DNA of 64,000 nucleotides from Candidatus Omnitrophota bacterium. Its GTDB lineage: Bacteria; Omnitrophota; Gorgyraeia; Gygaellales; Profunditerraquicolaceae. The position numbers and the translations under genes are program-made. This document shows positions 1 to 64,000 of this stretch, piece by piece. Below the pieces are notes generated by a model, which searched no databases, was not told the origin of the DNA, and worked only from the letters and a program-made list of their open reading frames with translations. The stretch covers positions 20,638 to 84,637 of the forward strand of contig JAQUQW010000003.1 of the NCBI GenBank assembly GCA_028716245.1, in the 5' to 3' direction. Position 1 is the first letter of the stretch. Every line of letters begins with the position of its first letter.

Positions 1-774
1 CAGGCTAAATGCTTGTTTTGGCGGAATCCGTGTTATGGTGTTTTTAGGACAATGGTGGATAAAGAATATTCTTTTAAGCGGCGCTGATTCAATCCTAGAA
101 GCAAGATAATCGCTAAATTCACCGTGCCAGGGAGAGCCGTAGATGAAAAATTTACCGTTGAACTTACGTATAATTATACGATCATCATTTAAGACCGTCG
201 CCCTTGAGTGTTTATGCCAGAGTCTGGCGGTGGTGCTTTTGCCTGCCCCGGATTTACCGGCGAAAAGCAAACCCCGGCCACCGACATCTTTTATTCCCAC
301 AGAATGAGTAAAGATACCCTGATTCCTCTGGGCAAAATAATTTATCAAAAGCACCTGAAGAAAATCATAGATTATGTCCGAGGTATTCCAAACCTTGCCT
401 TTATTCTTCTTAGGCAATAGATAAACTTTTACTCTATCAAAAGTTTTATTTACCAGCATAATTTGTTTTTTGTCCTCAAGCGGGCATTTATAGATATAGA
501 TATCGCCTCTTTTAAGCAGGCGCCAGTTCTCGTTTTTATCCTGAAAATGATAGGTAATAAATACCGGTTTTGTATTCAAGACATCGGGAAGTTTATCCGC
601 TATTTCGATATCAATTACAATATCCGGCCTTTGGCTTCCTTTATAGAAGAAATTATCAAACCGTTCAGCAGCTTCCAGCTTCTGTCCTTCCGCGCTAAAC
701 TGCTCTAAAGGGAAACAACTTTGCATCAAGATAACCGTATCCGCGATTTTAAGATTAACCTTGTAGTCTATCAT
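1..774 (-). CDS. HPr kinase/phosphorylase C-domain-like serine kinase (partial; C-terminus lies beyond window start)
   Basis: Own translation of minus strand from ATG 774..772 gives an uninterrupted frame to position 1. It is absent from the ORF track only because it runs off the edge. P-loop ...IKDVGGRGLLFAGKSGAGKSTTARLWH... encoded ~290..215 is typical of the HprK C-terminal domain. Start overlaps stop of upstream rSAM gene (TAATG). Confidence 0.6.
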   Translation of the reverse strand, partial: MIDYKVNLKIADTVILMQSCFPLEQFSAEGQKLEAAERFDNFFYKGSQRPDIVIDIEIADKLPDVLNTKPVFITYHFQDKNENWRLLKRGDIYIYKCPLEDKKQIMLVNKTFDRVKVYLLPKKNKGKVWNTSDIIYDFLQVLLINYFAQRNQGIFTHSVGIKDVGGRGLLFAGKSGAGKSTTARLWHKHSRATVLNDDRIIIRKFNGKFFIYGSPWHGEFSDYLASRIESAPLKRIFFIHHCPKNTITRIPPKQAFSL

Positions 775-1892
775 TATGACACGATGCTCCTTTCAGGATA
801 AATTTTCATTCTTTTGCCGGCCTTTGCTTTTACCATCATCTTTTTTGCTGTTTCTTCTGCCAATTGGCAATAATATAACACTGGCGCTTCTTCGTCACCC
901 GTCTCTAAATACGCCCTTGCCGGGCAATGATAGCAGATTGGCCGCCAAGAGCAATCTTTGCATTTAGAGTCGGTTTTAAAGCGCTCATTTAATATTTGTG
1001 TAGGCCAACGATAAAAACCCTCTTTGAATGGTGTAGTTTTTAAATCTATGCTAAATTGATCTGAAAATATACAAAACTTAAGCCGTCCATAAGGATTAAT
1101 AAAAAATTGCTGCATCCAGGAATTGCAATGATAAAGCAGGCTTCTCTCCTGTTTTAAATCGGGAAAATCGCTATGGAGCCCCTTTTGATATTCTCCCCAG
1201 ATATCCGGGTCTTGTTTTCTTAACTCCACCAGCTCTTCAAAAGAAAGCCGGTGATTACACGGCGCCTTATCGCCATTTACCCGAGGATAAATCATCGGGT
1301 CATATTTAAAACGATACTTATTGTCCGCAGGCTTGCCTAAAAGCTCCTCTGTCCATCTTTTTATCTTGGCAATCTCATTTTTGTTCTGTTTTAGGCAATT
1401 GGATTTTAATATAAGTTTAGTATTGTTCTTTGATAATAACTTAATATTTTTAATTACCCGAAAAAAAGAACCGCTAACTTGGGTAATTGATTCATAGGAT
1501 TCTTGGGTTATGCCATTTAGAGTTATCTCAATGGAAAAAGGAGGATATTTCGCCAAATAATTGACAATTTCTTTGCTCAGGCTGTAACCATTGGTAAAAA
1601 GCGTGATAATAAAACCCTTACTTTTAGCATAGGAATAGATTTCTAAAAAATCACCCCTGACTAAAGGATCTCCGCCGGTAAAAGTAAGCCAAAGACAACC
1701 TTCTTGCTGAAGCGTATCAAGAATTTTCTTCCACTCCTCAGCAGTCAATTCTCTGTCTTCCGAACTTTTGCAATAGCAATGAACGCAGTTTAGATTACAA
1801 CGATAGGTGAATTCAAGCTGGCCGCTCCAGGGATAATGCTCTTTTTTACTATTTAATTTACGAATAAAACGACCGAGGCTATTTTTTTCCAT
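774..1892 (-). CDS. radical SAM / SPASM-domain peptide-modifying enzyme
   Basis: CNLNCVHCYC (CxxxCxxC) near N-terminus; C-terminal Cys-rich SPASM-like region (CNSW...CIF...CKDCSWRPICYHCPARAY...YYC). Confidence 0.8.
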   Translation of the reverse strand: MEKNSLGRFIRKLNSKKEHYPWSGQLEFTYRCNLNCVHCYCKSSEDRELTAEEWKKILDTLQQEGCLWLTFTGGDPLVRGDFLEIYSYAKSKGFIITLFTNGYSLSKEIVNYLAKYPPFSIEITLNGITQESYESITQVSGSFFRVIKNIKLLSKNNTKLILKSNCLKQNKNEIAKIKRWTEELLGKPADNKYRFKYDPMIYPRVNGDKAPCNHRLSFEELVELRKQDPDIWGEYQKGLHSDFPDLKQERSLLYHCNSWMQQFFINPYGRLKFCIFSDQFSIDLKTTPFKEGFYRWPTQILNERFKTDSKCKDCSWRPICYHCPARAYLETGDEEAPVLYYCQLAEETAKKMMVKAKAGKRMKIYPERSIVS

Positions 1893-1974
1893 TCTTTCAA
1901 ACGCTAATCCACACGAATTTCAAAGGTAATTAAGTACTATGCCCCCGGAATTCAAATAAACAACTAGGTAAATC

Positions 1975-2021
1975 ACCAAAAAAATAAAAAGGGTTCAGGA
2001 GGAAGCGCTGCTCAATAACCC
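1975..2021 (-). terminator. putative attenuator/terminator downstream of precursor gene
   Basis: On minus strand: GGGUU-(22 nt loop)-AACCC followed by UUUUUAUUUUUUU, ~55 nt after precursor stop. Weak stem, strong U-tract. Confidence 0.3.
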
Positions 2022-2074
2022 AGTCGCAGCCTCGTTCATCATTAATTAGATATTGTGTTCCCAATTAAAATGGC

Positions 2075-2299
2075 TTATGAAGTGCCTGTCGTGGTTCTAG
2101 TAAAATTAATTAATGGACCTGATCCTGAAGGGAATATGCAGCCCCAAACCGCCCCTTTATTGTGCGAATACCCTTTCAAGGACGGTCCAGCGATTGCGGT
2201 TTGGTACCCCCAACCGTAACAATTACACGACAACACCGCCTGCTCAGGGTTGAGTTTTACCCGCGTAATCACCGGCTTAAATTTAGGTTTTTTGGGCAT
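2075..2299 (-). CDS. RiPP precursor peptide candidate (74 aa)
   Basis: AAGGAG 7 nt upstream of ATG at 2299 (the ORF-track N-terminal extension MLILERRSK contains the SD). Sequence MPKKPKFKPVITRVKLNPEQAVLSCNCYGWGYQTAIAGPSLKGYSHNKGAVWGCIFPSGSGPLINFTRTTTGTS: Lys-rich leader-like N-terminus, Gly/aromatic/Thr-rich C-terminal part with 3 Cys, no Asp, C-terminal Ser. Sits immediately after the PqqD gene. Confidence 0.55.
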   Translation of the reverse strand: MPKKPKFKPVITRVKLNPEQAVLSCNCYGWGYQTAIAGPSLKGYSHNKGAVWGCIFPSGSGPLINFTRTTTGTS

Positions 2300-2327
2300 C
2301 TTACTTCTCCTTTCCAGGATTAGCAAT

Positions 2328-2609
2328 TTATTTTACCGCTTTGATCTCTTTTAAGTCTTTTAATAATTTCTGCATCTCCTTGTCTACTTCTTCGGGCGTG
2401 GTATCAAACTCCTTCAGGAGCTTACTTTTAAGCTCGGTCAGCGTCCTTTTGCCGTCGAGCAATTCCCAAACCCTTGAAGCAACTTTATTTAAAGTATAGA
2501 TACAGTTTATCTCATCTGAGGTCTTATAAATCGGCAGAAGTATGGTCTCATCTTCAATCACCCGAGTTACCATATCGGAATTCTTGCGTAAAACAGTCTT
2601 TTCTTGCAT
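2328..2609 (-). CDS. PqqD-family RiPP recognition element protein
   Basis: 93 aa; ...LNKVASRVWELLDGKRTLTELKSKLLKEFDTTPEEVDKEMQKLL... matches the PqqD consensus. GGAGG 9 nt upstream of ATG 2609. Confidence 0.75.
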   Translation of the reverse strand: MQEKTVLRKNSDMVTRVIEDETILLPIYKTSDEINCIYTLNKVASRVWELLDGKRTLTELKSKLLKEFDTTPEEVDKEMQKLLKDLKEIKAVK

Positions 2610-4020
2610 TGGTTTTACCTCCTCTTGAAAGAATCTTCTCTATCGCCCACATCTTTTTTTCAGTTTTATCCCACTTTTTTATCGACCTATTGTTTTTTAG
2701 TTTTCTTTCTTTCAGAAATGCCGCCTTAAACGCATTATATCTACCGGTAACCAAATCAATTATAGCATGTTTTTCTTTTAACAAAAAGGCAATCTTTAAT
2801 AGGCGCAAAGTCGTTTCCAACGCGTCAAAACCTAAGATCAACGAATTTTTATAAAAAACAGCCGCCTTGGGGAATTTTCTTTGTTTTTCATATATCCGGC
2901 CTAAAAGATAATGGCTTTGCGCGTCTAAACGTTCAAATGATTGATACCTTAACAATAATTTCTTGGCTTTATGAATATTGCCGAGTTTAAATTCCGCGGC
3001 TGCCATTCCCAAGAGGTATTGCTCTTCTAGCTTATTAAACAATCCTTGATTGCCCTGCTTTAAAGCCAAGGAAAAATATGTTTTTGCTTTTTTAAAATTA
3101 TTTCTTTGCAGGAAAATTTGGCCCAAACCCAGAAAGCAAGCGGGGTTTTTGGGATCAACTTTCAATATTTTTGAAAATTCTTTTCTCGCTAAAGAAAACT
3201 TCCCCAGAGATAAGTAAAGCGGCCCATAATTATTATCTGAAACCCTGTAAGCGGGATCACAGGCGATTGCTTTTTCGTAGTATTCTTTTCTTCCCGTGGA
3301 CCTAAAAAGATTAAAATTCTCGGCTGCCGCTAAAGCGGCCCGGAAACGGTTTCTAAATTCTCCGGGAGAAAAATTATAGGCGAGCTCATCACCTAAATGC
3401 TTATACTCCATTGGTGTATAACCGCCGTTTACCGAATAGGCGATAGTGATTATTTGCGGCTGTCGTATCTTTCCCTTAAGCGTTTCTACCAAATGAGCTG
3501 GCGTAATCCAAGGTTTTCTTTTGCCTATATCGACTGTATTGTTTGCATTCACAAGGCTATCTATAACTAAAAAATCAGTATCGATATCAAGCAAAACCTT
3601 CTGCTTAAAAATAGGCAGATTTTTTAAGGTGCAGACAATAAATCTCCTGCCAGAAAGCCTGTTTGATAATTTTCTTTGCATGCACAGAGCGGCTTGCGGT
3701 ATACTGCCAGCTCCCGGCACCACCCAGTAAAAATCCCTGACAATGCCCTCCTGCATTGCCGGATAAATATAATTGCCGATATTTGCCTGCTTATCCAAAT
3801 CATTTTCATACTGTTGATAAGCTAAACTATGCTCTAAATCGCTTTTTAATTCCTTCAAAGTTTTTGCATCCCGAATTATATTATCTATCGGTTTTGCCTG
3901 ATAAAACCCAAAATCAATATGGGCGTCAATATGCACCAAATCAAGGTTTTTAAAACCCTTCTGCCGCCAAATGGTTAGCGCTGCATCATGGTCTTCGATA
4001 AGGAACACGCCTTTACTCAT
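2554..4020 (-). CDS. arginase/deacetylase-fold (UPF0489-like) metallohydrolase domain fused to C-terminal TPR repeats
   Basis: N-terminal motifs in arginase-family order: EDHDAALTI, VHIDAHIDF, LLDIDTDFLVID. C-terminal half has repeated TPR-like helices (AIACDPAY...YLSLGKF...LGQIFLQRNNFKKAKTYF...). Confidence 0.45.
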   Translation of the reverse strand: MSKGVFLIEDHDAALTIWRQKGFKNLDLVHIDAHIDFGFYQAKPIDNIIRDAKTLKELKSDLEHSLAYQQYENDLDKQANIGNYIYPAMQEGIVRDFYWVVPGAGSIPQAALCMQRKLSNRLSGRRFIVCTLKNLPIFKQKVLLDIDTDFLVIDSLVNANNTVDIGKRKPWITPAHLVETLKGKIRQPQIITIAYSVNGGYTPMEYKHLGDELAYNFSPGEFRNRFRAALAAAENFNLFRSTGRKEYYEKAIACDPAYRVSDNNYGPLYLSLGKFSLARKEFSKILKVDPKNPACFLGLGQIFLQRNNFKKAKTYFSLALKQGNQGLFNKLEEQYLLGMAAAEFKLGNIHKAKKLLLRYQSFERLDAQSHYLLGRIYEKQRKFPKAAVFYKNSLILGFDALETTLRLLKIAFLLKEKHAIIDLVTGRYNAFKAAFLKERKLKNNRSIKKWDKTEKKMWAIEKILSRGGKTNARKDCFTQEFRYGNSGD

Positions 4021-4415
4021 CTTTTGCGAAGTTTCATATAAACAGGTTTTAAAGACTTAATAATCAAAGGGACAATGACCACCATAAAGCTATTGATCAA
4101 CCTATTTCTCCAAATTGTAAGATTGATCATCCTATTATTTTTTATAATACCAACCACTTTACCGATAAACATTTCTCGGGTTATCGGTTCCGGCGCAGAC
4201 AGAGAATTGTCTCCCCGCGTATAGAGAAAATCCTTATTTTTCCTTACTAGCCGATGACAAATCAATTGGTTATTTACCCGGTATAAAATAATATCCCCGG
4301 CTCTTAAATCATCTGCCGGGAATTTTTTAATCACCAGTTTTTCTTTCGGCCGGATAAACGGCCACATACTAAACCCGGAGGTTTCAAAAAATAATAGATC
4401 TTCGGAATTATTCAC
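4017..4415 (-). CDS. S26-family signal peptidase I-like serine protease (SipW/archaeal type)
   Basis: GFSMWPFI (Ser), GDIILY, HRLV (His), TRGDNS box; C-terminal hydrophobic helix. Confidence 0.6.
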   Translation of the reverse strand: MNNSEDLLFFETSGFSMWPFIRPKEKLVIKKFPADDLRAGDIILYRVNNQLICHRLVRKNKDFLYTRGDNSLSAPEPITREMFIGKVVGIIKNNRMINLTIWRNRLINSFMVVIVPLIIKSLKPVYMKLRKR

Positions 4416-5325
4416 GGATCCCTTTCGGCGCGGGAAAATTCAACGCGTCGCAAACTTTACAAATCTCTGAACAGCTTCGGGATCCTTTTGCTAGCGATCG
4501 CCTGGCGCTTTTAAAAAAATCTGAAAACCAGATGTCCTTAAGAGTTGAATCTTTGGCATCCCCCATAACTACCTTCCACAATCCATCCGCGCAGCATAAA
4601 GGCACAGTCCCATCATAACCAATAACTATTTCGGTTAACGGCCTCAGGCATTGGATCTTTAGCGGATTTTTTAAAAAAACTCCCGCGTTTGGGCTTTGGC
4701 CGGCACGATTGCCGAAGTAATCGGTTTTAGCCCTATAATTAATTATAACTTCGCCACCCAAAACAGCTGAATTATTTAGCAGTTTCCTTATGGAGGGATT
4801 CAATTTGTGCTGATCATTATAATTATTTATGATAATCCTATTTAAACCGGATTCGAATAGTTCATTCACTAAATTCGCGTTAATCAAAATGCCGTTAGTA
4901 TACAGATAAAAAAAATTGTTTTTCAATAGGCCCCTGGCAATTCTTATCCGAGAGGATAAACGCGCATCCAAAAGCGGTTCGTTATTGCAATGAAAGGCAA
5001 TGCTTCCAATAAAAGATAAATTTGCCAATTCATTAAGTATCTTTAGGTATAAACTCTCGAGCATAAGGTTTTTGGGATTTTTTGCTCCAGCTTTTGCCGA
5101 CGCCGGGCAAAAAGCGCAATCATTATTACAATAAGAAACGGTCTCAATAAATACTTTATCAAACAACTTATTTTTATCCGCAGGCACCCGGAAGTTATTT
5201 TTAATAACAATTTCTTTTAATTTGAGATAATTCTTTTGCATAAAATTGCTGCGGCGCAGGAATCTCCTAACCTTTGATCTTATGCCGTAAACATATTTAT
5301 TCTTATTCCTTATTTTAATTGTCAT
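4408..5325 (-). CDS. radical SAM / SPASM-domain enzyme (second)
   Basis: CNNDCAFCPAS rSAM motif; C-terminal CCADGLW...CSEICKVCD auxiliary-cluster motif. Confidence 0.8.
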   Translation of the reverse strand: MTIKIRNKNKYVYGIRSKVRRFLRRSNFMQKNYLKLKEIVIKNNFRVPADKNKLFDKVFIETVSYCNNDCAFCPASAKAGAKNPKNLMLESLYLKILNELANLSFIGSIAFHCNNEPLLDARLSSRIRIARGLLKNNFFYLYTNGILINANLVNELFESGLNRIIINNYNDQHKLNPSIRKLLNNSAVLGGEVIINYRAKTDYFGNRAGQSPNAGVFLKNPLKIQCLRPLTEIVIGYDGTVPLCCADGLWKVVMGDAKDSTLKDIWFSDFFKSARRSLAKGSRSCSEICKVCDALNFPAPKGIRE

Positions 5326-5355
5326 ATTAATCTTCTATTTAAGCTGTATCTCTTA

Positions 5356-5364
5356 TGTTATAAT
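5356..5364 (+). promoter_or_regulatory. extended -10 promoter element TGT-TATAAT, 6 nt before ATG 5371 (possible leaderless transcript)
   Basis: Sequence atgTTATAATttgaatATG; no SD between -10 and start. Confidence 0.3.
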
Positions 5365-6513
5365 TTGAATATGAACGAAAGGAAAATACCCAGTGAACAT
5401 AAATTAATCTTGCTTTGTACAAGATTAAAGATAAACGAACCTAACCGGAATGAAATCTTGGGCCTTCTAAATGGGCCGCTTAACTGGAATAGAATAAGAG
5501 AATTCTCCGTCCGGCAAGAAATCCTGCCTTTTCTGTATTATAACTTAAACAGGCTGAATCTTCAAGATTCCATCCCTCAGGAGATGTTCGCAATAATGAA
5601 AAACTACCATTATTCTAACCTTGTTAGAAACTCAATGTTAGAAAAAGAGGCTGCGCTTATTCTGAAATCGGCCAATTCCGCGGGCATAACCATTATGCCT
5701 TTCAAAGGCTTTAGCTTAATACAAACAATATACCAGAGCAATCCTGAGCTAAGGATAATGGTTGATGTCGATATACTTGTAAAAGAAACTGAATTTCCGA
5801 AAATAAAAAATATTCTTACCCAAACAGGCTATATAGAAAATACGGATACTATTGGCAATAAAATCGCTTTCGAAAACGTCTTCTCAAAAAAGCTTTCCGC
5901 GAGTTTTTCGTCAATTATAGAGATCCACACCGAGCTTTCTCCTGCCCGCCCTTACCCGCTCAAACTCCCGCAACTTTGGGAAAGAACCCGGGAAATAAAC
6001 ATTAATAGCCAGAAAATATCGCTTTTATCCGCGGAAGACACATTTTTATCCTTAGCCCTGCATTTACGCAGGCATCTGCGGAGGCTAACTTTAAAATTTA
6101 TAGTCGATATTTCTGAATTGTTAAGCGCGAGCGGCGAAAACCTTGATTGGAAATATATAAAGAAATCGGCCCAAGATAGCCATATGATAACAACCGTTTA
6201 TCTTTCTCTTTATATCACGAAAGAACTGCTGGATATGCCTGTTGCCGGCAAAATCTTAAATGAATTCCGGCCAAATATCATTAAAAACGCCCTGATAAGT
6301 TTATCGATAAACAAACATAATTTTTTTACTTTTAAAAAATGGCAAGCCACGTTTTTGCGGTTTTTACTTTTTGACCGCCTTTTAGACTTCTTCCTTTATC
6401 TCTGGCGGGTATCTTTTGTCGAAAGATTTATCGGCAGACGGGCCCGCAAAAAGACTAAAACAAACGCTATACCGAGAATACCGATAAGAAATATTGTGGA
6501 AACCAGGAAGTAA
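5365..6513 (+). CDS. PF14907-like putative nucleotidyltransferase (RiPP-cluster-associated)
   Basis: ORF track starts at TTG 5365; first ATG at 5371. ...FKGFSLIQTIYQSNPELRIMVDVDILVKETEFPKIKNILTQTGY... resembles the G-x-A...R-x-DxDxLV core of the uncharacterised nucleotidyltransferase family found next to PqqD/HprK genes in lasso-type clusters. Confidence 0.55.
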   Translation: MNMNERKIPSEHKLILLCTRLKINEPNRNEILGLLNGPLNWNRIREFSVRQEILPFLYYNLNRLNLQDSIPQEMFAIMKNYHYSNLVRNSMLEKEAALILKSANSAGITIMPFKGFSLIQTIYQSNPELRIMVDVDILVKETEFPKIKNILTQTGYIENTDTIGNKIAFENVFSKKLSASFSSIIEIHTELSPARPYPLKLPQLWERTREININSQKISLLSAEDTFLSLALHLRRHLRRLTLKFIVDISELLSASGENLDWKYIKKSAQDSHMITTVYLSLYITKELLDMPVAGKILNEFRPNIIKNALISLSINKHNFFTFKKWQATFLRFLLFDRLLDFFLYLWRVSFVERFIGRRARKKTKTNAIPRIPIRNIVETRK

Positions 6514-7439
6514 AAAAGCGCTTTGGCTATAATAATATCTGATTTTAAGCTTTTACTAAATCTATCCACGTAATGAACAAACCTATCTTCTCCGCCAAAT
6601 AGATAACTCGTCCCTATTCTGATGCCATTGGGAAGCTTATCAATGTAGCTTTGGAATACAGAAAAAAATCCATATCTGGTATTATACTTATCGATAAAAT
6701 CGTTTCCTGTGCGCAAAAATACGCATTTTAAAAGCTTCGAGTAAGAAACCGGCATTGCATTGTGTTCCTCTGCCCCACTTCCTATTCTCTGAATCAAAAT
6801 ATTTCCGGTTCGATCATCCAGCAGCCTTTCTCTTAATTCTAAAAAGGAAAGCGGGTTGCCCCGCTCGGTAGCGTAAAAACCAAACGTTGTATCTACAAAT
6901 ACCCATTTTTTTAAGCTTTTAATATAAACTTCGTTCACCGAGTGAGCCAGCGGCTTAAACTTCTCGCTTTCTAAAGCCCATAATCTTGATTTTAAGCCTA
7001 AACCGGATAAATACGCGGAGAATAAAATCGAGCGGTGAAAACAATTCGCGCCCCGGGCTCCCTCTCTTATCTGCCTGAGCATGCCATCGGGAGAATCCCA
7101 TTTTAAAACTCGGCCCGTACGGTTATTATTCGAAAATATATTCATTACATATTTTGCGGCTTCAAGCATAGCTTCAAAGTCATCGTTTTTGTTCCTGATT
7201 AAAGGCCGGATCTCATTTTTAAAAATATCGAGCCCGGGCTTATCCGGTTCGAGATGAAAATATCCCGGGGCCTTATCCGGCTGCCAGTAAAAATCATCCG
7301 GGTTAACGGACTCAATAATATCCCAGACAGCCAAATGTGAAAACGCGCGGCTTTTGAATAACGAATAACCAATAACCCCGTCGATTAAAATAATTATAAA
7401 AACAGCTAGGTAAATATTTCTTTTAATTATTCTTTTCAT
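6396..7439 (-). CDS. membrane-anchored transglutaminase-like cysteine protease
   Basis: N-terminal TM helix; GANCFHRSILFSAYLSGLGLKSR (Cys), HSVNEVYI (His), WVFVDTT (Asp) as in the transglutaminase-core / lasso B2 protease superfamily. Confidence 0.55.
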   Translation of the reverse strand: MKRIIKRNIYLAVFIIILIDGVIGYSLFKSRAFSHLAVWDIIESVNPDDFYWQPDKAPGYFHLEPDKPGLDIFKNEIRPLIRNKNDDFEAMLEAAKYVMNIFSNNNRTGRVLKWDSPDGMLRQIREGARGANCFHRSILFSAYLSGLGLKSRLWALESEKFKPLAHSVNEVYIKSLKKWVFVDTTFGFYATERGNPLSFLELRERLLDDRTGNILIQRIGSGAEEHNAMPVSYSKLLKCVFLRTGNDFIDKYNTRYGFFSVFQSYIDKLPNGIRIGTSYLFGGEDRFVHYVDRFSKSLKSDIIIAKALFYFLVSTIFLIGILGIAFVLVFLRARLPINLSTKDTRQR

Positions 7440-8169
7440 ATCCGCTTAATTTACACCTAAGAATATGGTGAATAAAAATCAGATTCCCCAATAAGTATCT
7501 CTTCCACAACCTTTTCGGCTGCTGCCACAATCTGTGCAGCCATTCAAGCCCAAATTTAATCATCCAGTTCGGCGCTCTTTTTCGTTGGCCGGACAACCAA
7601 TCAAACACGGCGCCTACAGCCCAATATAAATTAACATTTAACGCACCTATATTATTAGCTATCCATTTTTCTTGTTTCGGAACCCCCATCCCAACCATTA
7701 ATATATTTGGCTTTAAACTGTTAATTTCTTGAATGATTTTCTGCTCTTCGGATTTAGCAAAAAAACCCTCCCGGCTGCCTACAATTCTTAATCCTTTGGC
7801 CTTCAATGCTTCTGCTGTCTTTTTAACGGTTCCCTCCCGGCCTCCCAATAAATAAATGGTTATCTTTCGATCTTTCAGTTCGGAAACTAACCTATCAAAA
7901 AAATCCAATATGTTTACCCTTTCCGGCAAAGGGTTACCTAAAAATCTCGCGGCCCAGACCACGCCCTGGCCTCCGGTGTAAACCAAGTCTGCTTTTTGCA
8001 GAATTTTTTTATATTCATTATCGATTAAGGCGGTATTTACACAGTGCGCGTTAAGATAGGTTATAAATTTAGCCTTATCCGTAAGGGCGTATTCCAGAAT
8101 TTTCCCTATGATATCATCGGCAGCCAGCGCCCCAACCTCTATGCCTAAAAAATTAATAGTTTTATGCAT
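7423..8169 (-). CDS. WecB/TagA/CpsF-family glycosyltransferase
   Basis: 248 aa; conserved ...VYTGGQGVVWAARFLG...ERV.G.DF...GVPKQEKW...DWLSGQRKRAPNWMIKFGLEWLHRLWQQPKRLWKRY matches the family throughout. Confidence 0.75.
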   Translation of the reverse strand: MHKTINFLGIEVGALAADDIIGKILEYALTDKAKFITYLNAHCVNTALIDNEYKKILQKADLVYTGGQGVVWAARFLGNPLPERVNILDFFDRLVSELKDRKITIYLLGGREGTVKKTAEALKAKGLRIVGSREGFFAKSEEQKIIQEINSLKPNILMVGMGVPKQEKWIANNIGALNVNLYWAVGAVFDWLSGQRKRAPNWMIKFGLEWLHRLWQQPKRLWKRYLLGNLIFIHHILRCKLSGYEKNN

Positions 8170-8186
8170 CTAAAAATAGAAATAAA

Positions 8187-9920
8187 TTACTGATTATGAA
8201 AAAAATCCCGGTAAGCCTGGCTTTCGGATAAAAGCTGGTCATGGACGCCTGCTTCTATTTTTCCATCCCCTCTTAAAAAATATATCCTATCCGCGTCTTT
8301 TATCGAAAACAGCCGGTGAGAAATAACTAGGGTACTTAAACCCTGCCTCTTTTGCCTCAAAGCCTTGAATAGCCGCTCTTCGGTAAAAGAATCCACGGAA
8401 GAAGTGGCTTCATCAAGAATAAGCAAATGGGGATTTTTTAATATCGCCCGGGCGATAGAAATCCGCTGTTTAAGCCCTTGTGAGAGGCGGCAGGCATCCT
8501 CGCCGATCAAAGTATGATAACCCTGAGGCAATTGACTGATAAAATCGTGAACACAGGCAATTTTGGCCGCCTCGATTATCAATTCTTCTTTAATATTTTT
8601 AAAACCATACCTTATATTTTCTTTTATGGAAACATCAAATAAAAACGGCTGTTGAGTAGCGACAGCTATTCTTTCTCTTAAGGATTTTAATTCTATTTCT
8701 CTCAAGTCCAAACCATCCAAGCATATCCGGCCCGCGTCAGGATCGTATAACCGCAGGATCAGATTAATCAGCGTGGTTTTGCCGCATCCCGAAGGTCCGA
8801 CTATCCCGGTCCATGAACAAGCAGGGATCTTAAAATTAAGCTCATTGATAACGGGTTTTCCATTATACCCAAAACGCACATCTTTAAACAGAATTTCTCC
8901 TTTTATGGCGGGTAATGTTTTTGCTTCTGGCGCGCTTTTTATCAAAGGCCGGGTATTCATAATCTCAAAGAAGTTATTCAGGGAGACCGCTTCCTGCGTA
9001 AGAAAAGCGAAATTGTTGCTCAGAGACCCCAGTAACCCTCCTAACTGAGTAAGATACAGCATAACCGCGGTATAGCTGCCCAGCGTCATTCTTCCTTTAA
9101 TTATCAACCACCCGCCATAAAGAGTGATTGCCCCGTAGATCGCCTTGGTTAAAAAAGACGAACTCAAAGAATTGATTGTGGTCCAGCGAAAACTTTTTAT
9201 CCTCCAGCGGATATTCTCAATCCAAGATCTTAAATAACTCCGCCTTTGATATGACTCCAAGCCGAATGCCTTAATAATCAAAACCCTGGAAAAAGCTTCA
9301 TAAACCTTTTTGGAAACTAAAGCGCTGTATTTCCAGAGCTCTTGATAAATGGGCCTGAGTTTTTTCTGCAGGTAGACACTATGCAGGATAAAGAGAGGGC
9401 TTAGAATAAGCAAAAACACAGTCATCCGGGCATTAATCCAAAACGAAATCCCCAGAATAATGAATAACTTGAAAATATCCACCAAGAGGCGCGGGAACTG
9501 TTCGAGGATAAAGTTGGCAACGTTCTCTACATCGGAAAGCCTGTAAACATTTTCGCCTACGGATTGGGATTGAAAAAAACTTAAATCCAGGGAATAGAAT
9601 TTTCTGATAAACCGGCCGGCTAAATCGAGCTTTAACTTTATGGCTATTTTGTTTTTTATGATATCTTCGGCGGCCTTAACCGATATAGTGAATATGAATA
9701 TCGCCGCTCCCACAATAGACAGGTTCAGGAATTTGTCAAAGTTTCTGGCGATAAACGCCTTGTCGATAAACAACTTGGAAAGATACGGCGTGATCAGCGC
9801 GAGGCTGGAAGAAAAAAGACCCAATAAAAATAATACGAGGATCCGTTTCCGGTAAAAAAATATAAATTTTGCTAGGAGTTGATTATTGCGGAAAAGCTTA
9901 AATCTATTTAAAAATTCCAT
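8187..9920 (-). CDS. ABC exporter, fused permease + ATPase (type I exporter)
   Basis: Six predicted TM helices then Walker A GPSGCGKTT, signature LSQGLKQRISIARA, Walker B LILDEATSSVD. ORF track start is GTG 9935; first ATG at 9920. Confidence 0.85.
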   Translation of the reverse strand: MEFLNRFKLFRNNQLLAKFIFFYRKRILVLFLLGLFSSSLALITPYLSKLFIDKAFIARNFDKFLNLSIVGAAIFIFTISVKAAEDIIKNKIAIKLKLDLAGRFIRKFYSLDLSFFQSQSVGENVYRLSDVENVANFILEQFPRLLVDIFKLFIILGISFWINARMTVFLLILSPLFILHSVYLQKKLRPIYQELWKYSALVSKKVYEAFSRVLIIKAFGLESYQRRSYLRSWIENIRWRIKSFRWTTINSLSSSFLTKAIYGAITLYGGWLIIKGRMTLGSYTAVMLYLTQLGGLLGSLSNNFAFLTQEAVSLNNFFEIMNTRPLIKSAPEAKTLPAIKGEILFKDVRFGYNGKPVINELNFKIPACSWTGIVGPSGCGKTTLINLILRLYDPDAGRICLDGLDLREIELKSLRERIAVATQQPFLFDVSIKENIRYGFKNIKEELIIEAAKIACVHDFISQLPQGYHTLIGEDACRLSQGLKQRISIARAILKNPHLLILDEATSSVDSFTEERLFKALRQKRQGLSTLVISHRLFSIKDADRIYFLRGDGKIEAGVHDQLLSESQAYRDFFHNQ

Positions 9921-9926
9921 ATTTTT

Positions 9927-9932
9927 ATTATA
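9927..9932 (-). promoter_or_regulatory. TATAAT hexamer 6 nt upstream of ABC-exporter ATG (inside the atpC/ABC junction)
   Basis: Minus strand: ...TAA GATGTG TATAAT AAAAAT ATG GAA...; same TATAAT-N6-ATG geometry as at 5359. Confidence 0.25.
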
Positions 9933-9938
9933 CACATC

Positions 9939-10190
9939 TTACTTAAGAAGAATCGTGGCTTTGTTCTGCAGGACCTCAAGATACCCGGTTTGTTTTGTTT
10001 CTATAGCCTTGGTTAGGCCGGTGCTATCCTTAAAAGTAATTACCCCGGGTTTGAGCTTGGCAATCACCGGGGCATGAAACGCTAAAATGCCAAGATAACC
10101 TGATTCCGAAGGAGCCACCAGAGAAACCGCCTCTCCTTCATATATTGTCTTATCGCTGGAATAAATACCGATCTGAAAAATATTAGCCAT
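9939..10190 (-). CDS. atpC: ATP synthase F1 epsilon subunit (short form, N-terminal beta-sandwich only)
   Basis: 83 aa, position after atpD; ...HAPVIAKLKPGVITFKD... typical epsilon N-domain; no C-terminal helical hairpin. Confidence 0.7.
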   Translation of the reverse strand: MANIFQIGIYSSDKTIYEGEAVSLVAPSESGYLGILAFHAPVIAKLKPGVITFKDSTGLTKAIETKQTGYLEVLQNKATILLK

Positions 10191-10193
10191 ATC

Positions 10194-12453
<2,260 letters not shown>

Positions 12454-12459
12454 AATTTT

Positions 12460-13983
12460 TTAAGGTTTAATCAAAAATTCTTTTTTAAAATCAGCAATTA
12501 AATTATCCAACTTGTTTTTCAGGTTTAAATCCAATTCATTCTTTGAAGTAATCTCCGCTTGAATTTCCGGATATTTCTGCTCGATAAATTTATAAAGCTG
12601 GCTCTCAAACCTCTTAACCGCGACAAGAGGCAGGTCATCCAAATACCCGTTGGTGCCGGCGTAAATAATAATTATCTGTTTTGCTGTTGCCAAAGGCTCA
12701 TACTGCACTTGCTTTAATACCTCCACCATCCTTTCGCCGCGGGTTAGCTGAGCGCGCGTAGTTTTATCCAGATCCGTGCCGAATTGCGTAAAGGTTACCA
12801 GTTCCCGGTACTGCGCAAGATCCAACCGGAGTTTTGAAGCCACCTGGCGCATCGCCTTGCTCTGTGCCTTGCCTCCCACGCGGGAAACCGATAATCCCAC
12901 ATTTACCGCGGGCCGCACACCGGCATAAAATAGATCGCTTTCCAGATAGATCTGTCCGTCAGTAATCGAAATTACGTTGGTGGGGATATAACTTGAAATA
13001 TCTCCGGCCTGAGTTTCAATAATTGGAATCGCCGTTATTGAGCCTGCCCCCAGTTGATCGTTTAATTTTGCGGCTCGCTCAAGCAGCCGCGAATGTAAAT
13101 AGAAGATATCGCCCGGATAAGCTTCTCTTCCCGGAGGCCTCCTTAAAAGTAAAGATAACTGCCGGTAAGCCTGGGCGTGTTTGGATAAGTCATCGTAAAT
13201 TACCAGGACGTGCTTTCCGGCATACATAAATTCTTCGGCCATAGCGGTGGCCGCGTAAGGAGCAAGATACTGCAGGCTTGCCGAAGCCCGGCTGGAAGCG
13301 CTGACAATCGTAGTGTAATCCATTGCCCCGTGTTTTTTAAGTACTTCACTTACCGCCACCACACTGGATAACTTTTGGCCGATCGCGCAATAAATACAAT
13401 AAACATCCTTGCCTTTTTGATTAATAATCGTATCGATGGCAATGGCGGTTTTTCCGGTTTGGCGGTCTCCGATAATCAACTCGCGCTGGCCACGGCCGAT
13501 AGGGGTCATCGTATCAATAGCCTTTATCCCGGTCTGCAATGGTTCTTTTACCGGCTGCCTCTGGACCACATTAGGGGCAGAGGATTCCAGCGGCCGCGCC
13601 GATTGCGTATTGACCTGGCCTTTACCGTCGATTGGCCGGCCTAAGGCATTGACTACCCTGCCAACCAAAGCTTCACCTACAGGAACCTGCACAATCTTAC
13701 CTGTACGTTTGACAATATCCCCTTCGCGGATATTTTTATCCGGGTTGTCCGTGCCAAAAATTACTACCCCGACGCTATCCTCCTCCAAGTTTAAAACCAT
13801 CCCCATGATATTATCGGAAAACTGGACCAATTCTCCCATCATTACATCATCCAAACCGTAAATACGCGCGATGGTATCCCCCACCTGGATAACTGTGCCG
13901 ATAGACTCGGTACGCAGGCGCGTCTTATATTTTTCTAACTCCTTCTTAATTATTGAAGTAACCTCTTCCGGTTTTAAAACCAT
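12460..13983 (-). CDS. atpA: ATP synthase F1 alpha subunit
   Basis: 507 aa; [10 protein letters not shown]-loop; AtpA-like throughout. Confidence 0.95.
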
Positions 13984-13984
13984 A

Positions 13985-14533
13985 TCAATCCATCCTTACT
14001 GTAGTAAGCCTCTCTCTTAGGCCCTCGAGGCGTTTTTTTACCGAACCGTCAATAATAGTATTACCGATAATTATCTGGACTCCTCCTAACAAACTGCCGT
14101 CTAAATTTATATAAAATCTTAGGTCCTGTTTAAATTTTTTCTTTAAAGCCGCCTCTATTCTTCTAATCAGATCCAGATCCAACGGGAAAGCAGTCTTAAG
14201 CAGCACATCAACCTGCCCTTGATGGCTGTATTTTGCACGTAAGTACTCGGCAACATCCAAGAAGATATTGAAACGTTTTTTTTCAAGAAGGAGCTTTAAT
14301 AAATTACGCATCTCATCAGCAACACCGTCCTTGATTACTCCATCGATAATCAGGCACTTCTCAAGGTAAGAGATCTCCGGATTATCCAGCAACTGGCCAA
14401 ACCCCGGATTATCGCGGATAATATTCTTTACAATTACCAGATCCTCCAGGGCTTTATCTGTTCCGCAATTGGCCTTAGCAAAACTTAAGAAAGCTTCGGC
14501 ATACCTGCTGACCACTGCTTTATCTTTGATCAT
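13985..14533 (-). CDS. atpH: ATP synthase delta (OSCP) subunit
   Basis: 182 aa, operon position, OSCP-like. Confidence 0.8.
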
Positions 14534-15027
14534 TCCACTTTCTCAATTTCTTTAATAAAATTTTCCACTATTTTGCGGTCACCGTCTTCAGTGAGCCTCT
14601 CCTGGATTACGCTTTTAGCAGCGCCCAGGGCAATATCCACAATCTTATCCTTGAGCTGTTCCTGAACCTTAGAGACCTCGTATTTTACCTGATTGCGCGC
14701 ATCGGTAATAATGTCCTGCGCCTCCTCATAAGCCTTCTTGCGCATTTGGGAATTTATCTCCTTACCTTCTTCAATGGCCTCCTTAATCTTTGCCTGCGCT
14801 TGATCGGCAATTAAAGAAATCTTAGCCTCATAATCAGACTTAAGCTTGGCAATCTCAAGCTTAGAATTCTCTATCTCACCAAGCTCAGAGCTAATTTTTT
14901 CCCTGCGCTGGTCCAGGAGACCAAGGATTTTCTTCCAGGCAAAATGCTTGAGCAGAAATAACAGCAGAAAAAAACTTAAAATTTGGGCAAAAATCTCATT
15001 TGCGCTGAGCATCTTCAATAATTCCAC
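14530..15027 (-). CDS. atpF: ATP synthase Fo b subunit
   Basis: 165 aa, N-terminal TM then long charged coiled coil. Confidence 0.75.
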   Translation of the reverse strand: MELLKMLSANEIFAQILSFFLLLFLLKHFAWKKILGLLDQRREKISSELGEIENSKLEIAKLKSDYEAKISLIADQAQAKIKEAIEEGKEINSQMRKKAYEEAQDIITDARNQVKYEVSKVQEQLKDKIVDIALGAAKSVIQERLTEDGDRKIVENFIKEIEKVE

Positions 15028-15045
15028 CTGACTATTCCTTTCCGA

Positions 15046-15273
15046 TTATTTTCCGGCGTACATAAAAGCAAAAACCAAGACATAAATGGTAATTGCTTCG
15101 ATAAAAGCGCAACCGATAATCATATTCATCATGATCTTATTGGTTGCCTCCGGCTGCCTACCGATCGCCCCCAATGCCGCAGCTACCGCTATACCTAAAC
15201 CGAGCGCTGAACCTAATGCTGCTAAGCCCAGCGACAAAGGAACGCCTAAATCTAAAGCTGCTTTAAAATCCAT
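15046..15273 (-). CDS. atpE: ATP synthase Fo c subunit
   Basis: 75 aa hairpin proteolipid, conserved Glu (AFIEAITIY). Confidence 0.85.
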   Translation of the reverse strand: MDFKAALDLGVPLSLGLAALGSALGLGIAVAAALGAIGRQPEATNKIMMNMIIGCAFIEAITIYVLVFAFMYAGK

Positions 15274-15288
15274 TTCATCCTCCTTTTA

Positions 15289-16041
15289 TTATACAGTTTC
15301 TTCTTCGTGAATTAATACCAGTGCAAAATATATTGTCGTTAACAAAGTAAAAACTACTGCCTGAACAATTGCGGTTAATACCGCCATCGACATATTAAAA
15401 AATAAAATCGGAAATCCTTTAATGCCAAAACCGGAAAGCAAACCGATTAAAACCTCATCCCCCCAAATATTTCCCCGCAGACGCAGAGATAAGCTTAACG
15501 GGCGAATAAGCTCGGTAATAATGTGCAAAAAAAACATAAATAACGGCAAAATAACCGTAAAGGCCAATACGCCCCGCGGCTTGCCGGCCAAGTGGTCCAC
15601 ATACCCTAGAAAGCCCATCTCTTTTACCGCGGTATATTGCACATAAAAAAATACGCACAGTGACAAGGCCAGCGTCGTGGACCAGCTGGCGGTGGAGGCT
15701 TTTACAAACGGAATAAGCCCGGAAAGATTCATAAAAAGTATATAAACAAAGAGTGTGCCGATAAAAGGAGTATATTTTCTGCCCTTAGGCCCCAGGATCC
15801 CGCAAATAAAATCATTCAGCCCTCCCACAACCACCTCAGCGCAGTTTTGAAGGCGTCCGGGAATCAAATTATTCTTTCTGGAAGCAAAATAAGCCAGGAT
15901 ACCCAACACCAAAACAATAACCAGGGAATAACTGACATGCTCCCAGAGATGAATAAATTTAAATAACGGATTTGCCGGAAACTTCTCGGCTAATACGGCA
16001 AAAATATCCGGCAGCTCTGGGGCGGCGATATTCTGGCTCAT
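15289..16041 (-). CDS. atpB: ATP synthase Fo a subunit
   Basis: 250 aa polytopic; conserved Arg region LSLSLRLRGNIWGDE. Confidence 0.85.
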   Translation of the reverse strand: MSQNIAAPELPDIFAVLAEKFPANPLFKFIHLWEHVSYSLVIVLVLGILAYFASRKNNLIPGRLQNCAEVVVGGLNDFICGILGPKGRKYTPFIGTLFVYILFMNLSGLIPFVKASTASWSTTLALSLCVFFYVQYTAVKEMGFLGYVDHLAGKPRGVLAFTVILPLFMFFLHIITELIRPLSLSLRLRGNIWGDEVLIGLLSGFGIKGFPILFFNMSMAVLTAIVQAVVFTLLTTIYFALVLIHEEETV

Positions 16042-16268
16042 TTCTTATTCATCCTGGCTACCATTTTTAAAATCCTGATCATCTCCATTACTCCGGCTAT
16101 AAAACCAATGGCAACACTCAATAAAACTACATGGGGAGACAGGTTAAATTTCTTTTGTATAAAATCCCCCACAAAGTAACCTGAAAGCGGGCCGACTGCC
16201 AGCATAAATGGGATAAAAGTGACAAAGCCCACAGTTTTTACCCCTTTATAAAAATTTTCTTTACGCAT
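16038..16268 (-). CDS. small two-TM protein at head of atp operon (AtpZ / ATPase_gene1-like)
   Basis: 76 aa, two hydrophobic helices, first gene of the atp operon; weak or no SD. Confidence 0.4.
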   Translation of the reverse strand: MRKENFYKGVKTVGFVTFIPFMLAVGPLSGYFVGDFIQKKFNLSPHVVLLSVAIGFIAGVMEMIRILKMVARMNKK

Positions 16269-16280
16269 AAACTACTGATA

Positions 16281-16322
16281 AAAAAATTGACGTCTGCTAT
16301 CCACTATCGGATTTAGGACGTC
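16281..16322 (-). terminator. hairpin GACGUC-(22 nt)-GACGUC followed by U7 in the atp operon leader
   Basis: Inverted GACGTC hexamers at 16289..16294 and 16317..16322; A-run 16281..16287 on plus strand = U-run on minus strand; lies between the putative promoter and the atpZ-like start. Confidence 0.3.
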
Positions 16323-16365
16323 TTCATTTTCCTAACTACTGCTAACACCTCTGTAAGTTCATATT

Positions 16366-16393
16366 ATGATAACATAAAATCGAGGTTTGTCAA
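16366..16393 (-). promoter_or_regulatory. putative sigma70-type promoter of atp operon (-35 TTGACA, 16-nt spacer, -10 TATCAT)
   Basis: Plus-strand tgtcaa 16388..16393 and atgata 16366..16371 read as TTGACA-N16-TATCAT on minus strand; ~95 nt upstream of first atp gene. Confidence 0.3.
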
Positions 16394-16400
16394 TTACTCT

Positions 16401-16805
16401 TTATTCAGTTCTAGTGGCGATATTTAAGTTCTGTATACCCAGTTCATTAAAGATATCCAACAGATTGACTATATCCTTGAACCTGACCATTTTATCCGAA
16501 AACAAAATTACCTCTAAGCCGGGATTATCCCGATGGATCCTGGAAACTTCTGCCTTAAGGCTTTTGCGGGAGGTAAGTTTATTATCCAGATAGATCAACC
16601 CTTCATTGGTCACCGTAATACTGATCTGCCGGTTCTCCTGCATCGGGCTTCCCGTCGCCGAACTGGGCAAACTAACCCGGATATTCGATTGCAGGATGAG
16701 TGGAGTAGTAATCATGAATATGATCAAAAGCACCAAGATCACATCCGTAAACGGAGTAATATTTATTTCGGCGATCAGTTTTTGTTTTCTGGCAGGAGGC
16801 CTCAT
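16401..16805 (-). CDS. exbD: ExbD/TolR biopolymer transport protein
   Basis: 134 aa; N-terminal TM, INITPFTDVILVLLIIFM motif. Confidence 0.8.
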   Translation of the reverse strand: MRPPARKQKLIAEINITPFTDVILVLLIIFMITTPLILQSNIRVSLPSSATGSPMQENRQISITVTNEGLIYLDNKLTSRKSLKAEVSRIHRDNPGLEVILFSDKMVRFKDIVNLLDIFNELGIQNLNIATRTE

Positions 16806-17419
16806 TTTTTTATCGCGCTCACCAAATCCATGGTTTCAGAAGCGGCTAATTCCATATCTTTGATAAAATCATCGATTTTTTTCATAAAATAATTGTAGGC
16901 AACCACTGCGGGCACAGCCACGCAGAGGCCGGCGGCAGTACAAGCCAGGGCTTCGGATATCCCGCTGATGACCACGCTTATTCCTCCTGAGCCGCTGGCG
17001 GAGATATCGTGAAAAGCCCGGATAATGCCTAAAACTGTCCCGAATAACCCGATATAGACAGCGACGCTGCCGATAGTGCCGATTATAGCGGTAAAACGTT
17101 CAAGTATCGTGGTCTCAATAATGACCTGGCGCTCCATATTATTGGAGGCCTCTTTCTCGCTGCAGTCAAAAAAACTTAAGCCCGCATAAACTACCTGGGC
17201 AAAAGGAGCCGGGCTGTCTTTACATATTTTAACCGCCGAATTCAGGCTTCCTTTTTTAATCTCTTGGCGGATCTTGAGCATGAAATCTTTGCGTTTTAAC
17301 CTGGATTTCAGGCGATAAAAAATAATTCTTTCCAGGATAATGGCAACCGACAAAACCGATGCAGCCAAAAGTATGATCATGGTAAAACCGCCGACTTTGA
17401 TTAATCCCCAGATATTCAT
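16802..17419 (-). CDS. exbB: MotA/TolQ/ExbB proton channel
   Basis: 205 aa, 3 TM, conserved C-terminal region; overlaps exbD start by 4 nt. Confidence 0.8.
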   Translation of the reverse strand: MNIWGLIKVGGFTMIILLAASVLSVAIILERIIFYRLKSRLKRKDFMLKIRQEIKKGSLNSAVKICKDSPAPFAQVVYAGLSFFDCSEKEASNNMERQVIIETTILERFTAIIGTIGSVAVYIGLFGTVLGIIRAFHDISASGSGGISVVISGISEALACTAAGLCVAVPAVVAYNYFMKKIDDFIKDMELAASETMDLVSAIKK

Positions 17420-17487
17420 GATGAAAATCCTCCTGTTTACTAAAATAAGGATAGAAAATAATCGTTATTGGAGATAATATAGCACAA

Positions 17488-17826
17488 CTAAGATTTAAAT
17501 ACCACTTTTTCGATATGTATTTGCCGGTTTGCCGCAGAACGCTGGCCTCCCCCGGCACATTTGGGGCAGAGAAAACTTTTATTTATGCGTTCAAAATCCA
17601 AATTACATTTAGGACAATATAATTTTGTCTCTACCGGGTGAACGGATAATTCGACATCTTTAAGCCGGCTATCTTTTTCTCTAATCTCATCAAAATAAAG
17701 TTTGATGGCATCCGGATCCAAACCGCTGGAATCACTAACCGACAAAATAATTTCCAAGACTTCTTTTCCTTTGCCTTGAGTTAAAGCGTCCCGGATAATC
17801 TTCTCAACAAGATGATACTCATGCAC
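17488..17826 (-). CDS. hypA: hydrogenase nickel-insertion protein HypA
   Basis: 112 aa; MHEYHLVEKII N-terminus, two CxxC pairs (CPKC...CPKC). Confidence 0.75.
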   Translation of the reverse strand: MHEYHLVEKIIRDALTQGKGKEVLEIILSVSDSSGLDPDAIKLYFDEIREKDSRLKDVELSVHPVETKLYCPKCNLDFERINKSFLCPKCAGGGQRSAANRQIHIEKVVFKS

Positions 17827-18175
17827 GCCTAAAAACCTCCTCCTCCCGGATTTGAGTAGAGGCAGAATAGGTGTTCTTCATCGATAAACATTTTACCGGA
17901 CAGATCTCCGGGCAATAGCCGCAGGAAACGCAACGCAAGCGATCAATCTTCCATTGCTTATCCGCCTTGGTTACGGTAATTGCCTGGGCAGGGCATTTCC
18001 TCTGGCACATACCGCAATAGATACACTTATTTATATCTATGGTAATGCTGCCGCGCGTATTCTTATAGTAAGTTTTAGGCACAAAAGGATAGCGAAAGGT
18101 TGCCGGCTTGGCGCACAAACTCTTTAAAACCTTTTTGGCCATCACGAATATCTTCATTCTTATCGCTCCGTACAA
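17819..18175 (-). CDS. echF: Ech hydrogenase 2x[4Fe-4S] ferredoxin subunit (NuoI-like)
   Basis: CIYCGMCQRKCP and CVSCGYCPEICP motifs. Confidence 0.8.
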   Translation of the reverse strand: MYGAIRMKIFVMAKKVLKSLCAKPATFRYPFVPKTYYKNTRGSITIDINKCIYCGMCQRKCPAQAITVTKADKQWKIDRLRCVSCGYCPEICPVKCLSMKNTYSASTQIREEEVFRRA

Positions 18176-19245
18176 CTTATACAGGGATCAATGGTCAAAA
18201 CTAAAATCGGCACATCCGCCAGCTGGCATCCCGGCAATAATTTAACCATCGCCGGCACATTGGCAAATGTGGGAGTGCGCACCCTTAGGCGCTGGAGCAA
18301 CCGCGAACCGTCCGCCTTGGCGTAATAAATTACCTCGCCCCGCGGCTGTTCAGTGCGGGCAAAAAATTCACCGTTTGGCGTGCCGGTCACTTTAACTTCA
18401 ATATCCCCAGGTTGGATTTTTCCAACTGCCTGCTTAATCATGTCGATAGATTGAAAAATTTCCCGTATCCTTACCCGGCAGCGGCTATAACTATCCCCGG
18501 CTGTCTCGGTGATCGGCTCAAAATCAATTTCTTTATAAACAGCATAACCTAATTTACGCGTATCTAAACTGACCCCGCTGGCCCTCAGTGTCGGACCGAC
18601 TGCCCCTAAAATATAGGCATCTTCCTTGCTTAATACGCCGACCCCCACTAAACGGTGTTTAACTGAACTGTCATTTATAAAAACATTGGTAATCTCTCTG
18701 ATTTCTTTGGCGTAATTTTCTAATTTTGCCGTTATCTCTGCTAATTTTTCCGGAGAGATATCTTTTCTTACTCCGCCGATTTTGGCTGAACCAAAGATCA
18801 CTCTGCCTCCGGTAGTCTCTTCGATAATATCCAGGATCTTTTCTCTCAATCTCCAGGTGTGCATAAACAGGGCTTCAAAACCAAAACCATCGGCCATTAA
18901 TCCCAGCCATAAAAGATGGCTGTGGATCCGCGATAACTCCGACCAAATTACGCGCAAGTAATTGGCCCGCTTAGGCACCTCTATCTGCATGATCTCTTCA
19001 ATCGCAATGCAATATGTCAGGCCGTGGATAAAACTGCAGATGCCGCAAATCCTTTCGGCAACATAAACAAAATCGATGAAATCCCTCTTCTCTACTAACC
19101 TCTCAAGCCCGCGATGGATAAATCCCAGCGAAGGAATCGCCTCGATTACCTTTTCATCCTCAACCACCAGATCCAAGTGGATCGGTTCAGGCAACACCGG
19201 GTGCTGCGGGCCAAAAGGTATAATTGTCCTCTTAGGGCTGTTCAT
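18160..19245 (-). CDS. echE: group-4 [NiFe] hydrogenase large subunit (NuoD-like)
   Basis: N-terminal RICGICSFIH and C-terminal DPCISCTER Ni-Fe ligand motifs; 361 aa. Confidence 0.85.
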   Translation of the reverse strand: MNSPKRTIIPFGPQHPVLPEPIHLDLVVEDEKVIEAIPSLGFIHRGLERLVEKRDFIDFVYVAERICGICSFIHGLTYCIAIEEIMQIEVPKRANYLRVIWSELSRIHSHLLWLGLMADGFGFEALFMHTWRLREKILDIIEETTGGRVIFGSAKIGGVRKDISPEKLAEITAKLENYAKEIREITNVFINDSSVKHRLVGVGVLSKEDAYILGAVGPTLRASGVSLDTRKLGYAVYKEIDFEPITETAGDSYSRCRVRIREIFQSIDMIKQAVGKIQPGDIEVKVTGTPNGEFFARTEQPRGEVIYYAKADGSRLLQRLRVRTPTFANVPAMVKLLPGCQLADVPILVLTIDPCISCTER

Positions 19246-19591
19246 TTTGCGGATTGAACCCTCTCTTTATAGAAGTACGGTAAAAATTACCTTTATAGTC
19301 TAAGGCGATGTCCTTAAATTTTACGCCGAATAAATCATGAATTTCGTTTTCATATAAAAAAGCGCACCAGTAAATACTGCTTATACTGGGAACCTCAATA
19401 TTTAAATCCACAAGTTTGATCTTAACATTGGTAAAATGATACCCCTTATCAAAAGAGTAGTTTATCTCCAGGCACTCCGGTAGCTTGGTAGCCCCGATCT
19501 GCACCAAGCGGTGGCCGGATTTACAAAAATCTACGGCCTGGCTTAACAAATCCTTAATCTCGATATTAATTAATTTCTGCTCTTCGATCAT
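19232..19591 (-). CDS. echD: Ech hydrogenase NuoC-like subunit
   Basis: 119 aa, position between small and large subunit genes. Confidence 0.6.
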   Translation of the reverse strand: MIEEQKLINIEIKDLLSQAVDFCKSGHRLVQIGATKLPECLEINYSFDKGYHFTNVKIKLVDLNIEVPSISSIYWCAFLYENEIHDLFGVKFKDIALDYKGNFYRTSIKRGFNPQNEQP

Positions 19592-19593
19592 CT

Positions 19594-20502
19594 TTATTCT
19601 TTCTTAACCAATTTTTCCATGAATACCCTGTCACGTAATTGCGAAACCTGCTCCCGCTTGAATATTTTATACCCTAATCTCTGGTGAAAATAAATATTAC
19701 GCCTGCTCTTATGCCCGGTAAATGTCTCAAACCTTTTGGCCTGCCCAAATTTGGCCTCAATCCTGCGCATCAGTTTTCTGCCCAGGCCGTAATTCTGATA
19801 AGTTGGATGCACGATCAACCTTCTGATATGGCAAGTACCTTCTTCCAGATAAGCGCGCACCGAACCGACAATCCTGTCATGCATCACACTTTTTAAAAAA
19901 ACCTTATTTTTAAAATCCCCCCTTAACTCCTCAAGGGTCTGGGTTAGCGGAGAAAGGCTAAAATCATTATAGATCTCAGCTTCGCTTTGATAAGCTAATT
20001 TTTGTAAATCCAGTATTTCCTGCGCGTCTTCAATAGCAGCTTCGGTAATAACCAGTTCCCCATTACCTGCGCTGATTTCCTGGAACTTTTTATGTTTTTC
20101 TTCCAGGATCGCAAGCCCCCTAACCACCCCGTCAATAATTGCCTCCGGCCTCACCGCGCATCCCGGCACATAAATATCCACGGGAATAATCTTATCCACT
20201 CCCCCGGAAACATTATAACATTCCCTAAATACTCCTCCGGAGGTAGCGCAAATACCCAAAGCCAAAACCACTTTTGGTTCAGGCATCTGATGATAAATAT
20301 TCTGGATTACTTCTTTATTCTGCTCGTTCACTGAGCCGGTAACCAGAAAAATATCGGCATGCTTGGGATTGCCGGTATTGATTATCCCAAAACGCTCCAA
20401 GTCATAGACCGGAGTAAGGCAAGCCAATACCTCGATATCGCAGCCATTACAACTTGAGGCATCATAATGAATAACCCAGGGAGATTTTTTTAAATATGAC
20501 AT
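19594..20502 (-). CDS. echC: hydrogenase small subunit (NuoB-like) fused to C-terminal GNAT acetyltransferase domain
   Basis: Residues 1-145: CNGC...GICATSGG...VPGCAVRPE four-Cys proximal-cluster pattern. Residues ~150-302: GNAT motif A RRLIVHPTYQNYGLGRKLM. Single uninterrupted ORF. Confidence 0.7.
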   Translation of the reverse strand: MSYLKKSPWVIHYDASSCNGCDIEVLACLTPVYDLERFGIINTGNPKHADIFLVTGSVNEQNKEVIQNIYHQMPEPKVVLALGICATSGGVFRECYNVSGGVDKIIPVDIYVPGCAVRPEAIIDGVVRGLAILEEKHKKFQEISAGNGELVITEAAIEDAQEILDLQKLAYQSEAEIYNDFSLSPLTQTLEELRGDFKNKVFLKSVMHDRIVGSVRAYLEEGTCHIRRLIVHPTYQNYGLGRKLMRRIEAKFGQAKRFETFTGHKSRRNIYFHQRLGYKIFKREQVSQLRDRVFMEKLVKKE

Positions 20503-20503
20503 T

Positions 20504-21358
20504 TTATTTGGGTAAAATAAACAAAACTAAAATATTCCCAAAACCAAAAATTAAAGTTACCAGCCAGCAGCTTAATAAAGCCAGCTGCCATTTTACTCTG
20601 GCAAAAGTATTATCAATAAGGATAACCAGAAAATAGGCCAATAAACTCAAAAGCACTCCGGCAATCGGCAGATGGGCGAAGAACAAATAAATAAAACCTA
20701 AAACCAGCATATTTTCATACCAATGCGCTAACTCAATCATCGCCAGAGCCTTTCCGGAGAACTCCGTCGTAATCCCTTTAACCAGTTCCTGATGCGCATG
20801 GTGCGAAGTAGACAGGTCAAAGGGTGATTTCCTGAATTTCATCGCCAGGATATACAATAAACCAAACAAGATTCCCGGCAGGTAATAAATCAACGGACGG
20901 GCGAAGGAAACGATATCGGAAACATAAAAACTGCGCGTAACCATATACATACCCACGGCGCTTAAAATAATGATCGGCTCATAAGCCATCATCTGCAATA
21001 ATTCTCTGTGGGCTCCGATAAAGCTGTACGGGGAGCTGGCCTTAAATCCGGCTAAGACAAAAAATATGGCCGCTAGTGTAAAAGCAAAGATCACCAGCAA
21101 TATATCTTTTCCGGTAAAAAACAGGGCGCCGGTGAAAACGACTAAGACTAGAAAAAACCCGATGTAGAAATTCTGGGATCTCCTTACTACCAGGTTCTCT
21201 TTCTGGATTAATTTTAAAACATCAAAAAACGGCTGTAAGATCGGCGGCCCGATCCTGGACTGCATCCGCGCGGTAATCTTGCGGTCTAATCCAGCCAGAA
21301 GCCCTCCGGTTAAAGGAGCCAGGATCAAATATAATAAAATATTCAGGAATATATTCAT
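20504..21358 (-). CDS. echB: Ech hydrogenase membrane subunit (NuoH/HycD-like)
   Basis: 284 aa polytopic; MNIFLNILLYLILAPLTGGLLAGLDRKITARMQSRIGP N-terminus typical of NuoH family. Confidence 0.8.
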   Translation of the reverse strand: MNIFLNILLYLILAPLTGGLLAGLDRKITARMQSRIGPPILQPFFDVLKLIQKENLVVRRSQNFYIGFFLVLVVFTGALFFTGKDILLVIFAFTLAAIFFVLAGFKASSPYSFIGAHRELLQMMAYEPIIILSAVGMYMVTRSFYVSDIVSFARPLIYYLPGILFGLLYILAMKFRKSPFDLSTSHHAHQELVKGITTEFSGKALAMIELAHWYENMLVLGFIYLFFAHLPIAGVLLSLLAYFLVILIDNTFARVKWQLALLSCWLVTLIFGFGNILVLFILPK

Positions 21359-23238
21359 AATAACGATAGACCCAACATGGCAATGACTAAAATAATACTG
21401 ATGATTATTCCGAATTTAAGTAGTTTTGTTTCGTTAAAATAATCTCCCAGATAATAATTATACATCGACATACTCCTAACTCTCCCAGATGAGCCGCGAA
21501 ACTCAACGTTATTATTGATATTTGCCCCGCCCAAATAGGCATCCACGACTTTAACCCGCTTACCGTAATTAATAAAACTCAAAGGAAAAAGCATAACCAT
21601 CGCCAGCATGATCGACATAATCACGATATTCCCCTGGCTCATGGTAATCGTGCGGGCATAAATTTCAAGGCAATACGGCTCAATTAAAACCGAGGAAACC
21701 ACCGGAAAAAACCCGCAAACACTCAGCGTTAATACCGATAGGGCTCCCAACGGAAACCACTGGCTCTTGCTGATCCCCTGCTCAATTTCATCTTTAGGTT
21801 CGGCAACGATGATGAGCTTACCCATCCATTTTACCCAGAAAAAAAGCGTTACCGAACTTCCGAAAACTACAAATATGGCAAGCAAAGGATTGTAATCTAC
21901 CAGCGCTTTAAGCGCTGCCCATTTGCTGATTAACATGCCAAAGGGGGCCAAAAACATACCGGCCATGCCAATCTGGAGCATAATCGAGAGCTTGGGCAGA
22001 GTAATAATTAGCCCGGACATGTTTTCAATATTACGGCTGTGGATCTTATGCTCCACCGTACCGACACAAAGGAACAAAAGGCACTTGGCAGTAGCGTGAA
22101 ATATTATAAGCAGGATTGCCGCCCACATCGCTTCATATGTTCCGATGCCGGCGCATAAAACAATCAGCCCTAGGTTGGCAATAGTAGAATAAGCCAAAAT
22201 CTTCTTGGCATCGCTCTGTGAAACAGCCGCAAACGAAGCAACCAGAAAAGTTATTCCCCCGATTAATGCCAGAGCAAAACCGGCCATTGTTCCTTGTAAA
22301 ACCGCGGCAAATCTCAAAATGATATATACCCCTGCTTTAACCATGGTGCTGGAATGCAGGAGCGCCGATACCGGAGTTGGCGCAACCATTGCTCCCAATA
22401 ACCACGAAGAAAAAGGCAGCTGCGCGGATTTAGTCAGGCCGGCAAAACAAATCAACATCACCGGAATCAAAGCCCAGGCCTTACCCAATAACATTACTTT
22501 GCTCAACTCAATACTCCCGGTTGTCCTGTAAAAAATAATGATTGCCGCCAAAAATGCCAGCCCTCCTAAAAGATTAAATTCCAAAGCCCGGAAGGCATTG
22601 TTCCTTGACTCCTGCGTCCGCTTATACCCGATCAGCAGGAAGGAACAAATCGTAGTAATCTCCCAGAAAAAATAAAGCCAGAGAAGATTGTTGGAAAAAA
22701 TCACCCCGAACATCGCCGAAAGAAATACAAAAACAGCAAAGAAAAAGAAATTACGCCTATCTTTTATCTCCTTATGATAGTCACGGTGAAAATCCTCCAT
22801 ATATCCGGTAGAATAAATACAGATTAGACTGCCGATAATACCTACTACCAGGGACATGATAATCGAAAATTTATCGATGAATAAATTATTTTCTGAAATA
22901 ACCTTTGCCCCGCAGGAATACTCAAAATAAAACATTAAGGCTGCTTGGAGTAAAATAAGCAGGGTTACCCAGGCGCGTTTGAATTTTATCCCTAAATATA
23001 AAATATAACCTGCCAAAGCCCATTCCGTAAAAAACATGATTTTATCAACCAGATGGGACTCGGCCTTAAAATATTGGATACTTTGATGAAAAGTACTGAT
23101 GAGCAGGACAATGACCGCTGAAGAAATGGCCAAGGCGGATATCTTTACTAGACCAGCCCGCAATCTTTCCCCTTTTAATAAAAGCAGGATTACGGATATG
23201 AATAACGGAAATATGATTAAAAACTCTAATAAATACAA
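21355..23238 (-). CDS. echA: Ech hydrogenase antiporter-like membrane subunit (NuoL/MrpA-like)
   Basis: ORF track extends to 23334, overlapping gltD by 86 nt. A TTG at 23238 preceded by AAGGAG (5-nt spacing) gives MYLLEFLIIF... and a 10-nt gap to the gltD stop. Many TM helices. Confidence 0.75.
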   Translation of the reverse strand: MYLLEFLIIFPLFISVILLLLKGERLRAGLVKISALAISSAVIVLLISTFHQSIQYFKAESHLVDKIMFFTEWALAGYILYLGIKFKRAWVTLLILLQAALMFYFEYSCGAKVISENNLFIDKFSIIMSLVVGIIGSLICIYSTGYMEDFHRDYHKEIKDRRNFFFFAVFVFLSAMFGVIFSNNLLWLYFFWEITTICSFLLIGYKRTQESRNNAFRALEFNLLGGLAFLAAIIIFYRTTGSIELSKVMLLGKAWALIPVMLICFAGLTKSAQLPFSSWLLGAMVAPTPVSALLHSSTMVKAGVYIILRFAAVLQGTMAGFALALIGGITFLVASFAAVSQSDAKKILAYSTIANLGLIVLCAGIGTYEAMWAAILLIIFHATAKCLLFLCVGTVEHKIHSRNIENMSGLIITLPKLSIMLQIGMAGMFLAPFGMLISKWAALKALVDYNPLLAIFVVFGSSVTLFFWVKWMGKLIIVAEPKDEIEQGISKSQWFPLGALSVLTLSVCGFFPVVSSVLIEPYCLEIYARTITMSQGNIVIMSIMLAMVMLFPLSFINYGKRVKVVDAYLGGANINNNVEFRGSSGRVRSMSMYNYYLGDYFNETKLLKFGIIISIILVIAMLGLSLL

Positions 23239-23248
23239 AATTTTCTCC

Positions 23249-24691
23249 TTAAAGCATCGGCAGGATTGAACCGCCCATAAGGTATTTGTCGATATGGTGG
23301 GCAGAGCGCCTGCCTTCGGCAATTGCCCAGACAATCAGGGATTGGCCGCGGCGCATATCTCCACAGGCAAACACGCCTTTCTTGGAAGTCATAAAATTAT
23401 CGCCTGTTTTTACATTTCCCTTTTGGTCTAAATCCAATTTAAGCTCTTCAATTATTCCTTTTTTCTCAGGATGCAAGAAACCCAAAGCCAAAATTACCAG
23501 GTCCGTTTCAATTTCAAACTCTGAACCCTTTAGCTCCTGCATAACCGGACACCCCGCAGCATCTTTTTTAAACTCCACCCTTACGCAGGAAAGTTTTTTA
23601 ACTTTTCCGCTTGAGCCGGTAAATTTTTTGGTTAATATCGACCAATCCCTATTGCCTCCCTCTTCATGGCTGGTCGAAGATTTAAGCAATAAAGGATACT
23701 TTGGCCAAGGGTAATCTTTAGTGCGGCAGGAGGCTGGTTTAGGCATAATCTCGATCTGCATAACGCAGGATGCGCCTTGACGATGCGCCACTCCTACGCA
23801 ATCCGCGCCGGTATCCCCGCCTCCGACAACCACTACGCGTTTATTTTTAGCGTCAATTAACTGGTCAGCTGGAATTTTTTCTCCCTTAATCCTCTTATTG
23901 GACTGGATCAGGTAATCCATGGCAAAATTGATTCCGAAAAGATTCCTGCCCTCGATATTCAGGTCCCGCGGCTGCCGTGACCCGCAGGCAATACAAACCA
24001 CATCAAACTCATCCACCAGTTTCTTAATTTTATAATCAACCCCTATATTTGAAGAAGTCTTAAATTTTATCCCTTCCTTTTGCAGAATCTTTATCCGGCG
24101 ATCGATTATTTTCTTCTCCAGCTTAAACTCAGGAATACCATAACGTAAGATTCCTCCAAGAGCATCATCTCTTTCAAAAACCACAACATTATGCCCGGCA
24201 GAATTTAGCTGGTCGGCGCAAGCCAGGCCGGCTGGCCCGGAACCGACTATGGCTATTTTTTTCCCGGTTCTCTTTTTTAAAATTCGCGGCTGGATTAAAC
24301 CATTCTTAAAGGCATACTCGATAATACTCAACTCGTTTTCCCGGATAGTTACCGGGTCATCATTAATCCCCAAAACACAGGCATATTCGCAAAGCGCCGG
24401 ACAAATCCTTCCGGTGATCTCGGGAAGATTATTAGTGGCCTTAAGTAAACTAAAGGCTTTTTCCCACTGGCCATGGAAAAGAAGGTCATTCCATTCCGGT
24501 ATATAATTACCGATGGGGCAGCCAGAGTGGCAAAAAGGCGTGCCGCAATCCATACAGCGCGATGCCTGCTCCTTGCTTTGAAATTCAGTCCGCAATAAAT
24601 TAACCTCGGCGAAATCTTTTATTCTTTCGCAAACCGGACGGTAGGTCCCGGGCTGTCTTTTAACTTTTAAGAATCCTTTTGGATCACCCAT
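23249..24691 (-). CDS. gltD: glutamate synthase small subunit (NADPH; GltD family)
   Basis: 480 aa; N-terminal Cys cluster, two dinucleotide-binding GxGxxG motifs (VGSGPAGL; VVGGGDTG). Confidence 0.85.
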   Translation of the reverse strand: MGDPKGFLKVKRQPGTYRPVCERIKDFAEVNLLRTEFQSKEQASRCMDCGTPFCHSGCPIGNYIPEWNDLLFHGQWEKAFSLLKATNNLPEITGRICPALCEYACVLGINDDPVTIRENELSIIEYAFKNGLIQPRILKKRTGKKIAIVGSGPAGLACADQLNSAGHNVVVFERDDALGGILRYGIPEFKLEKKIIDRRIKILQKEGIKFKTSSNIGVDYKIKKLVDEFDVVCIACGSRQPRDLNIEGRNLFGINFAMDYLIQSNKRIKGEKIPADQLIDAKNKRVVVVGGGDTGADCVGVAHRQGASCVMQIEIMPKPASCRTKDYPWPKYPLLLKSSTSHEEGGNRDWSILTKKFTGSSGKVKKLSCVRVEFKKDAAGCPVMQELKGSEFEIETDLVILALGFLHPEKKGIIEELKLDLDQKGNVKTGDNFMTSKKGVFACGDMRRGQSLIVWAIAEGRRSAHHIDKYLMGGSILPML

Positions 24692-27600
24692 CAGTATATT
24701 CTCCCAGGTCAGCCTTCTTAACCGCCTCTTTCTCTTCCAATATGCGTTTGTACTCTAAAGGCATGACTTTGATAAAAAGATTGGTGTACTTATGAAAATC
24801 ATCGAGGATCTCTTTTGCTCTGGGGCTTTGCGTGTATTTGTGGTGATTAAAAAGCAACTTTTTGATCGTCTCGGCGTCTTGGGCGTCTATTTTCTCTAAA
24901 GCCACCATTTCCAAATTGCATCTTTTCTTAAAATCGTTTCTTTCATCCAGGCAATAAGCAATCCCTCCGGACATCCCTGCCCCGAAATTCCTGCCGCATT
25001 TGCCCAGCACAACCACCCTTCCTCCAGTCATATATTCACAGCCATGGTCTCCCAAACCCTCAATAACCGCATTTAACCCGGAATTGCGGATACAGAACCT
25101 CTCTCCGGCAACCCCCCGGATATATGCCTCCCCGTTAATTGCCCCGTAAAAAGTAGTATTGCCGATAATAATATTTTCTTCCGGTTTATATTCAACTGAC
25201 TTATCCGGGTAAATTATAATTTTACCTCCGGATATCCCTTTACCCACATAATCATTAGCCATGCCTTCAAGAGTAAAAGTAATCCCTTTGGCCAAAAAAG
25301 CCCCGAAACTTTGGCCGGCTACCCCTCTAAAATTACATTTAATCGTATCTTCGGGCAGCCCGCTTTCGCCAAACCTCTTGCAGACCTCTCCGCTTAACAT
25401 TGCCCCGGTGGCGCGGTTTATGTTTTCAATCTTTTGATTTATTTCAACGTTTTTAGCTTCTATTAATGCCGGATTGGATAACTCAATCAGCCTTAAATCC
25501 AGGATCTTATCAATGCCGTGATCCTGCTGCTTACAATAATGCGTAATTACTGATTCTGGCACCTGAGGTTTATAAAGAATTTTAGAAAAATCGATTTCTT
25601 TTGCCTTCCAGGGTAAAATCCCCTGATTTAATTCCAGCAGATCCACCCTGCCGACCATCTCTTCTAATTTTTTTATGCCCAGAGAACTCATGATCTGGCG
25701 CAGTTCATTGGCAATAAAGGTAAAATAATTGATGATATATTCCGGCCTGCCGGTAAATCTTTTCTCCAAAACCTCATCCTGGGTAGCGATCCCGACCGAA
25801 CAATTATTTAAATTACAATGGCGCAGCATCACGCAGCCCAAGACGATTAACACCGCGGTGCAGAAGCCGAATTCTTCAGCGCCAAGTAACGCGGCAATGG
25901 CCACATCGCGTCCGGTGCGCATCTGCCCGTCAGTCTGCAGGCGTACCCTGCTCCTTAAATCATTTAAGACTAAAGTCTGGTGCGTTTCTGAAAGCCCCAA
26001 CTCCCAGGGGAGGCCGGCGTGTTTAATTGAACTTAAAGGAGAGGCTCCGGTACCTCCGTCCTGGCCGGAAATAAGGATCATATCGGCATGCCCCTTGGCT
26101 ACGCCGGCTGCGACTGTGCCTACGCCGATTTCAGAAACCAGCTTTACGCTGATACGCGCTTTAGGATTCGCGTTTTTTAAATCAAAAATAAGCTGCGCTA
26201 AATCTTCGATTGAATAAATATCATGGTGCGGAGGAGGGGAAATTAAAGTAACTCCGGGGGTAGTATAACGGGTCTTGGCGATTATCGCGCTTACCTTATG
26301 CCCGGGAAGCTGCCCGCCTTCGCCGGGTTTTGCGCCTTGGGCCATTTTTATTTGGATTTCATCGGCATTAACTAAATAATTTGTGGTTACGCCGAAACGC
26401 CCGGAGGCAACCTGCTTTATCGCGCTTCTGGCAGAATCTCCGTTGGGCAACGGAACAAAACGCGCGGGGTCTTCGCCGCCCTCTCCGGTATTGGACCTTG
26501 CGCCTAACCTATTCATGGCGATAGCAATCGTTTCATGCGTGGCGCGGCTGATTGAGCCAAAACTCATCGCCCCGGTAGCAAACCTTTTTACAATTTCTTC
26601 AACCGGCTCAACCTGATCTAATGGTATAGATTTTTGTGTTTTAAATTTAAGTAAACTCCTTAAGGTAGTCGGATTTTTTGACTGATCATTGATAAAATTA
26701 GTAAACTCCTGATATTTTTTAAGATCATTATTGCGCACCGCGTCCTGCAAAGCGGCGATGCTATCCGGGTTCCAGAGATGAAATTCTCCGTCGCGCCTCC
26801 ACTGATAAAGGCCGCCTGAAGCCAGATGATTTTCACCTTGGCTCCTTACGGCAAAAGCCTCCTTATGGCGCAGGATAGTTTCTTTAACAATTACGTCTAA
26901 AGATACACCATTAATCCTGGAAACGGTACCGGTAAAATATTCATCAATCACGTTTTGGCTTAATCCCACTGCTTCAAAAATCTGGGCCCCCCGGTAGCTC
27001 TGTAAGGTCGATATACCCATTTTGGAGAGAACCTTCAAGATCCCCTTGTCGATGGCTTTTATATAATTATGCTTGGCCTTTTCAAAACCAAGATTGAGTT
27101 CTTTTTCTTTTGCCATCTCCTCCAGGAGCTTAAAAACAAGATAGGGATTAACGCAATCAACTCCGTAGGCAAAAAGCAGGGCAAAATGGTTTACCTCGCG
27201 GGGCTCGGCACTCTCTAGAATAATGCTGATCTGCGTCCGCAAAGAATGCCGCACCAGATAATGGTGCAGTGCTGAAACCGCCAGGAGGCTGGGAATGCCG
27301 GCATAATTTTTATTCACTCCGCGGTCGCTTAAAATAATAAAAGTATAGCCTTTTTTTATCGCTTCTTCTGCTTCCTGAAATATTTTCTTAAGCGCTTTAG
27401 AAAAGTCTGTTTTGCCGCCTACCTTAAAAAGCAATGAAATGGTTTTGGTTTTAAAACCGTTCTTTCTTATTCTGCGAATCTTCTTAATCTCGATATCGCT
27501 TAAGACCGGTCGGGCCACTAATAATTTATGGCAGTGATCCTCGCCATCGCTTAAAATATTCTTTTCCGGGCCTAAATAACTAGCCAGGCTCATTACCAGT

Positions 27601-29252
27601 TCCTCACGGATCGGATCAATCGGAGGGTTAGTTACCTGGGCAAATAATTGTTTGAAGTAAGAAAACAAAAGTTGCGGCTTAGCTGAAAGCACGGCATGCG
27701 GAGTATCATTACCCATCGAGCCCACCGGCTCTTGAGCATTTTCAGCCATTGGCTTAATAAGCATTTTCAGATCTTCGCGGGTATAACCAAAAGCCTTTAG
27801 CTGGGTTAAAATAGGGACAGCGACCATTTTTTTCTTCACCTCTTTATTCAAGAAAAAATGGGCGCTGTCCCTATTTTTATCTAGTTCTAGTATATTTTTC
27901 TTAACCCATTGCTCATATGGCTTATCTTCGCTGAGCTCTTTTTTTATCTGGCTGTCTTCAATTATACATCCGGCTTTTGTATCGATAAAAAATGTCTTGC
28001 CCGGCTCAAGCCGTCCTGAATGCAGAATAGCGGAAGGCTCAATATCCAGAACTCCGACCTCAGAAGCCATCACCACAAAATCATCTTTGGTCACAATATA
28101 GCGGCACGGCCGCAATCCGTTACGATCAAGGACCGCTCCGATAGACACACCATCAGTAAAAACCATGGCTGCCGGGCCATCCCAAGGTTCGATAAGGCAG
28201 GTATGATATTTATGGAAAGCCCTTACCTCTTGGGCAAGCAGATTATTCTGCTCCCAGGCAGCCGGTATAAGCATCGAGATTGACTGCGTCAGGCTTCTCC
28301 CGGACAAGGTTAGGAGCTCAAAAACATTATCAATGGTCGCCGAGTCACTACCGCCGGGCACAATTACCGGGAATATTTTCTTTAGGTCTTGGCCAAACAA
28401 TTCGCTCTTTAAAAAATCTTGGCGGGCGCGCATCCAGTTAATATTACCTCTTAAGGTGTTGATCTCTCCGTTATGGGCGATAAACCTAAACGGCTGAGAC
28501 AGGTCCCAGGTAGGAAAAGTGTTGGTGGAGTAACGTGAATGCACCATGGCTAAAGCGCTTTTAATCTCCTGGGAACTCAAATCCAAAAAGAAGTTTTCCA
28601 CCTGATGCGGCATAAGCAGGCCTTTATAGATAAAGGTGCGGCTGGATAAGCTGGGAATATAGAAAAAAGTTTTTTGTTTTATTCTGGAAGCGCGGATAAT
28701 ATTTTCAACCTGCTTGCGGATAACATAAAGCTTCCTTTCAAAAGCCGGGCAATCGGTTATTTTTTTACCGCGCCCGATAAAAATCTGCTCAATTTGCGGC
28801 TGGGTATCTACGGCGGTTTTACCGATATCCTGATTATTTACCGGCACACTGCGCCAGCCTAAAAATACTAAAGCTTCATCATGAATGACTTTTTCAAATG
28901 TTTCTTTGCAGAATTTGCGCTCGTTGGTATCTTGAGGCAAAAATACTAACCCTGAGGCATATTCACCTTCTTTAGGCAGACGGATATTTTCTTTTTCGCA
29001 TACAGAAGAAAAAAATTCATGCGGAAACTGAATAAGCAGGCCTGCTCCGTCACCGGTTTTAGGATCTGCGCCGGTTGCTCCGCGGTGGCTCAGGCGGCGT
29101 AAAACCTCCAGGCCCTGCTTGACAATATCATTACTCTTTTTACCTTTGATATTGCAAACAAATCCCACTCCACATGAGTCATGCTCAAACCGTGGATCGT
29201 ATAAACCCTGCTTTTTTGGCAAATGTACCTGTTTCATAAATTTGTTTTCCAC
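24684..29252 (-). CDS. gltB: glutamate synthase large subunit
   Basis: 1522 aa; N-terminal amidotransferase CGVGFV, FMN/Fe-S central domain, C-terminal GXXG-repeat domain. Confidence 0.95.
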   Translation of the reverse strand: MENKFMKQVHLPKKQGLYDPRFEHDSCGVGFVCNIKGKKSNDIVKQGLEVLRRLSHRGATGADPKTGDGAGLLIQFPHEFFSSVCEKENIRLPKEGEYASGLVFLPQDTNERKFCKETFEKVIHDEALVFLGWRSVPVNNQDIGKTAVDTQPQIEQIFIGRGKKITDCPAFERKLYVIRKQVENIIRASRIKQKTFFYIPSLSSRTFIYKGLLMPHQVENFFLDLSSQEIKSALAMVHSRYSTNTFPTWDLSQPFRFIAHNGEINTLRGNINWMRARQDFLKSELFGQDLKKIFPVIVPGGSDSATIDNVFELLTLSGRSLTQSISMLIPAAWEQNNLLAQEVRAFHKYHTCLIEPWDGPAAMVFTDGVSIGAVLDRNGLRPCRYIVTKDDFVVMASEVGVLDIEPSAILHSGRLEPGKTFFIDTKAGCIIEDSQIKKELSEDKPYEQWVKKNILELDKNRDSAHFFLNKEVKKKMVAVPILTQLKAFGYTREDLKMLIKPMAENAQEPVGSMGNDTPHAVLSAKPQLLFSYFKQLFAQVTNPPIDPIREELVMSLASYLGPEKNILSDGEDHCHKLLVARPVLSDIEIKKIRRIRKNGFKTKTISLLFKVGGKTDFSKALKKIFQEAEEAIKKGYTFIILSDRGVNKNYAGIPSLLAVSALHHYLVRHSLRTQISIILESAEPREVNHFALLFAYGVDCVNPYLVFKLLEEMAKEKELNLGFEKAKHNYIKAIDKGILKVLSKMGISTLQSYRGAQIFEAVGLSQNVIDEYFTGTVSRINGVSLDVIVKETILRHKEAFAVRSQGENHLASGGLYQWRRDGEFHLWNPDSIAALQDAVRNNDLKKYQEFTNFINDQSKNPTTLRSLLKFKTQKSIPLDQVEPVEEIVKRFATGAMSFGSISRATHETIAIAMNRLGARSNTGEGGEDPARFVPLPNGDSARSAIKQVASGRFGVTTNYLVNADEIQIKMAQGAKPGEGGQLPGHKVSAIIAKTRYTTPGVTLISPPPHHDIYSIEDLAQLIFDLKNANPKARISVKLVSEIGVGTVAAGVAKGHADMILISGQDGGTGASPLSSIKHAGLPWELGLSETHQTLVLNDLRSRVRLQTDGQMRTGRDVAIAALLGAEEFGFCTAVLIVLGCVMLRHCNLNNCSVGIATQDEVLEKRFTGRPEYIINYFTFIANELRQIMSSLGIKKLEEMVGRVDLLELNQGILPWKAKEIDFSKILYKPQVPESVITHYCKQQDHGIDKILDLRLIELSNPALIEAKNVEINQKIENINRATGAMLSGEVCKRFGESGLPEDTIKCNFRGVAGQSFGAFLAKGITFTLEGMANDYVGKGISGGKIIIYPDKSVEYKPEENIIIGNTTFYGAINGEAYIRGVAGERFCIRNSGLNAVIEGLGDHGCEYMTGGRVVVLGKCGRNFGAGMSGGIAYCLDERNDFKKRCNLEMVALEKIDAQDAETIKKLLFNHHKYTQSPRAKEILDDFHKYTNLFIKVMPLEYKRILEEKEAVKKADLGEYTDG

Positions 29253-29617
29253 CTTGAGACATCAATACCTAATTTGTTTATTTTCACGCGCATTGTGTTA
29301 CGGTTAATCCCCAGGATGCGGGCGGCCTTAAGCTGGTTGCCTTCACAACGCTCTAGTGTCTGTTCGAGCAAAGGTTTCTCGATTGCTTCTAAAACGGATT
29401 TATATAATACTCCTTTTTTCTCAATAAACAATGAATTTTCTAATTCCACCACCCTATCTTTGATAAAAGCCAGGTCCCTTATACAATCCTTTTTCACGAC
29501 GCGGATCACGTTTTCCTGGCTTGTATCCGGGGATAAAGTATATCCCTCCTGCTTTAGCATTTTAGCCAAGGCTTCTTTTGTTTTAATTTCATCTTCGGTA
29601 ATAAGTATGGTAATCAT
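29234..29617 (-). CDS. Fis/NtrC-type HTH_8 DNA-binding protein (orphan C-terminal domain; degenerate receiver-like N-terminus)
   Basis: C-terminal GNQLKAARILGINRNTMRVKINKLGI; overlaps gltB start by 19 nt. Confidence 0.55.
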   Translation of the reverse strand: MITILITEDEIKTKEALAKMLKQEGYTLSPDTSQENVIRVVKKDCIRDLAFIKDRVVELENSLFIEKKGVLYKSVLEAIEKPLLEQTLERCEGNQLKAARILGINRNTMRVKINKLGIDVSRWKTNL

Positions 29618-29647
29618 ATCCTGCCTAAATTTTATGCATCGCTACTG

Positions 29648-29700
29648 ACAAAAAAGACGTTCATTTTGGCAAAAAACAGTTTTAGCCAGCATGAACGTCT
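29648..29700 (-). terminator. rho-independent terminator after glnN (bidirectional U/T tracts)
   Basis: AGACGTTCAT ... ATGAACGTCT 10-bp inverted repeat (29655..29664 / 29691..29700) with T/A runs on both sides. Confidence 0.4.
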
Positions 29701-29764
29701 ATGTTCTTTTTGTTATGTCTTAAGCACTACGCTGTGCTTACTATAATCTTATACTACTATGCCA

Positions 29765-31960
29765 CTATTTAATGAACAGCATTTCGCGATACTTAGGCAA
29801 ATCCCAGGCATCATCGGAAACTACGCATTCCAGCTGGTCAACATGCTTTCGAATATGCTCCATCAAAGGTTTAAGCTCATCAAAATAAAGCTTGGCGCGT
29901 TTTTCATTGCTTAGCTTCCTAGCATCCTCAAGCAGCTTAACCATTTCACCAACATTTCTGCGCACATAATATATCTTAGCGACTATTTCAGCCAAATGTT
30001 CTTTTTTGTCTTTTAATGCCGCGATATCTACTTTTAAGCCGGCATCTTTCTGCAACTTGACCAACGCGTCCAGGTTTGCCGCCAACAATTTTTCATATTC
30101 ATAGCCTGCCGGCACTACCGAAGCATTAACCATTTCGTTTAAGGTATTGGCCTCGATTTCAAGAATCAAGTTATACATATGGACCCAGATATGGTAACGG
30201 GCAATCAACTCTTCTTTAGAGAAGACTTTGTACTTCTCAAAAAGGGCAATATTCTCTTTTTTGGTTAAAGCTTCCAGGGATTCATAAGTTGAAGCGATAT
30301 TCGGTAACCCTCGCTTCTTGGCTTCTTTAATCCATTCTTCCGCGTAGTTATTTCCTTCAAAGCGGATATCTTTGGTTTCTTTAACAATCTTGGAAATTAC
30401 CATTAACACCGCGGAATTAAAATCCTTTCCCGTAGATTTGGCCCGCTTGATCTGTTCAGCGACATAATCAAGGCTTTCAGCAATGATGGTATTGATTACC
30501 GCAATGGGTGTGGAGATATTCTGCGATGAACCGACGGCACGGAATTCAAACTTTGCGCCGGTAAAAGCAAAAGGCGAAGTACGGTTACGGTCAGTTGAGT
30601 CCTTGTTGAATTTAGGCAAGCGGGCTATGCCTAAATCAATAATATCAGCTTTAGAAACTTTAGACTTAACCCCTTTTTCAATCATATTTAAAATAGAGGT
30701 TAACTGCTCCCCTAAGAATACACTAATAATCGCCGGAGGGGCTTCATTAGCGCCTAAGCGGTGCTCGTTGCCGGCAAGGGCAACTGAAGCGCGCAATAAA
30801 TCGGCGTGCAGATAAACCGCCCTTAAAACCGCGGCTAGGACGGCTAAAAATTGTAAATTATCTTCCGGAGTCTGTCCCGGATTAAGTAAATTATCGCCTT
30901 TATCATCTGCCAGCGACCAGTTTAAATGCTTGCCGCTGCCGTTGATTCCGGCAAAAGGTTTCTCATGCAATAAACAAACCAGGCCATGGCGTAAAGCAAC
31001 TTTTTTCATCAATTCCATAAGCAACTGATTGTGATCGGCGGCAATATTTGATTCTTCAAATATCGGAGCAAATTCATACTGATGCGGGGCAACTTCATTG
31101 TGCCGGGTCATTACCGGTATACCCAATTTATAAGCCTCTTCAGCCACCTCAAACATAAAATTAACCACCCGCTCTTTAATCGTGCCGAAATACTGATCCT
31201 CTAACTGCTGGCCTTTAGGAGATGGCGCTCCAACCAGGGTCCGGCCGGTCATGATCAAATCCTGGCGTAAATTGTAATAGTTCTTATCGATCAGGAAATA
31301 TTCCTGCTCCGGCCCGCAGGTAGAAAATATCTTTTTTACATCTTTATGGCCGAAAAGTTTAATCAGGCCTAAAGCGGCATTGTTTAACGCTTCATCCGAA
31401 CGTAAAAGCGGCAGCTTCTTATCCAGGGCTTCTCCATGGTAAGAAATGAATATCGTGGGAATACAGAGAGTCTTACCGAGCTTGCTTTCAATAATAAATG
31501 CCGGGCTGGAAGGATCCCAAGCAGTATAACCTCTGGCTTCAAAGGTTGCCCGGATTCCTCCTGATGGAAAACTGGAGGCATCCGGTTCACCCTGGATTAA
31601 TTTATTCCCCGAGAATTTTTCGATTACTTTTCCCGGAGCGGTTATCGAAATAAAACTGTCATGCTTTTCCGCGGTAAGCCCGGTCATCGGCTGAAACCAG
31701 TGCGTATAATAAGTAGCGCCTTTTGCCATTGCCCAGTCTTTCATCGCGTTAGCAATCTCATTTGCCTGCGCTAAAGTTATGGTTTTACCTTCGGACATCC
31801 AGGTCTTGAATGCCTCAAAAGTACCTTTGGAAATATGCTTTTGCATGGTCTCGGTGCTGAAGGTATTCACACCGAAATAAGAAGAAACTTTTTTAGGAGA
31901 ATCTATTTTCTCTAATTCGGTACTTTTAATTTTAAATAAAACTTTCTGTCTTATACTCAT
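29765..31960 (-). CDS. glnN: glutamine synthetase type III
   Basis: 731 aa; GSIII-type N-terminal extension and catalytic domain; AGGAGG SD 6 nt upstream. Confidence 0.9.
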   Translation of the reverse strand: MSIRQKVLFKIKSTELEKIDSPKKVSSYFGVNTFSTETMQKHISKGTFEAFKTWMSEGKTITLAQANEIANAMKDWAMAKGATYYTHWFQPMTGLTAEKHDSFISITAPGKVIEKFSGNKLIQGEPDASSFPSGGIRATFEARGYTAWDPSSPAFIIESKLGKTLCIPTIFISYHGEALDKKLPLLRSDEALNNAALGLIKLFGHKDVKKIFSTCGPEQEYFLIDKNYYNLRQDLIMTGRTLVGAPSPKGQQLEDQYFGTIKERVVNFMFEVAEEAYKLGIPVMTRHNEVAPHQYEFAPIFEESNIAADHNQLLMELMKKVALRHGLVCLLHEKPFAGINGSGKHLNWSLADDKGDNLLNPGQTPEDNLQFLAVLAAVLRAVYLHADLLRASVALAGNEHRLGANEAPPAIISVFLGEQLTSILNMIEKGVKSKVSKADIIDLGIARLPKFNKDSTDRNRTSPFAFTGAKFEFRAVGSSQNISTPIAVINTIIAESLDYVAEQIKRAKSTGKDFNSAVLMVISKIVKETKDIRFEGNNYAEEWIKEAKKRGLPNIASTYESLEALTKKENIALFEKYKVFSKEELIARYHIWVHMYNLILEIEANTLNEMVNASVVPAGYEYEKLLAANLDALVKLQKDAGLKVDIAALKDKKEHLAEIVAKIYYVRRNVGEMVKLLEDARKLSNEKRAKLYFDELKPLMEHIRKHVDQLECVVSDDAWDLPKYREMLFIK

Positions 31961-31972
31961 TTCTTCCTCCTA

Positions 31973-32018
31973 GCCCACAAGGGCACACCCGCGCAATTCC
32001 TTATAAGCGCGGGGTGTT
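31973..32018 (-). repeat. GC-rich hairpin element copy 1 (REP-like / candidate 5'-UTR RNA structure) directly upstream of glnN SD
   Basis: gcccacaagggcacacccgcgcaattccttataagcgcggggtgtt; 11-bp stem ACACCCGCGC/GCGCGGGGTGT plus small hairpin GCCC-ACAA-GGGC. Confidence 0.6.
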
Positions 32019-32104
32019 GCATGAAATAGTTAATTTATTCTACCACAATCAGTAAAAATTAAAAGAGGCATTCTTTAAGGTCCCAGAACGCCCCTGTTCT
32101 CTCT

Positions 32105-32145
32105 AAGTACAAGTAAAAAACTTGCGCTTCTGGTAACCTGTTTTC
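32105..32145 (-). promoter_or_regulatory. conserved promoter-region motif copy A (TACAAGTAAAAA-N10-TGGTAACC)
   Basis: One of 4 similar ~45-nt segments (others 34008..34050, 35993..36040, 44633..44680), each just after a minus-strand stop codon and 100-250 nt before the next start. Confidence 0.35.
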
Positions 32146-32487
32146 TTACCCAATAGCTATTGCCCCGCGTTCTTCAGTTCTTATACGCACACACTCCTTA
32201 AGATCCAAAACAAAGATCTTGCCATCCCCGGTTTCACCGGTCTTAGCCCCTTTAACAATGGCTTTGATTGTCGGCTCAAGATAATTATCATTTACGGCAA
32301 TTTCAAGACGAATTTTACGCAAAAGGTTTCCGGTTTCCCTGGCCCCCCGATAAACTTCCGTCACGCCTTTCTGCCGGCCATGGCCTAGGACCTCGCTTAC
32401 CGTAAGCAAATTCACCTGCGCTTTATACAACTCTTCTTTTACTTCCTCTAATTTATACGGTTGAATTATCGCAATGACTAATTTCAT
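32146..32487 (-). CDS. glnK: nitrogen regulatory protein P-II
   Basis: 113 aa MKLVIAIIQPYK...; T-loop ...GRQKGVTEVYRG (Tyr51). AGGAGG SD before ATG 32487. The ORF-track TTG extension to 32523 translates the repeat element and is rejected. Confidence 0.9.
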   Translation of the reverse strand: MKLVIAIIQPYKLEEVKEELYKAQVNLLTVSEVLGHGRQKGVTEVYRGARETGNLLRKIRLEIAVNDNYLEPTIKAIVKGAKTGETGDGKIFVLDLKECVRIRTEERGAIAIG

Positions 32488-32499
32488 GTATCCCTCCTT

Positions 32500-32545
32500 G
32501 CCCACAAGGGCACACCCGCGCAATTCCTTATAAGCGCGGGGTGTT
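32500..32545 (-). repeat. GC-rich hairpin element copy 2 in amt-glnK intergenic region
   Basis: Identical to copy 1 over 45 nt; abuts the amt stop codon and the glnK SD. Confidence 0.6.
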
Positions 32546-33770
32546 ATTCTAAAATTGTATATGCGCGTTCACGATGCTGGGTAAGGTCAAGGCCAACCAG
32601 CTCATCCTTTTCGCTTACCCGCATCCTAAAGAAGACATCTACCAGTTTGTAAATAACGAAAGTGGCAAAGAAAGTGTAACTAACCGCAACCACAACCGCA
32701 ACTAATTGTATCAGCAGCTGTTTAGAATTACCATAGAATAATCCATTTGCGCCGGCCGGGTTAATTATCTTAGAAGCCAATACCCCTGTCAAAAGCGTGC
32801 CAAGTATCCCTCCGACGCCATGCACGCCAAAAGCATCCAAAGAATCATCATAACCAAACCGCGGTTTGGTTACGGCAACCGCGATAAAACAAATTATGCT
32901 GGCGGCAATCCCGATAATAATGGCTGAAATCGGGCTGACAAATCCTGAGGCAGGAGTAACAGTAGCAAGTCCTGCAATTGAACCGGTTACGATTCCAAAT
33001 ACCGTGGGCTTGCCATTACGGATCCACTCCAAAAATGCCCAGCTTAAACCCGCTGCTGCTGCGGCAGTATTGGTAGCAATAAAAGCGCTTACGGCAACTC
33101 CATTTACCGCTAAAGCGCTTCCGGCATTAAAACCATACCAGCCAAACCATAAAAGCGCAGTCCCCAAAACTACAAAAGGAAGATTATGCGGCGATGGCGT
33201 ATGCTCCAGGTTTTTTCGCTTACCGATAACAATCGTCGTAACTAAAGCGGCGATGCCTGCGCTGGTATGCACGACAATTCCTCCGGCAAAATCCAAGACA
33301 CCCAGGTTCCTGAGCCATCCGCCAACTCCCCAAACCCAGTGGCACAAAGGATCATAAACAAATGTTGCCCAGAGCAAAGTGAAAACTAAAAATGCCGAAA
33401 ACTTCATCCGCTCGGCAAAAGCGCCGATAATTAAAGCCGGAGTAATCACGGCAAACATCATCTGAAAAACCATAAATGCCTGATGCGGGATAGTCGCGGA
33501 ATAACCCGCGTAAGGAGTCGCCCCCACTCCGTTTAAGCCAAACCAACTAAGCCCTCCCCAAAATCCGTTGCCCGGGGCAAATGCAAGGCTGTAACCAAAA
33601 AGTATCCATTGCAAAGATAATAAACATAAGGCCACAAAACATTGCATTAAGACACTTAAGATATTCTTGCGCCTGACCATGCCGCCGTAGAAAAAAGCCA
33701 GGCCGGGGGTCATCAACATTACAAAGGCCGCCGACATCAAAACGAATAACGTATCTGCTTGATTAATCAT
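32544..33770 (-). CDS. amt: ammonium transporter Amt
   Basis: ~408 aa, 11 TM, Amt signature regions; GGGAGGTGAG SD favours ATG at 33770 (the ORF-track start 33782 lies within the SD). Confidence 0.9.
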   Translation of the reverse strand: MINQADTLFVLMSAAFVMLMTPGLAFFYGGMVRRKNILSVLMQCFVALCLLSLQWILFGYSLAFAPGNGFWGGLSWFGLNGVGATPYAGYSATIPHQAFMVFQMMFAVITPALIIGAFAERMKFSAFLVFTLLWATFVYDPLCHWVWGVGGWLRNLGVLDFAGGIVVHTSAGIAALVTTIVIGKRKNLEHTPSPHNLPFVVLGTALLWFGWYGFNAGSALAVNGVAVSAFIATNTAAAAAGLSWAFLEWIRNGKPTVFGIVTGSIAGLATVTPASGFVSPISAIIIGIAASIICFIAVAVTKPRFGYDDSLDAFGVHGVGGILGTLLTGVLASKIINPAGANGLFYGNSKQLLIQLVAVVVAVSYTFFATFVIYKLVDVFFRMRVSEKDELVGLDLTQHRERAYTILE

Positions 33771-33821
33771 CTCACCTCCCATAAATAGTTCTTTCTCTTA
33801 AGCCCCATTTCCCGATTAGCT

Positions 33822-33859
33822 TCGAAACAGTTTCCAAGTTGAAGCGGAAACTGTTTCGA
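33822..33859. repeat. perfect 14-bp inverted repeat (TCGAAACAGTTTCC-N10-GGAAACTGTTTCGA) ~50 nt upstream of amt
   Basis: Read directly from sequence. Confidence 0.5.
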
Positions 33860-33914
33860 TTAATTCCTCTTATACTACACAACTGGATAATCAACTGTGT
33901 AAAATTTGGGTAAA

Positions 33915-33960
33915 TAAAAAAGCGCCTTTACGGTTTTTTCTTAACCGTATTGGCGCCGAC
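33915..33960 (-). terminator. putative rho-independent terminator after second glnK
   Basis: Minus strand GGCGCCAAUACGG-loop-CCGUAAAGGCGC followed by UUUUUUAUUU. Confidence 0.35.
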
Positions 33961-34050
33961 ATTGCGCTATTCAATATAAACACTACAGCGTGCCTATATT
34001 AACTTATAATCATACAAGTAAACAATTGCTTGTTTTGGTAACTTAAATTT

Positions 34051-34392
34051 TTATCCTATCGCCGAGTTTCCCTGCTCTTCGGTGCGGATGCGGATACATT
34101 CCTTAAGATCCAGGATAAAGATTTTACCGTCGCCAGTTTCACCGGTCTTAGCCCCTTTAACAATAGCTTTGATTGTCTGGTCAAGGTAGTTATCATTCAC
34201 GGCAATCTCAAGACGAATTTTACGCAAAAGGTTTCCGGTTTCCTTCGAACCACGGTAAACTTCCGTCACGCCTTTCTGCCGGCCGTGCCCTAAAACTTCA
34301 CTTACGGTAATCAGGTTTACTTCCGCTTTATACAATTCTTCTTTTACTTCCTCTAATTTATACGGTTGAATTATCGCAATGACTAATTTCAT
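34051..34392 (-). CDS. glnK: nitrogen regulatory protein P-II (second copy)
   Basis: 113 aa, near-identical to the 32146 copy; Tyr51 present. Confidence 0.9.
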   Translation of the reverse strand: MKLVIAIIQPYKLEEVKEELYKAEVNLITVSEVLGHGRQKGVTEVYRGSKETGNLLRKIRLEIAVNDNYLDQTIKAIVKGAKTGETGDGKIFILDLKECIRIRTEEQGNSAIG

Positions 34393-34415
34393 AAAAACCT
34401 CCTTGTGAGAATCCA

Positions 34416-34457
34416 GGGGACGGTTCTGGAAAATCCAGAACCGTCCCCGTGTTTTTC
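34416..34457. repeat. perfect 12-bp hairpin GGGGACGGTTCTGG-AAAATCC-AGAACCGTCCCC with T-run, in amt-glnK intergenic region
   Basis: Read directly from sequence; occupies the same position as hairpin element copy 2 in the other amt-glnK pair. Confidence 0.5.
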
Positions 34458-34458
34458 G

Positions 34459-35688
34459 CTATTCTAATATGGTATACGCCCTCTCTCTATGCTGTGTCAG
34501 GTCAAGGCCCATAGCTTCTGACTTCTCATCCACCCTGACCCCGATAAAAATATCTACTAATTTGTAGATGATAAAGGTCATAACTCCCGTATAAACAACA
34601 GTTACCCCTACAGCTAAAAGCTGAACCAGGAACTGTTTGGGGTTACCAAAAAATACTCCGTTGGCACCGGCGGAATTAACCAGCTTGGAGGCAAATAACC
34701 CGGTAGCCAATGCCCCCCAAATTCCTCCGACACAATGCACGCCAAAAGCATCCAGCGAATCATCATAACCAAACAAAGGTTTGATTACGGTTACAGCGAT
34801 AAAACAAAATACACTTACCAATAAACCGATAATAATTGCCGGGATAACACTGACAAAACCCGCCGCTGGAGTAATCGCAACTAATCCGGCAACCGCGCCC
34901 GAACAAAGGCCGAAGATAGTCGGTTTACCATTACGGATCCACTCAATCAAAGCCCAACTTAAACCCGCGGCCGCCGCGGCAGTGTTGGTCACGACAAAAG
35001 CGTTTACCGCCAGGCCATTTGCCGCTAAAGCGCTTCCGGCATTAAAACCAAACCAGCCAAACCATAAAAGCGCCGTGCCTAAGACCACAAAAGGCATATT
35101 ATGCGGTGTAGGTACATTTTTCTCCAGGTTATTTCTTTTACCTAACACAATTGCCGTCACTAAAGCAGCGATACCGGCGTTGATGTGCACGACAGTGCCT
35201 CCGGCAAAATCCAAAGCTCCCAAATTCCTCAGCCATCCACCTATTCCCCAAACCCAGTGGCATAGAGGATTATAAACAAAGGTTGCCCAAAGCAGGGTAA
35301 AAATTAAAAAAGCCGAAAACTTCATCCTCTCGGCAAACGCACCGATGATTAAAGCCGGAGTGATTATCGCGAACATCGCCTGAAAGATCATAAAGGCCTG
35401 ATGCGGAATCGTTCCGGAGTAGTCCGCATAAGGCTCTAAACCTACTCCATTTAAACCCAGCCATTGCAGCCCTCCCCAGAATCCATTTCCCGGGTGAAAA
35501 GATAAACTATAACCCACCAAAACCCATTGCAGGCTTAAAACACACATAATGATAAAACATTGCATCAAAACACTTAACACATTCTTGCGCCTGACCATGC
35601 CGCCGTAGAAAAAAGCCAGGCCGGGAGTCATCAATAAAACCAGCGCTGATGAAATCAAAACCCACGCCGTATCGCCTGAATTAATCAT
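34459..35688 (-). CDS. amt: ammonium transporter Amt (second copy)
   Basis: 409 aa, paralogous to the 32544 copy. Confidence 0.9.
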   Translation of the reverse strand: MINSGDTAWVLISSALVLLMTPGLAFFYGGMVRRKNVLSVLMQCFIIMCVLSLQWVLVGYSLSFHPGNGFWGGLQWLGLNGVGLEPYADYSGTIPHQAFMIFQAMFAIITPALIIGAFAERMKFSAFLIFTLLWATFVYNPLCHWVWGIGGWLRNLGALDFAGGTVVHINAGIAALVTAIVLGKRNNLEKNVPTPHNMPFVVLGTALLWFGWFGFNAGSALAANGLAVNAFVVTNTAAAAAGLSWALIEWIRNGKPTIFGLCSGAVAGLVAITPAAGFVSVIPAIIIGLLVSVFCFIAVTVIKPLFGYDDSLDAFGVHCVGGIWGALATGLFASKLVNSAGANGVFFGNPKQFLVQLLAVGVTVVYTGVMTFIIYKLVDIFIGVRVDEKSEAMGLDLTQHRERAYTILE

Positions 35689-35708
35689 CTTGCTCTCCTT
35701 TTCTTATA

Positions 35709-35888
35709 TTAATCTATTCTTAATTTATCCTTCACCATCTGCGCGTAAACTTTATTGATGCGCTTGGTCTTAAACCAGCGCTCAATTGTAGTCACCTGAA
35801 TATCCAGCTTTTTGGATAAATCATACAAGGTATAGCTTCTTTCTTCTTTTAGCTGGATCAATTTATCGATCAATTTTCCGTCAATCAT
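35709..35888 (-). CDS. small HTH protein (59 aa) preceding amt-glnK
   Basis: ORF-track call 35709..35981. Paralog alignment (40300..40479) supports a start at MIDGKLIDKLIQLKEERSYTLYDLSKKLDIQVTTIERWF..., giving 59 aa. Confidence 0.45.
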   Translation of the reverse strand: MIDGKLIDKLIQLKEERSYTLYDLSKKLDIQVTTIERWFKTKRINKVYAQMVKDKLRID

Positions 35889-36032
35889 GGAAATTACATA
35901 TGCATTTGATAAAACAAATGTGCAAAAAAAGTTAATAAAAAAGCGCTCTATTTTCATAGAACGCCTATGTTTAAGTCTCACACTTCAATGTGTCTTACAT
36001 TACTACAAGTAAAAAATACTTAAATCTGGTAA

Positions 36033-36557
36033 CTAAATTTTATCTAAATGTTTTTGGGATTTAGCCCTGATCTTGCGCATCAGCTTAACCACGCTGACAT
36101 GGGATATCCCCATACGCTTGCCTATATCTCTGGTAGTCAGGCCCTGGCTAAAATAATCAAGCAGCCTTTTCTCTTTCGGGTTAAAACCATTATCCCGGAT
36201 GCTTTGCGCTAAAAACTTATTGTGTAAATCCTGCCGGCAATCCGGACAAGACCAATATTTCCCCAATACCTCTTCTACGGTTGCCTCATTATTGGTATTC
36301 AAAGAAGCATCCATACTAATAATATTGGAACGCTCATTTACTTTACGGATATAGTTCCTCAAGTGGAAATAACATCCCTGCAAGATATAGCTGTCGGTCT
36401 TATCGCTAAGCTTGCCTTTTAGAAAATTACTCCAAAGGTGGATTGAGGCCTCCTGATACAGATCCTCATGGCTAAACGAACGATAGCGTCCGTTTAACTT
36501 ATAGGCAATCCGCTTAATGGTTGGCGACAGTTTCCGGTGCAACTCCTCAAAACCCAT
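36033..36557 (-). CDS. sigma-70 family (ECF-like) sigma factor
   Basis: Region 2-like DLYQEASIHLWSNF and region 4 HTH LTTRDIGKRMGISHVSVVKLMRKIRAK. Confidence 0.7.
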   Translation of the reverse strand: MGFEELHRKLSPTIKRIAYKLNGRYRSFSHEDLYQEASIHLWSNFLKGKLSDKTDSYILQGCYFHLRNYIRKVNERSNIISMDASLNTNNEATVEEVLGKYWSCPDCRQDLHNKFLAQSIRDNGFNPKEKRLLDYFSQGLTTRDIGKRMGISHVSVVKLMRKIRAKSQKHLDKI

Positions 36558-36604
36558 AGTTTACTCCCTTGTTAAAACAAAAACGTCCTTTGGTCCCATA
36601 TGGG

Positions 36605-36650
36605 TACACCCCGCGCTTATAATGTATTGCGCGGGTGTGCCCTGGTGGGC
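36605..36650 (+). repeat. GC-rich hairpin element copy 3, inverted orientation, between sigma-factor gene and P-type ATPase gene
   Basis: tacaccccgcgcttataatgtattgcgcgggtgtgccctggtgggc = reverse complement form of copies 1/2; preceded by CCCATATGGG palindrome. Confidence 0.55.
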
Positions 36651-36774
36651 AAAGGACGCCTTAGTCCTGACAAAATAAAAAAGCCTTCCGGCAAACCTTT
36701 CTCGCCAGAAGACTTCTGTGTCTTTTGCTACAACGCTGTAATCTATTTAAAGTTTAACACATTTCAGGGATTTG

Positions 36775-39700
36775 TCAACTAAAATTCCCAAAACGTTTCC
36801 GCAATTCTTCGATAGCAAATATCGATAGCATAAATAGAAATAATATCACCCAGTCCCCTGAGCTTAAACCCGTAGTATTGAATATCTTCTGAAAAAACGG
36901 CACGTAGATCAAGACGCAGGTAAAAATAAACGAAATGGCAATACTCCAGAAAATACGCATATTACTGAAAAACCCGATCCTAAATGTTGAATATTTTTCG
37001 CTGCGGCAATTAAAAACATTGGCGATTTGCATCACGACAATACCAACAAAAAGAATGGTCATTGCCTTCAGATGCAGCGGATTAGTAAAGGTAGTGTCAT
37101 TTGGCTCAAGCTGCATTCCGGGTTTCCATCCTCCCTGAAAAAGTATAAGATAATAGGAACCTAAGGTTGCCGCCGTGCTCAACAGCCCCAAAATGATATA
37201 ACCTCTAAAGAGCACCATTTTATCAATCACTCCTTTATTCTTAGGCCTTGGCGGAAGGTTCATTATCCCCGGCTCGGGTTTCTCCGCGCCTAAGGCCAAG
37301 GCGGGAAAAATCTCCGTGCCCAAATCAATAGCTAAAATCTGCAGTACGGCAATCGGCACGGGAATCTTAAATAAAACATAGAATATAAAAGGTATCCCCT
37401 CGGGTACAAGGTGGGCGAAGATATAGGTAATAAATTTCTTGATATTATCGAATACCGCCCGGCCCTCTTCAATAGCCGAAACGATACTGGCAAAATTATC
37501 GTCGAGCAGAACCATCTCGGCGGATTCTTTGGCCACGTCAGTCCCGCGCAGCCCCATCGCCACGCCAATATCGGAACGCTTAAGGGCAGGGGCATCGTTG
37601 ACGCCGTCTCCGGTCACCGCCACGATATTACCCATCTCCTTAAAAGTATTTACCACCCTTAATTTATGCTCGGGATTTGCCCTGGCAAAAATAATTTCTT
37701 TGCTGCCAACCTTCTCCTTTAATTGCTCATCGCTCATATGAATCAAATCTGTTCCGTTAATAACTTCGTAATTTTGCGAAGACACAATCCCTACCTGCCT
37801 GGCGATAGATAGGGCGGTTACCTGATAATCACCGGTAATCATCACCACGCGAATTCCGGCTTTTTTGCAAATCCCGACAGCATCTTTTACTTCCGGCCGG
37901 GGTGGATCATACATACCCGTGGCTCCGACAAAAACCAACTCTTTTTCAACCGACTGCGCCGTCGCCCCGGAAATATCCTTGGGATTAATTTTACAAAATG
38001 CAAAACCCAAAACCCTTAAACCTTCTTCGGCAAACCTCTCTACAGAAGCGGATATTTCCGATTTCTTCTCTACAGTCAAATCCGCGATATCGTTTCCAAG
38101 CATAACCTTATTACAAAGCTCCAGGATCTCTTTAGGAGAGCCCTTAACCAACGCATAAGTATCTCCATCGGGAAGAGTATGGATAGAGCTCATTCTCTTA
38201 CGTATCGATTCAAATGGAAAACGTTTTAGTACCGGATATTTTAGGCGCTCTTGGTCGGCGTCATAACCGGCTTTTCGCATTAAGGTCAATAATGCGGCTT
38301 CCGTCGGATCGCCAATAATACTCCAATACGTTATCGTCTCTGAGGGAGAATTTAGCTTTGCGGTATTGCATAATGCGCAAATATGCATCAGCTGATCAAA
38401 AGCAGCGCTCCGAAGAACATTTTTTAAAAGAACGCTGCCCTTACAAGTAAATTCTCCTGCCGGTTCATATCCGCTTCCGGAGGCTTCGATAACCTTATCA
38501 TCGATCCAAATTTTCCGGACACTCATTTGATTGGTTGTCAGCGTGCCGGTTTTATCCGTGCAAATAACGTTGGTACAACCCAACGTTTCTACTGAAGAAA
38601 GTTTTTTGATCAGGGCTTTCCGCTTAGCCATCCGCTGCACGGCCATGGCCAAGGCAAGGGTCAAAGTAGGCATGAGCCCCTGAGGAACATTGGCCGTAAT
38701 AATACCTATCGCAAACATTCCCGAAGCAAAAACCGTCAATTTAGTAAAAAATAAACCCGCAAAGAAAAAAACCAAACCCATAGCTACCGATATAAATGAA
38801 ATCAATTTGCCGATGCGATTGACCTCTCTTTGCAGCGGGCTGAGATCTTCTTTGACCGTCTGCGTCAGGTAGGCGATTTTACCAATCTCGGTCCCCATAC
38901 CCGTGGCAATGACCACCGCTTTTCCCATGCCTGAGGCAACGCTGGTTCCGGCAAAAACCAAATTAGGCATTTCCAGCCACAGAAAATCCTTTCCGTCATG
39001 AAATTCCTCTGAAAATTTATAGGCCAGCTTGGATTCTCCGGAGAAGGCGCTATTGTTCAAGCGTAATTCGGCAGCTTCGATCAACCTGGCATCCGCGGGG
39101 ACGTTATCTCCTTCCTCCAGCATAATGATATCTCCCGGGACAATCTCGCTTGTAGGCACGAGCTTCTCCTTGCCCTCCCTGATTAGACGGGCATTAGATG
39201 GAATCAGTTTGGAAAGCGCCTCAATCGCCTTCTCCGCTTTAAACTCCTGCCAAAAACTAAATATCGCGTTAATAAAGACTACGGCAATGCAGGCCCAACC
39301 TGCCTCCGGCATCTGCGCCCAAAAACAAAGGGCGCCGCAAATCCACATCATCACCGCCAGTAAATTAGTAAGATGGAGCGAGAACCTTATAATCAAGGGG
39401 GTTTTTTTAACGGCTTTCAATTTATTGGTTCCATATACCTCCAGCCGTTTTCCCGCGGAAACTTCAGAGATACCGTTATCGCTGCTTGCCAATTCAAGAT
39501 AAATCTCCTCTTTGCTTAAAGCGATAAAACCTTCTTTCTCGATTCCTCCATACTTTAAGGCCCGATAGAGCTCCTCGTTGGTTGAGCAGTTCAGGATCTG
39601 CCGGACAAATACTTTATTATCCAAGAGTACGGCCAGCTTCGATAAAATTTTAAGATGCATTTCGCTTTCTACCAGCGGAGTCAGAAAAAACATAACCAAA

Positions 39701-40029
39701 TGCACCGGCTTCTTGTCAATGGAAGAAAAATCTATTCCTTCCCTTGAGATGCCAACAAATATCAATCCCTCTTTTAGTTCAGCTATTCTAGCATGGGGGA
39801 TAGCTATGCCATCCCCGATTCCGGTACTGCCAAGCTTTTCCCTTTTGAGAAGGCTTTCTAAAACACGTTTTTTGTCTTTAATTTTGCGGCTTTTATAAAG
39901 CTGGTCGACAATCTCCCGGATTACACCTTCACTTGTACGGGATTTCAAGTTTACGCTTAATAGATCCTTATATACCAAATCCGCGATTTTCACTTCTTGC
40001 TCTCCTTTTATACCAGCGTTCTCATACAA
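36775..40029 (-). CDS. P-type cation-transporting ATPase with N-terminal PTS EIIA(Ntr)-like domain
   Basis: N-terminal ~150 aa: ...GIGDGIAIPHARI... (EIIA type-2 active-site His). Remainder: DKTGTLT phosphorylation motif, TGDGVNDAPAL, 8-10 TM. TTG start. Confidence 0.85.
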   Translation of the reverse strand: MYENAGIKGEQEVKIADLVYKDLLSVNLKSRTSEGVIREIVDQLYKSRKIKDKKRVLESLLKREKLGSTGIGDGIAIPHARIAELKEGLIFVGISREGIDFSSIDKKPVHLVMFFLTPLVESEMHLKILSKLAVLLDNKVFVRQILNCSTNEELYRALKYGGIEKEGFIALSKEEIYLELASSDNGISEVSAGKRLEVYGTNKLKAVKKTPLIIRFSLHLTNLLAVMMWICGALCFWAQMPEAGWACIAVVFINAIFSFWQEFKAEKAIEALSKLIPSNARLIREGKEKLVPTSEIVPGDIIMLEEGDNVPADARLIEAAELRLNNSAFSGESKLAYKFSEEFHDGKDFLWLEMPNLVFAGTSVASGMGKAVVIATGMGTEIGKIAYLTQTVKEDLSPLQREVNRIGKLISFISVAMGLVFFFAGLFFTKLTVFASGMFAIGIITANVPQGLMPTLTLALAMAVQRMAKRKALIKKLSSVETLGCTNVICTDKTGTLTTNQMSVRKIWIDDKVIEASGSGYEPAGEFTCKGSVLLKNVLRSAAFDQLMHICALCNTAKLNSPSETITYWSIIGDPTEAALLTLMRKAGYDADQERLKYPVLKRFPFESIRKRMSSIHTLPDGDTYALVKGSPKEILELCNKVMLGNDIADLTVEKKSEISASVERFAEEGLRVLGFAFCKINPKDISGATAQSVEKELVFVGATGMYDPPRPEVKDAVGICKKAGIRVVMITGDYQVTALSIARQVGIVSSQNYEVINGTDLIHMSDEQLKEKVGSKEIIFARANPEHKLRVVNTFKEMGNIVAVTGDGVNDAPALKRSDIGVAMGLRGTDVAKESAEMVLLDDNFASIVSAIEEGRAVFDNIKKFITYIFAHLVPEGIPFIFYVLFKIPVPIAVLQILAIDLGTEIFPALALGAEKPEPGIMNLPPRPKNKGVIDKMVLFRGYIILGLLSTAATLGSYYLILFQGGWKPGMQLEPNDTTFTNPLHLKAMTILFVGIVVMQIANVFNCRSEKYSTFRIGFFSNMRIFWSIAISFIFTCVLIYVPFFQKIFNTTGLSSGDWVILFLFMLSIFAIEELRKRFGNFS

Positions 40030-40067
40030 ATAAAAAACCAGAGAACGCTTTCCCTGGCATGTTCTCT
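40030..40067 (-). terminator. leader terminator hairpin (AGAGAAC-N14-GUUCUCU + U6) immediately upstream of ATPase start; overlaps alternative antiterminator
   Basis: Plus-strand 40040..40046 / 40061..40067 inverted repeat; U-run from 40039..40030 on minus strand; 3' arm AGCGUUCUC is also exactly complementary to codons 3-5 (GAGAACGCU). Confidence 0.4.
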
Positions 40068-40233
40068 CAAAATTGGCTTACGAGGTTAGCTGTCGGGCTC
40101 GGGTCGAGTAACCCTAATCTGATATTTCCAGATATTGGCCCCAAGATCATTTTAGTCGATCGGATTCTTGGATTCCCCGCTATCTTTTTAGATTCACATA
40201 CAAGTCTAAAAAAAGATTAAGCTTATTAAAATA

Positions 40234-40261
40234 AATATACCGCAAAAAATACCTTTGTCAA
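40234..40261 (-). promoter_or_regulatory. putative sigma70 promoter (-35 TTGACA, 16-nt spacer, -10 TATATT) driving ~200-nt leader of ATPase gene
   Basis: Read from minus strand: gcTTGACAaaggtattttttgcggTATATTtattt. Confidence 0.35.
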
Positions 40262-40299
40262 GCTCAAAACTTCTCTAATTTATTTAATAATGAATAAAA

Positions 40300-40479
40300 T
40301 TAATCTATGTTCAATGTTTCCCTGACTAATCTGGCATAAACTTTATTAATGTGCTTAGTCCTGAACCATCTTTCTATAGTAGTTACTTGGAGGTCGAGTT
40401 TCTTAGATAGATCGTAAAGAGTATACTTTCTTTCTTCTTTAAACTGTAAAAGTTTGCTAATTAATTCCGTATCCAACAT
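40300..40479 (-). CDS. small HTH protein (59 aa), paralog of 35709..35888; below ORF-track length cut-off
   Basis: Own translation: MLDTELISKLLQFKEERKYTLYDLSKKLDLQVTTIERWFRTKHINKVYARLVRETLNID; GGAGGA SD 7 nt upstream; precedes glnB-like gene. Confidence 0.5.
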   Translation of the reverse strand: MLDTELISKLLQFKEERKYTLYDLSKKLDLQVTTIERWFRTKHINKVYARLVRETLNID

Positions 40480-40495
40480 CTAGAAATTCCTCCGG

Positions 40496-40834
40496 CTATA
40501 CCGCGTCCTCTCCTTTTTCATCGGTGCGGATTCTGATTGCGTTATCTGCCGGATAAACAAATATTTTACCATCCCCCACCTTCCCGGTAAAAGCAGCTTC
40601 GCGCATAGCTTTGATTGTCTTATCCAAATCCCGGTCATTGACCACAACCTCAAGTTTTGCCTTGCTCAGTAATTCTGTTTTATAGGTTTTGCCGCGGAAT
40701 TCCTGCTCTATGCCTTTTTGTTTGCCGTGCCCTTCGATTTCAGTAATCATAATCCCCGGATGTCCAACCTTCTCCAGGGCAGCGCACACATCGCCGACTT
40801 TTGCGGGACGAATTATAGCTTCTATCTTTTTCAT
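40496..40834 (-). CDS. P-II family nitrogen regulatory protein (third; Phe at T-loop position 51)
   Basis: 112 aa; ...GHGKQKGIEQEFRGKTY... T-loop with F instead of Y. Confidence 0.85.
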   Translation of the reverse strand: MKKIEAIIRPAKVGDVCAALEKVGHPGIMITEIEGHGKQKGIEQEFRGKTYKTELLSKAKLEVVVNDRDLDKTIKAMREAAFTGKVGDGKIFVYPADNAIRIRTDEKGEDAV

Positions 40835-40902
40835 AGTCTCACCCCTTTATTAGGAATCGATATCTGTCTAAAAAATGACTGCTAAACTCAAAAAGAGCGT
40901 TT

Positions 40903-42225
40903 CTAAAAAGTAAACAAGATGTCCCCGCCTAACATCAACTGACCTTTATCCTTGTTGTCAAAGACCTTGCGGTTAGCCCAGTCATAGCGGACTTCCGGCC
41001 TTAGCAGCAAATTAGATAAAATCTTGTCTTTTGGAAACGGCTTGATAGCCACGCCCACTGTGGACTCGTAGTAATTGGCACCGGTGGATGCGCCAGTAGC
41101 AAAACCATTGGATGAATCGTTGTACCATTCCAACCGCCCATTAAGCGTGAAGTGTGGATCGAAAGCATAGCTTACATAGCCATCCACGGCTCCCCATTGC
41201 TTGGTGCCATTTTTTAAGCCGGGGATCTGCGGAGCGTCAACATAGTCAAGGCCTGTACCCAGGCTCAATTTGTCGGTTACCTTCTGTGTTACCACCAAAT
41301 CCAACGCAGTCCACCAATGTTTGTTGTCGCCAGCAGGTAAATTACTTCCTACAGCTATAGGGTATTCCGGACCTTCAGTCATAACGAAAATAACGCAAGT
41401 CTTATCGCTAGGCGTATAGGTAACGCGGCCCAAGAAGTCAGAAGTACCATTAGAATCCCGCGTTGACTGGTTCCAACCCCGTGTAAGGCCGGCGTCAAAG
41501 GTCCATTGAGGATTCAATATATAGGTAGCAAAGGCCCCTGTCTGCGTACCCGGCTCCGCATAGAGGAACGAGTAGCTATAGGAATATAGTGCCCTGGATG
41601 GATCTCCGAATGCGCCATATATGTTGGCGTCGAATTGCTCAAAACCGGCAAGTTCAATCCATTTTCCGACGCGAATTTTCATAGGCACATAAGGCAGCGC
41701 TACGTCTACGTATGCTTCCAGAGGATCCCATTGGTAGCGTCCGGTCTGCGTAGCAACAAGGCCGTTTGAATGTATCCATTTTGAATCAAAACCCCAGATA
41801 GTCTTCGAACGAAAACCCCAGTCAAGCTGTCTCTTAGAAGGATCTACTGTCCGCTCAATAGTTAAACCAATCTTGTCAAGAAGCGGGGTGTTCTTTAAGT
41901 TATTGAATCCCATAAAGGTCTGGCCCTTTTTTGGTACTGTACTATCGTACATGTAACCGGCTTGGCTGTAGCCATAGATGTTAATCCCAAGTTTGCTCAA
42001 AGGGTTAGCCAGTCCTGCCTTGTCCAAAATACTCATCAATGGCGCAAGCGAAGGTGTAGCCGCTGGCGCAGGTGTGGCCGCAGGCGCAGCTGCTGGTGCC
42101 ATATTGCCGGCATCCTCCGCCAAAACAGAAGGAATATTTACTCCAAGAAAACATAATCCCAAAAATATTACTACCATACTACCGCTTACGATACCTTTAA
42201 ATATACTCCCAAACTTCTCCATCAT
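40903..42225 (-). CDS. putative outer-membrane beta-barrel porin
   Basis: Signal peptide, Ala/Pro-rich linker, alternating amphipathic strands, C-terminal ...ILFTF. Confidence 0.45.
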   Translation of the reverse strand: MMEKFGSIFKGIVSGSMVVIFLGLCFLGVNIPSVLAEDAGNMAPAAAPAATPAPAATPSLAPLMSILDKAGLANPLSKLGINIYGYSQAGYMYDSTVPKKGQTFMGFNNLKNTPLLDKIGLTIERTVDPSKRQLDWGFRSKTIWGFDSKWIHSNGLVATQTGRYQWDPLEAYVDVALPYVPMKIRVGKWIELAGFEQFDANIYGAFGDPSRALYSYSYSFLYAEPGTQTGAFATYILNPQWTFDAGLTRGWNQSTRDSNGTSDFLGRVTYTPSDKTCVIFVMTEGPEYPIAVGSNLPAGDNKHWWTALDLVVTQKVTDKLSLGTGLDYVDAPQIPGLKNGTKQWGAVDGYVSYAFDPHFTLNGRLEWYNDSSNGFATGASTGANYYESTVGVAIKPFPKDKILSNLLLRPEVRYDWANRKVFDNKDKGQLMLGGDILFTF

Positions 42226-42239
42226 TTTTCTCCTTCCTC

Positions 42240-42560
42240 TTAAACAACTGCCTTATCCATTTTTTCTTTTGTACGTATACGAATGCAGTTATCCAATGGC
42301 ATTACAGCGACTTTGCCGTCACCGGCATGGCCGGAAAAACATTCTTTTAAGATTACGGCCAGAATTTCATTTACCTGAGAATCAAGGGCATAAACCTCGA
42401 TCTTGGTTTTATGCACAAAAAGGAAACTTTCCGGCCTTATGCTCTGGATGCCAAAACCACGCACTTCACTTACTGTCATTCCCCCTATCCCGGCTCCCAG
42501 CAGCGCCTCAGTCAGCTCTTTTAGTTTTTCCGAACGGATAATGCATTCTATCTTCTTCAT
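42240..42560 (-). CDS. divergent P-II-like protein (fourth)
   Basis: 106 aa; P-II fold pattern MKKIECIIRSEKL...GDGKVAVMPLDNCIRIRT with atypical T-loop. Confidence 0.6.
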   Translation of the reverse strand: MKKIECIIRSEKLKELTEALLGAGIGGMTVSEVRGFGIQSIRPESFLFVHKTKIEVYALDSQVNEILAVILKECFSGHAGDGKVAVMPLDNCIRIRTKEKMDKAVV

Positions 42561-42584
42561 GATTTCACGCTACATTTATGTTGT

Positions 42585-44453
42585 CTATATTGCCCAAACC
42601 CCTTGTTCTCCTGTTCGGATACGCATAGCTTCCGATGCATCGGTCACGAAGATCTTACCGTCACCGACATTACCGGTACAGGCGGCCTCCTTTATAATAT
42701 CCATTATTTGAGGAACATCCCATTCTTTAACTACGACATCAATCCTAATCTTGGGGATAAAACTAATTTTATCACTTTCCGGCTCTCCATCAAGGTGTCC
42801 TTTTTGCCTGCCGAACCCCTTTACTTTTGTAACAGTCATGCCTAGAATACAGTCGTCCTCTTTAAGGGCCTGCACCACAATATTCAACTGTTCCGGACGG
42901 ATCATGCCAGATACCATTTTTAAGCGGTATGTTTTTCGCACGGTAGTTACTGCAACATAGATAATACTTATCAGAGCCCATCCTCCGGCGAACATAAAGC
43001 AAATCTTTGCTTCTGACTTGGCATCGGCATTACCAATAATATATAGGTAAAGGATACCTATGGTCATAACAACATTGGCAATGACGCCTGCCACAGGAAT
43101 AATACCATGCTTTAAAAGATTAAAATCTTCCCTGCCCTTGAATGCCACAATAGTCCATACACAGGTCAGGCCATAAAGTATGAATGTTCCTAGGTTTGAA
43201 GCAAGAGTAATACCCGTTAGCCCGACTACTGACCGAACGCCAATAGCCCCGACTACTGAAGTAATCAGGATCAAGGTTGCAAGGGAAACATGTGGGGTAA
43301 TATACTTAGTATGTATAAAACCTAGCGAGGAAGGCAGCTCTCTGTCCTCTGCCATACCAGCACTCACACGCATTGCCGTATTCATACAGCTTAAGGTTGT
43401 TCCGATTACCGCAATGGCTACAGTAATTGCCATAGTAATCATTAAACCAAATCCCAAGCCATGGAACAGAGAATCTCCGATCAACTTGGCTAGGTCTCCG
43501 ATTGGAGCGCCTGATGCCGCGGCAGCAGCCATACCGGTTACCGTGGTGGTACCAGTAGTATTGACTAACTTCTCACTAATCATAAAGCTTGCGCCGAAAT
43601 ACTCAAACAGATAAGCAAACAACCCCTGGACAATAAGAGAAATGATAATCGCCTTAGGAATTGTTGATTGAGGGTTTTTTGTTTCAGCTGCTAAAGCTGT
43701 GCAGCTTTCAAAACCAACCAGGATTAAAATAGCTATGGTCGACTGAACCAAAATACCCTGCAAGGAATGTATCCTAATAATATCCACACCTCCGCTAAAA
43801 ACCCATTGCGCTGCGTGTTGGGGATTAGCAATACGGTACCAGATGGCTAAGGCGGTAAAGATAATTAAGGTAATCCATTGGATAACATTGATCCAGATTG
43901 CTACCACCGTTGAGCCTGTCACTCCCCGGTAGGCTATATAGCCGGTAACAACTGTAAATGCAATACCGATAACAGTCATATTCATTATCGATAAAGTATG
44001 CCCGGTAAACTGTGTATAAATATAACCGATAAGAGTCGCCATCATCGCGACCATAACTCCCGGATAAACCCAATAGAAAAGATGCGCTGCCCAACCAGTA
44101 ACAAGCTTAGCTATGCGGGCCATTGAAGTGGGGCCGCTGACTTTCTCCTTGCGAGCGTCCAAGAAAGCCTTTTCCGCAAAGTAGGTGCAGCTGGCAAAAC
44201 CCGCCTCAGGATAAATTTTTGCAAGTTCCGAATAGGATAGGGCTGTCAAAAAACATACGGTCAGAGCAAGCGCAATACCTGCCCAGATATCGCTTGCAAC
44301 AGATGCCCCGCTTGGCGCACTAGCAGCGGCTTGCAGCTGATAGGTAATCCACAAAAATGCCCCTGGGGCAATCAAGGCCATCGCGTTCATCGCCGCACCT
44401 AATAACCCCAGCTTAGGTTTTACTAGAGATAAGTCATTTTGATTTTGTGCCAT
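42585..44453 (-). CDS. APC-superfamily transporter with C-terminal P-II domain
   Basis: ~500 aa 12-TM permease then ...MIRPEQLNIVVQALKEDDCILGMTVTKVKGFGRQKGH...GDGKIFVTDASEAMRIRTGEQG (P-II fold). Confidence 0.7.
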   Translation of the reverse strand: MAQNQNDLSLVKPKLGLLGAAMNAMALIAPGAFLWITYQLQAAASAPSGASVASDIWAGIALALTVCFLTALSYSELAKIYPEAGFASCTYFAEKAFLDARKEKVSGPTSMARIAKLVTGWAAHLFYWVYPGVMVAMMATLIGYIYTQFTGHTLSIMNMTVIGIAFTVVTGYIAYRGVTGSTVVAIWINVIQWITLIIFTALAIWYRIANPQHAAQWVFSGGVDIIRIHSLQGILVQSTIAILILVGFESCTALAAETKNPQSTIPKAIIISLIVQGLFAYLFEYFGASFMISEKLVNTTGTTTVTGMAAAAASGAPIGDLAKLIGDSLFHGLGFGLMITMAITVAIAVIGTTLSCMNTAMRVSAGMAEDRELPSSLGFIHTKYITPHVSLATLILITSVVGAIGVRSVVGLTGITLASNLGTFILYGLTCVWTIVAFKGREDFNLLKHGIIPVAGVIANVVMTIGILYLYIIGNADAKSEAKICFMFAGGWALISIIYVAVTTVRKTYRLKMVSGMIRPEQLNIVVQALKEDDCILGMTVTKVKGFGRQKGHLDGEPESDKISFIPKIRIDVVVKEWDVPQIMDIIKEAACTGNVGDGKIFVTDASEAMRIRTGEQGVWAI

Positions 44454-44560
44454 ATTAATCCCCCTTTCACATTTGGTTACACAGTTAGTTGATAAAAATT
44501 AAAAAGCGTCTTTTTTATCCATCTTCGGATTAAAAGACGCCTGCGTCTTAAACAACTGAT

Positions 44561-44610
44561 AAAAAAATAAAAATGGCGTTCCTTATCTTGGAACGCCTGT
44601 GTCTTTTTTA
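44561..44610 (-). terminator. bidirectional rho-independent terminator after dedA
   Basis: GGCGTTCC-ttatctt-GGAACGCC perfect 8-bp stem (44575..44597) flanked by A-run and T-run. Confidence 0.5.
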
Positions 44611-44681
44611 TGCATCACTGCATGCCTTACATTAGTACAAGTAAAAAGATGCTGGCATTGGTAACCTAAATTTTTACTTAG

Positions 44682-45269
44682 CTACTTGATTCTTTTTCTT
44701 GAAGCACTTTTATAAAACGCGTGGCTTGCCTTATAAGCTAAAAATATCAAAACAATACCGCCGGCAACCATAAGCGTAGGCTTGGTAAATTTAGCCAGGC
44801 TAAGGCCAAACATCGCTAAAAGGAATATACGCGGAACCACACCGATTAACGTACAGACCACAAAAGGCACAAAAGGTATTTTTGTAATTCCCGCGGCAAT
44901 GGAAAATACCTTAAAAGGCACCACGGGTAAAACCCTGCCGATGAGAACGCTGTAAACACCATATTTTTTGGCAAATTTTTCCGCTTTCTCGATATGGTGA
45001 GGCTTAATCAAAACAAACTTTCCGTATTTTAAGATTACCGGCATAGCCGCGCATCTACCCAAAAGATAGCCCACCATTGCCCCTAAGGTAGCCCCTAAAG
45101 ATCCAAAAATTGCTATAGAAACTACCGGTATGCCGACTGAACTAGCGCCGATAATAACGACTTCCGAGGGTATGGGCACAACGCTGGATTCCAGGAACAT
45201 CCCGATAAAGACACCGATATCCCCTAATCCATTGATCAAGTTTACCACATGATTTGCGCTATGAATCAT
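44682..45269 (-). CDS. DedA/TVP38 family membrane protein
   Basis: 195 aa; ...FIGMFLESSVVPIPSEVV... DedA core. Confidence 0.75.
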   Translation of the reverse strand: MIHSANHVVNLINGLGDIGVFIGMFLESSVVPIPSEVVIIGASSVGIPVVSIAIFGSLGATLGAMVGYLLGRCAAMPVILKYGKFVLIKPHHIEKAEKFAKKYGVYSVLIGRVLPVVPFKVFSIAAGITKIPFVPFVVCTLIGVVPRIFLLAMFGLSLAKFTKPTLMVAGGIVLIFLAYKASHAFYKSASRKRIK

Positions 45270-45295
45270 AAGATTAGCTTATTTCTTACCTTTTC

Positions 45296-46981
45296 TTAAC
45301 CGCGATACTTATTGGTAATCGGCATGCGCCTGTCCCGGCCAAAGGCTTTAGGCGTGATCTTGATACCCGGAGGAGACTGCCTGCGTTTATATTCATTTTT
45401 ATCCACCATACCTACGGTCTTATTAACAATTTCTTTATCAAAACCTAAAGAAATAATTTTCGCTAAATCCTTATCTTCCTCAACATAGGCTTTGAGGATC
45501 GCATCCAGGGTTTCATAAGGCGGCAAAGTATCCTGATCCTTTTGGTTTGGCTTTAGTTCGGCAGTAGGGGCCTTGGTAAATACGCGCTCAGGGATAACCT
45601 GACAGATAGAATTCCGGTATCGGGATAATTTATAAACTAATGTTTTGGGCACATCTTTTATCACGGCAAGGCCGCCGGCCATATCGCCATAAAGAGTGGC
45701 GTAACCTGTGCTCATCTCCGATTTATTTCCGGTAGTCAAAACCAGCCAGCCGAACTTGTTGGAAAAAGCCATCAGGATATTGCCTCTTATGCGCGCCTGC
45801 AGGTTCTCCTCGGCTGTATCCCTTGCCAAACCTGTAAAATGCGGCTCAAGCACCAACAGGTAAAACCTGAATATTTGTTCGATAGAAATAGTGATAAATT
45901 TAATCCCTAAATTTCTCGCTAGCGCGATAGCGTCTTCATGTGACTGGTTGGAAGAATAGCGCGAAGGCATAAATACGCCGGTAACATTTTCTCGGCCCAA
46001 AGCATCAACCGCTAGTGTTGCCACAAGAGAAGAGTCAATCCCGCCGCTTAAACCGATTATAACTTTTCCGAAATCGTTTTTAAGCACGTAATCCTTTAAT
46101 CCTAAAACTAATGCCTGATAAACCTCAGCTGCCGGTTCTAAAATTTTAGGCTCTTGCCGGATAGCTATTTTTTTCTTTGCCGGTGCCTTTGTGCTTGAGA
46201 TTCTAATTATCTTTTTAGAAAACCTTATTCTCCTTACGGGAATAGCTAAATCCTGAATTAATAAATCTTCCGCAAAGGCCTTGGCGCAGGCCAGCATCTT
46301 ACCCTTATTATCAACAATCATACTCTGGCCGTCAAATACCAGCTCGTCCTGGCCACCGACAAGGTTAGCGTAAACAACAAATACCTTGTTAGTCTTGGCT
46401 TGATTGGTAATGATCGCCTGCCTTTCCTTAAATTTAGCCGCATAATAGGGAGAAGCATTGATATTCAGGATTAATTTTGCTCCCGATGCTGCCTGCGATT
46501 TTGTCGGCCCGTCCGGATACCAGATATCTTCGCAGATATTTACCCCAAAGATAAAATCGCGGAGTCCAAAAACCAGAGATTTATTCCCGGGGTCAAAATA
46601 ACGCCGCTCATCAAAAACCCCGTAATTGGGCAGAAAAATTTTACGATACACCCCTTTAATTTGCCTGTTATAAATTATCGCGGCGGCATTGTATGTTTCT
46701 TTAAACCTGCCATCAGCAAAACCCACAATCGCTACAACATTACCATTGATATTTTTTGCCAAATTTTCTAAGGCATCGATATTATCGCTGATAAATTTTG
46801 GTTTTAACAGGAGATCTTCGGGAGGGTATCCGCAAAGCGCCAATTCCGGAAAACAGATTATATCTGTGCCGTAATCTTTTGCTTTTTCGATATAGCGGAT
46901 GATTTTAGCGGCATTTCCCTGCAGGTCGCCGACAGTGGAATTTACCTGCGCGATTGCTACGCGTAAAGACTTATCTTTCAT
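45296..46981 (-). CDS. nadE: glutamine-dependent NAD+ synthetase (nitrilase + synthetase domains)
   Basis: 561 aa; N-terminal CN-hydrolase domain (E...K...C triad region) and C-terminal SGGIDSS PP-loop. Confidence 0.85.
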   Translation of the reverse strand: MKDKSLRVAIAQVNSTVGDLQGNAAKIIRYIEKAKDYGTDIICFPELALCGYPPEDLLLKPKFISDNIDALENLAKNINGNVVAIVGFADGRFKETYNAAAIIYNRQIKGVYRKIFLPNYGVFDERRYFDPGNKSLVFGLRDFIFGVNICEDIWYPDGPTKSQAASGAKLILNINASPYYAAKFKERQAIITNQAKTNKVFVVYANLVGGQDELVFDGQSMIVDNKGKMLACAKAFAEDLLIQDLAIPVRRIRFSKKIIRISSTKAPAKKKIAIRQEPKILEPAAEVYQALVLGLKDYVLKNDFGKVIIGLSGGIDSSLVATLAVDALGRENVTGVFMPSRYSSNQSHEDAIALARNLGIKFITISIEQIFRFYLLVLEPHFTGLARDTAEENLQARIRGNILMAFSNKFGWLVLTTGNKSEMSTGYATLYGDMAGGLAVIKDVPKTLVYKLSRYRNSICQVIPERVFTKAPTAELKPNQKDQDTLPPYETLDAILKAYVEEDKDLAKIISLGFDKEIVNKTVGMVDKNEYKRRQSPPGIKITPKAFGRDRRMPITNKYRG

Positions 46982-47702
46982 TTTTCTTGGCTCTTATGTC
47001 TTTTGCCAAAATAATCGCTTCGGCCACCTGGCGCATGGATTTTCGCATATCCATACTTTGCTTCTGGATCAAGCGATATGCCTCTGAAGGTAGAATATTA
47101 GCTTCTTGAGAAAGGATATCCTTTGCCCGCTCGACTAATTTACGAATATTCAAAGCCTCTTCTGCCGAGCGAACGCGTAAATCCAGCTCCGCGTTTTCAA
47201 TGGCAATCGCTGCCTGGTTTGCCAAAGCCGTCAAAAGATCCAATTCGTGTTTAGAAAATTTGTGCTTTTTAGAAGTATAGCAGTTAAGCGCTCCGATAAC
47301 TCTTCCCTTCACTGCCAACGGCACACAGGCCAAAGAACAAAGGCCCTCTTTTTTAGCCAGATCCTGGTTTAGATAGCGGCCGTCGGTTTTAACATCCAAA
47401 ATACACACCGGCTTGTTGTCTCTGGCAACCACGCCGGCTATGCCCTCGCCTAAACGGATATTGGGCTTTTTATTGTAGGCCTCAGATATTGACTGCGTAG
47501 CTTTAACTACCAGCTCCTTCTTATCCGGATCAAGCAACATCAAAGAAGAAATCTTAGAGCTCATAATTTCAGCGGTAACCTGCACAACCAGGCGCAACAG
47601 TTCTTCAAGGTACATACCTGAAGTAATCAGGTTGGCTACTTTAGAAATTGCCTCGATCTGTTTTACGTAAACCTGAAAATTATCTTTCTTTTTGGCAGCC
47701 AT
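46971..47702 (-). CDS. GAF-ANTAR RNA-binding antitermination regulator
   Basis: N-terminal GAF-like domain; C-terminal ANTAR ...ALNIRKLVERAKDILSQEANILPSEAYRLIQKQSMDMRKSMRQVAEAII. Confidence 0.7.
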   Translation of the reverse strand: MAAKKKDNFQVYVKQIEAISKVANLITSGMYLEELLRLVVQVTAEIMSSKISSLMLLDPDKKELVVKATQSISEAYNKKPNIRLGEGIAGVVARDNKPVCILDVKTDGRYLNQDLAKKEGLCSLACVPLAVKGRVIGALNCYTSKKHKFSKHELDLLTALANQAAIAIENAELDLRVRSAEEALNIRKLVERAKDILSQEANILPSEAYRLIQKQSMDMRKSMRQVAEAIILAKDIRAKKNER

Positions 47703-48853
47703 TATCTCCTCTTTTCTAAAAACTTTTTAATCCTACTTAAAGCTTCCTTTAAATTATCCATACTAGAAGCGTAAGAAATCCGGATATAGCCTTCTGCGCA
47801 GGGACCAAAAGCAGTTCCCGGGACTACCGCTACCTTCTCCTCTTCCAATAATTGGCGCGAAAATTCCATAGAAGATAAACCTGTGCTTTTAATGCAAGGA
47901 AAAACATAGAAAGCCCCCTGCGGCCGAAAGCATTTTAATCCTAAAGAATCTAACTCAGACACCATAAGCTCCCGCCTGCGGTTATACTCGCGTTTCATCT
48001 GCTCTACTGATCTTCTGCCGCTAACCAAAGCCTCTGCCGCAGCCATCTGGCTGGTAATCGACACGCACATAATCGTATATTGATGAATTTTGGTCATCGC
48101 CGCGATAACCTCTTTTGGCCCACAAGCAAATCCCACACGCCAGCCGGTCATCGCGTATGACTTGGAGAATCCGTTAAAATAGACCGTGTTTTTCTTGGCA
48201 CCCGGTAAAGTTGGAAAAGCAACATGCTCAAAATCATAAGTCAGGTCGCTATAAACTTCATCACTAATACAAAGTATTTTATGTTTTAATAAAACTTTAT
48301 TTATATTCACCAGCTCCTTACGATGATATGAAACACCGGTAGGATTAGTGGGGTAATTTAAAACGATGCCTTTAGTTTTCTGATCAATATGTTTTTCTAA
48401 AAGCCTGGGAGTGATTTTAAATCCATCTTTGGAAGTATCGATATAAACCGGAGTGCCGCCGGCAAGCTCGGTAACCGGGCCATACGAAACATAACTGGGC
48501 TGGGGAACCAATATTTTATCCCCAGGGTTAATGATCGCCCGCATAAGCAAATCAAGGCCTTCGCTGACTCCCACCGTAATTAATATTTCTTCATCCGGGC
48601 AATAGTCTAAGCCATATTCACTTTTTAAAAAACGGTGGATTCCTATGCGCAGTTTATAGAGACCCTTGTTTGAAGTATAACTGGTAAAACCCTGCTCCAG
48701 GGAATAGATCCCTGCCTCACGGATCTGCCAAGGGGTGACAAAATCCGGCTCCCCTACTCCCAAGGATATAACCTCCTTCATCCCAAGCACTAAATCAAAG
48801 AATGCCCGGATTCCCGATGACTGCATTTTTTCTACAGTTTTTGATATTTGCAT
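47702..48853 (-). CDS. class I/II PLP-dependent aminotransferase (aspartate/aromatic type)
   Basis: 383 aa; ...GFSKSYAMTGWRVG... PLP-lysine region. Confidence 0.85.
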   Translation of the reverse strand: MQISKTVEKMQSSGIRAFFDLVLGMKEVISLGVGEPDFVTPWQIREAGIYSLEQGFTSYTSNKGLYKLRIGIHRFLKSEYGLDYCPDEEILITVGVSEGLDLLMRAIINPGDKILVPQPSYVSYGPVTELAGGTPVYIDTSKDGFKITPRLLEKHIDQKTKGIVLNYPTNPTGVSYHRKELVNINKVLLKHKILCISDEVYSDLTYDFEHVAFPTLPGAKKNTVYFNGFSKSYAMTGWRVGFACGPKEVIAAMTKIHQYTIMCVSITSQMAAAEALVSGRRSVEQMKREYNRRRELMVSELDSLGLKCFRPQGAFYVFPCIKSTGLSSMEFSRQLLEEEKVAVVPGTAFGPCAEGYIRISYASSMDNLKEALSRIKKFLEKRR

Positions 48854-48860
48854 TTGCTCT

Positions 48861-49346
48861 TTAATAGGATATCGCTATCCTTTTGTTCTCCGGCTTCTGC
48901 TTCAAAATTACTCCGTCTTCCTTATACTTTTTTAATAAAAAGTGCGTAGCTGTGCCGCGGACATGCTCTAAACAGGAAAGCTTCTCCGCCACAAAATTGG
49001 AGACCGTATGCAGATTCTTACCCTCGACAACCACCAATAAATCATATGTTCCGCTGATAAGATAACAGCTGGTTACCTCGGGAAACGAATAGATCCGCTC
49101 GGCAATTTTCTCAAAACCCAAATCCTTCTGCGGAACAATATTTACTTCAATCAAAGCCCTAACTTCGGATTCATTGTCTTTAATCAAATCCTTATTAATT
49201 ACTGCTTTGTATTTTAAAATTGCCCCTTCTTTTTCGTATTTTTTAATCGCTTTTTTTACCTCTTCGGGTTTCCTGCGGGTCATCTTGGCGATATCCTCCA
49301 CGCTTGCCCGACCGTCTTTTTCTAAAATTTCTAAAATCTCATCCAT
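48861..49346 (-). CDS. lrp: Lrp/AsnC-family transcriptional regulator
   Basis: Start at MDEILEILEKDGRASVEDIAKMTRR (AAGGAGG SD). The ORF-track extension to 49376 is translation of the hairpin element. C-terminal RAM domain. Confidence 0.8.
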   Translation of the reverse strand: MDEILEILEKDGRASVEDIAKMTRRKPEEVKKAIKKYEKEGAILKYKAVINKDLIKDNESEVRALIEVNIVPQKDLGFEKIAERIYSFPEVTSCYLISGTYDLLVVVEGKNLHTVSNFVAEKLSCLEHVRGTATHFLLKKYKEDGVILKQKPENKRIAISY

Positions 49347-49361
49347 TTTCAATTCCTCCTT

Positions 49362-49406
49362 GCCACAAGGGCACACCCGCGCAATTCATTATAGGCGCGG
49401 GGTATT
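49362..49406 (-). repeat. GC-rich hairpin element copy 4, directly upstream of lrp SD
   Basis: gccacaagggcacacccgcgcaattcattataggcgcggggtatt. Confidence 0.6.
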
Positions 49407-49498
49407 GTCTAAATATGGCAAATATCCGCGCCTTTTCAATATAGAATGGATTATATACCACTAAATTCTGAGGGTCAAGGAGATATATTTGCAAAAAA

Positions 49499-49576
49499 CT
49501 ACTAAGGGACGCTACTAAGGGACGTCCTGTTAGGGGACACCCTTAGAAAAGGGTGTCCCCTAACAGGACGTCCCCG
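49499..49576. repeat. tandem direct repeats (CTACTAAGGGACG x2) followed by 24-bp perfect palindrome with 4-nt loop
   Basis: Direct repeats 49499..49511 and 49512..49524; inverted repeat arms 49521..49544 / 49549..49572; lies between phoU stop and lrp. Confidence 0.6.
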
Positions 49577-49605
49577 ATTAGAGGAAAGCAAAAGACGGAA
49601 ATTAA

Positions 49606-50274
49606 CTATTTTAATTCTTCGGGATGGTGCTTGACTACCTTCGCCTCAACCATATAAATTACATCTTCGGCGATATTGGTAGTATGGTCGCAGATACGCT
49701 CTAGGTATCTGGCAATAAGTATCAATGCCACGGCACGATCAGCGGTTTTGGGATCACGTGCCAGATATTCATTAACCAGTTCATCCTGCACCAGATTACG
49801 CAGCTTATCAGCTTCGCAATCCGCTAAAACTACCTGCCGGGCCAGCTGGGCATCTTTCTTTACAAATGCGTCAATTGCATCCTTTACCATATTCTGCGCC
49901 ACCTGGGAAAGTTTGGGAATATCTACTAATGGCTTAAGTAAAGGCTTGTCCATCAATCCTAAGGATTTTTGTGAAATATCCAAAGCTATATCGGCAATCC
50001 GCTCCAGTTCCGTATTTATCTTCATCCCGGTTGTAATATACCTTAGGTCTCCTGCCATCGGCTGGTAACGGGCAATAAGATCGATGCATTTCTCATCGAT
50101 TGCCAACTCCAGTTCATCGATCTTATTATCGGTATCAATTACATCCTGAGCCAGGTATTTGTCGCGGTTCTTTAGCGACTCGATAGATTTAAATATCGAC
50201 TCCTGGGCAAATACCGCCATTTTTAAAATTTCCTTGTGCAGTTCCTTTAATTCTTCATCTAAGTGTCTTAACAT
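49606..50274 (-). CDS. phoU: phosphate signalling regulator PhoU
   Basis: 222 aa, two PhoU repeats (E/DxxxD motifs). Confidence 0.85.
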   Translation of the reverse strand: MLRHLDEELKELHKEILKMAVFAQESIFKSIESLKNRDKYLAQDVIDTDNKIDELELAIDEKCIDLIARYQPMAGDLRYITTGMKINTELERIADIALDISQKSLGLMDKPLLKPLVDIPKLSQVAQNMVKDAIDAFVKKDAQLARQVVLADCEADKLRNLVQDELVNEYLARDPKTADRAVALILIARYLERICDHTTNIAEDVIYMVEAKVVKHHPEELK

Positions 50275-50285
50275 TGGACTCCTCC

Positions 50286-51041
50286 TTAACCGTATCGGCC
50301 GGTAATATAGTCTTCTGTCCGCTTATCTTTCGGCCTGGTAAAAATATCCTCTGTTTTACCAAACTCAACCAACTCGCCTAAAAGCATAAAACCCGTTTGG
50401 TCCGAAACGCGCGCTGCCTGCTGCATATTATGCGTAACAATTATTATCGTATAGTTATTCTTGAGTTCACGCATTAATTCCTCAATACGGCTGGTTGCCT
50501 GCGGGTCAAGGGTCGAACAGGGTTCATCCATCAGTAAAATCTCGGGCTTAACCGCGATCAGCCGGGCAATACAAAGCCGCTGCTTTTGTTCGAGCGATAA
50601 GCTCAGCGCGGATTTATTCAGCCTATCTTTAAGTTCATCCCATAAAAGAACGGATTTTAAACTATCCTCAACCACCCCATCAAGTTTAAGCTTGGTTAGG
50701 CCTTCGGCATGCACCTTCTGGCCAAAAACAATATTCTCATAAATAGATAACGGAAAAGGATTGGGACGCTGAAAAACCATACCTACTTTTTTACGCAAGC
50801 CCACTAAATCCGTTTTATCGGAAATTATATTCTGTGCGTCGATAATTACTTCTCCTTCAACGCGCACCCCCTCAATAAGGTCGTTCATCCGGTTAAATAC
50901 CCGCAGTAAAGTCGACTTACCGCATCCCGATGGCCCGATCATGGCGGTAATTTGGTTTTGGGTAAAATGCGCGTTCACCTTGATCAGCGCCTGAAAATCC
51001 GCGTACCATAAATTTAAATTATTTACCTTAATCTCCGCCAT
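50286..51041 (-). CDS. pstB: phosphate ABC transporter ATP-binding protein
   Basis: [34 protein letters not shown]. Confidence 0.9.
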
Positions 51042-51787
51042 TATCCGAATTTTCCTCTAATATAGCCATCGGTACGCTGGTCGCCTGGTGCCGTAAATAT
51101 CTTTTCGGTCCGGTCCAATTCTATCAACTCCCCTGACAGAAAGAATGCTGTACGATCCCCCACTCTGGCTGCCTGCTTTACATTATTGGTTACTAAAACT
51201 ATCGTGTAGTCTTTTTTTAATTTAAGCATTGCCTCTTCAACTTTGGCGGTTGAAATCGGGTCAAGCCCGGAACAAGGCTCATCAAATAAAATAACCTCCG
51301 GCTCAACTGCCAGGGTCCGGGCAATACAGAGACGCTGCTGCTGTCCGCCGGATAATTTAAAAGCCGAGACATCCAGCCTATCCTTAACCTCATCCCAGAG
51401 ATAGGCTTGTTTTAATGCACGCTCAACAACCCCTGAAATCCTGCCGCGGTTATTTTCTCCGTGCATCCTGACGCCATAAGCCACGTTTTCAAAAATTGAT
51501 AGAGGCAGGGGCAGGGGTAAAGCAAAAACCATGCCTACTTTTTTACGCAAGACCTCAATATCTATTTTTCTTACATCTTCTTGATCAAGCTCCAGCCATC
51601 CGCTCATTTTAAAACCCGGATGCAGATCATTTAAACGGTTGAGCATACGCAGGAAACTTGTCTTTCCGCTGTTGGACGGGCCGATTACGCTTAAAATCTC
51701 ATTGGCCTCTACCTCGATGTTCACACTTTTTAAAGCGTGAATATGGCTAAACCAGATGTTCAGATTTTTAGCGCTAAACTTTACCAT
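51041..51787 (-). CDS. pstB: phosphate ABC transporter ATP-binding protein (tandem paralog)
   Basis: [34 protein letters not shown]. Confidence 0.85.
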
Positions 51788-52629
51788 TTTTTCTTTTTCC
51801 TGAAGTTATAACGGATAATTATGGCAATTAAATTCATAAACAAAACTAAAGATAACAAAACCAAAGCCGTGCCATAACGTATTTTTTCATCCACATTAGG
51901 CACTTGGGTTGAAATTACATACAAGTGATACGGCAATGCCATCGCCTGGTCAAAAATAGATTTGGGCAGCTGCGGCAGATAGAAAGCGGCGACGGTAAAA
52001 AGAATTGGAGCGGTTTCACCCGCTGCCCTGCCTAACCCAAGGATGGTACCGGTTAAAATACCCGGAATAGCATTGGGTAAAACTATATGCCTTATGGTTT
52101 GCCATTTACTTGCGCCCAAAGATAAGCTTACCTCGCGAAATGACTGCGGCACGCTTTCCAAAGCTTCCCGAGACGTAGTAATGATTATCGGCAGGATCAT
52201 TATCCCTAAAGTGAGTGAACCGGATAAAATCGATGCCCCGAATTTTAAGAAAACCACAAAAAGCGCCAAACCAAACAAGCCATAGACAACCGAAGGCACT
52301 CCGGAAAGATTTACGATTGCCAGCTTGATTATGCGGTTAAGTATATTCTCTTTGGCGTATTCACTTAAATAAATTGCCGCCAGCAGCCCGATAGGCAGGG
52401 CAAAGATTATCGCGCCCAGGACAAGGTAAAATGTCCCGATAATTGCCGGGAAGATCCCTCCTGTACGCATCCCCTGTCGCGGAATATCCGATAAAAACTG
52501 CCAGTTAATCGCCGGCAGGCCTTTCTGAATGATAATTACAACGATCAAACCAACCGGCACAACAATTAAAAGTGTGGCCAGGAGAAGAAAAAGGAAGGCG
52601 ATCTTTTGCGACCTTTGTGTATTACGCAT
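51781..52629 (-). CDS. pstA: phosphate ABC transporter permease PstA
   Basis: 282 aa, 6 TM, EAA-like loop. Confidence 0.85.
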   Translation of the reverse strand: MRNTQRSQKIAFLFLLLATLLIVVPVGLIVVIIIQKGLPAINWQFLSDIPRQGMRTGGIFPAIIGTFYLVLGAIIFALPIGLLAAIYLSEYAKENILNRIIKLAIVNLSGVPSVVYGLFGLALFVVFLKFGASILSGSLTLGIMILPIIITTSREALESVPQSFREVSLSLGASKWQTIRHIVLPNAIPGILTGTILGLGRAAGETAPILFTVAAFYLPQLPKSIFDQAMALPYHLYVISTQVPNVDEKIRYGTALVLLSLVLFMNLIAIIIRYNFRKKKKW

Positions 52630-53492
52630 TAATGCCTCTTATGTAAAAATAGATCCGCGGTAACATTAATAATAAAACTTATGATAAATAAGACTATCCC
52701 GATAGCAAAAAGCGCAAAATAATGTTCACTGCCCACAACAGCCTCACCCATCTCCGCGGCAATGGTGGCGGTCAAAGTGCGCACCGGCACAAGAATACTT
52801 TGCGGAATAACCGCGGCGTTGCCGGTAATCATCATTACCGCCATCGTCTCACCAATTACGCGGCCTATGCCAAGCATTACCGCGGCGACAATCCCTGAAG
52901 AGGCAGCCGGAAGCAAAACCCGGTAAATTGTCTGCCAATGCGTAGCTCCTAAAGCAAACGCGCCTTCTTTATAGCTCTTGGGCACCGAATAAAGCGCGTC
53001 CTCGGCAATCGAAACTATCGTCGGCATGGCCATAAAAGCTAAAATTATCGAGCCGGATAAGGCAGTCAAGCCGGTAGGTAAATGGAATACCGCCTTGACC
53101 CAGGGCACAAGCGTAACCATACCGATAAAACCCAAAACCACGCTAGGTATAGCCGCCAATAATTCAATTCCCGCTTTTAAAATTTCCTTGATGTTTAAAG
53201 GCGCGATTTCGGCGATATAAACCGCGCAGGCCACGCCTATGGGTATAGAGATAATCGCCGCGCCCATCGTTACCAAAAGAGAGCCGAAGATCAACGGCAG
53301 TATGCCTAATTGCGGAGGTTCTGAAATGGGATACCAACTTTTGCCAAAAATAAAATTAAAGGGAGTAACTGATTTAAATACGGATAGGCCTTCCTTGGCC
53401 AGAAATAAGAAAATCAAAATGACAAAAAATATAGAAGCTAATCCGCAGATCAGGATTAGCTTCTCAATGACAAATTCTTTTAACTTACGCAT
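52629..53492 (-). CDS. pstC: phosphate ABC transporter permease PstC
   Basis: 287 aa, 6 TM. Confidence 0.85.
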   Translation of the reverse strand: MRKLKEFVIEKLILICGLASIFFVILIFLFLAKEGLSVFKSVTPFNFIFGKSWYPISEPPQLGILPLIFGSLLVTMGAAIISIPIGVACAVYIAEIAPLNIKEILKAGIELLAAIPSVVLGFIGMVTLVPWVKAVFHLPTGLTALSGSIILAFMAMPTIVSIAEDALYSVPKSYKEGAFALGATHWQTIYRVLLPAASSGIVAAVMLGIGRVIGETMAVMMITGNAAVIPQSILVPVRTLTATIAAEMGEAVVGSEHYFALFAIGIVLFIISFIINVTADLFLHKRH

Positions 53493-54343
53493 TATTTAAT
53501 CGGCACGAAATCGGTTTTTACCACAATATCCTGCCCTTCTTTGGAAAGCGTAAAATCCAAGAACTTTTTCACCAGCCCCTGAGCCTCTCCGTTAGTATAA
53601 AGATACAAAGGCCGGGATATAGGATATTTGCTCTTCACCACGTTTTCTGTTGTCGGAGTGATATATTCGGATTTCTCATCCTTGGCAACTAAAATAACTT
53701 TCTGTTTAGGGCTGATGTATCCCATGCCGTAATAGCCTATGGCATTTTGATTCTGGGCTACCTCATCGGCGATTGCCTGGCTTGACGGCATAAGTAAGGC
53801 CCCCGGAGCAAATTCTTCGGGGCCTTTTTCATGCCCGCGGCGTAAGACATGTTCTTTAAAAAATACGTGCGTACCGGAATTGACTTCCCTAGATAATATT
53901 ACTATGGTTTTATCTTCTCCTCCAACCTCTTTCCAGTTTTTTATGGTACCCATAAATATTGCGCGGAGTTGTTCCATAGTAAGCTTACTTACAGGGTTTT
54001 TCGGGCTCACCACTACAGCGATCCCGTCTAAAGCCACGATATGCTCAACCGGTTTTACTCCCTTATTTTCGGCAAGCTGAATCTCTTCTTTTTTCATAGA
54101 ACGGGAGCATTCAGCTATATCGCATGTTGAATTAATGAGCGCGGCTATTCCCGTACCAGAGCCTCCTCCGGTTACCGCCACGAAATCTCCGGGATTAGCC
54201 TCCATATATTTTTCTGCCCAAGCCTGGCCAAGGTTGACCATGGTATCGGAGCCTTTGATTTGGATAGAATTTTTGTTTCCTGCGGCATACCCTGAGACCG
54301 TAAACATAAGTACAGCCAAAATAAACAGACCTTTTTTAAGCAT
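53492..54343 (-). CDS. pstS: phosphate-binding protein PstS
   Basis: Signal peptide; ...GGGSGTG... PBP motif; SREVNSGT. Confidence 0.85.
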   Translation of the reverse strand: MLKKGLFILAVLMFTVSGYAAGNKNSIQIKGSDTMVNLGQAWAEKYMEANPGDFVAVTGGGSGTGIAALINSTCDIAECSRSMKKEEIQLAENKGVKPVEHIVALDGIAVVVSPKNPVSKLTMEQLRAIFMGTIKNWKEVGGEDKTIVILSREVNSGTHVFFKEHVLRRGHEKGPEEFAPGALLMPSSQAIADEVAQNQNAIGYYGMGYISPKQKVILVAKDEKSEYITPTTENVVKSKYPISRPLYLYTNGEAQGLVKKFLDFTLSKEGQDIVVKTDFVPIK

Positions 54344-54538
54344 TGCATCCCTCCCTTTTGTTGATAATTTATATTGGCTATCATTATACTTGTATTTGCG
54401 TCAAATCCATGTTAAATCTATGTAAAATTAAATACGCCATAATTTTTTAATCCATGGATGAATTTATACTCACCGGAAATTGTTAACTGTTGGCTAACAG
54501 TAATCGGATATTGGGACAGACCGCGGCGGGGCTAATCT

Positions 54539-54811
54539 TTAGTTATTTTGTAATGCCTCTTTGATCGCTACCAATAAATCTGAAATTTCAGCTATAGCGT
54601 AGAAGAAAAAGAAGAAAAATGTATACGCGGATAAAACAACCAGGCCGGCCCACGGCGGAACGTTGCTTAAAACCCCCGACATTATCAACATTGCCGAGAA
54701 CACGCTTAAAATAAGAACAAACCAAGCGTACGTTCTTAAAACCATGCTGGCTGTTGTAAGAAATTTTGTATTCTTGCGCCTTAAATTATTTTTTATAATA
54801 TAATTTTTCAT
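54539..54811 (-). CDS. small two-TM membrane protein, unknown
   Basis: 90 aa, two hydrophobic segments; no recognisable motif. Confidence 0.3.
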   Translation of the reverse strand: MKNYIIKNNLRRKNTKFLTTASMVLRTYAWFVLILSVFSAMLIMSGVLSNVPPWAGLVVLSAYTFFFFFFYAIAEISDLLVAIKEALQNN

Positions 54812-54826
54812 GCCGTAGATACCTCC

Positions 54827-57800
54827 TTACCTTAAAGCAAGATTCTTGGAATTCATTTGGCTGCCCTGCCGGTTTAGATTTTCTTCCAGCACCAGTAACA
54901 GTCTTTTAATTTCCATCTGCGCCGGGATTACTAATTCTTCTTCCAGTTTGAGGATACCGGCGACGCAGGCCATTGCTTTATACAACTGCATACCGGAATC
55001 AGTATTTTTTACTGCCGTTTCCACATAATTTGTGACCGAAGGTATTGAGGGAAGGCTTCCGGATTCCAACATCTTTTCAATTTGCCCCCATTCCCCGTCT
55101 ATTTTTAGCAGATTATCATAGTTCAGGACAACTTTCATTGAAGAAAAATCTATGCCGCCGGCGCCGCCTCCCAATGATGGAATTACAACTCTCTGCGGGC
55201 TGGGGGATATTGTGCTGGATGATGAATGACCGCCGTCTAATCCACCTGTATACTTGCCTGAGCTAGGCAATCTCCCCCAGCCCGCAGAGTTGCCAGCATT
55301 CGAGTTATCAACTTGGACATTTCTGTATGCTAAAGTAAAAATTTCTTTGTTAGGCGGTTCGGTATAAAGGCTGCCTAATTGTTGTTTCAATACCGTATCC
55401 GCATCCGCGGTACCGTCTAAACGCGTATAAAATGAACTTTGGTGGGGTATAAGGGCCTCTATTTGGAGGGCTGCTAATTTACTGTGATACTCTGTATCAT
55501 CTTCAGGCCAAAACAAATTGAAGAGCCCCTTTAAAAAAATATCCTCTTTATTTTTTAAATTCAGGCCCTCCCGAAAACGGTGAATCCCCGCTCCTTCGTT
55601 ATTAGTAAGCATGACCAGAGGAACGAGAAAATGGGTAGTAAGATTGGGTTGAAAGCTATCTTTGGAATGCTCAGCCATATAATCCTTCATTTGCGAAAGA
55701 AACGACATAAAAGACTCATTGCGTTCTTTATCCCGAATGCTTACCAATATCTCTCCGCTGAATACGCGCATTTGCCGCTTTTCTTTATTGCGCCAGTCAA
55801 CAGAAAACGCAGGCAAATGCCTTGGCCCGGTCTTACTCCTCACGTCTTCTAAACTCAAATGTTTAAATATCTTGCGGATCCACCCATACGGTTTTGGCTT
55901 ACCGTTTCCGCCATTACCGTTATTTTCAACAATTAATGCCAGATCCTGCCTGGCCATTTGCTCTATATCAACCAATGACGTTGTTAATTCCATGTCAGGC
56001 ACTTCTTCCAATGATGAATTCAGATCACGGATCAAGCATTTATGCGTAACTTCTACCGCTGTTCCCCAACGGCCTTTTTGTTTTAAAGCCTGGGTTAGCT
56101 GATAACCATTAATCAGCGATAATTCCAAAGGAGTCAATGGCCGCCCCAGCGGCTCAAGCGCCGGAAGCGGCAAAAGCTGCAATGAACGCGCAATATCCTG
56201 TTCTCTTCCCAACAACACTATACTTCTCTTAAATTTCTGCGCTTCTAACATACCTTCGATAAACGCCGCGGCACTGCCTTTATTTTCGGCGGAAATAGCT
56301 AATAATGCGACATCTTTTCGCAATATCGTACCGCGCAAATTTTCAAGAAAATCCTGAATTATTTTAGGCTGTTCCGTGACAACAATGACTGCCTGCGCGC
56401 TGGCGCTGGCGCTAGAAACTTCTTTCGAAGCCGCTTCAAGAGACTGCTCATAAGCAAATTGCAATGCCTTGTTTCTTGAATCCCCTTCAATAAGGGGAAA
56501 AGTGTCTTTAAATTGCCGTTTTAACTTCTCAATTGTCTTATTATGTTCTTTATAAATCTGGTCGGCTTTACCTCTACCGGGAAACAGTAATACATACCAA
56601 CCCAAAAAAATAAGTGAAAGCCCTACCAATGGTTTCGCGTTCCATAAAGCATTCAAACTAAAATCAGGGGCGGACAAGAAATCTATAAAACCGGTATTGC
56701 CGCCAATCGGAAGGGCAGAAGCCACCAAGACCAAGCTGACCAGGGGGCCGAACATCTCTTTCCAAAAAACCCATCCTTTTCTTGCGCCCAGCCTTTTTCT
56801 CTTGCCTTCATAACAATTTTGGATCCATTCCCCCCACTTTTTAATAACCTGCTTATCGATACCGGCTTTTGCCGAGTAAAGGTTATCCAAGCTATTGCCT
56901 AAGGGAATGATTTTCTCCTTTAGTTGCTTCATAAGCTCCTTCTTGGAATAGTTGAATGTCTTATTAAACCCAAACGCATGCCCGACAATAAAAGAGATTG
57001 TTTTACGAAAAGGGGTGCTGCGGTCAAGCCGGTCACCGGATGAAAGAGGTATATTCTCTACCTCATTAAGAGCGCGCAGGCACTCATTAAAATATTCGGC
57101 AGTAACCAATATTTCAGAAGCGTAGATATTCAGGCGTTTTCGCTCCAACTCGTCTGTATTTACACACAGCCTATCCATAATCTCCTGGAGTTTCTTGCAC
57201 AAAGACTGCAAAGCTTCGTCGTAAATCTGATAATAGGCGACTCTTTTATCGGCAACGATATGCGACTCAAAAGGCAGTAGGTTTCTGAGCTTGCGCGTTT
57301 GTTCCAGAAACTCAAGACAGGCCCTATCGGTAAGGTCGGAAATACCGGCTCTTTTTTTTACTTCATTCAAAGCCGCCTCTACTACAGCGTCCCATGAAGG
57401 CTCCACCCAACCCGTATTGTTTTCTATATCCGGACCACCCTCAGGAAAATCAACCGGCCTTTCCTTTTTAGTATTAATCCCCGGCAGCATACCTATAACT
57501 GCCGCGCCCAAAAGCGCGAAGGCCTCCATCGCGTAAGGAGAAACCGCCAGTTGCAAATTAAAATATTTATCTAAACCCGTAAGGCTGATAGCCAGCGGCA
57601 CTATTCCAAAAAGCGTAAATCCCGAAAGTATTGAAAAAATGGGGGCAAGCCCGGTTTTTGCGCAAAGCGCGGGTGATTTTGATAATCCGAACAAGGCGTT
57701 AAAGGCAATAAAAGAAAGCGAGATAATCTGGAAATACTCATTTAAACTTGGCAGGGGATAGCCGACAAACTTCTCCATTAAGGAGTGTCCAAATACCCCA

Positions 57801-59215
57801 TAGTTATAAAACATACTCCCGGCGTCAACAAAAAATCCAAAAATAAATAAAGCGCCAAGCAATAGCTCCGCGGCAATTAAATAAGCGGGATTATTTAATT
57901 CTACTGCGCTTAGTTTTTCTTTTACTTTTTTCAATACCTGGCTTCCACCGTCATTCATCGCCTGCGCGCTGCTGATAGCAAAAGCAGGAGCAACTGGCGC
58001 AGCATTACGAACTGAACTTGCCGCGGATTGAACAATAACATTACCCAGCGGATCCTTTAGATCAAATTTTGCAGTTGCGCTGATTAACCCTGGGGCAAGA
58101 ACCCGGCCAGGGGACAAAATGCCTTCTATTTCTCTTCCGCCTATTAAAGTCATGCCTCCATTGCTGGTAATCATCCCCGCAGAAGCAAAAGGCGGAATTT
58201 TTAATGCCAGAGTTACCCCTCCACAAGAATAGCTGGTTACCATTTCTCCAAAAACTAAAGGTTCTCTTTCGTCAAGACGGTAATCCCCTCTTTGTACTGA
58301 TTCCTGGTATTGCGCAAAATAATCCTCCTTGGACCAGGGATGTTTAGAATTAAGGCCGGATAAAATTTTGCTGTCGATGAACCTGGGCGCCGGGCCGTTA
58401 CGCTGCAGGAACCTATCTTTAAACCACTGAGCTAAAATAAAAGAGTAATAAACCTGCCTTAAAGCGGCAAACTCTTTGCCGGTATTTACCTCCTTGATAA
58501 GCTTAGGTAAAATTAAATTTTTTATAAGTTCTGAGGCATAATCGTTAAAAGCCTGCACCCGTTTATCTTCAGAGGCCGGGGAATTTCCAAAATAATCTTC
58601 CTCCGTAAGCACATTCAAGTTGGCTTTATATATATAGGCGCTGTTTTGAGTTTCTCTGACGATTATCTCACCCGGATTAATCCATACGCGGGTAAAAGTT
58701 GAAGGAGCCAACGCCAGGCAGCCAAAAAGCTCTTCGGCTTTTTTCCTGATTTGAAGACGGTATTCTTTTCCCTGCCGGGCAGACATAGTGAACCGGGCAA
58801 ACTCCTTCTTTAACTGCAAGTCGGCTTCTAAGAAAATCTTGCCCACATCAGTTTCAGCCAGTAGATCATCGATAATATTGCCCGGGGAATCCGGCCGCAG
58901 ATTTACCCAGAAACTTTCGCTCGGTAAAGTTATTCCTACCAAAAAATAATTTAAAGGGCCGCTGATTGAATCCTTTAAAGCAGGATCGTCAGCATCTTCC
59001 AAATCACCCTTATCAAATAAAAATTTAAATTTATTGATGTTTTCGGCGTATGCAACATAGCGAAGGCGCGCTTGATTAAAAGCGCCGTTTAGATGGGCAG
59101 GGGCAAAAAAACCTAAAAAATTTCCTTCCGCCACAGATTGGGCAAAACCACTCTGTTCAAAAAGAAGCGTAAAACACAATAGGCAGGCTATGATCCTACG
59201 TAACATTCTAAACAT
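54827..59215 (-). CDS. large (1462 aa) secreted/membrane protein of unknown function
   Basis: N-terminal signal peptide (MFRMLRRIIACLLCFTLLFEQSGFA), central cluster of 4-6 TM helices (~aa 440-570), another hydrophobic pair ~aa 820-870; no motif I can assign. Confidence 0.5.
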   Translation of the reverse strand: MFRMLRRIIACLLCFTLLFEQSGFAQSVAEGNFLGFFAPAHLNGAFNQARLRYVAYAENINKFKFLFDKGDLEDADDPALKDSISGPLNYFLVGITLPSESFWVNLRPDSPGNIIDDLLAETDVGKIFLEADLQLKKEFARFTMSARQGKEYRLQIRKKAEELFGCLALAPSTFTRVWINPGEIIVRETQNSAYIYKANLNVLTEEDYFGNSPASEDKRVQAFNDYASELIKNLILPKLIKEVNTGKEFAALRQVYYSFILAQWFKDRFLQRNGPAPRFIDSKILSGLNSKHPWSKEDYFAQYQESVQRGDYRLDEREPLVFGEMVTSYSCGGVTLALKIPPFASAGMITSNGGMTLIGGREIEGILSPGRVLAPGLISATAKFDLKDPLGNVIVQSAASSVRNAAPVAPAFAISSAQAMNDGGSQVLKKVKEKLSAVELNNPAYLIAAELLLGALFIFGFFVDAGSMFYNYGVFGHSLMEKFVGYPLPSLNEYFQIISLSFIAFNALFGLSKSPALCAKTGLAPIFSILSGFTLFGIVPLAISLTGLDKYFNLQLAVSPYAMEAFALLGAAVIGMLPGINTKKERPVDFPEGGPDIENNTGWVEPSWDAVVEAALNEVKKRAGISDLTDRACLEFLEQTRKLRNLLPFESHIVADKRVAYYQIYDEALQSLCKKLQEIMDRLCVNTDELERKRLNIYASEILVTAEYFNECLRALNEVENIPLSSGDRLDRSTPFRKTISFIVGHAFGFNKTFNYSKKELMKQLKEKIIPLGNSLDNLYSAKAGIDKQVIKKWGEWIQNCYEGKRKRLGARKGWVFWKEMFGPLVSLVLVASALPIGGNTGFIDFLSAPDFSLNALWNAKPLVGLSLIFLGWYVLLFPGRGKADQIYKEHNKTIEKLKRQFKDTFPLIEGDSRNKALQFAYEQSLEAASKEVSSASASAQAVIVVTEQPKIIQDFLENLRGTILRKDVALLAISAENKGSAAAFIEGMLEAQKFKRSIVLLGREQDIARSLQLLPLPALEPLGRPLTPLELSLINGYQLTQALKQKGRWGTAVEVTHKCLIRDLNSSLEEVPDMELTTSLVDIEQMARQDLALIVENNGNGGNGKPKPYGWIRKIFKHLSLEDVRSKTGPRHLPAFSVDWRNKEKRQMRVFSGEILVSIRDKERNESFMSFLSQMKDYMAEHSKDSFQPNLTTHFLVPLVMLTNNEGAGIHRFREGLNLKNKEDIFLKGLFNLFWPEDDTEYHSKLAALQIEALIPHQSSFYTRLDGTADADTVLKQQLGSLYTEPPNKEIFTLAYRNVQVDNSNAGNSAGWGRLPSSGKYTGGLDGGHSSSSTISPSPQRVVIPSLGGGAGGIDFSSMKVVLNYDNLLKIDGEWGQIEKMLESGSLPSIPSVTNYVETAVKNTDSGMQLYKAMACVAGILKLEEELVIPAQMEIKRLLLVLEENLNRQGSQMNSKNLALR

Positions 59216-59232
59216 GTTGAAGAATTAAATGT

Positions 59233-59886
59233 TTAGCTTTGTCCATGATAAGCCCTGGTTAGAAGCTCCCGGGCCTCTGTATCAAGCGGTTGTAATTTTA
59301 AAACAGCGGACAAATAGGCGATTGATTTTTTATATTCCCCCAAGGAAAAATAAGCGGAACCAAGATTATAATTTAGATCCGGGTCTTTAGGGTTAATTTC
59401 CCATGCCTTTTCCAAAGATGTTATGGCTGAATTATATTCCCCGTTAATCATATGCAATGACCCTTGAAATAAATAGATGGCATACTCTTTACTAATTGAG
59501 CCCTTCTCTGCAGCATCAAGGATATTAAGTCCTCCATTTATGTCATTGAGCTGCTTTTGAAATTCCTGTCTAGCTTGGCCGAAGTTCCCTGCCGAAGCCA
59601 ATTCTATTGCGTTCTTAAAAGATGGCATTGGATCTTGGACTGCTTTTTCTTTTTGCGCAATTACCGCAAGTTCAGGCGCATTTTGCGCCTCTATATTTTT
59701 AATATATTTATTTTCGTAATAAATCTCTTGCCCGTCATACTTAACTTTAATATAATCCTTGGCTCTTTCGACAATTTCACCGTCAATAACTTTGCCGGAT
59801 TTAAGGGTAACTACTTGAGCCCGGGCATAGCGCGACGATACCAGGATAAATATTATGGATAAAATAGCACCTCTTATTTTTAACAT
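59233..59886 (-). CDS. TPR-repeat protein with signal peptide
   Basis: 217 aa; signal peptide; C-terminal TPR-like helices (EYNSAITSLEKAWEINPKDPDLNYNLGSAYFSLGEYKKSIAYL). Confidence 0.6.
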   Translation of the reverse strand: MLKIRGAILSIIFILVSSRYARAQVVTLKSGKVIDGEIVERAKDYIKVKYDGQEIYYENKYIKNIEAQNAPELAVIAQKEKAVQDPMPSFKNAIELASAGNFGQARQEFQKQLNDINGGLNILDAAEKGSISKEYAIYLFQGSLHMINGEYNSAITSLEKAWEINPKDPDLNYNLGSAYFSLGEYKKSIAYLSAVLKLQPLDTEARELLTRAYHGQS

Positions 59887-60089
59887 TCTTGATTCCCTCG
59901 TGATATTTTAAGGGAAAAACCTCTTTTACGAGGCTTTTCCCTTCCGTGGCTTTTAACTTATTGATACATAAAAAATATACAATAAATCTGTTAACTAATC
60001 ATTAAGGGAGGGTAAATTCCTTGTAAACTTTTGCTGTCAATCGGGATTAACAATCAAACAGGTTAGATCCTAATCAGAGAATTGACTTG

Positions 60090-60545
60090 TTATTCTAGTG
60101 GTTTTAGATCAAAGGCGGGTAGTAATAGCCATTCCATAATCCGGAGTTTAATCTTATCTCTAACCTGGCGGGTTTTCTCCATTATCTCATCCTGGCTCCC
60201 CTGAAAGCTTGAAGGATCATCAAAACCCCAATGCATTCTTTGCGTGACTGCTGTGCCGGGAAAAATAGGGCACTTTTGTGCCTGCGATTCGACGCACACA
60301 GTCACAACGTAATCATATTTTTTACCTTGCTTGAAAAAATCAAATACACTCTTGGTCTTATTCTGTGAAATATCAATACCTGCCTCTTTCATCACCTCAA
60401 CAACTGTAGGATTTAACTTGCCTGGCTCCAGGCCCGCGCTTTCTACCTCAAATCTATCACCTGCCATCTGTTTTAAAAACGCTTCGGCCATTTGCGAACG
60501 GGCCGAATTATGCACGCAAACAAATAAAACTTTCTTTTTATCCAT
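60090..60545 (-). CDS. low-molecular-weight phosphotyrosine phosphatase / ArsC-like (LMWPc family)
   Basis: VLFVCVHNSARSQMAEA CX5R P-loop at N-terminus. Confidence 0.7.
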   Translation of the reverse strand: MDKKKVLFVCVHNSARSQMAEAFLKQMAGDRFEVESAGLEPGKLNPTVVEVMKEAGIDISQNKTKSVFDFFKQGKKYDYVVTVCVESQAQKCPIFPGTAVTQRMHWGFDDPSSFQGSQDEIMEKTRQVRDKIKLRIMEWLLLPAFDLKPLE

Positions 60546-60601
60546 TAAAATACCCCCTTTTAAATATAACGCGACATTATAATATTGCGGCAGCTTTTAG
60601 A

Positions 60602-61279
60602 TCAGCTGTTTTCATCTAATTTTTCCAGATGGTGTTTTACTACTTTTGCTTCAACCATATAGATTACATCTTCGGCAATATTGGTGGCATGGTCGCAGAT
60701 ACGCTCAAGGTGGCGGGCAACCAAAAGCAGGGGGATAGCGCGCGGGATGGTGGATTTATTTTTGGATATATAGTCATTAAGCAATTCCTGCTGGACCAGA
60801 TTGCGCAGGTTATCGGCTTGGCTGTCGCTTAATATTACGCTCCTGGCTAATTCCGCGTCTTTATTAACAAATGCGCTTATAGAATTACGGGTCATTTCCT
60901 GGGCCAGGAGTGTTAACTTCGGAATATCTACCAGAGGCTTAAGCAGCGGCTTATCCGCCAACTCCAGCACCCGCTGGGATATATCTACAGCTAAATCCGC
61001 CATTCTTTCCAAATCAGTAGAGATCTTCATCGCCATGGTAATAAAACGCAGGTCTACTGCCATCGGCTGCCTTAAAGCCAAAAGATCCAGGCATTTTTCA
61101 TCAATCTTTAACTCCTGCTCATCGGTAAACTGGTCTTCATGAATGACCTTTTGAGCCTTATCTCTACTTAACTGCTTTAATGCCTCAACTGAATCGATAA
61201 TCGCCTCCTCTACTAAATCGCCCATCCGGAGTATGTTACCTTTTAAATCCGCCAACTCTGCGTCAAAATGCCTTTCCAT
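60602..61279 (-). CDS. phoU: PhoU (second copy)
   Basis: 225 aa, paralog of 49606..50274. Confidence 0.85.
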   Translation of the reverse strand: MERHFDAELADLKGNILRMGDLVEEAIIDSVEALKQLSRDKAQKVIHEDQFTDEQELKIDEKCLDLLALRQPMAVDLRFITMAMKISTDLERMADLAVDISQRVLELADKPLLKPLVDIPKLTLLAQEMTRNSISAFVNKDAELARSVILSDSQADNLRNLVQQELLNDYISKNKSTIPRAIPLLLVARHLERICDHATNIAEDVIYMVEAKVVKHHLEKLDENS

Positions 61280-61311
61280 AATCAGGCCTCTCTAATAAAA
61301 AGTTTTTTCAT

Positions 61312-62070
61312 TTAACCAAACCTCCCAGTTATATAAGCCTCGGTTTTCTTATCTTTGGGGGCAGTGAATATATCCTGCGTTTTGCCAAACTCTATTAATT
61401 CCCCTAAAAGAAAAAAACCGGTATAATCGGATACGCGGGCTGCCTGCTGCATATTATGAGTAACGATTATCATGGTATAATCTTGTTTTAATTTGAATAT
61501 CAACTCTTCGATTTTCCCGGTAGAAATAGGATCCAGGGCAGAACAGGGTTCATCGAACAAAATTACTTCCGGCTTAACTGCCAATGCCCTGGCAATACAT
61601 AACCGCTGCTGCTGGCCTCCGGAAAGGCTGACGCCCGAAGAATTGAGTTTATCTTTTACTTCATCCCATAAAGCAGCCATTTTAAGAGATTGCTCAACTA
61701 TTAAATCAAGGCGGCCTTTCTTCATTAAGCCATTTAATTTTAAGCCCGCGGCTACATTGTCATAAATAGAGAGCACGGGAAAGGGATTAGGTTTCTGAAA
61801 TACCATACCAATCTTCCGCCTTATTTCAATGGGGTCGATATCAGCCGAATAGATATCTTTACCGTCTAATAAAACCTTGCCGGATACTTTTGTATTCGGC
61901 ACAACCTCGTGCATCCTGTTTATACAGCGTATAAACGTGGACTTGCCGCAACCTGAAGGGCCGATGATAGCGGTAACCATTTTTTCTCTAATCGAAATGT
62001 TGATATCCTTTAATGCCTGGATATTGCCAAAATATGCGTTCAAATTTGAAACCCCGATTGTTTCTTCCAT
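61312..62070 (-). CDS. pstB: phosphate ABC transporter ATP-binding protein (second operon)
   Basis: [34 protein letters not shown]. Confidence 0.9.
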
Positions 62071-62081
62071 ATTCCTTCCTT

Positions 62082-62126
62082 GCCCACAAGGGCATACTGG
62101 CGCAATTCAAATAAGCGCCAGGTATT
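62082..62126 (-). repeat. GC-rich hairpin element copy 5 (stem with compensatory substitutions) in pstA-pstB intergenic region
   Basis: gcccacaagggcatactggcgcaattcaaataagcgccaggtatt: stem CATACTGGCGC/GCGCCAGGTAT versus CACACCCGCGC/GCGCGGGGTGT in other copies. Confidence 0.6.
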
Positions 62127-62976
62127 ATCTTGACGTTGGGAATTTATACCGCAATCTAATTACAAACCGGCTGATGAAACTCATTAAAAAAACTATGACA
62201 ATTAAGACAAAAGCGCCTGCCCAAGCCTGCCTGTGCCAATCATCAAAAGGAGAAATCGCGTAGGCGAATATTTGAAGAGGTAAAGCGGCTATGGGCTGCT
62301 GCAGGCTCTGATGCCAGAACCTATTGCCAAAGGCGGTAAAAAGAAGCGGGGCTGTTTCTCCGGCAATGCGCGCTATTGCCAGCAGAATACCGGTCAGTAT
62401 CCCCGGTAACGCGGTTTTTAACACAATGCTAATTATCATCCTGAACTGGTTGATGCCTAAGGCTAACGCGCCCTCGCGTAAATTACGGGGCACCATCCTG
62501 AGCATCTCTTCGGTTGTGCGCATTACTGTTGGCAACATAATTATCCCCAAAGCGAAAGCGCCGCTTACCGCTGAGAAGCTTTTCATTGGCAGGACGAATA
62601 AAGTATAGGCGAATATCCCGATTACAATAGAGGGAATCCCGTTTAAAACATCCACGGTAAACCTGATCGTTGTGCCTAATTTATTCTTGCCGAATTCAGA
62701 AAGATATACCCCGCCCAATACTCCTATAGGTATTGCCCATAGACAGGAAAGACCCATTAAAATCAGGCTTCCCACTATAGCATTACCCATACCTCCGCCG
62801 GGTTCTCCCACAGGTTTGGGCAGATGAATAAAAAAGTTAAGATTTACGCTGGTAATCCCTTTTGAGACGACATAACCCAAAATACTAATCAAAGGCACTA
62901 AGGTCAAAATTGAGCACAGAAACGCGGCCAGGCACATTAATTTGTCGGTAATCTTTCTTTTTTTGTAGCTGTTCAT
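62125..62976 (-). CDS. pstA: phosphate ABC transporter permease PstA (second operon)
   Basis: 283 aa, 6 TM. Confidence 0.85.
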   Translation of the reverse strand: MNSYKKRKITDKLMCLAAFLCSILTLVPLISILGYVVSKGITSVNLNFFIHLPKPVGEPGGGMGNAIVGSLILMGLSCLWAIPIGVLGGVYLSEFGKNKLGTTIRFTVDVLNGIPSIVIGIFAYTLFVLPMKSFSAVSGAFALGIIMLPTVMRTTEEMLRMVPRNLREGALALGINQFRMIISIVLKTALPGILTGILLAIARIAGETAPLLFTAFGNRFWHQSLQQPIAALPLQIFAYAISPFDDWHRQAWAGAFVLIVIVFLMSFISRFVIRLRYKFPTSR

Positions 62977-63899
62977 TCTTTTATCTCGCCTTTTAGCTTA
63001 CCCGAAACCTGCCAAATAAGCACCCTGGCTGCGATATTAAGAAGTAAGGTAACAAAAAATAATACCAGACCTATTTCAATAAGGGCTGAAAGATATAGAT
63101 TGCTGGTTGCTTCGCTAAATTCATTAGCGATAACCGATGCCATAGTATATGCGGGGGCAAATAGAGAAGCGGAAATCTCCGGCCTGTTACCTATAACCAT
63201 GGTAACCGCCATTGTTTCGCCCAATGCCCTTCCTAAGCCTAATATTACTGCGCCTAATATCCCTGGCCGGGTATATTTCAATACCCCAAGCCTTATGGTT
63301 TCCCAACGCGTTGCTCCTAAGGCTAACGCGGCTTCCCGCTGGGTAGAGGGTACCGCCAGGAAAACCTCCCTTGATACAGAAGAAATTGTAGGAATAATCA
63401 TTATACTCAAGATAATACCCGCGGTCAGCATTCCTACGCCATAGAATTGGCCTTGAAATATCGGCAAGAAACCAAAATATTTGGCTAAAAATGGCTGCAC
63501 ATCTTGCCTTAAAAATGGCGCTAAGACAAATATTCCCCATAAACCATATACTACACTGGGAATTGCGGCTAATAGCTCAATTAAGAAACTTAGGGGTTCT
63601 CTTATCCAGGCAGGCGCCAATTCCGCCAGGTAAATAGCTACCCCTAATGAAACCGGCACAGCAATTAACAAAGCTAATAATGATGAAATAATCGTGCCAT
63701 AGATAAAAGGCAGCGCCCCAAAGACTTCTTTAACCGGGTCCCAGGTGCTGGTGAACAAAAAACGCAACCCAAACTTCTGGATAGCCGGCAGAGCATGCGC
63801 TGCCATGCTAAACGCTAAAAGTATGGTTAAGGCGGCTACGCATAAGGCCAATAGCGTAACCGCCTCTTTAAACCCCAGGTCAACAAATTTTATTTTCAT
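62973..63899 (-). CDS. pstC: phosphate ABC transporter permease PstC (second operon)
   Basis: 308 aa, 6 TM. Confidence 0.85.
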   Translation of the reverse strand: MKIKFVDLGFKEAVTLLALCVAALTILLAFSMAAHALPAIQKFGLRFLFTSTWDPVKEVFGALPFIYGTIISSLLALLIAVPVSLGVAIYLAELAPAWIREPLSFLIELLAAIPSVVYGLWGIFVLAPFLRQDVQPFLAKYFGFLPIFQGQFYGVGMLTAGIILSIMIIPTISSVSREVFLAVPSTQREAALALGATRWETIRLGVLKYTRPGILGAVILGLGRALGETMAVTMVIGNRPEISASLFAPAYTMASVIANEFSEATSNLYLSALIEIGLVLFFVTLLLNIAARVLIWQVSGKLKGEIKE

Positions 63900-63926
63900 T
63901 ACCTATTATTCACTACCCCTATTGCG

Positions 63927-64000
63927 CTTAATAGCTTATCTGCTTTATTTTTTCTTCAATCTGCTTGACCAAGCTTTCCGGTAAAGGAGCGTATAGTAAA
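63927..64000 (-). CDS. 3' end of an upstream gene running off the window (possibly a phosphate-binding protein; not assignable)
   Basis: Own translation of minus strand gives an open frame ending ...LLYAPLPESLVKQIEEKIKQISY-stop at ~63927; only ~24 codons visible. Confidence 0.2.

Follow-up and report, generated by a model that had tools for sequence, protein, structure and literature searches.

The c-di-AMP riboswitches of the ydaO/yuaA class are transcriptional off switches that act on K+ uptake systems, among them the Kdp P-type ATPase (PMC6488665, PMC9337991, PMC7266159). In the construct from T. tengcongensis that was crystallised, the loop of the last aptamer hairpin is complementary to the 3' tail of the aptamer, through the strands CUCCUUCG and CGAAGGAG (sequence from PMC5393176), and the same complementarity is found in the RNA described here. 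For transporters that are uncharacterised, the association of their genes with a riboswitch is a dependable clue to function. In the stretch of DNA under study, a window of 64 kb, an aptamer of this class precedes a gene for a P-type cation ATPase fused to a PTS EIIA domain; the RNA element is a typical representative of a well-known family, and its target gene is the sole unusual feature.

The Rfam scan of the leader, which the preliminary description of this DNA had proposed as a check, returned the c-di-AMP riboswitch family RF00379 with 72.2 bits (gathering score 38; E = 9e-17). The match is not truncated and covers model positions 1-134 of 134, with insertions located within two variable hairpins, and RF00379 is the sole Rfam family that attains its gathering score in the whole 64-kb window. 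The aptamer lies in the 5'-UTR on the strand of the gene, with a promoter upstream and an expression platform and the regulated gene downstream. The leader can be assigned with high confidence to the c-di-AMP riboswitches with a terminator platform; a member of this class should bind two molecules of c-di-AMP selectively and terminate in response to them, and that this particular aptamer does so is presumed from its family. The general idea of the preliminary description, a leader of the riboswitch type whose alternative pairings exclude each other and which ends in a terminator, is thus supported by the RF00379 match. The minimum-free-energy fold of the whole leader is uninformative (z = -0.66) and lacks the aptamer, which is what one would expect of an RNA that is pseudoknotted and ligand-dependent. 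No DisA_N-type domain or c-di-AMP cyclase gene is found among the scanned ORFs of the window, which covers 64 kb of the genome. An antisense ORF at 39933..40220 (+ strand) shows no Pfam match and was treated as spurious.

The same aptamer is located directly upstream of all 12 orthologues that share at least 57% identity with the ATPase (L001-L007, L081-L083, L087 and L088, from Omnitrophota, Phycisphaerae and Planctomycetota), with scores from 60.8 to 94.1 bits, and one Na,K-ATPase-like gene without the fusion (L056) has it upstream as well; a metagenome scan returned six loci, three of which were useful. Seven leaders (L001, L004, L081, L082, L083, L087 and L088) are of the same type as that of the window, hereafter the Omnitrophota type, and were compared with it. 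Conservation of the pairings was judged by constrained folds of each sequence and by searches for complements; MAFFT alignments of the platform and of the aptamer misaligned the variable hairpins. The features of the locus are collected in Table 1.

Table 1. Features of the riboswitch locus, in window coordinates; arms and boxes are listed 5' to 3' on the coding strand.
Feature	Position	Strand	Sequence or extent	Basis or remark
Sigma-70-type promoter	40234..40261	-	TTGACA (40261..40256), 16-nt spacer, TATATT (40239..40234)	
c-di-AMP riboswitch aptamer (RF00379, ydaO/yuaA class)	40059..40233	-		Rfam covariance model
Pseudoknot strand, loop of last aptamer hairpin	40104..40108	-	CUCGA	Complementarity to tail
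Pseudoknot strand, aptamer 3' tail	40066..40070	-	UUGAG	Complementarity to CUCGA loop
Tail helix (candidate antiterminator)	40040..40067	-	AGAGAAC (40067..40061) / GUUCUCU (40046..40040), 14 nt between	Constrained folds, conservation
Intrinsic terminator	40032..40058	-	GCCAGGGAA-AGCG-UUCUCUGGU (40058..40037) + U6 (40037..40032)	Terminator scan, fold
Downstream 9-mer	40015..40023	-	GAGAACGCU, exact complement of AGCGUUCUC (40049..40041)	5'-UTR, past the U-tract; putative pairing only
Shine-Dalgarno and start codon	39991..40006	-	AGGAGAG (40006..40000), GTG (39993..39991)	Sequence and orthologue N-termini
EIIA-fused P2-type cation ATPase gene	36775..39993	-	1072 aa	Pfam, TIGR01106, PDB matches

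The sigma70 promoter that had been noticed ahead of the leader is borne out, agreeing with the consensus at 11 of 12 positions; TTGAC(A/T) boxes followed after 16-17 nt by -10 boxes occupy the equivalent site ahead of the aptamer in L001, L002, L003, L005 and L006. Transcription would start near 40227, about 7 nt past TATATT, which gives a leader of about 235 nt up to the GTG codon instead of the approximately 200 nt estimated previously. That estimate was accompanied by a TTG start lacking a Shine-Dalgarno sequence. The TTG at 40029 is no more than the earliest triplet in the frame that could serve as a start; GTG 39993 has AGGAGAG, a strong Shine-Dalgarno sequence, 6 nt ahead of it, and the N-termini of the orthologues, all of the form MKI(S/A)DL, align to this GTG, which by these sequence signals is the true start.

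The hairpin AGAGAAC-N14-GUUCUCU followed by U6, formerly taken as the terminator, does exist in the sequence, but the best terminator is nested inside it: a stem of nine pairs closed by the 4-nt loop AGCG, which the U-tract directly adjoins (-9.7 kcal/mol, z = -3.5). This nested hairpin is the real terminator of the leader, and it is the sole terminator-like site reported by a scan of 39500..41000. A hairpin CCAG(A/G)GA...CUCUGG is kept in all seven related leaders, in the form CCAG(A/G)GAA...UUCUCUGG in each of them but L088; a U-run lies directly 3' of it in all except L083, and the run of L001 is interrupted (UUUAGUUUUU).

The outer arms of the larger hairpin form a helix between the aptamer tail and the terminator, and it shares the 3' arm of the terminator, so that the two pairings compete; with the terminator 5' arm blocked, its energy is -7.4 kcal/mol. 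An equivalent tail helix of 6-8 pairs is present in all eight Omnitrophota-type leaders. A double compensatory change distinguishes tail AC/loop GU, in the window and L001, from tail UG/loop CA, in L004, L081, L082, L083 and L087; the covariation is drawn from eight sequences and may correspond to a single evolutionary event. The tail also enters the pseudoknot: CUCGA and UUGAG form five pairs, one of them G-U, and UUGAG overlaps the 5' strand of the tail helix by 2 nt (40067 and 40066). In 11 related leaders, loop and tail are likewise complementary over 4-8 pairs, and this complementarity covaries between clades; the window pseudoknot is weak, with five pairs compared with eight in the crystallised RNA, and is weaker than that of most related leaders. 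The conservation of the tail helix in all eight leaders, its compensatory change and its overlap with the pseudoknot strand make it the most likely antiterminator, with a probability that we place slightly above even. No classical antiterminator, that is, an upstream partner for the terminator 5' arm, was seen by eye in the Omnitrophota-type leaders; the only complement to that arm is UCUGG, inside an aptamer hairpin, which is not conserved.

Folding energies favour the terminator. In the whole leader, with a nearest-neighbour model that includes neither pseudoknot nor ligand, it is preferred over the tail helix by 1.7 kcal/mol (pair probability of 92% versus 7%), and in the eight isolated platforms by 1.4-5.3 kcal/mol; therefore, the antiterminator would need to prevail kinetically, or else something is missing from the model of the state without ligand.

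The riboswitch very probably shuts off the downstream gene by ending transcription early, the off direction being presumed by analogy with the family. At high c-di-AMP, the aptamer would bind its ligand and keep the 3' tail UUGAG, paired with the loop CUCGA, locked in the pseudoknot; the remaining tail would be too short to compete with the terminator, the GCCAGGGAA-AGCG-UUCUCUGGU hairpin would form ahead of U6, and RNA polymerase would terminate near 40032. At low c-di-AMP, the pseudoknot would be unlocked and the freed tail AGAGAAC could pair with GUUCUCU, a segment made up of terminator loop and 3' arm nucleotides; the terminator would be left incomplete and transcription would run into the gene, the read-through transcript being translated from GTG 39993 by means of AGGAGAG.

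The logic of the switch may be different even if the aptamer is genuine: control could be exerted also, or mainly, on translation, for instance through pairing of the U-tract with the Shine-Dalgarno sequence in transcripts that read through, or the ligand could turn the gene on. In agreement with this, the terminator is the thermodynamic default, the Shine-Dalgarno sequence is buried by pairing with the U-tract in the predicted fold of the full-length leader (Shine-Dalgarno nucleotides 2-13% unpaired), L083 keeps the hairpin with no adjoining U-tract, and the Phycisphaerae-type leaders have an anti-SD-like hairpin, CCUUU...AAAGG, past the terminator. However, pairing between U-rich and purine-rich segments is trivial in an AT-rich leader and this putative one comes from the fold of a single leader, while the characterised members of the class in the cited literature are off switches that act via termination (PMC6488665, PMC9337991); these alternative logics thus appear unlikely.

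The antiterminator of the preliminary description was instead the downstream 9-mer, which would pair with the 3' arm of the outer hairpin, the latter acting as terminator, and bury the start codon as well. Both pairings exist: the match between AGCGUUCUC and GAGAACGCU is perfect (9/9), no other local helix is as stable (-13.5 kcal/mol in isolation), and nine contiguous pairs between the terminator segment and the 60 nt downstream arise in 0.3% of 20,000 dinucleotide shuffles (p about 0.003), hence hardly by chance. Nevertheless, the 9-mer is situated beyond the U-tract, on its 3' side, and is therefore transcribed only after the termination decision, its predicted pairing probability in the full-length leader is about zero, and the better terminator is the nested one. 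The preliminary description had itself made its proposal depend on conservation of this complementarity, and the complement is absent from seven out of seven orthologous leaders of the same type. With the start at GTG 39993, GAGAACGCU belongs to the 5'-UTR and does not occupy codons 3-5, as had been thought; the GTG is about 22 nt beyond the helix, which consequently does not engulf it. This arrangement is very improbable.

Even less probable is protein antitermination by a GAF-ANTAR regulator, whose gene had been noted as being nearby. The gene exists (47702..46971), on the same strand, but it is about 7 kb upstream and belongs to a nitrogen-assimilation cluster not adjacent to the leader; ANTAR leaders are defined by two stem-loops in tandem, whose hexaloops keep an A at position 1 and a G at position 4 and of which the second overlaps a terminator, whereas past the aptamer only a tetraloop hairpin and its 14-nt-loop alternative are found, and the riboswitch aptamer fully accounts for the leader. 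Finally, a Mg2+- or K+-sensing leader resembling the M-box or that of Salmonella mgtA, the latter a precedent invoked earlier for the P-type ATPase downstream, has a negligible probability, since no Rfam family besides RF00379, Mg2+ sensors included, matches at E <= 1 in 39800..40500 with permissive filters, and the ATPase is nearest to Na,K/H,K pumps and not of the MgtA type.

The gene placed under the control of the riboswitch encodes a P2-type cation ATPase with an N-terminal PTS EIIA-2 domain (aa 9-147, Pfam), whose conserved His lies in the motif GIAIPHAR; this residue, His67, is invariant among the orthologues. No PTS-Ntr partner genes are found in the window. The best PDB matches are the alpha subunits of Na,K- and H,K-ATPases (524 bits), followed by LMCA1 (484) and SERCA (453). 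With 617 bits, TIGR01106 (IIC) falls short of its cutoff, 946, and the ion-site motifs, PQGL in TM4, HLVPE in TM5 and DLGTE in TM6, depart from the canonical PEGL, SNIPE and DLGTD. Judged by sequence, the ATPase is therefore nearest to the Na+/K+- and H+/K+-ATPase alpha subunits and, by score and residues, is not a member of TIGR01106 (P2C). The replacement of the TM4 gating glutamate by glutamine (PQGL) coincides almost exactly with the clade in which the riboswitch is present. The transported ion can be proposed by analogy with KimA, KtrAB and KdpFABC, all targets of c-di-AMP riboswitches: most likely, the pump would import K+, possibly exporting Na+, and would be produced only when c-di-AMP is low, in a condition of K+ or osmotic need.

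The leader is explained by a curated Rfam family and reveals nothing new on RNA regulation; its expression platform would be a compact case of an aptamer pseudoknot tail that competes for the terminator 3' arm. Tentatively, the riboswitch may mark the uncharacterised family of EIIA(Ntr)-type/Na+/K+-ATPase-like pumps as part of the c-di-AMP regulon. A literature search, which did not extend to the original gene-association lists of the riboswitch family, retrieved no paper on the association of a c-di-AMP riboswitch with an EIIA-fused ATPase; the hosts of this combination are uncultivated lineages. If the pump moves K+ (or Na+/K+), it would be subject to transcriptional control by c-di-AMP and to post-translational control by a PTS-type phosphorelay, and two signalling systems of K+ homeostasis would be tied together in Omnitrophota and Planctomycetota. 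The proposal predicts a role for bacterial P2C-like ATPases in K+/Na+ or osmotic homeostasis; in the EIIA-fused pump, signals from c-di-AMP and from PTS-type phosphorylation would converge.

Among described systems, the kdpFABC leader of Bacillus thuringiensis, which is a transcriptional off switch (PMC6488665), is similar in having an RF00379 aptamer followed by a canonical intrinsic terminator and a P-type cation pump as target, a likeness that is drawn from sequence. However, Kdp is a K+ pump of P1A type made of several subunits, whereas the window gene codes for a single-chain, Na,K/H,K-like P2-type enzyme with an N-terminal EIIA; the host is a Bacillus in one case and Omnitrophota-like in the other; and the window leader has a shorter pseudoknot and an aptamer with two large hairpin insertions. 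The founding members of the class, the ydaO (kimA) and yuaA (ktrA) leaders of Bacillus subtilis (PMC7266159), share the aptamer consensus and the terminator-type platform, likewise lie in the 5'-UTR and are connected with cation or osmotic homeostasis genes; they differ in the target gene, and in the window the proposed antiterminator would contend for the terminator 3' arm and not for the 5' arm, as apparently occurs in the Phycisphaerae-type leaders L002-L006. The mgtA leader of Salmonella is likewise long, precedes a P-type ATPase and controls transcription elongation by alternative stem-loops, but it is related neither in sequence nor in structure, lacks an Rfam match in common, and differs in ligand and in ATPase subfamily. 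As to the protein, EIIA-Ntr (PtsN), which acts on KdpD and TrkA in Proteobacteria (PMC9239096), has in common with the window EIIA the EIIA-2 domain, the phosphorylatable His and the link to a cation pump, presumed in the present case; PtsN is a separate protein, whereas the EIIA of the window is covalently fused to the pump.

An Rfam scan of 39800..40500, run with permissive filters and reporting matches to E <= 1, gave a single match, in the leader of the EIIA-ATPase gene: RF00379, the family of c-di-AMP riboswitch aptamers (ydaO/yuaA leader). The match scores 72.2 bits (E = 9e-17), where the gathering score is 38, and is untruncated over model positions 1-134; no other family attains its gathering score in the 64-kb window. 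The conserved cores of the aptamer are complete (CGGGGAAUCCA, UUGGGG, UAGGG, CCCGAGCCCGACAGCUAACCUCGUAAGC), with insertions in two variable hairpins. Score, coverage, pseudoknot, position, platform and conservation all agree with membership of the family, and the leader is very probably a c-di-AMP riboswitch with a terminator platform, ligand binding being predicted from sequence. The RNA is a further member of a known family, and the implication for the pump matters more than the RNA itself.

Features of the leader and its surroundings (window positions)
Feature	Position	Strand	Remarks
GOGAT	24684..29252		
GS type III	29765..31960		
Two Amt-GlnK pairs	32146..35688		
EIIA-ATPase gene	36775..39993	-	1072 aa; PTS_EIIA_2 at aa 9-147, then Cation_ATPase_N, E1-E2_ATPase, Cation_ATPase, Hydrolase, Cation_ATPase_C
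GTG start	39993	-	AGGAGAG 40006..40000 ahead, 6-nt spacer
GAGAACGCU	40023..40015	-	exact complement of AGCGUUCUC
U6 run	40037..40032	-	
AGCGUUCUC	40049..40041	-	
Hairpin GCCAGGGAA-AGCG-UUCUCUGGU	40058..40037	-	nested in the AGAGAAC/GUUCUCU hairpin
Arms AGAGAAC, GUUCUCU	40067..40061, 40046..40040	-	14 nt between
RF00379 aptamer	40233..40059	-	
Sigma-70-type promoter	TTGACA 40261..40256, TATATT 40239..40234	-	16 nt between; 11/12 in promoter scan
59-aa ORF	40479..40300	-	no family match
P-II gene	40834..40496	-	
OmpL-like BBP2 porin	42225..40903	-	
P-II gene	42560..42240	-	
APC-family permease	44453..42585	-	C-terminal P-II domain fused
GAF-ANTAR regulator	47702..46971	-	adjoins glutamine-dependent NAD synthase, nitrogen-assimilation region
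1462-aa ORF	54827..59215	-	no Pfam match at E <= 1e-5

Ninety comparison loci were retrieved with the first 300 residues of the ATPase protein and an alignment of relatives as query. All orthologues with at least 57% identity have RF00379 immediately ahead of the gene (L001-L007, 72-94 bits; L081-L083, 83-85 bits; L087 and L088, 79 and 61 bits), and they derive from Omnitrophota, Phycisphaerae, Anaerohalosphaeraceae and Planctomycetota MAGs. The element is absent from the distant EIIA-ATPase fusions of at most 49% identity, found in Fibrobacterota, Brocadiaceae, deltaproteobacterial MAGs and Nitrospirota. Among the unfused relatives scanned it occurs only at L056, from a MAG labelled Betaproteobacteria, where the predicted riboswitch (3733-3863, 83.9 bits) is followed by a terminator and by a Na,K-ATPase-like pump (TSNVPE and IDLGTD; ORF from about 3940), a second, independent tie of the class to P2C-like pumps.

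Inspection of the minus strand between 40600 and 39700 recovered the promoter, the AGAGAAC/GUUCUCU arms, the U6 run and the 9/9 complement of the preliminary description, whose mechanism class, a riboswitch-type leader, stands; its assignment of the parts, its start codon and its candidate effectors do not. The TTG at 40029, proposed as a start without Shine-Dalgarno, is merely the first start-type codon in the open frame. The N-termini of the relatives (MKISDL, MKIADL and similar) all align at GTG 39993, the start codon, preceded by a strong Shine-Dalgarno sequence, AGGAGAG; GAGAACGCU, taken for codons 3-5, is therefore untranslated leader. As to the effectors, an mgtA-like Mg2+ sensor was rejected, as no covariance model besides RF00379 matched 39800..40500 at E <= 1, and GAF-ANTAR antitermination likewise, since the leader is devoid of tandem hexaloop hairpins; the RNA targets of that regulator are not in this leader.

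The terminator scan selected, instead of AGAGAAC-N14-GUUCUCU + U6, the nested hairpin GCCAGGGAA-AGCG-UUCUCUGGU, with nine pairs, a 4-nt loop and the U-tract immediately after it (-9.7 kcal/mol when folded alone, z = -3.5). The window shares its platform type with seven leaders (L001, L004, L081, L082, L083, L087, L088). All eight hold the terminator hairpin CCAG(A/G)GA-loop-CUCUGG, in the form CCAG(A/G)GAA...UUCUCUGG except in L088; a U-run follows directly except in L083, and is interrupted in L001. The L083 leader (2950-3000), near-identical to L081 and L087, keeps the CCAGAGAA/UUCUCUGG hairpin and has CUAUUGCUUUUU in place of the adjoining U-tract; weaker termination is possible at this locus. 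In 8/8 leaders, the loop of the final aptamer hairpin is complementary to the 3' tail (CUCGA/UUGAG in the window, 4-7 pairs in the others), forming the pseudoknot in the same register as CUCCUUCG/CGAAGGAG of the crystallised T. tengcongensis RNA (PMC5393176).

Just 3' of the pseudoknot strand, a purine-rich tail segment complements the loop-proximal nucleotides and 3' arm of the terminator, again in 8/8: AGAGAAC/GUUCUCU in the window and L001, GAGAAUGU/ACAUUCUC in L004, GAGAAUG/CAUUCUC in L082, GAAUGU/ACAUUC in L081, L083 and L087, and AGAGAG/CUCUCU in L088. The change from AC:GU to UG:CA is a double compensatory substitution at nucleotides within the terminator loop, and is thus hard to explain unless the tail truly pairs there. 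Since this helix, the supposed terminator of the preliminary description, shares 2-3 nt with the pseudoknot strand and cannot coexist with the nested terminator, it is best read as an antiterminator, a reading that we favour, if only slightly. A three-way competition would result: with ligand bound, the pseudoknot would lock the tail, the terminator would form and the gene would be off; without ligand, the tail would capture the terminator 3' arm, allowing read-through. This off direction would agree with published members of the class, since c-di-AMP promotes termination ahead of kdpFABC in B. thuringiensis (PMC6488665) and in the Dehalobacter tandem switch (PMC9337991).

In the nearest-neighbour model, which can represent neither pseudoknot nor ligand, the terminator is more stable than the tail helix by 1.7 kcal/mol in the whole leader (pair probabilities of 92% vs 7%) and by 1.4-5.3 kcal/mol across the eight isolated platforms; hence the antiterminator must act kinetically, or the ligand-free fold differs. 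It could nucleate one nucleotide before the terminator, through a G-C pair, while the terminator would begin with two A-U pairs that close its tetraloop; alternatively, more of the aptamer may take part in the ligand-free fold.

The downstream 9-mer, proposed as the antiterminator, is transcribed only after the U-tract and so cannot act co-transcriptionally. Such a complement is unusual: when the 60-nt stretch downstream was dinucleotide-shuffled 20,000 times, only 0.3% of the shuffles gave nine contiguous pairs with the terminator segment. No counterpart exists in any of the seven orthologous leaders, where the best downstream complements span 4-7 nt and are mostly A/U runs; the proposed role thus fails by non-conservation, which the proposal itself had named as refuting. 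The helix has about zero probability in the full-length leader fold. The 9-mer may have been acquired in this lineage and act on read-through transcripts, or it may be left over from a duplicated local segment, GAGAAC...GC..GG. In full-length leader folds, a helix within 40038..39999 (minus strand) joins the U-tract and the next U-rich stretch to AUAAAAGGAGAGC, burying the Shine-Dalgarno, whose nucleotides are 2-13% unpaired; this modelled helix could be a translational brake on read-through RNA or mere U/purine complementarity in an AT-rich leader.

Five Phycisphaerae/Planctomycetota-type leaders (L002, L003, L005, L006, L007) carry another platform between aptamer and ATG, with the terminator CUGCC-loop-GGCAG + U7 and a tail (A)UGGCA complementing the terminator's 5' arm. 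A conserved element, AUUGCGCUCCUUUGCCC, comes next; its UUGCCC complements GGGCAA of the tail, its CCUUU can pair with AAAGG ahead of the start codon, and it may add a translational layer. The pseudoknot of the Phycisphaerae-type leaders has 8 pairs (CUUUCAA(A/G)/UUUGAAAG).

In the EIIA domain of the regulated pump, the histidine of GIAIPHAR is invariant across relatives. Of the NCBIfam models, that of the IIC Na,H/K ATPase subfamily scores highest for the protein (617 bits, under the cutoff of 946). Among solved structures, Na,K- and H,K-ATPase alpha subunits match best (524 bits), followed by Listeria LMCA1 (484) and SERCA (453). The ion-site motifs (TM4 PQGL, TM5 HLVPE, TM6 DLGTE) are unlike those of canonical pumps: Q replaces E in TM4 of the window, L001-L007 and L081, whereas PEGL is retained in L082, which has the riboswitch, and in every riboswitch-less fusion; Brocadiaceae and deltaproteobacterial fusions have Na,K-ATPase-like TM5 SNIPE and TM6 DLGTD. 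These differences hint at altered ion specificity. On a groundwater contig (L089/L090, 1501-2025), a stand-alone EIIA, 68% identical to the window domain and free of riboswitch, lies directly 3' of an H+-pyrophosphatase gene; apparently the module is associated with a different ion pump as well.

The window contains a nitrogen-assimilation region (GOGAT, GS type III, two Amt-GlnK pairs, further P-II genes, the permease fused to P-II and the BBP2 porin) and also Pst/PhoU genes. The run from the permease, an unusual P-II fusion, to the P-II gene (40496..44453) is directly upstream of the leader on the same strand. Neither a diadenylate cyclase nor a PTS-Ntr component was found among the ORFs scanned in the window.

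Our literature search, outside which the original association tables lay, uncovered no report of a P2-type or EIIA-fused ATPase under a c-di-AMP riboswitch. In function, the element comes closest to the c-di-AMP riboswitch of kdpFABC, where a P-type ATPase is also under control, although the Kdp pump is of the P1A type and unrelated to the ATPase of the window.

Follow-up and report, generated by a model that had tools for sequence, protein, structure and literature searches.

The hairpin element in this DNA is a previously undescribed, interspersed repeat of Candidatus Omnitrophota, about 45 nt in length and composed of two hairpins, a long GC-rich stem (P1) and a short hypervariable stem (P2). 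Compensatory changes show that both stems are under structural selection, and the orientation of the repeat is coupled to the sense strand of the mRNA.

The five copies in the window

The window, i.e. the whole 64-kb stretch of DNA analysed here, contains five copies of the repeat, four with their RNA sense on the minus strand and one in the opposite orientation. A covariance model built from the five copies scores them at 78–91 bits, with E-values of 1e-22 to 1e-26, and a scan of the rest of the window with the filters off returned nothing above 15 bits. Matches to GCCCACAAGGGC number 4 in the window, against 0.22 expected by chance. The coordinates of the copies, of their flanking genes and of the parts of copy 5 are:

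Copy 1: 31973..32017, minus strand, 88.4 bits; P1 and P2 directly 5' of the Shine–Dalgarno (SD) sequence AGGAGG
Gene behind copy 1: 29765..31960, minus strand, glutamine synthetase type III (glnN, GS III), ATG at 31960
Copy 2: 32500..32544, minus strand, 90.7 bits; fills the gap from the amt stop codon to the glnK SD and ATG
Flanks of copy 2: amt stop codon at 32544-32546; ATG of glnK (PII) at 32487-32489
Copy 3: 36606..36650, plus strand, 78.5 bits; opposite orientation
Copy 4: 49362..49405, minus strand, 79.8 bits; 5' leader of an Lrp/AsnC-type gene (ATG 49346)
Copy 5: 62082..62125, minus strand, 82.6 bits, E-value 1.5e-23; between pstA and pstB
P1 of copy 5, RNA sense: 5' arm AUACCUGGCGC at 62115-62125, loop at 62104-62114, 3' arm GCGCCAGUAU at 62094-62103
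P2 of copy 5, RNA sense: GCCC-UUGU-GGGC at 62082-62093
SD-like AAGGAAGGAA and ATG of pstB (ORF 61312..62070): 62068..62081, minus strand, directly 3' of copy 5 P2

On the minus strand, the four copies take the form 5'-P1-P2-SD-N(3-9)-ATG. P1 in the window is ACA[C]CCCGCGC (bulged C in brackets), followed by a 12-nt loop, UUAUAAGGAAUU, and GCGCGGGUGU. P2 is GCCC-UUGU-GGGC and starts at the next nucleotide after P1, with AAGGAGG following within 0–2 nt. The genes behind the four sense copies encode glutamine synthetase III, PII/GlnK, an Lrp/AsnC regulator (followed by an aminotransferase gene) and PstB; the PII and GS III identities are backed by Pfam. In copies 2 and 5, the upstream stop codon (that of amt and of pstA, the latter at 62125-62127) overlaps the first base of P1, and the repeat fills the whole intercistronic gap. 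Copy 4 has lost one base from P2, and the U–G wobble in its P1 can pair on the minus-sense strand alone. Copy 3 runs antisense to the genes on either side of it, a P-type ATPase (36775..40029) and a sigma-like gene (36033..36557), and is followed by an SD-like AAAGGA without a start codon. In folding calculations, P1 forms in all five copies and P2 in copies 1 and 5; in the minimum-energy fold of copies 2 and 4, CCCUU pairs with the SD (GAGGG) instead of forming P2.

Copy 5 had been singled out in the original prediction as carrying three changed stem positions on each arm with pairing preserved, and the alignment of the five window copies confirms this. On the plus strand, 62082-62126 reads GCCCACAAGGGC ATACTGGCGC AATTCAAATAA GCGCCAGGTAT T, whereas the canonical window copies, in plus-strand reading, are GCCCACAAGGGC ACACCCGCGC AATTCCTTATAA GCGCGGGGTGT. 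The long stem, canonically ACACCCGCGC/GCGCGGGGTGT with one unpaired G, is ATACTGGCGC/GCGCCAGGTAT in copy 5. Relative to the other four copies, three base pairs have thus been exchanged with exact compensation on the two arms, one as ACA/TGT becomes ATA/TAT and two as CCC/GGG becomes CTG/CAG. The unpaired extra G (the bulged C of the other strand) and the GCGC top of the stem are retained. So are the loop ends AATTC..ATAA and the flanking GCCCACAAGGGC hairpin (the second hairpin), as had also been claimed, although the loop is one base shorter than the canonical one (11 nt versus 12 nt). The variant stem, CCUGGCGC/GCGCCAGG, is found as well in four unrelated metagenome loci (L007, L020, L025 and L060) and therefore represents a real subfamily rather than sequencing noise or a one-off. 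The changes in copy 5 did not arise in this genome but are those of the older CCUGGCGC/GCGCCAGG group, to which this copy belongs.

Several further features of the window were observed. In the minus-strand transcript, copy 3 is embedded at the tip of a long and very stable hairpin, GGCGUCCUUUG.../...CAAAGGACG, behind which comes a U-run, UUUUUGUUUU (36558-36720). This hairpin (-75.5 kcal/mol, z = -8.7), which is conserved in the closest relative, L004, lies between the ATPase terminator (36679-36717) and the sigma-like gene; as folded, it looks like a second terminator or an attenuator ahead of the latter. The amt–glnK pair is tandemly duplicated (32146-33782 and 34051-35688; 75–86% DNA identity, repeat families D1–D6), and the two-hairpin repeat stands between amt and glnK only in the first of the pairs. 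There are also two pst/phoU clusters (49606-51041 and 60602-62976), with phoU paralogues of 74–85% DNA identity (families D7 and D9). Of these, only the second has the two-hairpin repeat, at pstA|pstB; in L004 it is found at pstB|phoU instead.

Structure, covariation and gene context of the family

A metagenome scan with a P1-core pattern retrieved at least 120 loci, and the model from the window copies gave at least 160 matches in metagenome loci (162 including one relative; 156 after filtering). The retrieval pattern fixed part of P1, so that P1 looks more conserved than it is and the census carries a bias. Most of the P1 variation is contributed by second copies in the loci retrieved; P2 was left free by the pattern.

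Covariation was assessed in a model-based alignment of 142 copies (138 distinct) among the matches listed. In this alignment, 98.3% of the cells are standard pairs and 11 of the 14 pairs have changed on both sides, giving 193 compensated cells. None of 500 shuffles reaches any of the covariation measures, and registers slid by 1–3 columns retain only 31–52% pairing. Without its terminal pair, P1 has 58 compensated cells versus 12 unpaired and 4 wobble; P2 has 129 versus 8 and 4. Uncompensated changes are thus far rarer than compensated ones in either stem, and the suggestion made from copy 5 that the covariation reflects selection on structure holds for the family.

P1 is a 10-bp GC-rich stem with a bulged C and an 11–12-nt loop of the form YWAW..KGWAUU. 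The C–G pair beside the bulge and the loop ends are strongly conserved; in the upper stem and at the loop ends, the search pattern forced part of the conservation. Compensated P1 variants that recur include CCUGGCGC/GCGCCAGG, CCGGCGC, CCGACGC, CCAACGC, CCUGGCCC, CCUAGCCC and CCUCCGC. The loop contains GGA in about 54% of copies (GGAAUU in 52%), the others having GGU, UGA or UGU. P2 is a hypervariable stem of 4–6 bp with an NN(G/C)U tetraloop and no or almost no linker from P1; it occurs in approximately 100 distinct sequences, with 469 Watson–Crick versus 15 other pairs among the matches listed. In some variants P2 is CCUCC/GGAGG, so that the SD itself forms the 3' arm. The SD, (A)AGGAG(G), follows P2 by 0–2 nt, and the start codon lies 4–8 nt beyond it in most copies. 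A tertiary pairing between the P1 and P2 loops was considered and rejected, as inspection by eye revealed no consistent complementarity across subfamilies.

The claim that a fixed protein-binding sequence is not what selection acts on went too far: structure is selected, but the bulged C is invariant in 99 of 99 unique P1 sequences among the matches listed and the loop ends are conserved. From this pattern, a sequence-specific partner of the bulge and loop remains likely.

Neither databases nor the literature searched contain an earlier description of the repeat. Rfam 15 at gathering thresholds gave a single hit in the whole window, a c-di-AMP riboswitch (RF00379, 72 bits; 40059-40233, minus strand) directly upstream of the 1084-aa P-type ATPase gene (36775..40029), and no match to the repeat. 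An Rfam scan at E<=10 of 31900-32620, which includes two copies, returned only a chance match of 8.6 bits. Viral contigs, phages and plasmids gave no match. A contig pattern, TTGCGCNNNGTRTGCCCTKGTGG, was too specific to the P2 type of this genome and found only three chance contigs, one of Syntrophomonadaceae and two of Cenarchaeum; a similar metagenome pattern found none.

The position of the repeat relative to genes is strand-specific. Among the matches listed, an SD-like motif, a start codon and an ORF lie within 75 nt downstream in 102 of 156 cases on the sense strand versus 8 in the antisense control, and the distances peak sharply at 23–27 nt from the end of P1. The terminal P1 pair is A–U or G–U in 81 of the 99 unique copies, where the other strand would have a C–A mismatch for G–U. 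Interior events are few (G–U versus A–C: 4 versus 10 in P1, 6 versus 3 in P2). Copies on both strands are found in one locus only (L063), where they lie upstream of divergent genes. The original prediction had left RNA and cruciform side by side; the sense bias and the terminal G–U pairs favour RNA on the mRNA sense strand over a cruciform.

Among the matches listed, 83 of 156 copies are tightly SD-adjacent. Of these, 49 are intercistronic (upstream same-strand ORF ending within 60 nt), and in 18 of the 49 the stop codon abuts P1 (-1 to +2 nt). Within operons, all of the room from the preceding stop codon to the SD is often taken up by the module. The longest SD match to UAAGGAGGUGA averages 6.3 nt, compared with 4.5 nt for 625 control genes from the same loci. 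The predicted accessibility of the SD is 0.49 versus 0.45 in controls (p = 0.085) and so is not reduced, the gain not being significant; on this ground, the module could be of no benefit and simply be tolerated. General sequestration of the SD was rejected as a mechanism, since other P2 types do not share the CCCUU/GAGGG pairing of copies 2 and 4, and the SD is no less accessible than in controls. A promoter inside the repeat was likewise rejected: on reading, no -35/-10 arrangement was seen, and TATAAT occurs in the loop only in copies 3 and 4. In two leaders with a guessable promoter the hairpin is not at the extreme 5' end, so that protection of the 5' end would need prior processing.

Genes of many different kinds lie downstream, chiefly abundant housekeeping genes whose SDs are unusually strong. 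Among the matches listed, 65 downstream proteins span 97 Pfam families and include EF-Tu, DnaK, enolase, PGK, NusA, SSB, L16, L20, NDK and ThyX, as well as GS III, PII, PstB, PhoU, PstS-like proteins, enzymes of cysteine and methionine metabolism and many secreted proteins. The same genes bear the repeat in several lineages with different compensated P2 stems, for example glnN three times, an MKILFVMP gene four times, and lrp, SSB, enolase and PGK twice each.

Gain, loss and spread among relatives

GS III homologues 85–96% identical to that of the window are all annotated as Candidatus Omnitrophota, as is every named protein-cluster member from ten metagenome loci. The closest relative is L004 (GCA_028715785.1), the GS III of which is 96% identical. 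Its glnN, glnK and lrp leaders lack the repeat at the sites orthologous to copies 1, 2 and 4. The orthologous glnN leader and amt|glnK junction of L005 lack it too, and L005 and L006 (GS III 92% identical) have no copy in 22 kb. The copies present in L004 are:

L004, between pstB and phoU: P2 GGCC/GGCC
L004, between the aminotransferase and GAF-ANTAR genes: P2 GUCU/AGAC
L004, 6452-6519: ortholog of window copy 3
L004, second antisense copy: P2 CCACC/GGUGG

Alignment of filled and empty sites shows the module of pstB|phoU to stand precisely between stop codon and SD, and that of glnN to lie directly 5' of the ancestral SD. Filled alleles at the lrp and GAF-ANTAR sites have an SD region unlike that of the empty ones, so that the module may bring its own SD. 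The GAF-ANTAR gene follows the lrp–aminotransferase pair in both genomes (window 47560-47700, minus strand; L004 3224-3946), and its SD region in L004 is replaced by the repeat tail (AGACAAGAUAAUG, compared with AGAGGAGAUAAUG in the window). The association of this gene with the repeat, a copy of which it carries in L004, is one of proximity only. The dual hairpin targeted by ANTAR proteins has hexaloops with A1 and G4; the repeat, with loops of 11–12 nt (P1) and 4–5 nt (P2), was rejected as such a target.

Tandem arrays are found in L063, L087 and L011; arrays with periods of 47–69 nt lie upstream of rsfS, argS and rpmB. What appear as half elements are nested copies, in which a complete P1–P2 unit lies inside the loop of another P1 in the same orientation; in L063, nesting reaches four levels. 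The loci with nested or tandem copies are:

L020, 5360-5550, minus strand
L063, 625-1660, plus strand, and 5261-5550, minus strand
L087, L106 and L113

Together with presence or absence between relatives, the arrays and nested copies show duplicative spread, and their sequence arrangement suggests self-targeted insertion or slippage. Separately, a short palindrome, CCTGCCTGCCGGCAGGCAGG, occurs next to or inside repeat copies in L025 (minus strand, ~1737-1800 as reverse complement), L061 and L120.

A test of the flanks for direct repeats found no target-site duplication, the mean being 2.65 nt versus 2.53 +/- 0.10 in permutations. A 10-nt flank repeat in L067 was considered as a target duplication and rejected as a tandem remnant. 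There are no terminal inverted repeats, and the two hairpins are unrelated in sequence. What the insertion sites have in common is a purine run resembling an SD, AAGGA, that directly adjoins the 3' side of the unit; the site of copy 3, though non-functional, has it as well.

Two other sequence families were seen in the same regions. A conserved promoter- or operator-like block lies upstream of glnN and of both amt–glnK operons (window 32100-32140, 34003-34053, 35994-36044 and 44626-44676) and recurs in relatives (L004 9860-9960; L005 9860-9950). In gene sense it reads GGTTACC-N(~14)-TTACTTGTA; near glnN it is followed by a GAAC-N6-GTTC palindrome and an extended -10-like TGTGGTAGAAT. The block is probably a nitrogen-regulon control region. 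A second, unrelated family consists of long GGGGACG-type palindromes (window 34407-34457, 49512-49581 and 27801-27884; L004 9384-9445 and 9815-9850). These lie at amt2|glnK2 in the window, at amt|glnK in L004 and downstream of phoU in both, and the same type of junction is thus filled by different hairpin repeats in different genomes.

Comparison, origin and possible function

The kinds closest to the repeat are the REP/BIME, MIRU and ERIC/Correia families, with which it has in common the nature of a structured, presumably transcribed, interspersed sequence. It departs from them in orientation symmetry, end motifs, terminal inverted repeats, target duplications and internal ORFs. Like the REP and BIME sequences of Enterobacteria and Pseudomonas, it is a short, GC-rich, imperfect palindrome with an unpaired base and many extragenic copies, often lying in operons after stop codons, predicted to be transcribed, with compensatory stem changes, clusters and copy sets that differ between lineages. 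REPs, which are known stabilisers of upstream mRNA segments, bear no constant relation to the SD of the following gene; they are found in either orientation and in inverted pairs, with a GTAG-type end motif linked to a RAYT gene. By contrast, the unit described here has two hairpins fused to a strong SD, an approximately 13-fold sense bias and no inverted pairs seen, and GTAG is absent from either end of the consensus of the five-copy alignment. Mycobacterial MIRUs are similarly intercistronic within operons, in one orientation, with ends that touch the upstream stop and the downstream start region. However, they are direct tandem repeats of 46–101 bp with small ORFs and are not defined by hairpins, whereas the present repeat has two covarying hairpins and no internal ORF and is also found in promoter-proximal leaders. 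ERIC/IRU, Correia (NEMIS) and BOX/RUP elements resemble it as non-autonomous, co-transcribed repeats that fold into RNA hairpins, which in those families alter mRNA processing or expression. They are 100–150 bp in size, with terminal inverted repeats and target duplications (for example TA), unlike the repeat of about 45 nt, which has neither.

The nearest conceptual parallel is an abundant, lineage-specific leader motif of marine Beggiatoaceae, the intergenic TAACTGA direct repeats near ribosome-binding sites, for which a post-transcriptional network has been proposed (PMC4679880); those are short heptamer repeats without conserved hairpins. Functional analogy, with no homology, exists to 5' stabilisers such as the 5' UTR hairpins of Escherichia coli ompA and Bacillus subtilis aprE/STAB-SD. 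In these, as in the plastid intercistronic expression element (IEE), which defines and protects mRNA ends (PMC2230500), a structure or bound protein just upstream of the SD protects mRNA ends and is portable between genes; all are single-gene or plastid elements rather than a dispersed repeat family. Known 5' stabilisers and intercistronic processing elements stop exonucleases with a stable closed domain in this place; by analogy, a closed domain beside the SD may have a protective role.

We propose that the repeat is a lineage-specific, transcribed, structure-selected leader repeat that would act as a portable cassette, protecting the ends of cistrons and presenting a strong SD, a reading that in our estimate is evenly balanced between right and wrong. 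P2 begins where P1 ends, and the two helices could stack into a closed, self-contained mRNA domain in which the 5' entry and the 3' exit of the unit would come together at one point, the helix junction. This would hold the upstream stop codon or leader beside the SD and leave the SD free, which would explain why insertion is tolerated at that position. Such a domain could serve as an exonuclease barrier, both for the 5' end of the downstream cistron and for the 3' end of the upstream one. The conserved loop and bulge of P1 would probably be the docking site of a factor. In this model, mRNA protection and SD presentation are the function we infer. A strictly RNA-level leader function leaves the antisense copies (copy 3 of the window and two in L004) unexplained, and such rapid turnover at orthologous sites, filled in one relative and empty in another, is equally compatible with a selfish and with a useful element.

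The alternative that the repeat is selfish, REP- or MITE-like mobile DNA, whose hairpins a transposase or a RAYT-like nuclease of the HUH type would recognise in single-stranded form and which would have no host function, is possible, if on balance improbable. Structure would then be kept for mobilisation, and copies at start sites would survive as the module carries or restores an SD and folds away. Presence or absence at orthologous sites between relatives with 96% identical GS III is as expected for such DNA, as are tandem arrays and copies nested in the loops of others, without any change of orientation, and antisense copies next to AAAGGA, which resembles an SD but is not a ribosome site. 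P2 is almost purely Watson–Crick with few wobbles, SD accessibility is no better than in controls, and the bulged base is invariant; hairpins recognised by HUH enzymes carry an invariant bulged base. The absence of target-site duplications, terminal inverted repeats, a GTAG-type end motif and inverted doublets argues the other way, and a non-systematic look at the loci noticed no transposase. The strong sense bias and the repeat on the same genes in several lineages with compensating P2 look like retention under selection. A further, more tentative reading, which we hold to be improbable on balance, sees in the repeat a leader cassette specific to the phylum and able to propagate itself, a mobile module of two hairpins aimed at positions just 5' of SD-like AAGGA sequences. 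Targeting of the SD-like loop of its own copies would explain the nesting. Many of the most highly expressed genes of Omnitrophota would receive from it a strong SD together with an RNA domain that protects or binds a factor, and the cassette would then be a domesticated mobile 5' UTR or the cis half of a global post-transcriptional system.

Regulatory readings fare less well. An operator for a CsrA/RsmA-like global regulator, which would bind the P1 loop (AAGGAA-like) and the adjacent SD and so repress or activate the translation of a large regulon, is unlikely. The loop does carry an SD-like purine motif (KGWAUU, with GGAAUU in about half of the copies) and lies approximately 25 nt upstream of an AAGGAGG SD; a two-site geometry of this kind is typical of CsrA targets. 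The CCUCC/GGAGG variants of P2, the conserved loop and bulge and the repeat on the same genes in several lineages are also compatible with it. However, although the SD contains GGA in most copies, about 45% of the loops lack this critical CsrA determinant, and a long conserved GC stem is not characteristic of CsrA targets. Mean SD accessibility is the same as for control genes, copies are lost or gained between close relatives, and no candidate protein was identified. A metabolite riboswitch or a pathway-specific (nitrogen or phosphate) leader is highly improbable. In the window, nitrogen or phosphate genes (GS III, PII, Lrp and PstB) do lie behind four of the five copies, and the alternative CCCUU/GAGGG pairing can sequester the SD in some copies. 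Against this, the breadth of the downstream gene spectrum, with EF-Tu, DnaK, glycolytic and ribosomal proteins, excludes a pathway-specific riboswitch. The repeat is also not conserved at the orthologous nitrogen-gene leaders (glnN, glnK and lrp) of close relatives, nor the alternative pairing across P2 types; there is no Rfam match, and the module is only about 45 nt long, without a multi-helix junction.

The Omnitrophota are uncultured bacteria, for the most part ultra-small and unusually active, and to our knowledge almost nothing is known about the control of gene expression in them. Their mRNAs would have a major feature in a structured module that stands precisely between stop codon or leader and ribosome-binding site in genes for EF-Tu, DnaK, glycolysis, ribosomal proteins and nitrogen metabolism. 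For annotation, the repeat explains many puzzling conserved intergenic hairpins in Omnitrophota metagenome-assembled genomes. Being rich in covariation, with hundreds of copies, the family lends itself to separating selection on RNA from mobility of DNA among interspersed repeats, and it offers synthetic biology a compact, portable, natural part that combines a hairpin with an SD.
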